Program-made: the position numbers and the translations under genes
Source of the DNA: Sulfobacillus thermotolerans
GTDB lineage: Bacteria > Bacillota > Sulfobacillia > Sulfobacillales > Sulfobacillaceae
Assembly: GCA_002951815.1 (NCBI GenBank)
Contig: CP019454.1
Span: 3,087,837-3,111,836 of the forward strand
DNA: 24,000 bases
Direction of reading: 5' to 3'
In this document: positions 1 to 24,000 of the stretch, piece after piece
Numbering within the stretch: position 1 is the stretch's first letter
How the letters are laid out: every line of letters begins with the position of its first letter
The notes under the pieces: model-generated
Seen by the model: the letters and a program-made list of their open reading frames with translations, nothing else
The model's database searches: none
What the model was told of the DNA's origin: nothing

Positions 1-2022
1 ATCGATCAAAATAGCCACGAATTCGCCGGATTGCAGTACGTTACAAAGGTCTGATATCCCTTGACGGAGCTGGCGATAATAGGTAGGGCGGCTCAAATGT
101 AGCGCCATGGCAATGCGGTCGGCATTGCCAATGTGATCGATAAAGGTCATCCGCAAGACTCTTTGCGTGACATCGGTCAGAGGTGGCACGGGGCTCTCTG
201 AAAGGAGAATCCCGAGAATACGGCGGGCTTCATGCCCCTCACACCCTAACATTTCTGGCAAGCCTGTCCGGTTAAAATCATCGACGCTATGGTAAGCCTT
301 GAGAGCCCGACGGAGCGTCTCCTCATCCACGCCGTAGCGATTTTTCACCACCGGGCGGTTGAACGCGCGTATCACCGACCCCACCCAAATAAGAAAGTCC
401 CGGTGCCGCATATCGAGCACGAAGGCTTCCACGCCATCTTCTAATCCAAGCGGATGCGACTCGAAGCCTAAAAGTCCCAACAATGCTTTAAGTCTGGGCT
501 CCCCACTTCCCACAACCCCCCGAAGTCCACTTCCTAAAAATGACAGTCCATCCCGAATAATAATGCCGAGGATGTCTCTGGGGTGATATAAAGGATGGTG
601 CGCATCGACACCCACTAAAGTGCCCAGATACGTATCCGCCTGCTCGGGATCTTGAGGGAATGTTTCGTCTGGAAAATAGCGCGCTACAGTTCCTGGGGCA
701 TATAATTCGATTAACGCCGCCGTGGTATGATGCATCGGCAACGACACGAAAAACCCGATGGGGGCGCCATCAGGAGCCCTAATCACGCGGATGGCCTGAG
801 GAAATTGGGCAAGAACCGCATCGAAAAGAGCGTGTGCTGCCTTCGGTGTCGGCAGGACTAAGCTTTGCCTTCCCCACTCATCAATCATACGATGAATTGC
901 TTGGGCATCTGTGGCGTCAACCTGACGATCGCGCGAGATCGCTGTAAGCGCCCCGACATCGGCGTAAGAGCTTTCGCGCGGCAAAGACGCGGCACTAATC
1001 TCCATAAGCTGGTAGGCCAAGTGACTGCGCTCGCGAAGCGTTGTGGCTTCTCGGTACAAACGACTAAGATAATCGACCGCTTTAATGCGGAGACGTTTTA
1101 ACCCCGTCGGGTTATATTCCTGCATGAAATTGAAGAGTTGGGCCCGGACGACATCGTGCAACGTGATGCCCCCTTGCACAGTTCGCACAAAAGACAAATG
1201 ACTGATGCCTTTGAATTGATCCAGCGTAACCTCGACAGGCGCCATCAAACTCTGGAACGCGGCGTGATTGGCGACAGGCAACACGGTAAGAATGTCGAGT
1301 AACGGATGAAGGGAGGGGTCTGTCACTTCCCTCAGTAATTCAGCCGTTATCTGCTCTAACAAAGAAAGGTCCCATGCTTCCTTTACGTGATTGCGGGTGG
1401 CAAAATAATCGCCCACGACGGCAACCCCTAAAGGATATCCGTGCAAACGCTGAATCACTGCTTGAAGTTCATGGCTATCTTCGACGCCCATGCGCAGAAA
1501 ATATGCTTGCACCTCTTCATAGGGCAACGCGTTTAAAGGGAACGACCTTACACGCTGGTCCCAACCCAAATGCGTGTACCACACACGATCTAGACCCCGG
1601 CGGCTGGATAAGACCACCAGAGCACCTAGATCAGGCAAACGACTCAGCCAATCTTCACGTAACCAGCCTTCAAGCGCGCCCACTTCATTAAAGTTATCAA
1701 ATATCCATAGGACGCGCTCAGGCCACTGGTTCGCCATGCCTGCAGATTCCAATGCATCTTGAAAATACTGAAGAAACGAGGCTGGCTGTTTGGGACAGGA
1801 CCGTCCGTCCATCCATAAGACGGGAATGTGCTGTGCTTGCGCCATCCCCATCCATTCCCACAACAAGGACGATTTGCCCATACCGGCAATTCCATGAACA
1901 TCCCATATTTGTGTCCGTGGCTGGTTGTCCGTCAGCCATTGCTGAAAGGCCGCAATCTCCGCTTGGCGACCGACAAAACGGTCTGAACGGTCTTGATGGA
2001 CGATATCCTGAAGCCAGTTCAT
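1..2022 (-). CDS. STAND-like P-loop NTPase with C-terminal helix-turn-helix; 3' end runs off the window
   Basis: Absent from the ORF track because there is no stop inside the window. Hand translation of the reverse strand starts at ATG (complement of 2020-2022), with SD GGAGGG (complement of 2029-2034) 6 nt upstream: MNWLQDIVHQDRSDRFVGRQAEIAAFQQWL. It carries Walker A HGIAGMGKSSLL (about 1868-1903), Walker B-like VLWIFDNF and LVVLSSRR. Every segment I translated was open down to position 1. The tail DRIAMALHLSRPTYYRQLRQGISDL (about 40-120) looks like an HTH. The middle part (GFFVSLPMH ... LLGLLGFESH) is vaguely GNAT-like. Confidence 0.7.
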   Translation of the reverse strand, partial: MNWLQDIVHQDRSDRFVGRQAEIAAFQQWLTDNQPRTQIWDVHGIAGMGKSSLLWEWMGMAQAQHIPVLWMDGRSCPKQPASFLQYFQDALESAGMANQWPERVLWIFDNFNEVGALEGWLREDWLSRLPDLGALVVLSSRRGLDRVWYTHLGWDQRVRSFPLNALPYEEVQAYFLRMGVEDSHELQAVIQRLHGYPLGVAVVGDYFATRNHVKEAWDLSLLEQITAELLREVTDPSLHPLLDILTVLPVANHAAFQSLMAPVEVTLDQFKGISHLSFVRTVQGGITLHDVVRAQLFNFMQEYNPTGLKRLRIKAVDYLSRLYREATTLRERSHLAYQLMEISAASLPRESSYADVGALTAISRDRQVDATDAQAIHRMIDEWGRQSLVLPTPKAAHALFDAVLAQFPQAIRVIRAPDGAPIGFFVSLPMHHTTAALIELYAPGTVARYFPDETFPQDPEQADTYLGTLVGVDAHHPLYHPRDILGIIIRDGLSFLGSGLRGVVGSGEPRLKALLGLLGFESHPLGLEDGVEAFVLDMRHRDFLIWVGSVIRAFNRPVVKNRYGVDEETLRRALKAYHSVDDFNRTGLPEMLGCEGHEARRILGILLSESPVPPLTDVTQRVLRMTFIDHIGNADRIAMALHLSRPTYYRQLRQGISDLCNVLQSGEFVAILID

Positions 2023-2217
2023 GCCGTGCCCTCCTAATTGGATAATCATTCGTGATGCATTACAAGAATTCCTGCCTTGTCACACGATTCGCTGCTCTGA
2101 TAATCCCCTTGCTCTCCTTTACTTGTTATTATATAGTATCACAGGGGCTTTAAATTTTTCCCCATTTTCGTCCATCACCGCGAAGATGCCCGACACCCCT
2201 GAACAGGAGGATTATAC

Positions 2218-2556
2218 ATGGCAAAAATTGCATTCTGGATTACTGCTGGCCCAGGCTTGGAGGAAAAGGTTCTGGCCAACTTAGTGCTAGCCGGTCGCCT
2301 CAAGGCCAATCGCAATCAAGATATCGAAGTCTATTTCTTTGGCCCTGGCGTTAAATTGGCTGGTCAAGCCGAAGGCCATCTGGCTGAAGCCTTAAAAACC
2401 CTCTCCTCCGGACAAGTCCCCATGGGCGCGTGTCCTTTTAACGCCGACCAATATGGCGTCACGACCACTGTGACTGAACAGGGCATTCATATGGAGCCTG
2501 CCGGCGAGGCCCTTGTCCGTCTGACCGAGCAAGGTTACCAGATTGTCGGTGTCTGA
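2218..2556 (+). CDS. DsrE/DsrF-like family protein (small sulfur-relay-like protein)
   Basis: 112 aa. AGGAGGA SD sits 6 nt upstream. The pattern KIAFWITAGP..EVYFFGPGV...GACPFNADQYGV resembles DsrE-family proteins. A strong terminator follows. Confidence 0.55.
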   Translation: MAKIAFWITAGPGLEEKVLANLVLAGRLKANRNQDIEVYFFGPGVKLAGQAEGHLAEALKTLSSGQVPMGACPFNADQYGVTTTVTEQGIHMEPAGEALVRLTEQGYQIVGV

Positions 2557-2578
2557 GCATTAAGTTCTTCAGCTCACC

Positions 2579-2618
2579 AATCCTTGGGGCATCCGCGTCT
2601 CGCCCCAAGGATTTTTTT
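2579..2618 (+). terminator. Rho-independent terminator
   Basis: 12-bp perfect stem AATCCTTGGGGC / GCCCCAAGGATT (2579-2590 / 2602-2613), 11-nt loop, then a T7 run. Confidence 0.85.
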
Positions 2619-2963
2619 GACCTCTTTTAATTAATGATGAGGTCACAACTGCTATTGAAGACCGTTCATGCCCTGCCATAGCCATTACCCACTTTCGGCA
2701 TAAACCGTCAAACTTTGTGCAGCGCCTGCAAATCTTCGCAACATAAAATGAAAGGCCTGACGAAATTCTTAAGGTTTTGCGATCGATTTTCTAGCGTAAA
2801 ACCAAAAATTGGAAAGAAAAAACTAGACGCATTGTCTGGGGTGCGCCATAATAAACCGTGGTTTTTGACAAGCCCATTTTCCGATACGACAGTGCCCTTC
2901 ATAATTCGGGTTTCCTCACCACCATATGGAGCCCCCAATAAAAATGACGATTGGAGAGAAAAA

Positions 2964-3188
2964 ATGTTTAAGCATGTTGTCTATGCCCTTCGGCACCTTA
3001 TGATCCGCGCCGCTTTAGAATACTGGCGTTGGCGCATGGTGCGCGCTGAACATGACGTTATGCGGCTTACTTATAGTCAGCAGTGCGATCTTTGGATTGT
3101 CAGGTATCACCGTCTTTTAAACTCCCGGCCTACTTCTGCAAGACCTTTAGAACGCGTACGCACTGAACGCGTCAGCAACCAGTACTGA
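2964..3188 (+). CDS. Hypothetical small basic protein (74 aa); doubtful
   Basis: Distal part of track ORF 2715..3188. ATG at 2964 is preceded by GGAGAG. There are no recognisable motifs. The last 82 nt overlap the convergent lspA 3' end. Confidence 0.2.
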   Translation: MFKHVVYALRHLMIRAALEYWRWRMVRAEHDVMRLTYSQQCDLWIVRYHRLLNSRPTSARPLERVRTERVSNQY

Positions 3189-3538
3189 ATCACCAAGGCA
3201 ATCATGCCGAGCCGAATGGCAATGTCCCCTAAATTGAAGACAAAAGGGTATCCCGGAACCCGCCAAAAGTCGACGATCCCGCCCCATAAAAGACGTTCCG
3301 TCCAATTAGCCAACGCACCCGCAAAAATGATGGCCAAGACCGTCTGGTATTCTCGCCACCGCCACCATGCGGCAACCAGGGCCGCCATGGCCAGCGCTGA
3401 GACAACGGCTAGGCTCCATGACGGGGCGTAAGCTAACAGACCAAACGCCATGCCGCGATTAAAAATCACGCCCTGTCTTCCAATGTTTGCACGGTTAACA
3501 ATCCCGAGGCCCAAGGCCGCAATATAGACGATCAACAT
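3107..3538 (-). CDS. lspA: Lipoprotein signal peptidase II
   Basis: LspA motifs are present: FNRGMAFG, FAGALANWTERLLWGGIVDFW and FNLGDIAI, with 4 hydrophobic helices. I prefer the ATG at 3538 (MLIVYIAALGLG, which starts in TM1). The track start at 3637 adds 33 non-hydrophobic residues and has no SD. Confidence 0.8.
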   Translation of the reverse strand: MLIVYIAALGLGIVNRANIGRQGVIFNRGMAFGLLAYAPSWSLAVVSALAMAALVAAWWRWREYQTVLAIIFAGALANWTERLLWGGIVDFWRVPGYPFVFNLGDIAIRLGMIALVIQYWLLTRSVRTRSKGLAEVGREFKRR

Positions 3539-3599
3539 GATGAGCCCCGTACTCCATCCTCTTAACCTCTTGTCCACGTCCGGACCTTTTCCCCCTATG

Positions 3600-3621
3600 C
3601 TACAATCTCTATATAATGTAG
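3600..3621. promoter_or_regulatory. CTACA-N12-TGTAG dyad in the lspA / blaI-like divergent promoter region; candidate BlaI/CopY-type operator
   Basis: CTACA (3600-3604) and TGTAG (3617-3621) overlap the -10-like hexamers TACAAT and TATAAT. BlaI, MecI and CopY repressors are known to recognise TACA/TGTA dyads. Confidence 0.3.
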
Positions 3622-3646
3622 GCTTATTAACCACCATAGGAAATGG

Positions 3647-4042
3647 GTGAGAACCATGCCACTAACAACACGCAACCACCTTCGCAATCAAATTTTGAAC
3701 ATTATTCGTGGGCAAGGCCAAGCCACCGTGAAATCGGTCTATGAAGAAATCTTGAAGAAGCGCGCCGTATCCATCAACACCGTGGCTACTGTCATGAACC
3801 GTTTAGTCACCCAAGGTCTCCTTGTACGCCAAGGCGGGGTGCGCCATTACTCGTATCAGCTTACCCCTGAAGACGGGGTCGCCAAAGCTCGGGCGCTACA
3901 ATCTGTGGAAAATCTCTTATCCGAATTCGGTGAAACCGGTCTTGTTCACTTTGTTGACGCCGTAGACGAAATTGAACCCGGCGCTCTAGAAAAACTCGAA
4001 GAAATTTTACACAGCCGCAAAAAGGAGAAAGGCCATGACTAA
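3647..4042 (+). CDS. BlaI/MecI/CopY-family winged-helix transcriptional repressor
   Basis: 131 aa. TVKSVYEEILKKRAVSINTVATVMNRLVTQGLLVRQ..HYSY fits the penicillinase-repressor fold pattern. There is an 8-nt overlap with the downstream M56 peptidase gene. The start could instead be the ATG at 3656. Confidence 0.7.
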   Translation: MRTMPLTTRNHLRNQILNIIRGQGQATVKSVYEEILKKRAVSINTVATVMNRLVTQGLLVRQGGVRHYSYQLTPEDGVAKARALQSVENLLSEFGETGLVHFVDAVDEIEPGALEKLEEILHSRKKEKGHD

Positions 4043-4904
4043 GACCGTCAGTTCCTGGATTTGGCTTGGAGGGTTGGCTTCGGTATTAGCACTTCCTGTG
4101 TTGCTATTGGGAGCGCTTGATGCAACCCTCGCTCACCATCTCGCTTGGGCCCTCATGAAATCCCCCATGCACCCGGGGCCTATGACGGTCCCCTTATGGC
4201 TTGTTGTTTTAGGTCTTTTCGTGTCTGCCTTGTTAGGTGGATATCTTTATCGCCTCATTGCTATCAGCACCCGCCATATCAGAGAACAATCGACCATCGC
4301 CGCAAAGCTCGAATCTCGCTTGTCCCCACTACCGGAGGAACTCATTCCCCCTAACTTGGCCCCATCAAACCAGGTGCGTTTCGTCAGTCTAACGGAAAGC
4401 ACACCCCATGCCTTTACCTACGGCTTTCGTACCCCCACCATCGTCATCGCGCATTCCATGCAACATTTGCTCGACCGCCAAGCTTTAGCTGCCATCATCG
4501 CCCATGAATATAGTCATGTCCGTTCGCAAGATTATGCGATTCAACAGCTGTTCATAATATTGATTCACACACTGCCTGGGTTTGGTTTCGGCACACTATA
4601 TCGCCAATACTTAACCATTCGGGAAATTCAGGCCGACCAATTTGCCACCTCGTGGCAGCATACTCCCGATCATTTAATTCATGCGATGGTGGCTACCGTG
4701 CGTGCCCTGAAAAACCAACCTGCCGCCCCCTTTCCAAGCGAACCCGCTTGGAATAGCGGCTGGCAGGCACGTATTGACGCCCTAGCATCTTCTGATGGAG
4801 GGAACTCCCATCATCCCGTTGGCATTCTCTGGCCATTTCTGACCTTTCCCGCCATCAGTTCGAGCCTTTTTGTTGCAGCATGTATCGCGGTGGCGTGTCA
4901 CTAA
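4035..4904 (+). CDS. BlaR1-like membrane M56/M48-type zinc metalloprotease (anti-repressor/sensor)
   Basis: 289 aa. It has N-terminal TM helices, the HExxH motif IIAHEYSHVRSQD and a C-terminal TM, and is translationally coupled to the BlaI-like gene. Confidence 0.7.
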   Translation: MTKTVSSWIWLGGLASVLALPVLLLGALDATLAHHLAWALMKSPMHPGPMTVPLWLVVLGLFVSALLGGYLYRLIAISTRHIREQSTIAAKLESRLSPLPEELIPPNLAPSNQVRFVSLTESTPHAFTYGFRTPTIVIAHSMQHLLDRQALAAIIAHEYSHVRSQDYAIQQLFIILIHTLPGFGFGTLYRQYLTIREIQADQFATSWQHTPDHLIHAMVATVRALKNQPAAPFPSEPAWNSGWQARIDALASSDGGNSHHPVGILWPFLTFPAISSSLFVAACIAVACH

Positions 4905-4916
4905 AGCGGACCCTAC

Positions 4917-5789
4917 TTATTGAGCCATCAGATCAGCGTTTAGACCACCCGCGATGCGGCCCATACCCTGGGACACCACAATGCGGACGGGTAACGCCGT
5001 CATCGATGCCCCCGCTTTTGCGGTATATGAGACTTGCCCTTGACTATTGGTGGTTAGATGCGTGCCGCCCGAGGAACTCATCGAGGATCCCCCCATAGAC
5101 GAGGAAGCTCCGGGCGTTTTCGGCGTGACACTGACACTCGCTCCAGACACCGGGCCTGAAGGACTCATGACCGTAATCGTAAGCGGCTGAGATGATCGTG
5201 CGGCAACCACCCGGGCAAACGGTTGAACCACAACGTAGTCGCCGACTGGAGCCGTCGGATTTGTCGTGGACGTTGTCCACCAAGCATCCATGAGCCCCGC
5301 TCCTTTCATGGAAGACGGATTAAACGTACTTAAAGAACCCACTTTGATGCCAATCATCTCCATCGTCTTGGTGGGCTGGCCACGGAGCACAATGGTAGCT
5401 TGTCCCATGCTGTTCGTTGTTTTCGAATAGCTTGCCACGTAAGGCGAAGCCGTTTGGGCGCTAGTCGAATACCACTGGCTCACCCCGGCACCTAACGGCA
5501 CCATGGGCCCAATATAGACGGTCACAGGTTGATTAGCCGCCGGTTGTCCACTGGCCGTTGTGGCCGTTACGACAAATGTGGCTTCTTGCCCAGCTTGGAC
5601 CATTTGAGCCGTTTTATTGGTATTGAGTTCTGCCACCGTCACGGAAGATGCAGCGGAACTTTTGCTAGCGGGTGTGCTGCTCATGGTGCTCGAGCCAGAC
5701 GTCTGAGGCTTGGCGGCTTGCGATGTGGTCCCGCATCCGGCCAACACGGCCGTCAAAGATACGGCCACCCCGATTACTCGTTTGGTCAT
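4917..5789 (-). CDS. Secreted lipoprotein with bacterial Ig-like (Big_1-type) segments
   Basis: 290 aa. It has the lipobox VLAGC, an S/T-rich linker and the Big-like strings GQEATFVVTATTASGQPAANQPVTVY and TTNSQGQVSYT. SD GGGGAGG lies upstream. Confidence 0.65.
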   Translation of the reverse strand: MTKRVIGVAVSLTAVLAGCGTTSQAAKPQTSGSSTMSSTPASKSSAASSVTVAELNTNKTAQMVQAGQEATFVVTATTASGQPAANQPVTVYIGPMVPLGAGVSQWYSTSAQTASPYVASYSKTTNSMGQATIVLRGQPTKTMEMIGIKVGSLSTFNPSSMKGAGLMDAWWTTSTTNPTAPVGDYVVVQPFARVVAARSSQPLTITVMSPSGPVSGASVSVTPKTPGASSSMGGSSMSSSGGTHLTTNSQGQVSYTAKAGASMTALPVRIVVSQGMGRIAGGLNADLMAQ

Positions 5790-5818
5790 AAACTTGCTAA
5801 CCTCCCCAAGAAGCTTTT

Positions 5819-5841
5819 GTAAACTACATTTTGTAGTTTAC
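5819..5841. promoter_or_regulatory. Perfect 10-bp inverted repeat GTAAACTACA-TTT-TGTAGTTTAC (TACA/TGTA dyad); candidate operator
   Basis: Read directly from the sequence. It lies 30-52 nt upstream of the lipoprotein start codon, is AT-rich with a 3-nt spacer, and has no flanking T-run on either strand, so it is unlikely to be a terminator. Confidence 0.4.
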
Positions 5842-5875
5842 ACTGCATTAGAATCTCCTGGCAAGGCATGCCCGC

Positions 5876-6502
5876 CTATGACATGGGAGCAAACTGGCTT
5901 GCAATCAATTCGTTAGAACCCGCTGAAGCCGGAATATAGATGCGAAACAACTGTAAGCGGACGTACGTTCCATCTTGTTGAAAATCTAACCGGTAAGCAG
6001 GTCCTCCCACGCCATAAATCAACATCCATTGGGCTGCAACCCCATCAGCCAACATCACATTGGCCACACTGGCCGGTTGATACGCCGGATCGATGGGTGT
6101 GTTTGATTCGATAGCCAACATGTTGTTGAATTCCAGGTCTAAGTCCGGTCCATCAACATAACTTTCTTCTAATGCCGTATCCGGATAAGCATGCGTCGGC
6201 AATAGAAGATGCAAATGCAGGGAACGGGCCCGTGCTAAGGCGTTAGTCCACACGCTACCCGAATAAGCCATCTTGGCCAACCCGTTAGGTCCTACCGGCG
6301 CGCTACCTGGCGATGACGGCAACACGCTTTGGCGATGCACATGGCGTGCATGATGCGCCCGCACGGTCGCAATAGCTTGGGATTGTACCGGATGCGTTAC
6401 GGGAATAACAGGCGGCAACAACAAAGAAACCCCTCGGTAAAAGACCACCACCGCGGCTAGGCCGCCAACCACGGCCCCGATTCCCTTGACCCATGCCCTC
6501 AC
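5876..6502 (-). CDS. Membrane-anchored hypothetical protein (N-terminal TM, extracytoplasmic domain)
   Basis: 208 aa. SD GGAGGTGG lies upstream. There is one N-terminal hydrophobic helix (GIGAVVGGLAAVVVF). No family was recognised. Confidence 0.55.
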   Translation of the reverse strand: MRAWVKGIGAVVGGLAAVVVFYRGVSLLLPPVIPVTHPVQSQAIATVRAHHARHVHRQSVLPSSPGSAPVGPNGLAKMAYSGSVWTNALARARSLHLHLLLPTHAYPDTALEESYVDGPDLDLEFNNMLAIESNTPIDPAYQPASVANVMLADGVAAQWMLIYGVGGPAYRLDFQQDGTYVRLQLFRIYIPASAGSNELIASQFAPMS

Positions 6503-6578
6503 TCGTCCACCTCCTGATGCTGTATCCCTATCGTTATTGTACTGGACAATGCCGATCTATGGGCGGGCATACGGGATT

Positions 6579-7475
6579 TTAAGCCATACTGGCCGGAACT
6601 CGCATGACGGTTTGCACAAAACGCTCGCCAATTCGCGTCATCGCATCACGATGATAGACCAATGAAAACGTTCGGTATAAACTCAACCCCGCGACTTGCA
6701 CCGAGGCAAATAAATCGCGCTCTCTTGGCTCAATCGTGAGCGGAGACAAAACACTAACCCCCAGTCCTTTAAGCATCATCTGCTTAATCGCATGTGTTGT
6801 CCCTAAAACCAAACGAATATTTAACTGCTTGAGATCAATCCCTTCATAGCCTAAAGCATTTTCTAAAGCCATGCGGGTCCCTGAACCTGGTTCACGTAAA
6901 ATTAATGGCTCTTCCATGAATTCTTCTAACGTCACTTCCTGGCGTTCAGCCCAAGGATGCGTGCGTGCCACCATCACCACCGGCTGATCATCAAAAAATG
7001 GCCGGACCACCACCTGTGCATCGACCATAGGCGCTTCAATAAGACCTATATCCAAGGTATGATTGAGCACTTGCTCGAAAACTGTACGTGAATTGGCCAT
7101 GGTAACGGACCACCGAGCATTAAGCATATCCCGGCAATACTCAGCCAATATACCCGGCAATAGATATTCGGCAATGGTCAAACTCGCCCCAATAGCGAGT
7201 ACTTGGGGACGGTTATCCGTTAACTCCTGCACCGCGTCTTGCGATTCATGGATTAGCCGCAGCAAAGCAGTGACATAGCGATATAGCACTTCACCCATTT
7301 CCGTCAGGTGTACCCCTTGGCTAGTACGTACAAAAAGGTGTGTCGCATAAGATTGCTCAAGCATTTGAATTTGTTGACTGACAGCTGATTGGGATAAGTT
7401 GAGAGCTCGCGCCGCTTGAGAAATCGAGCCCACTTCTGCTACCATCTTAAAAGTCGTCCAGACTTGTTCGTTCAC
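6579..7475 (-). CDS. LysR-family transcriptional regulator
   Basis: 298 aa. It has the N-terminal HTH FKMVAEVGSISQAARALNLSQSAVSQQIQMLE and a typical LysR substrate-binding-domain length, and is divergent from a membrane protein gene. Confidence 0.9.
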   Translation of the reverse strand: MNEQVWTTFKMVAEVGSISQAARALNLSQSAVSQQIQMLEQSYATHLFVRTSQGVHLTEMGEVLYRYVTALLRLIHESQDAVQELTDNRPQVLAIGASLTIAEYLLPGILAEYCRDMLNARWSVTMANSRTVFEQVLNHTLDIGLIEAPMVDAQVVVRPFFDDQPVVMVARTHPWAERQEVTLEEFMEEPLILREPGSGTRMALENALGYEGIDLKQLNIRLVLGTTHAIKQMMLKGLGVSVLSPLTIEPRERDLFASVQVAGLSLYRTFSLVYHRDAMTRIGERFVQTVMRVPASMA

Positions 7476-7706
7476 GGCGCTCTCCTTCCCATTTCACGAC
7501 AGCGGACTTCCCATCCACCGCGAGTTCTTGTATTATTAATAGCAAACAATAAGCTGAATTTTATAGACTATTGTCACTAGTTATTTTACACTATTGTACT
7601 GCATTCTTGATAGGTGGGCGAAGGTTCTATGCTGTAAATCCACGGTTTGAAACAGGGTATCCACCGCCACATTTAGATCATAACTTCAAGAAAGTGAGGA
7701 GAAGAC

Positions 7707-8498
7707 GTGATGCGTTCCGATGCCCAGTCACTGACCTTGTCGGCCCTACAAGGCATCTCGACAGGACTCTTAATTCCTGTTGCCATGGCCACGGCTCTGC
7801 CCATATCGTCAACAGGCCGCGTGCAGATGTGGCACGCGGAAATTTTGAGCGCAGCCCTAGCACTTGCTAGCCTCTCCATTTGGAGACAACTCGCACGCCA
7901 GTCCAGGCGCTCCTCACCGAAATCCGTCGCCAGCAACCTATACGTTCTCACTCTAGGGATTCTCGGGTGGGCAGATACCTGGGGCGCAGATGGAGGCCAA
8001 AGCCTCGTCGCAATTTTAGCATCCGCCTCGGCCACCGGGTTAGTTGCGCATTTTCGCGCAGTCTCTTGGACATTGCGCGTTATTGCTCCCCATTGGCCGA
8101 AAAGTGCATCGGCGGCTTTGGCCATGATGAGCCCCAGTCTCATTGCAGGGTTTGTTCTCGGTTTGGCAGCAGTCGGCACCGCCAACCTTCATCACGCGAT
8201 CTTTGCTGGATTATCCGTCCTATTTGGTGCCTTCATCGGGGTGTCATTGTTATTTGCATGGCTTCTTCGCCCCGTTTTTAGCCCTGTGGCACGTGCTGTC
8301 ATTGCCGTAGGCACGTACATTATGCCTGGCGTTGGCGTGATCTACAGTCTCATCACCCAAACCCCATGGGGTACCTTATCTGCAGCCGCTATCGCAGCCG
8401 CAACGCTGATTTGGTACAACCGGGCGGCCGCCAAAACTCTCCCCTCTAGTCAATTCCCTGATGTCTTGCCGGACCACTCGCATTTTCCTATTACCTAA
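7707..8498 (+). CDS. Polytopic integral membrane protein, unknown family
   Basis: 263 aa, rich in A/L/G/S with about 7-8 hydrophobic segments. SD GTGAGGAG lies upstream. It is divergent from the LysR gene. The start could be GTG 7707 or ATG 7710. Confidence 0.6.
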   Translation: MMRSDAQSLTLSALQGISTGLLIPVAMATALPISSTGRVQMWHAEILSAALALASLSIWRQLARQSRRSSPKSVASNLYVLTLGILGWADTWGADGGQSLVAILASASATGLVAHFRAVSWTLRVIAPHWPKSASAALAMMSPSLIAGFVLGLAAVGTANLHHAIFAGLSVLFGAFIGVSLLFAWLLRPVFSPVARAVIAVGTYIMPGVGVIYSLITQTPWGTLSAAAIAAATLIWYNRAAAKTLPSSQFPDVLPDHSHFPIT

Positions 8499-8690
8499 CA
8501 TGGGGAATTGTGATGATCTCCATAGTCTTCTCACAAGTTCTACGCTATGATATCTGAGATGCGGGCACAAGGAAGACCAAACTAGGTTATTTAAGGAACT
8601 TGTCGTCAGAACCGTTCCGCTTCCGTCGCCGCTTCGCTTTCTCGTTTTTACTGTTGGCAGAATGTCTTTGGCAGAGAGGAGCTACTCCCC

Positions 8691-8858
8691 ATGAGCGACG
8701 TCATTACGTTGATGGAATTCAAGTGTTTTGACTGTGACCAAGTCTTTTTGCTTCCCCAAGGCAGCCGCGCAACGGTCTGTCCCCGTTGCAGTTCAGACCG
8801 CATCCAGCATGCGGGTCAAATGCAAGTTTCCATTGTGGCCTCCGAGAAGAAAAACTGA
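8691..8858 (+). CDS. Small zinc-ribbon protein (55 aa), below the ORF-track size cutoff
   Basis: Hand translation gives MSDVITLMEFKCFDCDQVFLLPQGSRATVCPRCSSDRIQHAGQMQVSIVASEKKN. It has two CxxC pairs 14 residues apart. SD AGAGGAG lies 9 nt upstream, and a strong terminator starts 22 nt after the stop. Confidence 0.6.
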   Translation: MSDVITLMEFKCFDCDQVFLLPQGSRATVCPRCSSDRIQHAGQMQVSIVASEKKN

Positions 8859-8879
8859 AAAACATCGCCATGGCACGGC

Positions 8880-8917
8880 CCAGAGGTCTGAACGGCTCGC
8901 GAGACCTCTGGTTTTTT
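8880..8917 (+). terminator. Rho-independent terminator
   Basis: 10-bp stem CCAGAGGTCT / AGACCTCTGG with a 12-nt loop, followed by T6. Confidence 0.85.
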
Positions 8918-9427
8918 GTCGCCTCTGTTGGCAAGCAAGATTCGACGAACCATCCGGTGCCATATTTTGTATGATGGAGAACAGCCATCATTCACCGTTT
9001 GTTAAAGCGCTGGAGCAATGTGATTTCGGTGGACTTTGACAGCGCAGGGAAGAAACAACTAAGGGTCATAATTTGGAGGCAACGCGGATAAGGCTACATT
9101 ACAGTCAATGGCTGTATCCCAACGGGTTGTCGGCTGGCAAGTCTGTACTGTTTGCGCAAACCCAGTGCCTTCGCGTTGATGGGGGCTCCACCCGGTCAAG
9201 CCAACAGCGTGGTATACCCGTCGTCTTGGTCAACCCGCTGGGCAGGACACAAGACCCTGCGTTTAAGAACGTCCCCCCTTGTCATGCTGGACGATTCGAG
9301 CAAGACCTTGCAAACTTGTTGAGACCGTTCACCGAGAGCGGACAGCCGAGAGTTCCCATGGTTTCACAAAAAGAACGAGTAGAAGCGAATTGATACAAAA
9401 CACTAAGGTAGGAGGCCTTGATCTAGC

Positions 9428-10495
9428 ATGTCCTTACATACAGGCGCCGTTTCCAAGCATCGTTCAGCTCCTTGGCCAGTATGGCCCGTCATCATCTTTG
9501 TCATCCTCGGCGTAAGTCTCGTCTATATCGCCAAATGGAACCCCTACTACCACAAAGTCTTCAGCGTGGCGACTCATCACACACTGGGTGCCAGCGTTAT
9601 CACGGGGTCAGCGCCCTTTGCTCCCGCCCCTTCATGGCATGCGGCATGGGATTATACATGGAGCTATTTTAAAGATATTTGGATCGCGCTCATTGCCGGC
9701 CTGGTCATTGGATCAGGAGTTGATGCGTTATTGCCCCCGGATTGGCTAGCCGTTACCTTAGGCCGAATCAGCTGGAAAAGTCGCACCTTAGCAGGACTCG
9801 CTGCCATTCCCTCAATGATGTGCACCTGCTGTTCCGCTCCCATTGTGGTCAATTTAAAAAGACAAAAAGTTTCGACCGGGGCTGTCCTGGCCTATTGGAT
9901 CGGAAACCCCATCCTCAATCCTGCCACCATTATTTTTATGGGGTTTGTCCTGGGCTGGAACTGGGCTCTTTTGCGCATAGGGCTCGGTATCGTCTTAGTG
10001 GCGCTTGTTGCAAAGCTGGGCGATATGTGGCAGCCGGCAGGCTTAGATGAAACCACCTTGCCGGTCCCTCAACGCCCTTCTGACAGCCCCCTCCATATCG
10101 TGACCCGCTTTATTCACTCCTTGTGGAAACTCATGACACGGCTCTTGCCGGAATATATTGTGCTCGTCATGGCCTTGGGTGCTGCGCGTGCCTGGCTGTT
10201 TCCTGCCATGACCGCAAATCTCTCGCACGCCTGGTGGCTATGGATCCTCTATGCCATCGTCGGCACGCTATTTGTCATTCCTACCGCAGGAGAAGTTCCC
10301 ATTGTCAGTGTGCTCATGCGTTATGGTTTAGGCGTCGGCCCCGCTGCGGTACTGATGATAACCTTACCGGCCATCAGTCTCCCCTCCATGGCCATGGTGA
10401 GCACGGCGCTACCCAAGTCCTTATTGGCGAAACTGGCCGCTACCGTTGCCATATTTGGCCTTATTACCGGTCTTATTGGCCATTTTCTCCTATAA
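9428..10495 (+). CDS. DUF318/ArsP-type permease
   Basis: 355 aa, polytopic. The cysteine-cluster motif IPSMMCTCCSAPIVV is followed by GAVLAYWIGNPILNP, as in the predicted-permease (ArsP-like) family. SD AGGTAGGAGG lies upstream. Confidence 0.75.
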   Translation: MSLHTGAVSKHRSAPWPVWPVIIFVILGVSLVYIAKWNPYYHKVFSVATHHTLGASVITGSAPFAPAPSWHAAWDYTWSYFKDIWIALIAGLVIGSGVDALLPPDWLAVTLGRISWKSRTLAGLAAIPSMMCTCCSAPIVVNLKRQKVSTGAVLAYWIGNPILNPATIIFMGFVLGWNWALLRIGLGIVLVALVAKLGDMWQPAGLDETTLPVPQRPSDSPLHIVTRFIHSLWKLMTRLLPEYIVLVMALGAARAWLFPAMTANLSHAWWLWILYAIVGTLFVIPTAGEVPIVSVLMRYGLGVGPAAVLMITLPAISLPSMAMVSTALPKSLLAKLAATVAIFGLITGLIGHFLL

Positions 10496-10521
10496 TGGCA
10501 TGACTTTTGTAAAACATGCTA

Positions 10522-10556
10522 GGTCAAAAGCCGGCCAAGCCGGCTTTTGACCTTTT
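10522..10556 (+). terminator. Rho-independent terminator
   Basis: 14-bp perfect stem GGTCAAAAGCCGGC / GCCGGCTTTTGACC followed by TTTT. Confidence 0.85.
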
Positions 10557-10693
10557 GTCATAGACAAATTCCTAGAAATCATACAATGGCTCTAGTCGCA
10601 GTCGTGGTGGGTGATTGCATTAGCGTAAAACAAGGGTAAACTTATTATCAAGGAGACAGTTCAGGGTGGTATGACACACGAGAAGGAGGGGCT

Positions 10694-11452
10694 ATGCGGC
10701 CGTTATATTGGATCGTCGCATTAGGATTTGGCCTTCTGACGATTAATGCCAATCCGGTCATTAGCTGGCCTGGGCTCAGCCCCCAGTCTGATCCTGTCTC
10801 GATTCCAGCACCTCAACCCTTCTCGTTGCAACCGCCCTCACAAGGCGAGCCCTTGGAAATGAGCCGGAACTGGGCCGGATATGTCAATTCCAGCGCCACC
10901 TACACCGCTGTTCAGGCCACGTGGCGTGTTCCAACCCTTATCTCCAATGGCTCATTAGCCATCTGGGTCGGTGTCGGCGGCGCCCCTCAAAGGCGGTTGC
11001 TGCAAGCTGGCACATTGACGAAAAAGACCGCTTACGGTACCAAAACCATATTGTGGATTGAAGGATTACCGCAACCATTAAAACCCATTGCCCGCAATTT
11101 GCCAGACGGCGCGCCAGTGCATATTGCCATTACCCATGTCAAAGCGGCTCGGTGGAATTTGACACTGCAAGCGGGCAACTACCGGCAAATTTTTCATGTC
11201 CGCTATCCACTCACCGCGAAGAGTGCCGAGTGGATCGTCGAAGACCCTCTGATTAATAATAAGTTCGCCCACTTTCCCACCTTCCATCCTATCGAGCTGT
11301 TCTACGCTAAAGCCCAAACAAGCACGGGTGTGACCGTCACCGCCAAACAATCCATGCCCATCGATTTGCGCATTCATGGCGCCATTGATGCCGCTCCCAT
11401 TTTAGTCAGCAACACCACGTTTGCGGTGAGCCTGCCCGCCTTTCGTCCCTAG
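10694..11452 (+). CDS. Peptidase family G1 (eqolisin / scytalidoglutamic-type glutamic peptidase), secreted
   Basis: 252 aa with an N-terminal signal or anchor. The ordered G1 hallmarks are present: SRNWAGY, TWRVPT, IWVGVGG, LLQAGT (candidate catalytic Gln, codon 11003-11005) and AEWIVEDP (candidate catalytic Glu, codon 11228-11230). Confidence 0.8.
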   Translation: MRPLYWIVALGFGLLTINANPVISWPGLSPQSDPVSIPAPQPFSLQPPSQGEPLEMSRNWAGYVNSSATYTAVQATWRVPTLISNGSLAIWVGVGGAPQRRLLQAGTLTKKTAYGTKTILWIEGLPQPLKPIARNLPDGAPVHIAITHVKAARWNLTLQAGNYRQIFHVRYPLTAKSAEWIVEDPLINNKFAHFPTFHPIELFYAKAQTSTGVTVTAKQSMPIDLRIHGAIDAAPILVSNTTFAVSLPAFRP

Positions 11453-11579
11453 CCCGGCTCCCTTACCCGCGGCTGCGGCATCCATCTTTACCCCCGTATG
11501 TACCGTCTTAAAACCAGCAACCGAACGGTCCCTCACGAGACCGCCCGGCGCTTAGAATAGATGAGACTCTAAGAAATCC

Positions 11580-14500
11580 TTAGACCGTCAACGCGGTATC
11601 GACCCCATCAAAATACACCATGAACGTTCCCGCATCGGTCGCCGTATAGGGGACGGTAAAGGTTTGACTACCTGTCGAGGCACTGGTCACCGCCGTATAC
11701 ACCGCCCCGGGGGCGAGATTCCCGACCGTATCAAGATCACTAGAAGGCACGATGACCACCGATTGCCCAGAGGATACACCCGTTCCGTCGTTCACTGTCA
11801 CTACAAGGCTACTACCCGATACCGCTGCAACGACGGTGGGCGATGACGGGGTTAAAAGCGTCACGGGTCGAATTTGAGACGGACGCTGGTAGTTGTCGGT
11901 GACGGCCGTGGTGATGCCCGCTTGTGTCAGTGCATTGACACTCACCGCAATCACATCCCCTGAGGGAAGTTCGGGATTTTGGCCCGACAATGTCAACACC
12001 ACTTGAGACCCGTTCACCTGCGCTGACGCTATCTGATATTGTACGTTGGTGGTCAGATCTGTCACCGTAAACTGAGACCCGTTGGGTAGCACAGAATCTG
12101 GATTCAGAGTTCGCGAGAAGCTGACGGTCAATTGGTTAGGCAGATTATCGGCGCTCAAGCTGAGCGATACGGGGGTTAGGGTAGTGGGAACCGGCGGCTG
12201 TGTCCATGTCACATGGCTGATCAGCCACTGGGAACTTCCGACCATTTGTGCCATAACCGTATCGCTTTCTCCAAGACTGCCCGAGGACAATCCGACTTGG
12301 GCGAAACCACTGGCGTTTGTCGTGGCTTGGGAGTTCGTAAGGACCGCTGTTTGTTGACCGGATACAGAAAATGCAATCGGAACGTTAGTCTCAGGGCTGC
12401 CATTTGGACCCAGCACTTGCACCGTCAGGTCTGCGGTTTGCCCAACCGCCGCCAATGCTAAGGGAGTTGGTGCCCATTTAAGCACCGGTGCATCATTGGA
12501 CGTTTGCCACTGAACAGGAATGGTCAAGTGCGCATAGGCCGATGTGGGCCCTTGACCCACGTCGGGCCCGCCATCAATCCATATGGCCTCTGGCAATGCG
12601 GAATCTACCGCCAGCGTGATGGCTTGCGACCCCGGTTGCGAAGAGGCATCTTCAAAGGTAGCCTGCCCCTGGGCATTTGAGATCACATCCACCTTATTCA
12701 GCGTCCCTGTCCCCGTTCCCGTGATGGAGATCTCCATTCCCTCTAATGGCATCTGACCGGCCAATAAAGTCATCCCGAACTGCGTGGAGCCTGGTGTCAA
12801 CGTCACCAAAGGCGCTTGAGTAAAAGCATTAGACACATCTAAATTCTGGCCTCCTTGGGGTGTATAAATTAAGCTGACAGGAAGCCACTGCACCATAACG
12901 GTAGGGGAAGGGGCCATCTTTTGATCACTGACCATGGTCTCAAATCCTTGACTAAACGCCGACACAATGGCTTTGACATTCCCCGCTCCGGTCAATACCA
13001 CAGACGCCGTGCCGTTAGCACCTGTCTCGCTTTGTTTCGTCAAGACCTGAACGCCGGCCCCACTAATTTGCCATGTCACAGGCGTACCCGCGGCCACCAG
13101 ATTACCATTGTCATCCGTAACAGTCGCGGTGACTTGCACCGTTTGTCCCGCCAAAGCATTCCCCCACGGTTCACTTGCTGCTTGTGAGGTGGGAACAAAT
13201 GATACGGCCGTATATAATCCCGGCAAAGGAAAGGCCACGCCAGGAATTTGCGGTACTCCGTAGAGTTCGGCAATTCCTGATTGCCGCGCCCTCACACTTC
13301 CCGAAGGGTCCCATGTCAGCTGAGGTGCCGCCAGCGCTTCAGAAGGCGTCACAGGGATGACGCTTTGACCTGATATCAGGATATTTTGGCCTTGTCCATT
13401 GTTTTGCGATGGAATCCAATAGGCCGCGGTAACCGCGCCTCCGCCAAGCGCTTCAACGACGCCGTCTCCCACTTCGGGATATACCGGCACTGCGGCTTGA
13501 TACGTGGTGCCTTCTTGATATTGCGTTCCTAAATCAGCTGCGGCCTGACTTGCACTTAAAGGGCTAAAAGCGGTGAAACTAATCGGATTCGCCGTCCACG
13601 TCACGTCGCTCGCCGGAACCCGAAGACTTGTGACACTTTGGGCAAGGGGATAATAGGTCACAAACTGCACCCCCACCCCTGTAGCTTGTACACTCGTCAC
13701 GGTCGACGGCGCGGTAAGCGTAAACGTTAATTGGCCGCCATCAGACTGAGCCGGAAGTTGCACACCAAAATTATTGGCGGCTAAGGGCCCCGTCAACACC
13801 CGCACGTAAGGAGTGGAACCATCTTGAGGTGTGTACGTGACCGTTAAGGCACTACCCGCTGACAACCCTAAACTTGAAATGTTTACGCTAGCGCTCGAAA
13901 AAGCTTGCGGTACTACAATAGGCACAGAATGCCATACAGTATCGGCTCCATAAGAACCCGATGTTTGGTTCACCGCAATGGTCTGTGGCGCGGTCGAGGT
14001 TTGTGGCAGCAAAAATTGCGCAGAAAGCATCGGCTCAAGGGGCACGCCGGTGTTCTGGCTCACCGCATAGGCTTGCGTTTGCATCGATGTCCCAAGCCGT
14101 TGGCTCGTCATGACGGAGCCCGTCGCAGATCCGATGGTGGTTCCAGTCTCATTCAGCGCTGCGAAAAGGACTTGCCCTTGAACGGGCTGCAAGGCGGGGG
14201 CCGATGGCACTGAGACTTGATAACCGACGGCGGTCACAGCAGAGGCGTCTAAGGCTAGGGCTGAGGAAGAATTGTCGTTGGGATTGGTCACTGTCATTGT
14301 TGTGGTGGCAATGCCCTGGGCATTGGTGACAGCATTGCCATTTAATCCTTGGGGAAAGGTCACATGGTCGGCTGGATTCGAATCATTCGTCGCCGTAAAC
14401 ACCACCGGAACATCCGCCAATGGTTGACCATCAGCTCCTGTCACCACCGCTTGCACTTGGGCCGTTTGCCCCAAGAGCAGGGCATTAGGATTACTTAGCA

Positions 14501-15224
14501 CTGATAAAGGATTCATGAGCGAGGTCGTCAGGGAATCCGCTGCCACGGTCTTTGGTGCAGCGGTAAACGTATGGGTCTGACTCCACACGGCATCTTGATT
14601 GGTATTAGGCGCTGCCGGATCCTTAGCATAAGCAATGATATGATACGTGCCTGCTTCCGGCGGCGTGTAGGTAAAAGAATGGTTGCTTTGATATCCGCCA
14701 CTCGCCGTCCATTGCCCTTGGGGATTTTCCACCCAAAATTGGTAAACCGGTGAAATGAGGTTGCGTGCTTGAGCTACGACTGTCATTCCCTGATTTTGCG
14801 TAGCGGTCGATTCCACACTGAGATGCACCGCACTCCCGACATTCACAATGGCCGTCGCCACCGATGCTTGATCCCATAAGCCCGAATGGACAGAAGAGGC
14901 ACTAAGCGCGTAGACCGCCACCACATAGCTTCCATCTGCGAGAGCCAATTGAAACCTCGGATTGGGGGAATAATTGCGCGCCATGGACCAACCTTTCTGG
15001 GTTTGGACCCAAAATTGATAGTCGGCCGATTCCCCAGTGGCGACTGCCTGAAACGTCACGGTGTGGCCAGCTTGTGCTGTTCCATAGCGGTTCAGTGAGA
15101 GCTGTGTGAGATTTTGTGGCGCGGAGGAAGCCTGCACTACAGAGGTATTGAGAACAGAGGCCGCGAGTCCCGCCACGAAGAGACTCCGACCCAAACGTTT
15201 GCTGAACAGAGATAAAACCTCCAT
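11580..15224 (-). CDS. Large secreted surface protein (1214 aa): 2 N-terminal YQFW-type (triple-tyrosine-like) repeats plus several Big_1-like Ig domains
   Basis: The signal peptide ends at VVQA/SS. Two tandem repeats of about 100 aa carry YQFWVQTQKGW and YQFWVENPQGQW. There are at least three invasin-like units (GQTAQVQAVVTGADGQPLADVPVVF, GQTVQVTATVTDDNGNLVAAGTPVTW, GQTADLTVQVLGPNGSPETNVPIAF). No SLH, LPXTG or PEP-CTERM-like anchor is seen. No SD precedes the ATG. Confidence 0.85.
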   Translation of the reverse strand: MEVLSLFSKRLGRSLFVAGLAASVLNTSVVQASSAPQNLTQLSLNRYGTAQAGHTVTFQAVATGESADYQFWVQTQKGWSMARNYSPNPRFQLALADGSYVVAVYALSASSVHSGLWDQASVATAIVNVGSAVHLSVESTATQNQGMTVVAQARNLISPVYQFWVENPQGQWTASGGYQSNHSFTYTPPEAGTYHIIAYAKDPAAPNTNQDAVWSQTHTFTAAPKTVAADSLTTSLMNPLSVLSNPNALLLGQTAQVQAVVTGADGQPLADVPVVFTATNDSNPADHVTFPQGLNGNAVTNAQGIATTTMTVTNPNDNSSSALALDASAVTAVGYQVSVPSAPALQPVQGQVLFAALNETGTTIGSATGSVMTSQRLGTSMQTQAYAVSQNTGVPLEPMLSAQFLLPQTSTAPQTIAVNQTSGSYGADTVWHSVPIVVPQAFSSASVNISSLGLSAGSALTVTYTPQDGSTPYVRVLTGPLAANNFGVQLPAQSDGGQLTFTLTAPSTVTSVQATGVGVQFVTYYPLAQSVTSLRVPASDVTWTANPISFTAFSPLSASQAAADLGTQYQEGTTYQAAVPVYPEVGDGVVEALGGGAVTAAYWIPSQNNGQGQNILISGQSVIPVTPSEALAAPQLTWDPSGSVRARQSGIAELYGVPQIPGVAFPLPGLYTAVSFVPTSQAASEPWGNALAGQTVQVTATVTDDNGNLVAAGTPVTWQISGAGVQVLTKQSETGANGTASVVLTGAGNVKAIVSAFSQGFETMVSDQKMAPSPTVMVQWLPVSLIYTPQGGQNLDVSNAFTQAPLVTLTPGSTQFGMTLLAGQMPLEGMEISITGTGTGTLNKVDVISNAQGQATFEDASSQPGSQAITLAVDSALPEAIWIDGGPDVGQGPTSAYAHLTIPVQWQTSNDAPVLKWAPTPLALAAVGQTADLTVQVLGPNGSPETNVPIAFSVSGQQTAVLTNSQATTNASGFAQVGLSSGSLGESDTVMAQMVGSSQWLISHVTWTQPPVPTTLTPVSLSLSADNLPNQLTVSFSRTLNPDSVLPNGSQFTVTDLTTNVQYQIASAQVNGSQVVLTLSGQNPELPSGDVIAVSVNALTQAGITTAVTDNYQRPSQIRPVTLLTPSSPTVVAAVSGSSLVVTVNDGTGVSSGQSVVIVPSSDLDTVGNLAPGAVYTAVTSASTGSQTFTVPYTATDAGTFMVYFDGVDTALTV

Positions 15225-15252
15225 TTCTATTTATTCAAACACTGTATTACAA

Positions 15253-15278
15253 TCGACACTATTCGACATAGTTCGACA
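15253..15278. repeat. Three direct TCGACA repeats with exact 10-bp phasing; candidate transcription-factor array
   Basis: aaTCGACActatTCGACAtagtTCGACAcatt, with hexamers at 15253-58, 15263-68 and 15273-78. It lies 29-54 nt upstream of the giant gene start, in the divergent intergenic region. A TGTATTACA palindrome abuts it at 15243-15251. Confidence 0.45.
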
Positions 15279-15500
15279 CATTCCTCTATTTCACGAAGGA
15301 CATTTTAGTGGGGTGTACAACCCTCGTAAGACAAGCTGATACCCCTTGGACGAATCGAGACACTGCTTGAGACAACATTCGCTACTGTCCTAGGGCCTAT
15401 GGACTTCTATAGTAAGGGCGTCATCATGCCCTCTTTATAAACAGAGGCCATGGTGATCGGTAATCGGCACGGGTTTCAATAAGAAGGGAACGATGAAGCA

Positions 15501-15950
15501 ATGACTTCACCACTATGGCGTTTGTCTGGCGTCTTGGGCATCGCAGCCACCATGGTTTTGGCACTTGGCAGCATGACCATGGCAGCAAGTAACTCAAACT
15601 CTACGCAAGAAGGCTATGTTAGCATTACCAATGTTAAGGGCAACACAGCAACGGCGACATGGTACTGGTCTGGATTAACAGACGGAGAATATGTGGCCGT
15701 GGAAGCGATCTACAATGGCACCACCACGCCACTACCAGCGTCTGACGGAACAGTCACAACAGCAGGTACTTACTCGACCACTGTGACGCTCCCTCCAGGT
15801 GATACATCGTGGTCGAACACGACCATTGAAATGGCTGAAGCAAACTTTGCCGAGGGGCAACTACCCGAAGTTCCGTGGGCTGCAGGCCTTCCGTTGATTT
15901 TAGTGTTGCCATGGGCCGTTTCGGCATGGCGTCGTCGTATTCCGGGGTAA
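15501..15950 (+). CDS. Small secreted T/S/N-rich protein with PEP-CTERM-like C-terminal sorting signal (LPEVP, hydrophobic helix, RRR)
   Basis: 149 aa. The signal peptide is LALGSMTMA/AS. The C-terminus LPEVPWAAGLPLILVLPWAVSAWRRRIPG (nt 15861-15947) has the tripartite motif, TM helix and basic-cluster layout of exosortase substrates. Confidence 0.7.
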   Translation: MTSPLWRLSGVLGIAATMVLALGSMTMAASNSNSTQEGYVSITNVKGNTATATWYWSGLTDGEYVAVEAIYNGTTTPLPASDGTVTTAGTYSTTVTLPPGDTSWSNTTIEMAEANFAEGQLPEVPWAAGLPLILVLPWAVSAWRRRIPG

Positions 15951-15962
15951 CTTTTCGTGATT

Positions 15963-16010
15963 TTGGCATCTTTGCTCGCCGTCATGCGCAGCTGCGGGCA
16001 AAGATGCCAA
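15963..16010 (+). terminator. Long hairpin after the cargo gene (possible terminator or attenuator)
   Basis: 13-bp perfect arms TTGGCATCTTTGC / GCAAAGATGCCAA. The 22-nt loop contains the palindrome CGCAGCTGCG. The downstream TATAATTGTTG is only moderately U-rich. Confidence 0.35.
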
Positions 16011-16173
16011 TATAATTGTTGTAGCAATAAACCCTTTGAGACGGCATCTGCGACCCCCATTAGCACTGTTTTTGGCACGAACTACCGCTATGCTTACTCA
16101 ATAACACGGTAACCTGCGTTGGGCCCGAAAGAGGGCACCATGGTTCTCACGAGATACAAGGAGGCGTGCACCA

Positions 16174-16899
16174 ATGCCCAACCATTCCAACACCGATTCG
16201 TATTACGATCAAGCCTTGAAACTGATGGCCCAAGGTGCCTCTATTGACGACATGATTACCACGTTAAATACTTCACGAGGCGAAATTTATCATACCGTGC
16301 GTGTCATTTTTACGGATATGCTGCGCCGCTATGGGGCGATTGCTGCAGCGACCTCATCCGTACCTGAGATTGCGGAATGGGACGCCTTAACCGGGGCGCT
16401 GACGCGCCGCACCGGAGAAATTGCGTTGCTGCAGATGTTACAAAAAACCCAGGAGGACCAGCCATTTTCGATTATTTTTCTCGATCTCGATAACTTAAAA
16501 CAAATGAATGATGCCTATGGTCACAAGGCTGGTGACCATCTGCTCTGTCAACTGGTGCACGTGGTCCTATCCAATATTCGGCGCTCAGACCAGTTAATCC
16601 GCTGGGCCGGGGATGAATTTATCCTGATATTGCCACATACGCCCAAAGCTATCGCGTGTGAAACGCTCAAACGCTTGCGCCGTGCCGATCCCACGCTTCA
16701 ATTTTCGGCCGGGGTAGCCCAGTGGGAACCCGGTGACTCCTTGTCCTCTCTCATCGACCGTGCTGACCGTGCCATGTATCAAGACAAGCGTCAGCGCAAG
16801 ACACAAACGTCCTCGTCTTCAAAGCAGATCCGTCATTTCGTTCGGGAACACCGGGCCATTAAACCTCCCCTTAAGGTTCGCAGCCTTTCTGATTCTTAA
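16174..16899 (+). CDS. GGDEF-domain diguanylate cyclase (AGDEF variant, intact RxxD I-site)
   Basis: 241 aa with SD AAGGAGG. The domain reads DALTGALTRR...FLDLDNLKQMNDAYGHKAGD...RRSDQLIRWAGDEF. The I-site RRSD is at 16579-16590 and AGDEF at 16606-16620. The 75-aa N-terminal region is uncharacterised and possibly HTH-like. Confidence 0.85.
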   Translation: MPNHSNTDSYYDQALKLMAQGASIDDMITTLNTSRGEIYHTVRVIFTDMLRRYGAIAAATSSVPEIAEWDALTGALTRRTGEIALLQMLQKTQEDQPFSIIFLDLDNLKQMNDAYGHKAGDHLLCQLVHVVLSNIRRSDQLIRWAGDEFILILPHTPKAIACETLKRLRRADPTLQFSAGVAQWEPGDSLSSLIDRADRAMYQDKRQRKTQTSSSSKQIRHFVREHRAIKPPLKVRSLSDS

Positions 16900-17042
16900 G
16901 GGACTGAGACATGATTTGAGACGCCTATCGGCACTGTCAAAGGCTATTAAATCACGATATTTTTTACACATTGAATGATTCCGTCGAGCCTTGTGGAAAG
17001 ACTCCTATCTCGATAGATGACCTTAGAAAGGGATGAAAGCCA

Positions 17043-17156
17043 ATGCCTTCACCGACCGTCCTTCGTTTCAGCGCTGCCCTAGAAATGGTTACGGATTACC
17101 CTAGGTCTTTTACGCGGTTAGAAAGCGCCGCGTGGTTCAGTCATGACGAAAAATAG
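17043..17156 (+). CDS. Possible 37-aa upstream micro-ORF overlapping the exosortase start by 14 nt
   Basis: ATG at 17043 is preceded by AAAGGGA. The product is MPSPTVLRFSAALEMVTDYPRSFTRLESAAWFSHDEK. The exosortase ATG itself lacks an SD, so translational coupling is conceivable. There is no other support. Confidence 0.2.
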   Translation: MPSPTVLRFSAALEMVTDYPRSFTRLESAAWFSHDEK

Positions 17157-18768
17157 CGCCATATCGAGAACTCCAAGGCATAGCCTGACGGGGTTTTGGA
17201 TTCTCTGGGTTGGCCTTTGCACAGCTCCTCTGTTAGCCTATGCGTCTCCGTTATGGCAAAACATTTTAGCGGACACTCCTATTGCCGATTTGATTTGGAT
17301 TCCCATCTTGGCCATAGGATGGGCCTCATGGAATTTGCTGGCCGTCCCTTTTGAAGGACCTGATGATAGTGAACTCGATGCGATTTTGGGCATCAGTCTT
17401 GCCGCTATTACAGGGCTGGCTCTCATCGTTGGACCTGCGCGTTGGCCTACGGCGTTTGTCTTTGATCATGCTGGACTCCTCCTCTGGCCGCTTTGGATCT
17501 TAGCGATGACGTGGCTTTTTTGGGGTATTGGCGCGACTCGCAAAGTGCTAGGTCCGCTCGTCTACTTATTACTGGTCTGGCCCCCGGTCTTTGAAGCTAT
17601 TGCTAACGCCACGCAGACCCTTTTGGTGACTTGGGCCATTCGCATTCTTCAATATTCCACAGCCTCTTTTGGATGGATCCACGCAATTCAACCCTTTGGG
17701 ACGTTTAATGTCGCGTACGGGCATATCGAGTTTCCTGTAATTGTTGCCGAAGCCTGCAGCGGGGCGGATAGTTTGTTAGGCGCCGCTATCGTCATCCCCG
17801 TTATTTGGTTTTTGCTAAACGGCAGATGGCAACACAAGCTCTATCTTAGCTTGATTGCACTCACCGGCGCTCTGGTTTTGAATTGGATCCGGCTCATAGC
17901 GATTGTCCTAGCCGTTCATATCATTGGTCCCCATTTTACCTTTTCCTATATCCATCCGGTACTAGGATTCGTGCTCTTTGCCATGCTGACTGTGGTCTTA
18001 ATTGGGTTAATGAGGCCTTTCGGCTTATCCATGCCGTCTCCCCAAGAAAACCGGTCGATCCCTCACGCAGGCGTTGGTCGGCTCATTGCCGCCATTTTAC
18101 TATCTGGCCTGGTGTTCTATTTGCTCACCCCTTTGTTTTCCCTAGCCAAAGGGAGTTTCGGCAAGCCCCAGCCCATCTCCCACAACGCCCTCAGTGCCTT
18201 GATTCCAGACCTTCGGGGCTTCATGAGCGCATCGGTATACCATGCCAATGAATCCTCGATTTTAGGGCCGCATTCGGCTACACTTGCCGACATGTACGTC
18301 GATACGCACACCGGCCACGAAGCTTTGGTCGAGGTCTGGAGCGCTGCCAATGCCAATATGCTGGCAGCTTATGGGTTTCATAATTGTCTGTTGTATCATG
18401 GGGACAACATCGCCGCGGCCCAGTCCTTTCAACTGATTCCGGGCATTGTGGCCACCGCCTATGCGGTTACCTTGCCCGCCAACTACGTGGGAGGACCGAG
18501 ATCCACATATGTTGATATTGAGTGGACAGATTCGGTCAAGCAGCCTGATGGCGTGCGGTACTTGCGGTGGTCGCTTGCGGCTTTTCCGGCCAGTGCCCCA
18601 TCGCTTTCGTCATCCAGCCCTATTCGGTTAGATCCGCTCACGGTATCTGAAGCCATGGTTGCACCCCGCACTCACGGAACATGGACGGGAGCCATCGCGA
18701 CAACCAAAACCAATCTCATCACCATGGCTGAACGCATTCTTCACCAAAGTTTGCAGCCCAAGGCTTAG
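17143..18768 (+). CDS. Exosortase/archaeosortase-family transpeptidase fused to an EpsI-like (DUF3485-type) C-terminal domain
   Basis: 541 aa. The N-terminal roughly 320 aa are polytopic and carry the family signature in order: VIVAEACSGADSLL (Cys205, codon 17755-17757), LNWIRLIAIV (Arg), AVHIIGPHF / YIHPVLG (His). The C-terminal roughly 210 aa are soluble and contain EALVEVWSAANANMLAAYGFHNCLLYHGDNI, which resembles the EpsI HxPxxC..G core. Confidence 0.75.
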   Translation: MTKNSAISRTPRHSLTGFWILWVGLCTAPLLAYASPLWQNILADTPIADLIWIPILAIGWASWNLLAVPFEGPDDSELDAILGISLAAITGLALIVGPARWPTAFVFDHAGLLLWPLWILAMTWLFWGIGATRKVLGPLVYLLLVWPPVFEAIANATQTLLVTWAIRILQYSTASFGWIHAIQPFGTFNVAYGHIEFPVIVAEACSGADSLLGAAIVIPVIWFLLNGRWQHKLYLSLIALTGALVLNWIRLIAIVLAVHIIGPHFTFSYIHPVLGFVLFAMLTVVLIGLMRPFGLSMPSPQENRSIPHAGVGRLIAAILLSGLVFYLLTPLFSLAKGSFGKPQPISHNALSALIPDLRGFMSASVYHANESSILGPHSATLADMYVDTHTGHEALVEVWSAANANMLAAYGFHNCLLYHGDNIAAAQSFQLIPGIVATAYAVTLPANYVGGPRSTYVDIEWTDSVKQPDGVRYLRWSLAAFPASAPSLSSSSPIRLDPLTVSEAMVAPRTHGTWTGAIATTKTNLITMAERILHQSLQPKA

Positions 18769-18925
18769 TTCATTCCACGCCTTTTGGGAATCTGACAGGT
18801 TTCTTAAAGGGGTCTCGTAAAAAGAAGCATCGACGGAGCTCTATATCTTTTCAGGTTTAGCGGTCTTTATGGAAAGCGAACCGACGCCACAGCTCTTGGT
18901 GCTTGCATGCGCAAGGAGGCATCTC

Positions 18926-19969
18926 ATGCATTATTTACGTTTATTATTCGCGAGCGCCCTGGCGTTAACTTTGGCAGGGTGTGGCCAAAAAGCTGCCGTT
19001 CAGCCCGTTGCCACACACCCACCCCACAAGGTGCACGTCGTTGCCAAGCCTTTAGTAGCTCCCCCTTGGCCCACAGTTCAATCAGGCATCAATGTCGAGG
19101 TGTGGAATACCCCGACCCCTTCTCAAATTGATGGCGTGATAAATGCTGTGGCTGCCTTGCACGTTCGCACCGTTGCCATTGTTATTCCTTTCGGACAAAG
19201 CAATTGGCAAGCCAATAATGTTGGCCCTGTGCATTTTACGCCGTCGCCCCGTGTCATTCGCCAGGTCATTTTGCAAGCGTACCACGATCATCTCAGCGTC
19301 ATGCTTCGTCCCATGTTAGACGAGGGCACGTTAACGCCTTCAGGTCATTGGCGTGGTGATATTGCACCGCAGTCATTGAACAGCTGGTTTAAGCACTATG
19401 CCCAGGCTCTCACCCCTTACGCTGCATTAGGACAACAAGAGCATGTCGGGGCTTTTGATATCGGCACAGAGCTCTCGTCAATAGAAAGCGATAACCAAGG
19501 CTGGGATACGGTTATACACGCGGTGAAACAGGTATATCAAGGCCCGCTCTTGTACTCGTTTAATTGGAATAGCCCGAGCTTAGCTGCCCTGCCACCATGG
19601 ACCAAACAATTAACGTGGATTGGTCTTGATGCCTATTATCCACTCAATACGCCTTCCGGTACCGAGTCGGCTTTGGTGCAGGCATGGCAGCCTTGGATAT
19701 CACAAACCGCTAAAATCCCTAACCTCGTCATCACGGAACTCGGCGTTATGCCCAAGCCTCATGCTTGGCAAGCCCCATGGGTCTGGGATCCTCCGGGACC
19801 AACGAACTGGTCCGTGCAAGCCCAATATGACGCAGCTGCCATTAAAGCGTGGCAGGGCCATGCCCAGGGTCTCTATTGGTGGGGCGTCATGCTGCCACGC
19901 TCAGGCCAAGGCGCCTCATTTGACCCCATTTGGCACCCGAGTGCGGCCGTGATTCAAACGGCATGGTAA
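18926..19969 (+). CDS. Lipoprotein, clan GH-A-like TIM-barrel glycoside hydrolase candidate
   Basis: I prefer the ATG at 18926 (AAGGAGG SD 6 nt upstream; MHYLRLLFASALALTLAGCG lipobox) over the track start at 18869. Candidate catalytic glutamates lie in FDIGTELSS and LVITELGV, about 90 aa apart as in (beta/alpha)8 retaining hydrolases. Confidence 0.6.
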   Translation: MHYLRLLFASALALTLAGCGQKAAVQPVATHPPHKVHVVAKPLVAPPWPTVQSGINVEVWNTPTPSQIDGVINAVAALHVRTVAIVIPFGQSNWQANNVGPVHFTPSPRVIRQVILQAYHDHLSVMLRPMLDEGTLTPSGHWRGDIAPQSLNSWFKHYAQALTPYAALGQQEHVGAFDIGTELSSIESDNQGWDTVIHAVKQVYQGPLLYSFNWNSPSLAALPPWTKQLTWIGLDAYYPLNTPSGTESALVQAWQPWISQTAKIPNLVITELGVMPKPHAWQAPWVWDPPGPTNWSVQAQYDAAAIKAWQGHAQGLYWWGVMLPRSGQGASFDPIWHPSAAVIQTAW

Positions 19970-20047
19970 ATAAAAGGACCACCGCGTCGTGCGGATCTTG
20001 TCAGATAACGACACCCATTGGCGGAAAGTCGGGAAGATCATTAATGC

Positions 20048-20077
20048 ATTATCCCCCCACCGTGTTGGGGGGATAAT
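20048..20077. terminator. GC-cored hairpin between convergent genes
   Basis: 12-bp perfect arms ATTATCCCCCCA / TGGGGGGATAAT with a 6-nt loop. There is no clear T-run. Confidence 0.45.
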
Positions 20078-20282
20078 CCTTCTGTCAAATACAATATTAC
20101 CAATACTGATTATTTCTTGACCAACCTATCAATGGAGAAGCCGTACCTCTTCACATGAAAAATGTCAAAGCCGTTATCAAATCCAATATCCAAACACAGT
20201 AGCAACAGCGGGGTTAGCAGCGTACCCGTAAGAGATAGAGCCCTCATAACGAGGGCTAAATACGCCGTTGCCATAAAAGGCC

Positions 20283-20485
20283 GTGTCCACAAAACATCCA
20301 CGAAAACGCCGTCTCAATGCATGTAAAAAGAAAGTGGAACTCGTAAACAAAACCCGTCTCGAACTCTCAAGGAACAATCTATCACAAGGTCTAGGTCGAC
20401 TCTACGATAAACGCCGGACGGTTGAAAGACGATTGGCGTGTCTAAAACACTTGCGTCTTGGGAGGAGATTAATGCTTAAAACCCG
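20283..20485 (+). pseudogene. Possible relic of an IS5/IS4-type DDE transposase C-terminus
   Basis: The ORF tail LYDKRRTVERRLACLKHLR...TRY resembles the conserved Y..R..(V/I)E..F..LK..R....RY end of IS5-like transposases. Upstream frames are broken. No inverted repeats were identified. Confidence 0.2.
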
Positions 20486-22732
20486 TTACACAGCCGATTC
20501 TTGTGCAGAGTTCCCCATGACCGAGGTGACATCATAGGGTGCTGTGCTTAATCCGTGTACGGTTTTTTCCCAATGAGATGGCCGTGTGATCAGCTGCATT
20601 AAGGCTTTCCAAGACGCTAAAGACATCATGCTCCAATAAATGGGGGTCAGCACCGTATACGGTACCAGCTCCCAATTCCCTCGTTTGGCTACCCCCAACG
20701 CGTTAATATAGGTAAAGATGAAATTGCCGGCTAACAGATTAATCATACCTAAGTAATAGATGCCCGGAGGAAATAACGACGGAATCACATGCCAGTGGGT
20801 CATAAACCACAAACTCGTAAGAAACCAATACAGCGGGTTTAACAAAAACATGAGGGGAGTCCCTAAAATAGACATTTGAAATCCCCAAAATCCTCGTGCT
20901 CCCATGGACCGGTAGAGTTTAATGGGATGGCGCATATGCACCAACCATGTTTGAATATAACCTTTAATCCACCGTGAGCGTTGGCGAACCCAATTGACAA
21001 ATTCAGAGTTGGCCTCTTCATACGTATTCGAATCGATGACGGAAGCATAGTAACCGGCTTTGTAAAGGCGAATGCCTAGGTCCGCATCTTCGGTAACATT
21101 GTAGGGATCCCATCCTCCTAACTCGCGCAAGCGGTCAATGCGAAAATGGTTCGATGTCCCCCCTAAAGGAATGGGCAGCTTAGCGCGATATAACGCCGGT
21201 AAAAAGAGGTCAAACCACGATGCATACTCCGCCGTGAACCACCGCGTTAATAGGTTTTGTTCCGCATTAAAATAGGAGAGCTTGGCCTGGACACACGCCA
21301 GTTTATCGTCATGCTGACGAAATGCCACAATGGCTTTTTTGAGTTGCAAAGGTTCAGGCAGATCTTCCGCATCAAAAATGGTTACGTACTCCCCTCTGGC
21401 CAGTTGCAGTCCGTAATTGCAGGCTTTGGGCTTAGTGCGTGGCTCGCTTGGGGGGACAATCACGATATCGATGAAGTGCGGTAAGTTAGCGGCCTTTGCG
21501 GCCGCAATCGTGTCCTCGTCGTCAGCTTCAAGCAGTAACTTGACGTCGAGTCGGTCCTTTGGATAGTCAAGAGCATTTAGTGCCCGTGTTAGAGTTGGCA
21601 AGACGGCCGCTTCTTCACGGGCTGGTACTAAAATCGTATAAATCGGTAAATCGCGCTCGTCTAATGCCGCAACCATATCCTGACTCCCTAAGGCGGAATC
21701 AGGAATATCCGTGCCTTGGCGAATCATCCACAGACGATAGGCGATAGTCACAGAGTACATAATGATAAGCAAGCTACTGAGGACCGATATGGCCACACTA
21801 GGATGCCACACTAAGAGCGCGACGACACAAGCTAAGGTGACCGCAACACTAACCCATTGTCTTCGTGTCATAGTCTTTCGGGCAGAATCTTCAGGCCGAA
21901 CGGTAGCCAGGTGGTCACGGCTCATAGCCATATCAACAACGTGAAATCGGGCCGTTAACACGGCCTCAATATCACGCTTGCCAGACACCATAACTTGAGG
22001 AGCAGAGGGCAAAAGACGCTCTAATTCCTCCACCGCTTGTTGTGACTGCCACGGATCTTCGACAGCCAGCACAGCCGCCGACCCACTCCATCCAATGGGT
22101 ACCATCCGGGCTTGGCGCCAAAACTGTTCCTCCCTTAGAGCCCAGACATGGCTCAGATTGGGTTCGTGGGCAATTTTTTCTGGATCTTGTGCTAACAAGT
22201 TTACTTCCGGAAGGTTGAGTTGCGACGCTACAACCCGGGCCACCCCCCAATAAGTGAGGACCCGGTGCTGAACCAAAATTTGGCCGAGTTTTCCACCGCG
22301 CCGTGCCTGTTCTGCCAACGCGCTGTCAACATCGCGCGAGGAAATGAGCCCTAAACGTCTCGCGGTTTCTCCGAAATAAGATGATGGCCGCACATCATGG
22401 TGTTCACCCAAGACGCGTCGGTACGCGTGAGCAATGCTCCGCGCACTCGCACGGTAAAGTGTTACCGGCACGACAATGCGTCCTAATAAAGCTCGTGCGT
22501 CATCACTTAAGGGAAACACCGCAGCCACACAGACCCTGCCCGAATCAAACCGAAAGGCTAGCAGGCCAGCCTTTTGTGCACTGGCCGCATCTAACATGAG
22601 TGCTGCACTCGGGTCAACGGGGTCATGGATTTGTCCCTGAGAATTCCTTGTGGGAAAGAGGTCGATGCTCTCAATGTCCTCTTGAGATATCGCGGCCATG
22701 GAATCCACAAAATGACTCGGATCGACTATCAT
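20486..22732 (-). CDS. Processive family-2 glycosyltransferase (exopolysaccharide synthase) with N-terminal T2SSE_N/MshEN-like domain
   Basis: 748 aa. The N-terminal roughly 290 aa carry two tandem 24-residue MshEN-like motifs, YFGETARRLGLISSRDVDSALAEQ and KLGQILVQHRVLTYWGVARVVASQ, separated by the spacer ARRGG (nt 22220-22378). TM helices follow, then a GT2 core with YTILVPAREE, FDAEDLP and RQRSRWIKGY (QxxRW), then C-terminal TM helices. Confidence 0.85.
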   Translation of the reverse strand: MIVDPSHFVDSMAAISQEDIESIDLFPTRNSQGQIHDPVDPSAALMLDAASAQKAGLLAFRFDSGRVCVAAVFPLSDDARALLGRIVVPVTLYRASARSIAHAYRRVLGEHHDVRPSSYFGETARRLGLISSRDVDSALAEQARRGGKLGQILVQHRVLTYWGVARVVASQLNLPEVNLLAQDPEKIAHEPNLSHVWALREEQFWRQARMVPIGWSGSAAVLAVEDPWQSQQAVEELERLLPSAPQVMVSGKRDIEAVLTARFHVVDMAMSRDHLATVRPEDSARKTMTRRQWVSVAVTLACVVALLVWHPSVAISVLSSLLIIMYSVTIAYRLWMIRQGTDIPDSALGSQDMVAALDERDLPIYTILVPAREEAAVLPTLTRALNALDYPKDRLDVKLLLEADDEDTIAAAKAANLPHFIDIVIVPPSEPRTKPKACNYGLQLARGEYVTIFDAEDLPEPLQLKKAIVAFRQHDDKLACVQAKLSYFNAEQNLLTRWFTAEYASWFDLFLPALYRAKLPIPLGGTSNHFRIDRLRELGGWDPYNVTEDADLGIRLYKAGYYASVIDSNTYEEANSEFVNWVRQRSRWIKGYIQTWLVHMRHPIKLYRSMGARGFWGFQMSILGTPLMFLLNPLYWFLTSLWFMTHWHVIPSLFPPGIYYLGMINLLAGNFIFTYINALGVAKRGNWELVPYTVLTPIYWSMMSLASWKALMQLITRPSHWEKTVHGLSTAPYDVTSVMGNSAQESAV

Positions 22733-22950
22733 GAGATATTTCCTTTCTGGGAATTCTCGACTGGCTGAGGCGGATGCAAAACGGTTTTCCTTTTGTGATT
22801 CTGCTGGGAGGACAAGGAGGCATAAACAATAATCATTCCCCCAAAGAGCACAAGCGGGAGAATATCAATAGTCCAAAACATCAACAACATGGCCACGAGA
22901 AATATTGCTACGCTACCTGCAGTCCAAACACTGCGTCTCAAAGTCTTCAT
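22729..22950 (-). CDS. Small two-TM membrane protein, translationally coupled (ATGA overlap) to the GT2 synthase
   Basis: The product is MKTLRRSVWTAGSVAIFLVAMLLMFWTIDILPLVLFGGMIIVYASL.... A GAGGTGG-type SD lies upstream. Its stop overlaps the GT2 ATG. The alternative ATG at 22962 has no spacing to the SD. Confidence 0.55.
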   Translation of the reverse strand: MKTLRRSVWTAGSVAIFLVAMLLMFWTIDILPLVLFGGMIIVYASLSSQQNHKRKTVLHPPQPVENSQKGNIS

Positions 22951-23131
22951 CGTCCACCTCATCCTCTCGCCATCCTAAAGCGTTAATCACATCGTAGATG
23001 GTTTCCTGTGCTCATTGTAAAGAATAGGGTCTCGCGATACCGTACCAGCTAGCGTCTCAGACTGCGTCTTACAATCCCATCGTTACCGGCGCAAACTGGT
23101 AAATATTTTGCGGTTTTGACCTGTTTAAATC

Positions 23132-23161
23132 TTGAACATTCTTTGCATCTAGGATTACTAT
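23132..23161 (+). promoter_or_regulatory. Candidate sigma-A-type promoter for the riboswitch-led transcript
   Basis: TTGAAC (23132-23137), an 18-nt spacer, then TACTAT (23156-23161), about 45 nt upstream of the aptamer core. Confidence 0.3.
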
Positions 23162-23204
23162 GAGATTAGAAAAACTTGGAAGAACCAAGTCAAGCATTGA
23201 AACG

Positions 23205-23300
23205 GCCGATAAGGGCAAACCTGATTGAAAAACAGGGACGCAAAACTAAAGGGGCTTCTTACCATTACGGTAAATGCCAGCCAGTTGCCGAAACGGGACA
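23205..23300 (+). promoter_or_regulatory. c-di-GMP-I (GEMM-I) riboswitch aptamer
   Basis: The sequence reads aaGGGCAAACCtgattGAAAaacagGGACGCAAAaCtaaaGGGGc..(hairpin TTACC/GGTAA)..gCCAGCCAGTTGCCGAAa. This matches the GEMM-I core as I recall it: GGCAAACC, a GNRA-type hairpin, GGGACGCAAAGCC, a second hairpin, then AGCCGGGUUACCGA. GGCAA and TTGCC can close P1. Confidence 0.75.
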
Positions 23301-23308
23301 TTGGATTT

Positions 23309-23340
23309 GAGACCGTCCCGCTTTCCGGGAGGTCTCGTTT
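23309..23340 (+). terminator. Riboswitch expression-platform terminator
   Basis: GAGACCGTCCCG / CGGGAGGTCTC form an 11-bp stem with one bulge and a 5-nt loop, followed by GTTTCAT, ending 33 nt before the ATG. The upstream CGGGAC (23294-23299) can instead pair with GTCCCG (23315-23320) as an antiterminator. Confidence 0.55.
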
Positions 23341-23372
23341 CATGTCGGAGGACATGAAAGGAAGAAAATCCA

Positions 23373-24000
23373 ATGACGCCGATGGTTAAATTGATGGCGC
23401 TTAGTGCGCTGGCGCTCCCATTAACTTTTCTTTCCGTGAACCATTCCGTTTCCACGGTAGCAAGTAACGCGGTTCTTGCTGCGCCCCCCCTTACCACCTC
23501 GATAAGCCGCAATGATTTCGGCATTGACGTGTTTTCCTATGATAGTCAGTTAAATCTCCCCTCCACCATACCAACCCTGCAAACACTGGGCATGGGAATG
23601 CAGCAATTTCCTAACGACAACCAGTGGAGTTGGGTCAGCAATACATTTCGCAACGGGGGGACCGGTGCGGTGTCACTTAATGACTGGTCCCATATCTTAC
23701 AGGCTACGGATAATAGCGGCTTATTTATCTTTAATTATGATGAGAACCCAACGTTCACCGGCGGAGGAGATGCCCAAGACGCTACTCTTCTCACGCAATA
23801 TATCGTGAGTCATCATCTTCCCATTTCCGCTATTGTCATTGGTAGCGAGGAATATGGTCCCTGGGATTTTGCCGCCAACATGAATCCCTCGCACTCTGCC
23901 GCCTATTATGCGCAAAGTGCGGCTCAGATCGCCCAAGCGATCCATGCGGTTGATCCCGCAATGAAAGTCGGCATTTCTTTCTCTGTAGGAATGGGCTCGT
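23373..24000 (+). CDS. Secreted glycoside-hydrolase-like protein (TIM-barrel, GH-A-like), 3' end beyond the window
   Basis: Hand translation gives MTPMVKLMALSALALPLTFLSVNHSVSTVASNAVLAAPP... (signal peptide), then FGIDVFSYD..., LFIFNYDENPTF and AIVIGSEEYGPWDF, which resembles the IGNEP acid/base strand. The frame stays open to the window end. It is not in the ORF track because there is no stop in the window. Confidence 0.6.
   Translation, partial: MTPMVKLMALSALALPLTFLSVNHSVSTVASNAVLAAPPLTTSISRNDFGIDVFSYDSQLNLPSTIPTLQTLGMGMQQFPNDNQWSWVSNTFRNGGTGAVSLNDWSHILQATDNSGLFIFNYDENPTFTGGGDAQDATLLTQYIVSHHLPISAIVIGSEEYGPWDFAANMNPSHSAAYYAQSAAQIAQAIHAVDPAMKVGISFSVGMGS

Follow-up and report, generated by a model that had tools for sequence, protein, structure and literature searches.

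The locus described here raises the question of whether a bacterium with a single membrane can possess an exosortase that acts on a recognizable cargo signal and, if so, what that signal looks like. Exosortase systems were defined in outer-membrane bacteria, whereas Sulfobacillus thermotolerans (Bacillota) is Gram-positive and has one membrane, such that the outer-membrane host that is a feature of PEP-CTERM systems is absent here. Within the window, i.e., the entire 24,000-nucleotide stretch of DNA that was analysed, the first-pass annotation had singled out one small gene as encoding a candidate exosortase cargo, with a tripartite C-terminal signal of the PEP-CTERM class and a motif unlike PEP. 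At the level of sequence, this proposal is supported by the paralogous tails and the exosortase adjacency documented below, and the 149-amino-acid product is, in our judgment, a likely substrate of the exosortase whose gene lies 1.2 kb downstream. Many unrelated proteins of Sulfobacillus and related organisms share its tail, and their genes almost always adjoin that of one unnamed exosortase; very probably, then, the tail is a new signal for the sorting of proteins in bacteria with a single membrane.

The cargo gene (15501..15950, + strand) starts with ATG and stops with TAA; its product has 12 homologues with identities of 42-99%, and no Pfam or NCBIfam family was matched by the whole protein, by its tail on its own or by a set of 26 proteins that share this tail. 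By inspection, residues 1-28 (15501..15584, +) form a predicted Sec signal peptide, consisting of MTSPLWR, a hydrophobic core and T-M-A, followed by A; the AF2 model places a helix at residues 5-29. Next comes a mature domain of about 90 amino acids (15585..15854, +), 39% of which are T, S or N, and which is predicted to be a beta-sandwich of 6-7 strands. These strands were modelled between residues 38 and 113 with low confidence (pLDDT 59.8), and a Foldseek comparison of this low-confidence model with the PDB returned weak matches to FN3/Ig/CBM21-like folds, with E values of at least 0.02. The three N-x-S/T sequons of the protein (N33, N72 and N106) are indeed present, as had been noticed when they were taken to be consistent with a glycosylated surface protein, but they lack conservation: across 13 members of the cargo family the number of sequons varies from 0 to 5 and their positions differ, and N-glycosylation was hence rejected as unsupported. 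Right after the stop codon lies a strong hairpin (15963..16010, +; -32.8 kcal/mol, z = -4.4 against shuffles) with no T-run, which is possibly a terminator or an mRNA stabiliser.

The tail of the cargo is GQLPEVPWAAGLPLILVLPWAVSAWRRRIPG, and the C-terminal end of the protein, LPEVPWAAGLPLILVLPWAVSAWRRRIPG, is identical to that given by the first-pass annotation, whose reading of a short motif, a hydrophobic helix and an Arg cluster at the C-terminus was reproduced. The order is PEVP, 18 mostly hydrophobic residues, RRR, and three further residues. The motif P122-E-V-P, beginning at base 15864, was likewise confirmed to take the place of the canonical PEP; however, the true signature extends beyond it to 14 residues, G119-Q-L-P-E-V-P-W-A-A-G-L-P-L132 (15855..15896, +), a block that is invariant in the orthologues and common to 18 groups of otherwise different mature domains, with PE[VAL]P[WY] as its most general core. 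A hydrophobic membrane-spanning segment, W126-W143 (15876..15929, +; AF2 helix 126-145), directly abuts the motif, and the basic cluster RRR with IPG (15930..15947, +) makes up the cytoplasmic end. The conserved layout is thus GQLPEVPWAAGLP, then a membrane helix, then arginines. In all 12 orthologues PEVPWAAG-PL is invariant, while the identity of the mature domain falls to 42-46%.

The 18 mature-domain groups comprise the 67 tail-ended proteins that were collected. When 185,579 species genomes were scanned at the DNA level with the degenerate pattern PEVPWAAx[LIV]P, 41 matches were obtained. In 24 of these the motif is in frame and belongs to a C-terminal tail, where it is followed by a helix and a basic cluster, the stop codon coming 27-40 residues later; their hosts are Sulfobacillus or related Bacillota metagenome-assembled genomes (MAGs), plus one Acidimicrobiaceae MAG, and almost all of the 17 matches lacking the tail architecture came from other phyla. 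A tail-only profile of 31 positions, searched against 1.84 billion representative proteins, matched at the extreme C-terminus in 29 of 32 cases, and a 44-column tail alignment used as a homologous-protein query retrieved nothing at E <= 10. As regards the geometry of the tail, in 62 tails 14-19 residues (median 17) separate PEVP[WY] from the first basic residue, the distance from the P of PEVP to the C-terminus is 27-43 residues, and a basic cluster was found in every tail collected. Under a crude criterion that asks for a basic residue, a hydrophobic core and a small-x-small site, a signal-peptide-like N-terminus was recognized in 53 of 62 tail proteins, most of the other nine being seemingly N-terminally truncated or mis-started. 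Some of the cargos are tiny, with 15-40 mature residues. The G, Q and L before the search pattern and the L after it, all of which are positions outside the DNA pattern, are kept in 21-24 of 25 tails while their codons vary. The third codon positions of the tail sequences are free to vary, which places the selection at the level of the peptide. On the same ground, we rejected the idea that the shared tail stems from a mobile cassette or from a repeat at the DNA level. Overall, the sharing of the tail is far above chance.

The search for paralogous tails was successful in the sister genomes, where the exact pattern revealed dispersed copies (four in DAIDDL01, three each in JAPNUO01 and JAPNUR01, and two each in PXYV01 and JAIMBD01). 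The scan gave no match from S. thermotolerans itself, a genome known here from the window only, and protein-cluster look-ups assigned no further tail proteins to this species. The window holds one intact tail, and its giant neighbour, a 1214-amino-acid Big_1 protein (11580..15224, - strand), lacks such a C-terminus, as had been stated. The claim that only one cargo is visible holds for intact genes; however, positions 17043..17156 (+) hold what is left of a second cargo gene with a tail, namely 37 codons, after an internal loss of about 455 bp, as seen by alignment with positions 6083-7041 of locus L002. In its intact form, this second gene encodes a 187-amino-acid product ending in SQLPEVPWAAALPLLMVSPWLFYAVRKRRVVRP, lies directly upstream of the exosortase gene and overlaps its start by 4 bp; Sulfobacillus sp. 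hq2 keeps it intact (WP_103375628.1). Since one of the two local cargo genes in the window is already destroyed, selection on the system may have been relaxed in this strain.

The enzyme itself (17143..18768, +) is a protein of 541 amino acids, identified as an exosortase by PF09721 (63.9 bits, cut-off 25.7), TIGR04178 (45.4 bits, cut-off 23), a conserved putative catalytic triad and its AF2 model (pLDDT 89.8, pTM 0.85), in which helices run across residues 13-290. It consists of a catalytic domain of about eight TM segments, an extra TM helix and a C-terminal alpha/beta domain. Invariant in 57 homologues are C205-S-G (in ACSG), N247, R250 (NxxR) and H271 (HP), and Cys205/Arg250/His271 are also kept in an Acidimicrobiaceae enzyme of 24% identity; a Cys415/His419 pair is separately conserved in the C-terminal domain. 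The enzyme nonetheless falls below every curated cut-off of the named subfamilies XrtA, XrtD, XrtG, XrtT, XrtV, XrtW, ArtC and CrtA, the scores being 49.3 against 208 for XrtA, 46 against 313 for XrtV, 16.6 against 102.75 for XrtG, 20.3 against 400 for XrtD, 21.8 against 425 for XrtW, 18.4 against 250 for XrtT, and 19.7 against 100 for archaeosortase C. It is accordingly treated here as an unnamed subfamily, for which public records carry generic names only; its UniRef name is 'Methanolan biosynthesis EpsI domain-containing protein'. The Pfam and NCBIfam models, EpsI (TIGR02914 / PF11984) among them, gave no match to residues 301-541 at E <= 10, and the C-terminal domain gave weak Mog1/PsbP/LpqN-like fold matches (E values of at least 0.1). 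Foldseek with the exosortase model against the PDB returned nothing significant, and a PDB sequence search with the exosortase profile returned noise only.

The association of tail and enzyme was assessed as gene adjacency. Of 15 distinct exosortase loci, 13 include a tail ORF in their available flanking sequence, and the identity of the enzyme in them ranges from 100% down to 24%; the tail gene thus stays by the same exosortase family, in agreement with the co-occurrence sought. The S. acidophilus locus contains two cargos with PEVPY; in lineages of 42-43% enzyme identity, PEAPW and PELPW cargo genes are located 57-60 bp upstream; in a lineage of 35% identity, a PEAPY cargo gene stops 8 bp before the enzyme; and in the Acidimicrobiaceae MAG with 24% identity, a PEVPW cargo adjoins it. 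In the short flanks examined of the remaining two loci, L048 and L049, no tail gene was seen, and there are further cases in which a tail protein and an exosortase are seemingly on the same contig.

The other neighbours connect this pair of genes to cyclic di-GMP. A GGDEF diguanylate cyclase gene (16174..16899, +; PF00990 116 bits, TIGR00254 103 bits) lies between the cargo gene and the exosortase, and is also found in the related loci L012, L020, L022, L031, L033 and L045. Downstream are a GH113-family glycoside hydrolase with a lipoprotein-like signal (18869..19969, +; PF22612 89.5 bits) and a family-2 glycosyltransferase resembling polysaccharide synthases (20486..22732, -; PF13632 87.5 bits, PF13641 77.1 bits), with an N-terminal c-di-GMP-binding MshEN domain (PF05157 46.1 bits); this MshEN-GT2 gene is kept next to the exosortase in L031, L041 and L045. 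Finally, a c-di-GMP-I riboswitch (23204..23292, +; RF01051 70.3 bits against a gathering score of 35) precedes the gene of a TIG-domain secreted protein, which begins at 23373 and runs past the window end. No homologue of PrsK, PrsR or PrsT was present among the genes scanned. Here, a Gram-positive acidophile has a polysaccharide locus under c-di-GMP control.

The locus is close to several known systems. One of them is PEP-CTERM/exosortase (EpsH, XrtA) of Gram-negative bacteria (PMC1569441), which likewise has a tripartite tail with a P-E motif start, a helix and a basic cluster, diverse cargos with signal peptides, few known homologues and several copies per genome, and an enzyme of the same superfamily with a Cys/Arg/His triad in a polysaccharide locus; even the C-terminal extension of our enzyme recalls the known fused EpsH-EpsI forms. 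In contrast, the signal here is PEVPW within a 14-residue block rather than PEP, the GGDEF and MshEN-GT2 genes and the riboswitch tie the locus to c-di-GMP, and its hosts belong to the Bacillota, in addition to one Acidimicrobiaceae MAG, lineages that were listed as having neither PEP-CTERM nor an outer membrane (PMC1569441). The PEP-CTERM models TIGR02595 / PF07589 matched neither the tail alone, nor the whole cargo, nor 26 tail proteins; the other CTERM models gave isolated sub-threshold matches to the 26 tails, e.g., VPLPA-CTERM to one of them (E = 0.0056). The enzymes of VPLPA-CTERM/XrtD, XrtW and XrtT have about 470-500 residues, a C-terminal extension and a variant signal each, although the scores obtained here are far below their cut-offs. 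In a comparative genomic study of bioleaching strains, Leptospirillum ferriphilum was the only one reported to have the PEP-CTERM exosortase system, which was not found in Sulfobacillus (PMC5418355). Our literature search for the tail motif (PEVPWAA) found no paper, and neither the models nor the papers that we searched yielded an exosortase cargo signal for single-membrane bacteria.

Two further systems operate with a single membrane. The 'Gram-positive' exosortase XrtG (TIGR03110) resembles ours in its hosts and in its position beside a family-2 glycosyltransferase, its partner TIGR03111, but the XrtG model covers 187 positions whereas the present enzyme has 541 residues and an extra domain, and the glycosyltransferase scored 24.1 against the TIGR03111 cut-off of 363.95. 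XrtG is not known to have a recognised cargo signal, whereas that of the exosortase here is obvious. Archaeosortase A of Haloferax volcanii, with its PGF-CTERM signal, is a homologous enzyme in a single-membrane cell, and its motif abuts the helix as it does here; the PGF motif, the archaeal host and the S-layer glycoprotein cargo all differ. In the summary given by a preprint, this enzyme is reported to be necessary for helix removal and lipid attachment (bioRxiv 10.1101/2023.06.07.544157). Archaeosortase A is the best mechanistic precedent for processing in cells that have no outer membrane.

A route for the cargo can be proposed. The signal peptide would direct Sec export across the single membrane of Sulfobacillus, upon which helix W126-W143 and RRR would hold the protein transiently in the membrane, with the GQLPEVPWAAGLP block at the outer membrane face. 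The membrane-embedded exosortase, through Cys205/Arg250/His271, would then recognise the block, cut in or next to it and remove the helix and basic tail; the segment WAVSAWRRRIPG would be absent from the mature form, which would end within or just before PEVPWAA. Lastly, the mature beta-sandwich domain may be handed to a cell-surface acceptor, by analogy with sortase and archaeosortase A; this acceptor could be a lipid, a wall polymer, or the polysaccharide that the adjacent GT2 synthase makes under c-di-GMP control. Recognition, cleavage, the cleavage site and the acceptor are what we infer, and transfer to an acceptor is an analogy, because to our knowledge no exosortase has a defined acceptor.

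This proposal must be weighed against rival ones. On its own, a helix followed by RRR looks like a stop-transfer anchor, and the tail could be a plain, uncleaved one, with GQLPEVPWAAGLP being where the exosortase, through its C-terminal domain, or some other partner would dock and the proteins staying tethered to the cytoplasmic membrane; the tiny cargos could then be membrane-tethered peptides. We consider this unlikely, since the 14 residues kept across 18 mature-domain groups are far beyond the needs of an anchor, and the adjoining enzyme keeps the invariant Cys/Arg/His of a protease/transpeptidase family; the helix removal reported for ArtA/PGF-CTERM in the preprint cited above also argues against it. 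Even less room is left for mere chance, namely a lineage-specific small protein with a signal-like hydrophobic C-terminus: the window does contain a single intact copy and no database model recognises the tail, yet the block is under protein-level selection and is linked to the exosortase over deep divergence, which makes coincidence exceedingly improbable.

It is also conceivable that the exosortase serves polysaccharide export only and that the tail is processed by another enzyme, be it a rhomboid protease, a CPBP/Rce1-type protease or a sortase that takes LPEVP for an LPXTG-like motif; homologue P0085 is in fact an exosortase fused to a CPBP domain. The sortase A system shares with ours a C-terminal motif, helix and basic tail, a Cys/Arg/His enzyme and a single-membrane cell, and the initial L-P-E resembles LPXTG, whose model TIGR01167 weakly matched one of the 26 tails (E = 0.069). 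Nonetheless, sortase has an unrelated enzyme fold, and LPXTG has an obligatory T-G and a spacer before the helix, both of which the tail lacks; a motif abutting the helix directly, in contrast to LPXTG, is described as characteristic of signals whose cleaving enzyme is embedded in the membrane (Haft, bioRxiv 10.1101/2023.06.07.544157). Moreover, several tails carry T or M in place of L, with PEVPW remaining fixed. The genes called in the Sulfobacillus loci include no sortase, and a sortase-domain gene, situated 2 kb from the cargo in the Acidimicrobiaceae locus L006, shows LTLSTS where the catalytic TLxTC box is expected. A sortase substrate was therefore rejected, and, considering that adjacency tracks the exosortase in every lineage, we deem processing by any other enzyme very unlikely.

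Processing by the neighbouring exosortase is thus the reading that we adopt. A more specific version of it, put forward tentatively as a possibility, is that the enzyme is a c-di-GMP-controlled transpeptidase that would covalently join small Ig-like proteins and very short peptides to the MshEN-GT2 exopolysaccharide, a wall polymer or a lipid, with Cys415/His419 taking part in acceptor handling; the product would be the protein part of a biofilm matrix for colonising sulfide minerals. The system is useful in that it combines a sharply defined signal, small and simple cargos and a single membrane, and as the single membrane leaves fewer possible destinations (membrane lipid, wall or secreted polysaccharide), the exosortase acceptor question becomes more tractable. 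In genome annotation, a PEVPW-tail profile together with a model of the enzyme subfamily would end the 'hypothetical' labels of these proteins. For the biology of the organism, the finding suggests that Sulfobacillus, which is used in bioleaching, has a matrix module under c-di-GMP control.

The 149-codon ORF at window positions 15501-15950 (+) was found intact, and its translation ends in GQLPEVPWAAGLPLILVLPWAVSAWRRRIPG; the first-pass annotation, which proposed the protein as a candidate exosortase substrate with an LPEVP-type C-terminal tripartite signal, had described this tail (motif, membrane helix and basic cluster) accurately. The N-terminus of the protein, hereafter the cargo, resembles a signal peptide (MTSPLWR, a hydrophobic core and T-M-A, then A), and Thr, Ser and Asn make up 39% of the composition of the ~90-residue stretch that follows. 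The cargo fold was tentatively modeled as Ig/FN3-like, and comparative support was absent for the N-glycosylation that had also been proposed. The neighboring giant protein had been said to lack the tail, which holds for the divergently encoded 1214-aa Big_1 protein (11580-15224, -). The gene of this Big_1/Y_Y_Y surface protein adjoins, upstream of the locus, that of a peptidase A4 with a signal peptide (10694-11452, +; PF01828, 76 bits), of an acid-active glutamic peptidase family. Directly 3' of the cargo stop codon lies a long hairpin with a 17-pair stem (15963-16010, +; -32.8 kcal/mol, z = -4.4), which is no canonical intrinsic terminator because it lacks a T-run.

A homologue search retrieved 12 cargo homologues, every one from Sulfobacillus or metagenome bins. 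Identity in their mature domain falls to 42-46%, and P-E-V-P-W-A-A-G-x-P-L is invariant in all 12, the preceding G-Q-L being nearly so; judged from these sequences, the tail is under stronger conservation than the rest of the protein. Selection acts on the tail peptide rather than on its coding DNA. Across 25 tails, the fixed P, V and A are each encoded by three or four synonymous codons, and residues outside the search pattern (G, Q and L at -3 to -1, and L at +10) are still kept in 21-24. Among 62 collected tail proteins, 14-19 residues (median 17) separate PEVP[WY] from the first basic residue, and the median distance from the first P to the C-terminus is 29 residues. By a crude rule, 53 of the 62 begin with a signal-peptide-like sequence, and most of the other nine look N-terminally truncated or mis-started.

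When back-translated PEVPWAAx[LIV]P was scanned over 185,579 species, with one genome per species, 41 matches were obtained, none of them from S. thermotolerans, the source of the window, and not even the tail of the window itself, as this genome or region apparently lay outside the searchable set. In-frame tails at ORF ends accounted for 24 matches, all with a hydrophobic stretch, then a basic cluster and then a stop 27-40 residues past P-E; their hosts were Sulfobacillus, related bins named 'Bacillota bacterium' and a single Acidimicrobiaceae bin. The other 17, nearly all from other phyla, lacked the tail architecture, in agreement with the ~10 matches estimated by chance for this pattern. 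Multiple dispersed copies occur in several genomes: DAIDDL01 on four contigs, JAPNUO01 and JAPNUR01 three each, and PXYV01 and JAIMBD01 two each. A local HMM built from 26 tails detected diverged forms such as PEVPY, as well as three cargo genes in tandem in the related locus L009. Searched against 1.84 billion representative proteins, a 31-position tail profile gave 32 matches at E <= 0.001, 29 of them at the extreme C-terminus and the remaining three repetitive false positives. One tail-bearing protein, P0102 (TFE66282.1 / WP_134440803.1), is assigned by NCBI to Methylacidiphilum caldifontis (Verrucomicrobiota); its 1,004-bp contig most probably represents contamination by a Sulfobacillus-like organism.

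The tail is common to otherwise unrelated proteins. Clustering of 67 collected tail proteins, after removal of signal peptide and tail, produced 18 groups, of which the largest (37 members) comprises the family of the window cargo and distant paralogues; among the others are a GLUG-repeat protein of 472 aa and proteins of only 95-111 aa. Some cargos are tiny, consisting of a signal peptide, ~15-40 mature residues and the tail (L046 ORFs ending at 600 and 895, minus strand; L021:2529-2816; L040:5293-5628), and their processing would leave just a short peptide.

The exosortase is the 541-aa product of the ORF at 17143-18768 (+), 100% identical to AUW95156.1 (BXT84_15320). It passes the family models PF09721 (63.9 bits) and TIGR04178 (45.4 bits), and scores below the cut-off of every named subfamily tried (XrtA, 49 vs 208; XrtV, 46 vs 313; XrtG, 17 vs 103). 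A homologue search retrieved 74 proteins of ~540 aa; those with names belong to S. thermotolerans, S. thermosulfidooxidans, S. acidophilus, and Firmicutes or Clostridia bins, under generic protein names only. All 57 aligned homologues, as well as the Acidimicrobiaceae relative, keep Cys205 (ACSG), Asn247, Arg250 and His271. The AF2 model, which is confident (pLDDT 89.8), places an additional membrane helix (311-327) and an alpha/beta domain (360-480) after a helical membrane domain. In the C-terminal domain, presumed extracytoplasmic, Y410, C415, H419 and G420 of the YGFxxCLLYHG stretch (residues 410-420; 18370-18405, +) are likewise invariant in the 57 homologues and in the Acidimicrobiaceae enzyme of 24% identity, and might together make up a second functional site. 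The domain had no Pfam or NCBIfam match, despite which UniRef labels the protein EpsI-domain-containing; EpsH-EpsI fusions have been known since the first description of the PEP-CTERM system (PMC1569441). Another homologue, P0085 (387 aa, JGI), carries a fused CPBP/Rce1-like PF02517 domain, a kind of fusion already noted in that 2006 paper (PMC1569441).

Tail and exosortase were found to be linked, in the sense of gene neighborhood, as read from the compared loci. Members of the cargo family adjoin the exosortase in L012, L020, L022, L031 and L033 (enzyme identity 55-80%) and in L050 (65%). The flanks of more distant enzymes were scanned with the tail HMM. In S. acidophilus (L045; enzyme 48%), there are two cargos, ending in GETPEVPYAAVLP and GDTPEVPYAAGLP, one of which stops 18 bp before the enzyme. 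The tail gene lies downstream of the enzyme in the P0074 lineage (L043, L044; 43%; NYLPEVPYAFGVP), and ends 8 bp upstream in the P0083 lineage (L041, L042; 35%; NELPEAPYALVFP), 57 bp upstream in L047 (43%; DLPELPWPVLLLP) and 60 bp upstream in L046 (42%; NLPEAPWPVVLP), the last also encoding two tiny PEVPY proteins at a distance of 9 kb. Even in the Acidimicrobiaceae bin (L006; 24%), a 248-aa protein with the tail ETPEVPWAATLP is encoded ~1 kb upstream. Only in the short flanks available for L048 and L049 was no tail gene found, and the total was 13 of 15 distinct loci. The tail core that survives these comparisons is PE[VAL]P[WY]. L006 also contains, at 1166-2692 (-) and 5685-6398 (+), a sortase-domain gene (PF04203, 104.6 bits) in which LTLSTS stands at the TLxTC box, with Ser replacing the catalytic Cys, and a paralogue of the tail protein that ends in a helix and basic cluster without PEVPW.

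A second cargo gene was recognized in L002: flanked by the GGDEF gene and the exosortase, it encodes a 187-aa product that ends in SQLPEVPWAAALPLLMVSPWLFYAVRKRRVVRP, and its stop overlaps the exosortase start codon. Intact forms of the gene are present in Sulfobacillus sp. hq2 (WP_103375628.1) and on MAG contig PXYU01000097.1, the latter with the overlap described. The window has lost ~455 bp of it, and retains a 37-codon frame-shifted remnant (17043-17156, +).

The window also encodes a GGDEF diguanylate cyclase (16174-16899), a GH113 hydrolase (18869-19969) and a family-2 glycosyltransferase with a c-di-GMP-binding MshEN domain (20486-22732, -). A c-di-GMP-I riboswitch (23204-23292, +; RF01051, 70.3 bits) lies upstream of the gene of a TIG-domain secreted protein (663 aa, with a weak GH79-like region), which begins at 23373 and continues past the window edge; counting the riboswitch, the GGDEF gene and the MshEN-GT2, the locus has three c-di-GMP elements. 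The MshEN-GT2 and GGDEF genes recur in related loci, as does a conserved ~530-aa membrane protein (L041:1900-3507; L043:6953-8542; L045:15640-17301; L001:19924-20450) that resembles PMT_2, a GT-C glycosyltransferase, below threshold (18-25 bits, cut-off 26.1) and adjoins MshEN-GT2 in L041 and L045. This protein could glycosylate the Thr/Ser-rich cargos or modify polysaccharide. The locus has the look of a polysaccharide and matrix module under c-di-GMP control, a setting expected of exosortase systems (PMC1569441).

Alongside the observed tail anatomy and conservation, enzyme family membership and tail-enzyme linkage, the most likely mechanism is that Sec would export the cargo, the C-terminal helix and RRR cluster would hold it transiently in the membrane, at the outer face of the membrane the exosortase would recognize the GQLPEVPWAAGLP block, which Cys205 would cleave, and the mature domain would be passed to a surface acceptor; recognition, cleavage and acceptor are here proposed by analogy with sortase and archaeosortase A (bioRxiv 10.1101/2023.06.07.544157). 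The tail differs from LPXTG in that its motif abuts the helix without a spacer, a junction typical of signals cut by membrane-embedded enzymes (bioRxiv 10.1101/2023.06.07.544157).

The system would work like PEP-CTERM/exosortase, but the tail falls outside the PEP-CTERM domain family, as that family is defined, having neither the PEP motif nor an HMM match. S. thermotolerans belongs to the phylum Bacillota, and the lineages of the tail hosts are listed as lacking both the PEP-CTERM system and an outer membrane (PMC1569441). In a comparative-genomics study of bioleaching strains, Leptospirillum ferriphilum alone was found to have a PEP-CTERM exosortase system, and Sulfobacillus was not (PMC5418355); the tail motif was not found in the literature searched. 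For these reasons, we regard this as a new form of a known type of system, with an exosortase subfamily that has no name as yet and has a sorting signal of its own.

Follow-up and report, generated by a model that had tools for sequence, protein, structure and literature searches.

An XagB-type MshEN-GT2 synthase with a putative c-di-GMP-binding motif in a riboswitch- and exosortase-bearing locus of a Sulfobacillus-like acidophile

Control of a GT2 synthase by c-di-GMP through an MshEN domain is established for Escherichia coli NfrB, a c-di-GMP-activated synthase of a ManNAc polymer in the phage N4 receptor pathway, whose GT2 activity needs both its own MshEN domain and the ligand. NfrB binds c-di-GMP with a Kd of about 1 uM, its MshEN motif is required for function, and a dedicated cyclase, DgcJ, acts locally. 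Relief of autoinhibition by c-di-GMP has been shown for NfrB and also, through a PilZ domain, for BcsA. [quoted passage not shown] An architecture listed as "MshEN - Glyco_trans_2_3", Firmicutes included, appears in Supplementary Table 4 of Wang et al. 2016, who also predicted c-di-GMP binding by XCC0678 of Xanthomonas. Operon structure, rather than a locus-tag table, suggests that XCC0678 is XagB (KEGG K20327); the Xag genes have a part in biofilm and are responsive to the c-di-GMP phosphodiesterase pathway of RpfG. For an MshEN domain lying N-terminal to a GT2, no published binding or activity data were found in the literature searched.

The stretch of 24,000 nucleotides analysed here (hereafter, the window) encodes a synthase that adds a member to this already catalogued architecture (Table 1). 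The plus-strand translation of positions 20486-22732 contains many stops, and the 748-aa ORF is read on the minus strand, with a Shine-Dalgarno sequence (AGAAAGGA) 8 nt 5' of its ATG at 22732. Homologues numbered 2924 at E<=1e-10; nearly all among the 120 matches listed share the architecture, and several carry the JGI name XagB. An initial annotation, made from the letters of the DNA, had implied that an MshEN-controlled GT2 would be new, a suggestion that the 2016 catalogue and the work on NfrB do not sustain; confirmation in this synthase would add to what is known without overturning it, since MshEN gating of a glycosyltransferase is established for NfrB and was predicted in 2016 for the same architecture.

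Table 1. Positions in the window of the synthase gene, its domains and motifs, and the neighbouring features.
Feature	Position	Strand	Description
MshEN-GT2 (XagB-type) synthase gene	20486..22732	-	ORF, 748 aa; Pfam MshEN and three GT2 models
Extra N-terminal alpha/beta subdomain, residues 36-108	22409..22627	-	Resembles T2SSE_N1, the C-terminal GSPII half
MshEN_N four-helix putative c-di-GMP-binding motif, residues 119-171	22220..22378	-	24 + 5 + 24 residues
MshEN_C (T2SSE_N1) alpha/beta subdomain, residues 176-262	21947..22207	-	Best stretch of Pfam PF05157, 202-261
TM hairpin, two helices, residues 290-341	21710..21865	-	Joins cytoplasmic MshEN to cytoplasmic GT2
GT2 catalytic core, residues 360-600	20933..21655	-	Pfam Glyco_tranf_2_3 at 365-591, Glyco_trans_2_3 at 449-646
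GT2 motif DAED	21362-21373	-	Residues 454-457
GT2 motif TED	21086-21094	-	Residues 547-549
GT2 motif QRSRW	20969-20983	-	Residues 584-588
C-terminal helical membrane bundle, residues 603-716, putative polymer channel	20585..20926	-	AF2 helices 603-644, 656-683, 687-693, 696-716
77-aa two-TM ORF	22729..22962	-	Stop overlaps synthase ATG (ATGA)
c-di-GMP-I riboswitch aptamer	23204..23292	+	Rfam RF01051, divergent intergenic region
Riboswitch-controlled gene, 5' part (runs off window)	23373..24000	+	Secreted 663-aa protein, signal peptide
GH113-family glycoside hydrolase lipoprotein	18869..19969	+	Lipobox LTLAGC; convergent with synthase; Pfam GH113, 89.5 bits
Exosortase-family protein, 541 aa	17143..18768	+	Pfam Exosortase_EpsH, 63.9 bits
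GGDEF-domain protein, 241 aa	16174..16899	+	Pfam GGDEF, 116 bits; IRRSDQLIRWAGDEF
Secreted protein, 149 aa, candidate exosortase substrate	15501..15950	+	C-terminal LPEVP motif, TM helix, RRR cluster

With XagB the synthase shares the order of N-terminal MshEN, TM hairpin, GT2 and C-terminal TM bundle, and it is 42% identical to the protein of Xanthomonas loci over residues 108-729 (tblastn; phmmer E=4e-154). The protein of the Xanthomonas XagB locus itself carries MshEN plus GT2 in Pfam, and its N-terminus matches XCC0678. Both systems also have a GH113 hydrolase gene as partner, that of the window being the counterpart of the fourth gene of the xagABCD operon. In contrast, counterparts of XagA (340 aa) and XagC (452 aa) gave no phmmer match at E<=0.01 in the window, in contig L082 or in five related contigs; the partners here are instead an exosortase, an LPEVP-CTERM protein, a riboswitch-controlled TIG protein and a small TM protein, and the host is a Sulfobacillus-like Gram-positive acidophile. 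The synthase is, furthermore, 113 aa longer than XagB and carries an extra N-terminal subdomain, of which residues 36-106 align with the C-terminal subdomain of PilF GSPII domains (phmmer) and residues 41-108 are modelled as strands and helices (AF2, pLDDT 82-93); it is kept in the family consensus and lacks binding helices of its own. Thus, while the MshEN assignment of the initial annotation stood, the domain is not placed at the extreme N-terminus.

NfrB is likewise a GT2 synthase joined via two TM helices to an MshEN domain, and the MshEN parts are related: model NF012033 aligns residues 119-261 of the synthase with its positions 492-625, and 46 of 52 members of the synthase family match the NfrB model NF008411. 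The order of domains in NfrB is, however, the reverse (GT2, then MshEN), the synthase scores 8.1 bits on NF008411 against a cutoff of 1170, and the outer-membrane partner NfrA and YbcH are absent here. BcsA resembles the synthase in its D, DxD, TED, QxxRW core and membrane channel fold (Foldseek E about 5e-13; sequence E 8e-9), in having a dedicated glycoside hydrolase partner (BcsZ, as against GH113 here) and, as a concept, in the gating of a synthase by a covalently attached c-di-GMP receptor. Its receptor is a C-terminal PilZ domain, whereas here MshEN lies near the N-terminus and a Pfam search detected no PilZ domain in the synthase; the BcsB partner is absent, and the score on the CelA model, 55.9 bits, is far short of its cutoff of 699. 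A GT2 synthase gene is likewise paired with an exosortase gene in the XrtG-associated (TIGR03111) and XrtP-associated (NF053846) GT2 families, both of which match weakly, but the scores fall far under the cutoffs (24 vs 364 and 26 vs 520, respectively).

The GT2 half resembles processive synthase-translocases. The full-length AF2 model (pLDDT 88.8, pTM 0.83) retrieved hyaluronan synthase, BcsA and chitin synthase with Foldseek (E about 1e-13; 8smn, 7sp7, 4p00 and 5ej1, each aligned across 450-500 columns, with E 1e-12 to 1e-14), and the C-terminal bundle aligns with the TM regions of processive synthases, so that the protein is predicted by modelling to be processive, with a GT-A domain seated on a TM channel bundle. 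The D,D,D,QxxRW signature that had been read from the letters was located as EADDED (at residue 402), DAED, TED and QRSRW, all invariant across 52 homologues, and the flanking TM helices claimed with it were recovered as well, by hydrophobicity for residues 290-335 (Kyte-Doolittle segments) and in the AlphaFold model for 290-341 (helices 290-309 and 311-341) and 603-716. Both approaches place an even number of helices between MshEN and GT2.

Assignment of the MshEN/GSPII domain is supported at three levels, namely Pfam, the 53-residue motif profile and the predicted fold. The model of residues 1-290 (pLDDT 90.8) contains the two-subdomain fold that is shared with MshE and with PilF GSPII-B and GSPII-C, i.e. 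an N-terminal four-helix bundle and a C-terminal alpha/beta subdomain. Its best PDB match for the MshEN part was c-di-GMP-bound PilF GSPII-B (8pdk; TM 0.80, RMSD 2.5 A), with c-di-GMP-bound MshE (5htl) at TM 0.70, and the Foldseek match spans about 145 columns of whole MshEN/GSPII domains, in support of the alpha/beta subdomain at residues 176-262. The motif maps onto four predicted helices (120-126, 132-145, 149-155 and 161-171; pLDDT about 95), the very correspondence on whose failure the initial annotation had made its claim depend. In the profile search that it had proposed, Pfam MshEN (PF05157) scored 46.1 bits against a cutoff of 23.1, but the alignment falls on residues 202-261, in the C-terminal subdomain and not on the binding helices, so that this match was rejected as support for the motif itself. 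NF053729, the NCBIfam 53-residue c-di-GMP_motif model, covered residues 125-171 on model positions 7-53 (E=3.9e-9).

Residues 119-171 read YFGETARRLGLISSRDVDSALAEQ-ARRGG-KLGQILVQHRVLTYWGVARVVASQ, exactly as quoted by the initial annotation and in the 24 + 5 + 24 layout it described, which is that of MshE and the PilF binders. The initial annotation correctly listed Y and K for position 1 and, for the Gly at position 10 of motif II, R157; a further substitution, in which R125 falls on the hydrophobic position 7 in motif I, had been missed. Its alignment to the published consensus is in the correct register, the same as that of NF053729, but both halves fail the strict and the relaxed regular expressions published by Wang et al. 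Judged by the relaxed pattern, [RKPN]hGxxhhxx[GAS]hhxxxxhxxxhxx[QNKRYWST], there are two mismatches in motif I (Y119 and R125) and one in motif II (R157). This total of three is typical, the family median being about three; as the relaxed pattern also excludes most members of the family, such expressions are too rigid, and profile and structure tests were used instead. At the sequence level the resemblance lies far beyond chance, both with NF053729 and in a phmmer search against the PDB that retrieved Thermus PilF GSPII domains (E=3.4e-12), in which residues 118-228 align with GSPII-C, the best sequence match of the synthase MshEN.

We infer that this domain probably binds c-di-GMP. An alternative that we regard as unlikely, yet deserving serious weight, is that MshEN is here a degenerate, non-binding GSPII module with a protein-interaction or scaffold role, any c-di-GMP control being exerted solely via the riboswitch and the I-site of the neighbouring AGDEF protein, which retains its RxxD sequence. 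In this it may be likened to PssE and YdaK, receptor-type GGDEF proteins with an RxxD I-site. Non-binding GSPII-type domains have precedents in the XpsE/GspE N1 domain that binds GspL, Xanthomonas PilB that binds PilZ, and PilF GSPII-A, and Foldseek also matched XpsE, PilF GSPII-A and the Xac PilB-PilZ complex. Moreover, R125 occupies a core hydrophobic position, both regular expressions fail, and in 7 of 86 related loci the MshEN fold persists with the binding helices undetectable. Comparison of MshEN_N across related loci relied on domain-restricted profiles, as an HMM derived from whole ORFs matched every GT2.

The NF053729 score is borderline, at 36.2 bits for the full protein and 38.8 bits for the isolated domain against a curated cutoff of 38, that is, 17-22 bits under the proven binders, which reach 55-61 bits (about 60 for MshE and the PilF domains, whose motifs are nearer the consensus, and 55.5 for NfrB). 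Xanthomonas XagB scores 43 bits, the closest relatives in the Sulfobacillus clade are equally borderline (35.6 to 43 bits), and 50 of 52 family members match the model. The bit score was nevertheless dropped as a predictor of binding after calibration, because the proven non-binder PilF GSPII-A, with its first six residues rebuilt from the published description, scores as high as binders do (59.8 bits), which also illustrates that a good motif can be non-binding. Binding by GSPII-A stayed absent even when the consensus was restored, as the site is blocked by a helix that caps it from the N-terminal side and by contacts between the subdomains (PMC12002112); by analogy, the extra subdomain ahead of the synthase bundle could occlude the site in the same manner.

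Against a degenerate module stands the retention of all the direct contact positions (2, 3, 17, 21 and 24) in both halves, as F120-G121, V135, L139 and Q142 and as L149-G150, V164, V168 and Q171, respectively. None of the eight positions altered in the non-binder XpsE (G11, I19, L29, R38, G40, L54, L58 and Q61) maps to a disrupted position in the synthase. The substitutions at positions 1 and 10 occur in proven binders too: position 1 tolerates R, K or L, a large hydrophobic residue there raising affinity (K167L, 2 nM), and motif I of NfrB, a c-di-GMP binder, has P at position 1 and Q at position 10. Finally, across more than 100 homologues, purifying selection on G3 (106/108 and 108/108 in the two halves) and Q24 (105/108 and 106/108) argues for a ligand site.

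The locus context supports c-di-GMP control independently and is more interesting than the synthase motif itself. The riboswitch aptamer matched RF01051 over model positions 1-87 of 87 (70.3 bits against a gathering threshold of 35, E 3.6e-12), and a riboswitch of the same clan adjoins the related cluster in three loci (L001, L084, L085). The gene it controls is complete on contig L082 (6698-8689), and its product matches ArfA and TIG weakly, which points to a weak GH51-like region together with an IPT/TIG domain. The 77-aa two-TM protein, probably an accessory membrane subunit, has homologues within the same cluster in L001 (E 2.4e-7) and in L085 and L086 (E 4.6e-6), directly downstream of the synthase in the last two. 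The GH113 protein matched endo-beta-1,4-mannanases in the PDB (E 3e-7); a GH113 gene adjoins the synthase in six related loci (L002, L019, L026, L029, L037, L041), lying downstream of it in L026 and L037 with E=1.8e-15 to the protein of the window.

On balance, we consider it probable, though by no means assured, that the protein is an XagB-type processive GT2 which polymerises and exports an exopolysaccharide, is gated by c-di-GMP through its MshEN domain, and belongs to a c-di-GMP regulon. The complete MshEN (GSPII) domain would lie on the cytoplasmic side, ahead of the two-helix membrane hairpin, and monomeric c-di-GMP would bind the four-helix bundle of residues 119-171, with guanine and backbone contacts from the FG and LG turns (F120-G121, L149-G150) and the terminal glutamines Q142 and Q171, base stacking by Y119 and K148, and hydrophobic lids formed by V135/L139 and V164/V168. 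Binding may then shift MshEN relative to GT2 and relieve autoinhibition, and the polymer would leave the cell through the helical bundle at the C-terminus, to be trimmed by the GH113 lipoprotein encoded next door. In the proposed regulon the riboswitch would control the divergent secreted TIG/GH-like protein, the AGDEF protein may be a local source or sensor of the signal, and the exosortase, together with LPEVP-CTERM substrates, probably anchors matrix proteins.

That c-di-GMP binds but has an output other than simple activation, such as inhibition, control of oligomerisation or localisation, or recruitment of a partner (the 77-aa membrane protein or the exosortase), strikes us as improbable. 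None of the MshEN-GT2 proteins has a known mechanism, and scanning the divergent intergenic region for promoters and terminators gave no information on the riboswitch expression platform, so that c-di-GMP control at the locus could be of either sign. Translation of the conserved small TM gene is coupled to that of the synthase, and in PgaCD c-di-GMP stabilises the pair of synthase and small subunit, which offers a precedent. The characterised c-di-GMP-responsive GT2 synthases (BcsA, NfrB, PgaCD and BgsA) are, however, all activated, and in Xanthomonas loss of the RpfG phosphodiesterase raises xag-dependent biofilm, though this effect is transcriptional. A role outside exopolysaccharide synthesis, as a glycosyltransferase modifying lipid carriers or the LPEVP-CTERM/exosortase substrates, is very improbable, for despite the tight exosortase linkage across phyla (MshEN-less homologues included), the PMT_2-type and GtrA-GT2 genes in the cluster, typical of lipid-linked glycosylation, and the non-processive mannosyltransferase PcManGT among the Foldseek matches, QxxRW and TED are invariant, the C-terminal bundle aligns with channel-forming synthases, a GH113 partner is typical of synthase-dependent EPS systems, and XagB is required for EPS-dependent biofilm in Xanthomonas.

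There is also a wider reading, which we hold tentatively and with some doubt: in Sulfobacillus-type Gram-positive acidophiles it would form the core of an undescribed matrix module that senses c-di-GMP at two levels, in protein through a divergent MshEN domain gating the polymerase and in RNA through the riboswitch controlling the secreted TIG/GH-like protein, with an unclassified exosortase and a new LPEVP-CTERM signal attaching proteins to the polymer or the cell surface and the HTH-AGDEF protein giving a local signal or feedback. Literature searches on Sulfobacillus with exosortase or c-di-GMP returned nothing on this locus. Attachment to sulfide minerals by the biomining species of Sulfobacillus depends on EPS, and a defined c-di-GMP-controlled synthase locus, if real, would provide a handle on it. 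The XagB family comprises thousands of sequences from many phyla, and an orthologue from a thermo-acidophile, confidently modelled as it is, could serve well as a target for biochemical or structural work. One small cluster here unites a riboswitch and a putative protein receptor with a cyclase-like gene and with an exosortase of Gram-positive origin that has its own candidate for a new sorting signal, which makes multi-layer c-di-GMP control and exosortase function directly testable there.

The GGDEF-domain protein has an AGDEF active site, a form active in VCA0965 and inactive in other proteins, together with an intact RRSD I-site and an HTH-like N-terminus. The conserved GGDEF neighbour that had been expected was rejected, as among the related loci examined one is present only in the window, in L085 (a GGDEF-EAL gene at the equivalent spot) and in a few distant loci, which leaves this linkage suggestive but not conserved. 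The exosortase carries the TIGR04178 signature (45.4 against a cutoff of 23), while every named Xrt subtype scored far below its cutoff and none fits; in L083, L084 and L085 an exosortase gene immediately precedes the synthase gene on the same strand. The candidate substrate ends in GQLPEVPWAAGLPLILVLPWAVSAWRRRIPG, and an LPEVP-type C-terminal signal was likewise found beside the exosortase once in L084 and twice in L085.

A single 748-aa ORF is present where the initial annotation had placed a GT2 polysaccharide synthase with an MshEN N-terminus. It lies on the minus strand, the plus reading being interrupted by stops, and its ATG at 22732 has a good Shine-Dalgarno sequence ahead of it. Our analyses indicate that this reading was essentially right and that the feature is real. 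The GT2 signatures that had been described were found as EADDED at 402, DAED at 454, TED at 547 and QRSRW at 584, all of them unchanged throughout 52 homologues. Residues about 290-720 group with hyaluronan synthases, BcsA and chitin synthases (Foldseek, E 1e-12 to 1e-14, 450-500 columns), and BcsA was matched by sequence search (E about 8e-9). Two transmembrane (TM) helices (290-341) separate MshEN from GT2, which places both domains on the cytoplasmic side; a Pfam search detected no PilZ domain in the synthase.

The Pfam profile search did recover MshEN (46.1 bits, threshold 23.1), but the match covered residues 202-261, that is, the C-terminal alpha/beta subdomain, and is therefore no test of the claimed binding motif. 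The motif itself is tested by NCBIfam NF053729, a model of the 53-position c-di-GMP motif, in which residues 125-171 occupied model positions 7-53 (E=3.9e-9). Residues 119-171 (window 22220-22378) are identical to those originally quoted, and their division into two 24-residue halves (motifs I and II) around an ARRGG spacer is in the right register, in agreement with the NF053729 alignment. The reported substitutions, Y119 (motif I) and K148 (motif II) for Arg and R157 for the turn Gly of motif II, are likewise present, but R125, which occupies a hydrophobic-core position of motif I, had been overlooked. Neither motif matches the strict consensus or the relaxed pattern applied by Wang et al. 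in database mining; the query has three mismatches to the latter, which is the family median.

Against PDB sequences (phmmer), residues 118-228 aligned with GSPII-C, one of the three MshEN-like domains of Thermus PilF (E=3.4e-12), GSPII-B and the MshE and PilB N-domains were also matched, and residues 36-106 looked like an additional, orphan GSPII C-terminal subdomain. The AlphaFold2 model of the synthase, with 52 homologues as input, was confident (pLDDT 88.8, pTM 0.83) and included four helices at 120-126, 132-145, 149-155 and 161-171 (pLDDT about 95). When residues 1-290 were modelled separately (pLDDT 90.8), the top PDB match was c-di-GMP-bound PilF GSPII-B (TM 0.80, RMSD 2.5 A), and c-di-GMP-bound Vibrio cholerae MshE was also among the best (TM 0.70). 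The NF053729 register, the predicted helices and the PDB matches thus put the motif positions on the MshEN helices, the mapping on which the initial annotation depended.

All ligand-contact positions of the MshE structure are kept in motif I (F120-G121, V135, L139, Q142) and motif II (L149-G150, V164, V168, Q171), and the query is free of all eight changes to which the lack of binding by XpsE is attributed. Among 108 homologues, G3 is conserved in 106 and 108, and Q24 in 105 and 106, for motifs I and II respectively. R, K and L are all tolerated at position 1, where a large hydrophobic side chain raises affinity (PilF K167L, 2 nM), so that Tyr and Lys are acceptable there in the query. NfrB binds c-di-GMP at ~1 uM even though Pro and Gln occupy positions 1 and 10 of its motif I, and PilF GSPII-C, a proven high-affinity binder, has Pro at position 1 too (PMC12002112). 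Binding by the rather divergent motif of the synthase would be plausible.

NF053729 was matched by 50 of 52 family members. The query scored 36.2 bits at full length and 38.8 bits when the domain was taken alone (cutoff 38), its nearest Sulfobacillus-clade relatives being just as borderline; proven binders scored 55-61 bits and Xanthomonas XagB 43 bits. This score does not predict binding, since PilF GSPII-A, a proven non-binder, reached 59.8 bits (six residues reconstructed from the paper's description). A helix cap at the N-terminus and contacts between subdomains prevented GSPII-A from regaining binding when its consensus was restored (PMC12002112). The synthase carries an additional N-terminal subdomain ahead of the helix bundle, which counts against binding. 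[quoted passage not shown]

Both the architecture, that of the XagB family, and the regulatory principle have precedents. Wang et al. (2016) reported MshEN fused to glycosyltransferases, their Supplementary Table 4 listing "Glyco_trans_2_3 - MshEN" (NfrB) as well as "MshEN - Glyco_trans_2_3" (Rhodobacter sphaeroides Rsph17029_0522; Actinobacteria, Firmicutes, Proteobacteria). Later work showed that NfrB binds c-di-GMP and depends on its GT2 active site as well as on its MshEN motif, DgcJ being a dedicated cyclase that works locally on it; the principle is thus already demonstrated. In the literature searched, no published binding or activity data were found for MshEN N-terminal to GT2.

The synthase has 2924 homologues at E<=1e-10, and of the 120 listed almost all combine MshEN with GT2. 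Among the matches listed, the closest derives from a Sulfobacillus thermosulfidooxidans MAG (98% identity), and the name "glycosyltransferase XagB" is attached to several. In a reference-genome scan, relatives turned up in Bacillota, Chloroflexota, Actinomycetota, Proteobacteria (Xanthomonas included) and other phyla. The 86 loci examined include about 50 with a full MshEN and detectable binding helices, 7 with the fold only and 28 lacking MshEN, so that MshEN-less homologues are on hand for comparison. The N-terminus of the Xanthomonas cucurbitae homologue is almost the same as that of XCC0678, a protein included in the alignment of Wang et al. and, according to their prediction, a c-di-GMP binder. 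This homologue belongs to a four-gene operon (340-aa protein, MshEN-GT2, 452-aa protein, GH113) that fits an xagABCD-like arrangement; xagABCD contributes to biofilm under RpfG regulation. The likeness to the window extends to MshEN-GT2 (E=4e-154) and GH113 (E=1.8e-15), and no counterparts of XagA or XagC were found by phmmer (E<=0.01) in the window, in L082 (the 59-kb source contig, which continues past its end) or in five related contigs.

The context holds, in our view, more interest than the synthase itself: a matrix locus linked to an exosortase and found in a Gram-positive acidophile.

Features of the synthase locus in window coordinates
Feature	Position	Strand	Remarks
Peptidase A4 (acid-active glutamic peptidase)	10694-11452	+
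Secreted protein, 1214 aa	11580-15224	-	Big_1, Y_Y_Y and MG2-like Ig repeats
Secreted protein, 149 aa	15501-15950	+	C-terminal GQLPEVPWAAGLPLILVLPWAVSAWRRRIPG
GGDEF-domain protein, 241 aa	16174-16899	+	AGDEF, intact RRSD I-site
Exosortase, 541 aa	17143-18768	+	generic exosortase/archaeosortase signature only
GH113 lipoprotein	18869-19969	+	convergent with synthase; lipoprotein signal LTLAGC
MshEN-GT2 synthase, 748 aa	20486-22732	-
Two-TM ORF, 77 aa	22729-22962	-	stop overlaps synthase ATG (ATGA)
c-di-GMP-I riboswitch, full-length	23204-23292	+	Rfam RF01051, 70.3 bits (gathering 35)
Secreted TIG/GH-like protein, 663 aa	ATG 23373, past window end	+	divergent from synthase operon

The exosortase fits none of the named Xrt subtypes and carries a domain of some 240 aa at its C-terminus. 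In the closest homologues of the synthase (57-60% identity), an exosortase lies directly upstream on the same strand. The exosortase-GT2 pairing occurs with MshEN in Bacillota and without it in Actinomycetota and Dormibacterota (L055, L058, L061, L067, L074, L076). At the C-terminus of the 149-aa protein, a PEP-like motif precedes a TM helix and a basic cluster, and the same signal lies beside an exosortase in the related loci L084 (7226-7717) and L085 (16985-17266 and 5017-5649). Because these LPEVP-type small secreted proteins always occur near the unclassified exosortase in the window, L084 and L085, we regard them as candidate exosortase substrates in a Gram-positive system. Their shared ending reads GQLPEVP(W/Y)AA..LPL before the TM helix and basic cluster, L058 and L052 have PEAP variants, and none of the Pfam and NCBIfam models matches this PEP-CTERM-like signal.

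The riboswitch precedes the TIG/GH-like gene by about 80 nt, and a riboswitch of the same clan precedes a homologous gene adjoining the synthase in L001 (S. thermosulfidooxidans), L084 and L085. This recurrence is independent evidence that the synthase cluster is part of a c-di-GMP regulon; with the putative MshEN receptor, the locus would sense c-di-GMP at two levels. The riboswitches of these relatives (L001 6843-6927, L084 2129-2222, L085 14287-14371) have the variant RF03167 (c-di-GMP-I-GGC) as their best class, unlike the canonical RF01051 of the window, and the orthologous loci may not share one ligand specificity.

The loci of the closest homologues share PMT_2, TIG, GT2-GtrA, AAA_16 and LuxR-type genes, and one (L085) includes a GGDEF-EAL gene. 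Genes for PMT_2-type and GT2-GtrA glycosyltransferases, an AAA_16 protein and a GerE regulator lie at L082 753-6638, past the window end and upstream of the riboswitch-controlled gene; as L085 has this set alongside the synthase too, the conserved cluster extends beyond the window. The 241-aa GGDEF-domain protein has a LuxR/GerE-like HTH segment at its N-terminus and shares 23% identity over 194 aa with a 236-aa GerE-type regulator (L082 2665-3375, minus strand) that no longer has the GGDEF motif; both may be HTH-GGDEF-like regulators that arose as paralogues. The 77-aa two-TM protein, whose ORF was not annotated by the gene caller on the source contig, has homologues within the same cluster in three related contigs (L001, L085, L086) and may be a small synthase subunit. 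The nearest solved relatives of the GH113 protein are endo-beta-1,4-mannanases (E 3e-7), a hint that a beta-mannan-like glycan might make up the polymer. Next to the cluster, the 1214-aa Ig-repeat protein and the peptidase A4 fit with a cell-surface or matrix region in an acidophile.

Follow-up and report, generated by a model that had tools for sequence, protein, structure and literature searches.

The window, by which we mean the whole stretch of 24,000 nucleotides of Sulfobacillus thermotolerans DNA under analysis, contains a cluster of genes with predicted links to polysaccharides and c-di-GMP and, at its right-hand end, the first part of a gene with a riboswitch in its leader. The cluster comprises a gene for a GGDEF-domain protein with the motif AGDEF (16174–16899, plus strand), an exosortase-family gene (17143–18768), a GH113 gene (18869–19969), a gene for a 149-aa protein with a PEP-CTERM-like tail and, on the minus strand, a gene for a 748-aa synthase (20486–22732) preceded by a 77-aa membrane ORF (22729–22962). 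The synthase was matched by Pfam GT2 families and by the MshEN domain (46.1 bits for a cut-off of 23.1), and its NCBIfam match corresponded to the MshEN region of the NfrB-type model PRK15489. In two publications (PMC5013675, PMC8669469), MshEN is described as a c-di-GMP receptor domain and NfrB as a known MshEN-GT2 exopolysaccharide synthase, that is, the same combination of domains as the one predicted here. In contrast with the NfrB-type proteins, it is the C-terminal part of PRK15489 (positions 492–625 of 703) that matches residues 119–261 of the Sulfobacillus protein, N-terminal to its GT2 domain.

The regulated gene starts at 23373 on the plus strand and runs off the window, which contains its first 209 codons (23373–24000). 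The corresponding 209 amino acids match the N-terminus of P0006, a protein of 663 aa, at 100% identity, and there is a match of 99% identity to an 'IPT/TIG domain-containing protein' of Sulfobacillus sp. hq2. The relatives form about 50 sequence clusters; those with a name, as well as all the related loci, belong to Sulfobacillus or Bacillota/Firmicutes assemblies, and almost all known relatives of the protein are Sulfobacillus-like. When only the 209-aa fragment was used as query, 2 matches were obtained, one of them a truncated 148-aa homologue (P0002) that adjoins DarT/Macro genes; the loci concerned (L001–L007) had no riboswitch and were set aside for the comparison of the RNA. A scan of a genome collection provided 14 loci with relatives of the regulated protein at 63–75% identity. 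In seven of these 14 (L009, L012, L014, L015, L016, L018, and L019), an MshEN-GT2 gene is located within 6 kb of the riboswitch gene; in five of them it is upstream and reads in the same direction, in L009 the two genes diverge, just like those of the window, and in L019 it follows downstream, on the other strand. The divergent MshEN-GT2 neighbour to which an earlier note on this DNA had drawn attention is real, and its linkage to the riboswitch gene is conserved.

P0006 has a signal-peptide-like N-terminus followed by a (beta/alpha)8 barrel, a beta-sandwich, and two C-terminal Ig-like (IPT/TIG-like) domains. An AlphaFold2 model built on 43 sequences (mean pLDDT 85.2) contained the eight strands of the barrel. 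Foldseek comparison of this model with the PDB retrieved, with a probability of 1.0, GH51 arabinofuranosidases, GH39 enzymes (PslG, XynB1, iduronidase), GH79 enzymes (heparanase, beta-glucuronidase) and GH30 enzymes; multi-domain cyclodextrin glycosyltransferases also ranked high, with TM-scores of just about 0.25–0.3. The sequence identity of P0006 to its fold matches was 11–16%. In clan GH-A, the glutamates are found after strand beta-4 and on strand beta-7 (the 4/7 arrangement). In P0006, E159/E160 come right after the strand 151–156 and E282 lies within the strand 277–283, and these residues are invariant in the 43 sequences. With its predicted (beta/alpha)8 barrel and these 4/7 glutamates, the modelled P0006 combines the two features by which clan GH-A is recognized. 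The predicted barrel plus beta-sandwich and the placement of the glutamates are common to P0006, PslG (GH39), GH51 arabinofuranosidases and GH79 heparanase and beta-glucuronidase, whereas P0006 has in addition the two C-terminal IPT/TIG-like domains and reaches no GH family cut-off. In fact, none of the Pfam and NCBIfam GH families matched P0006 at its cut-off, Glyco_hydro_79n scoring 19–20 bits (for 23.1) and Glyco_hydro_cc 18.9 (for 21), and a sequence search of the PDB with the regulated protein gave E-values of 0.2–0.5. An assignment to a specific CAZy family (GH39, GH51 or GH79) is not justified, as no family HMM reaches its curated cut-off. The signal-peptide-like N-terminus and the clan GH-A fold matches of the model support the earlier description of a secreted glycoside-hydrolase-like gene downstream of the riboswitch, and 'glycoside-hydrolase-like' is the right level of claim because no Pfam GH family reaches its cut-off.

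The c-di-GMP-I aptamer and its conservation

A cmscan search against Rfam 15 yielded a single match above gathering on both strands of the 24 kb, namely to RF01051 (c-di-GMP-I, or GEMM-I) at 23204–23292 on the plus strand. Its score of 70.3 bits (E = 3.6e-12) is twice the gathering threshold of 35, and the alignment is untruncated, covering positions 1–87 of the 87 of the model. The earlier note had proposed a GEMM-I c-di-GMP riboswitch, for which it suggested this very comparison as a check; the proposal stands, and the conserved-core strings quoted in its favour are all present where they had been placed. The aptamer has its GAAA tetraloop at 23227–23230 and the P1 core pairs C23207-G23290 and G23208-C23289. 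It belongs to the same-strand 5' leader of the regulated gene, with 80 nt between its end and the ATG at 23373. The ORFs that cover this region on the opposite strand (23246–23524 and 23158–23373) had already been suspected to be spurious, which we can confirm because stop codons interrupt them in every frame in the closest relative, L009. A promoter scan of 22963–23203 found no sigma-70-like promoter, and a candidate picked by eye, TTGAAC (23133–23138) followed by an 18-nt spacer and TACTAT, was discarded, as it matches at only 8 of 12 positions.

The nucleotides at the ligand-contact positions are those of a canonical c-di-GMP aptamer. In Vc2, A47 intercalates. We take A23242 to occupy the A47 site, which is the single position at which the RF01051 and RF03167 consensus sequences differ. 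The other two contacts of Vc2 are G20, which reads G-alpha, and C92, which pairs with G-beta (PMC6140456). Alignment to the RF01051 consensus G, A, and C gives G23214, A23242, and C23288 as the equivalents of G20, A47, and C92. Since the window has a G at the G20 position, c-di-GMP is the expected ligand on the basis of these contact nucleotides. The same nucleotide speaks against the GEMM-Ib type, the 3',3'-cGAMP riboswitches known from Geobacter, which share the fold and the Rfam clan of our aptamer, whereas they have an A at the G20 position (PMC6140456). The c-di-GMP-I-GGC type (RF03167) was also rejected for the window; it would need a G where A23242 is found, and RF01051 alone scored above gathering. 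Compared with Vc2 of Vibrio cholerae, also a member of RF01051, the aptamer has equivalent G20/A47/C92 contacts, the GAAA tetraloop and the same two-helix architecture (PMC6140456), but the host (an acidophilic member of the Bacillota), the regulated gene and the expression platform are different.

An aptamer of the c-di-GMP-I clan lies directly upstream of the orthologous gene, on the same strand, in 12 of the 13 testable loci. The exception, L020, has no aptamer within 6 kb of the gene, and L021 was left out of the count, its upstream DNA being too short. We aligned the leader of the window with these 12 orthologous leaders (13 sequences). In this alignment, standard pairs occupy 92% of the cells of the aptamer structure, and compensatory changes are seen at 12 pairs; none of 500 shuffles reached this level of pairing, and sliding the partners by 1–3 columns reduced it to 18–40%. 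Sequence comparison thus shows the aptamer to belong to RF01051 as a canonical member of full length that is conserved and covaries, with support for both helices, P1a and P1b. Two orthologous aptamers (L018 and L016) scored best with RF03167, but we do not regard them as GGC variants: L018 has an A at the diagnostic position, which points to a scoring artefact. L022 is the only orthologue with an A at the G20 position, and it lies on a contig with 1.45x coverage. An extension of P1 in a fixed register into the element that follows the aptamer (columns 12–13 with 104–105) was not retained, with just 50% of the cells paired. Extensions of P1 in a shifted register are possible in individual loci.

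Leader elements and alternative pairings

Between the aptamer and the gene, the leader contains several elements in close succession. The post-aptamer element ACGGGAC (23293–23299) and a spacer (23300–23308) are followed by a terminator-like hairpin, hairpin 1 (23309–23336; GAGACC-g-UCCCG / CUUUC / CGGGA-GGUCUC), which has 11 bp, a bulged G (G23315), the loop CUUUC, and an energy of −17.1 kcal/mol. It is part of the minimum-free-energy fold of the full leader and has equivalents in all 12 orthologous leaders; a consensus scan did not report its bulged stem. The tract that follows, GUUUCAUGU (23337–23345), is weak: its longest U run is 3, as in L009, L015, L022, and L018, which places it at the weak end of the orthologue series, where L013 has a run of 2, six orthologues have runs of 4–7 and L014 the longest, of 7. 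The bulged 11-bp terminator announced by the earlier note is sound as regards its hairpin and weak as regards its U tract. Hairpin 2, UUUCAUGUC-GGAG-GACAUGAAA (23338–23359), overlaps the U tract. Its stem is kept in L009, where the loop GGAG is replaced by GUCG; the GGAGG of the window correspondingly reads GUCGG, and we dismissed this non-conserved motif as a Shine-Dalgarno sequence. The probable Shine-Dalgarno, as read from the sequence, is AAGGAAG (23358–23364), which is located 8 nt before the AUG and is conserved in L009.

The start codon itself can be engaged in pairing. The strand CAUUGGAUUU (23299–23308) forms with AAAUCCAAUG (23366–23375), which includes the AUG at 23373–23375, an outer helix of 10 perfect base pairs. 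In the minimum-free-energy fold, this outer helix closes a three-way junction and buries the start codon. The spacer:start-region duplex that holds it has an energy of −16.8 kcal/mol, reached by none of 500 shuffles, and the helix shows a compensatory double change, GGAUUU/AAAUCC in the window for GGGUUU/AAACCC in L009. Helices between the spacer and the start region are significant (0.01 or better) in 7 of the 13 leaders, window and L009 included, with a different sequence in each. The window and L009 stand apart from the other 11 leaders, in which the terminator hairpin is longer and the U runs measure 2–7; in ten of these 11, the Shine-Dalgarno is then sequestered in a conserved UUCUCC-loop-GGAGG hairpin.

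The earlier note had also pointed to an alternative CGGGAC/GTCCCG pairing. It exists (23294–23299 with 23315–23320) and is the core of a longer antiterminator duplex of 12 bp with two bulges and −16.8 kcal/mol, an energy matched by 0.3% of shuffles of the target strand. Its 5' strand, CCGAAACGGGAC (23288–23299), consists of the P1 3' strand CCGAAA plus CGGGAC, so that its first half is the P1 3' strand with the C92 equivalent; its 3' strand, GUCCCG(C)UUUC(C)GG (23315–23328), spans the upper 5' stem of the terminator, its loop and the first bases of the upper 3' stem. In every one of the 13 loci, the start of the P1 3' strand (its first four bases, CCGA) and the next element pair with the apex of the terminator. 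The equivalent duplexes have energies of −11.6 to −16.8 kcal/mol, the one of the window being the strongest, and 12 of the 13 beat at least 95% of shuffles. From 1 to 6 pairs per locus use bases of the terminator loop, which the terminator itself does not constrain. Covariation is seen at position 7 of the antiterminator, which follows GAA(A): six loci have C-G there and four have U-A. A cross-locus permutation of the locus-specific covariation gave a marginal p of about 0.05, as most of the motif is conserved and offers little variation; the case for the antiterminator is based on the loop complementarity and the covarying position instead of the permutation test.

Folding of shortened transcripts agrees with a transient antiterminator. 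When transcripts are made to end ahead of the terminator's lower 3' strand, the minimum-free-energy fold includes the antiterminator in 9 of the 13 loci; in the window, it forms in the RNA ending at 23328 and is lost to the terminator in the RNA ending at 23336. For one truncated transcript of the window, the minimum-free-energy fold pairs the aptamer core GGGACG with CGUCCC, and not the P1 3' strand. This fold is still one in which an unfolded aptamer leads to an antiterminator, though through a pairing other than the one named above.

Direction and mechanism of the switch

Taken together, we interpret the segment 23204–23375 as the class I c-di-GMP riboswitch leader of a gene for a secreted clan GH-A-like hydrolase, working as an OFF switch under kinetic control, and we assign to this reading a probability of roughly two in three (about 0.68). 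The direction, which the earlier note had left open, is probably OFF, a deduction from complementarity and from nearest-neighbour energies, which ignore the ligand and tertiary contacts. It follows from the way in which the elements overlap. The terminator hairpin, complete in itself, follows the aptamer without overlapping it, and the single shared strand, CCGA of P1, belongs to the antiterminator, so stabilization of P1 by the ligand would favour the terminator.

In the proposed mechanism, CCGAAACGGGAC would be able to pair with GUCCCG(C)UUUC(C)GG during transcription. Without c-di-GMP, the 12-bp antiterminator would form first and block completion of the terminator hairpin; CAUUGGAUUU would be kept in the antiterminator loop, the RNA polymerase would read through, and the start codon would be free. 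With c-di-GMP, C23288 would be paired to the ligand and C23289 and G23290 locked in P1, leaving a 6-bp CGGGAC/GUCCCG remnant of the antiterminator; the 11-bp hairpin 23309–23336 would then prevail and transcription would end at the weak U tract. Any RNA that is nevertheless read through in the presence of c-di-GMP would fold into the three-way junction, with the outer helix 23299–23308 x 23366–23375 hiding the AUG. The topology of the linkers, as deduced from the sequence, would also point to OFF. With the full 12-bp antiterminator, the lower stem GAGACC/GGUCUC would have to span a linker of 2 nt, which is not feasible, whereas, once the ligand has reduced the antiterminator to its 6-bp remnant, this stem would have a linker of 10 nt at its disposal.

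When the antiterminator is enforced in the full-length leader, the resulting state (−56.1 kcal/mol) is about 10.6 kcal/mol less stable than the closed state (−66.7 kcal/mol), so the decision would have to be kinetic and co-transcriptional. Given this preference, the burial of the AUG may be partly constitutive rather than regulated. The same energy difference bears on the main rival explanation, a control of translation only, in which the hairpin 23309–23336 would be non-functional as a terminator and c-di-GMP would decide whether the junction closes and buries the AUG at 23373–23375, beside the Shine-Dalgarno. Several observations speak for it: with U runs of 3 in the window and 2 in L013, hairpin 1 may be a poor terminator, the short runs extending to L009, L015, L022, and L018; the AUG-covering outer helix is strongly non-random and has a compensatory change; and in ten orthologues the Shine-Dalgarno is sequestered within the UUCUCC-loop-GGAGG hairpin. 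However, with the closed state so much more stable, the AUG would be buried at equilibrium with or without ligand, which makes a purely thermodynamic translational switch hard to build. In addition, six orthologues have good U tracts (4–7), and the Shine-Dalgarno hairpin of the orthologues is local, without overlap with the aptamer. We therefore consider translation-only control improbable, although it is the best placed of the rivals.

Since EPS hydrolases such as PslG can be required to make the polymer, arrangements other than repression at high c-di-GMP would also be biologically sensible. The riboswitch could also be an ON switch, in which bound c-di-GMP would promote read-through or translation and the hydrolase would be co-induced with polymer synthesis, like the processing hydrolases of EPS operons. 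PslG-like hydrolases do sit in clusters for EPS biosynthesis, and P0006 has PslG as one of its fold matches; the gene is co-directional with the synthase cluster in most related loci; and the post-aptamer element of L016 is able to pair with the anti-Shine-Dalgarno instead, which would free the Shine-Dalgarno in the bound state. Nevertheless, the lack of overlap between terminator and aptamer and the assignment of the shared CCGA of P1 to the antiterminator, constant over the 13 loci, argue for the opposite direction, and inspection of the leader sequences revealed no part of the aptamer that, by complementarity to the post-aptamer element, might serve as an anti-antiterminator. We regard an ON switch as rather improbable, somewhat more so than translation-only control. 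The least probable reading, that the aptamer binds its ligand and the platform is dead, the leader being a constitutive attenuator or an RNA-stability element, has a precedent in Bc1 of Bacillus thuringiensis, a c-di-GMP-I riboswitch that is conserved and binds its ligand while downstream expression is unchanged, so that a well-predicted platform can be unresponsive in vivo (PMC11218506), and it would agree with the divergence of the platforms of the window and L009 from the other 11 and with the loss of their strong U tract, but the retention in the window of the antiterminator complementarity, loop bases included and the strongest of the 13 (−16.8 kcal/mol), and the compensatory change in the new outer helix argue for ongoing selection on the alternative folds and make it very improbable.

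A class I OFF switch would have known counterparts. They include the riboswitch of zmpI in Clostridioides difficile, which represses a protease that releases adhesins, the adhesins themselves being induced by c-di-GMP (PMC6366702). This is the closest parallel in logic, with an enzyme that removes surface or matrix components being repressed and the components themselves being promoted (PMC6366702). The C. difficile riboswitches Cd1 (before flgB) and zmpI also share with our leader the succession of a class I aptamer and a terminator, and their regulation by c-di-GMP is negative, the direction that we deduce here from sequence. The target here is glycoside-hydrolase-like, in contrast to a protease or flagella in C. 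difficile, and the promoted partner, the MshEN-GT2 synthase, would be controlled at the protein level rather than through a class II riboswitch. Bc1 of the Bacillus cereus group resembles our leader in its long platform, which mixes features of transcriptional and translational control (PMC11218506), but it has two tandem terminators, whereas here one hairpin is followed by a second hairpin and by the AUG-occluding outer helix.

Platform drift and a proposed wiring of the locus

The comparison of the 13 leaders raises the possibility, which we advance tentatively and consider less likely than its alternative, that the platform has been rebuilt within one orthologous lineage. Whereas the other eleven combine aptamer, terminator and anti-SD:SD hairpin, the window and L009 would have swapped this hairpin for the AUG-burying junction and kept just a short U run, with a shift from mainly transcriptional control to mixed or mainly translational control. 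The 13 orthologous leaders constitute a compact natural series for studying the drift of expression platforms: across them, U tracts vary from 2 to 7 and start-codon helices are gained and lost, with the aptamer and the antiterminator logic remaining constant.

The riboswitch is real, a canonical c-di-GMP-I member by its sequence, and any Rfam-based annotation would detect it; general knowledge of riboswitches is unchanged by these results. What our analysis adds is a reasoned OFF assignment, the start-codon-occluding junction, the diversity of platforms among orthologues and the conserved link to a synthase with a c-di-GMP receptor domain. Among the papers searched on Sulfobacillus and c-di-GMP, no title or abstract concerned riboswitches, and c-di-GMP effectors were not found described for the genus.

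The earlier note had suggested that synthesis and trimming of the polymer could respond to the same signal. The conserved linkage supports this idea, with the qualification that in the OFF model the two responses would be opposite: at high c-di-GMP, the MshEN-GT2 polysaccharide synthase would be activated post-translationally and the output of the secreted hydrolase lowered. A single second messenger would thus turn the synthase on at the protein level and the secreted hydrolase off at the RNA level, which provides a testable wiring diagram for the control of biofilms in Sulfobacillus, a genus used in bioleaching. If the platform was indeed rebuilt as proposed above, this bioleaching acidophile would also possess a three-level c-di-GMP circuit, made up of a cyclase of the GGDEF family, a synthase fused to a receptor domain and a hydrolase repressed through a riboswitch.

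Variation of the aptamer and leader among relatives

The c-di-GMP-I riboswitch that precedes the secreted glycoside-hydrolase-like gene has orthologues in related Sulfobacillus-like loci. The orthologous aptamer of L022 (L022 1725-1811) carries an A (AUAAAAGCAAAC) at the base aligned to window 23214, equivalent to the ligand-contact base G20 of the Vibrio cholerae reference Vc2. An A at G20 is the signature of GEMM-Ib riboswitches, which are cGAMP-sensing or bispecific. Since the coverage of the L022 contig is only 1.45x, this A may be a sequencing error. In the high-G+C orthologous leader of L013 (5802-5880), the aptamer and the hairpin sequestering the Shine-Dalgarno sequence are retained, as is the complementarity underlying the antiterminator. 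A U tract is practically absent after its 'terminator' (CCGUUCUCC), and the partner of its post-aptamer element UGGGGAAG is CUUCCCCA, located directly 3' of the start codon.

Upstream of the aptamer, at a distance of 12 nt, the window contains a hairpin on the plus strand (ACUUGG-aagaa-CCAAGU, 23173-23191). L009, the closest relative, has a hairpin of different stem sequence at the equivalent place (UUGGAA-guagug-UUCCAA). The window hairpin could be a 5' stabilising stem-loop; when read on the minus strand, it is terminator-like.

Genomic setting of the hydrolase gene and its homologues

In L012 and L014, the gene order is exosortase, MshEN-GT2 synthase, small membrane protein, and then riboswitch plus hydrolase gene; compared with this arrangement, the window and L009 carry the synthase block in the opposite orientation. 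The small membrane gene lies 241 nt from the riboswitch in the window versus ~2.8 kb in L009 (3257-5752), where the intervening DNA contains an ORF (4392-5447) that encodes a DDE transposase domain. A PMT_2-like protein (~550 aa; PMT_2 is a dolichyl-phosphate-mannose-type glycosyltransferase fold) accompanies the cluster in L012, L014 (3932-5623) and L009 (8112-9752, minus strand). In L014, the locus inspected in this respect, its ORF occupies the gap 5' of the riboswitch.

A truncated homologue of the hydrolase (P0002, 148 aa, 68% identity) occurs in L001-L008 (e.g., L001 1600-4074), where its gene overlaps the end of a convergent DarT/Macro-domain gene pair resembling DarTG toxin-antitoxin systems. 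No riboswitch accompanies it at these loci, and P0002 looks like a gene remnant adjoining an inserted defence or toxin module.

A putative cyclase and a possible exosortase system

The putative cyclase of the cluster, a GGDEF-domain protein (window 16174-16899, plus strand), has AGDEF in place of GGDEF (RWAGDEFILIL). On the same strand, a 149-aa protein (15501-15950) ends in GQLPEVPWAAGLPLILVLPWAVSAWRRRIPG, in which a PEVP motif precedes a hydrophobic helix and basic C-terminal residues; the three together look like a PEP-CTERM sorting signal. L010 also encodes such a protein (59% identity between copies). In the window, an exosortase-family gene (17143-18768, plus strand; 541 aa) lies 1.2 kb from the gene of the 149-aa protein, its product matching Pfam Exosortase_EpsH (E 2e-17) and the NCBIfam exo_archaeo signature (45.4 bits vs 23). 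Together, the two genes would constitute an exosortase system in Sulfobacillus, a member of the Bacillota.
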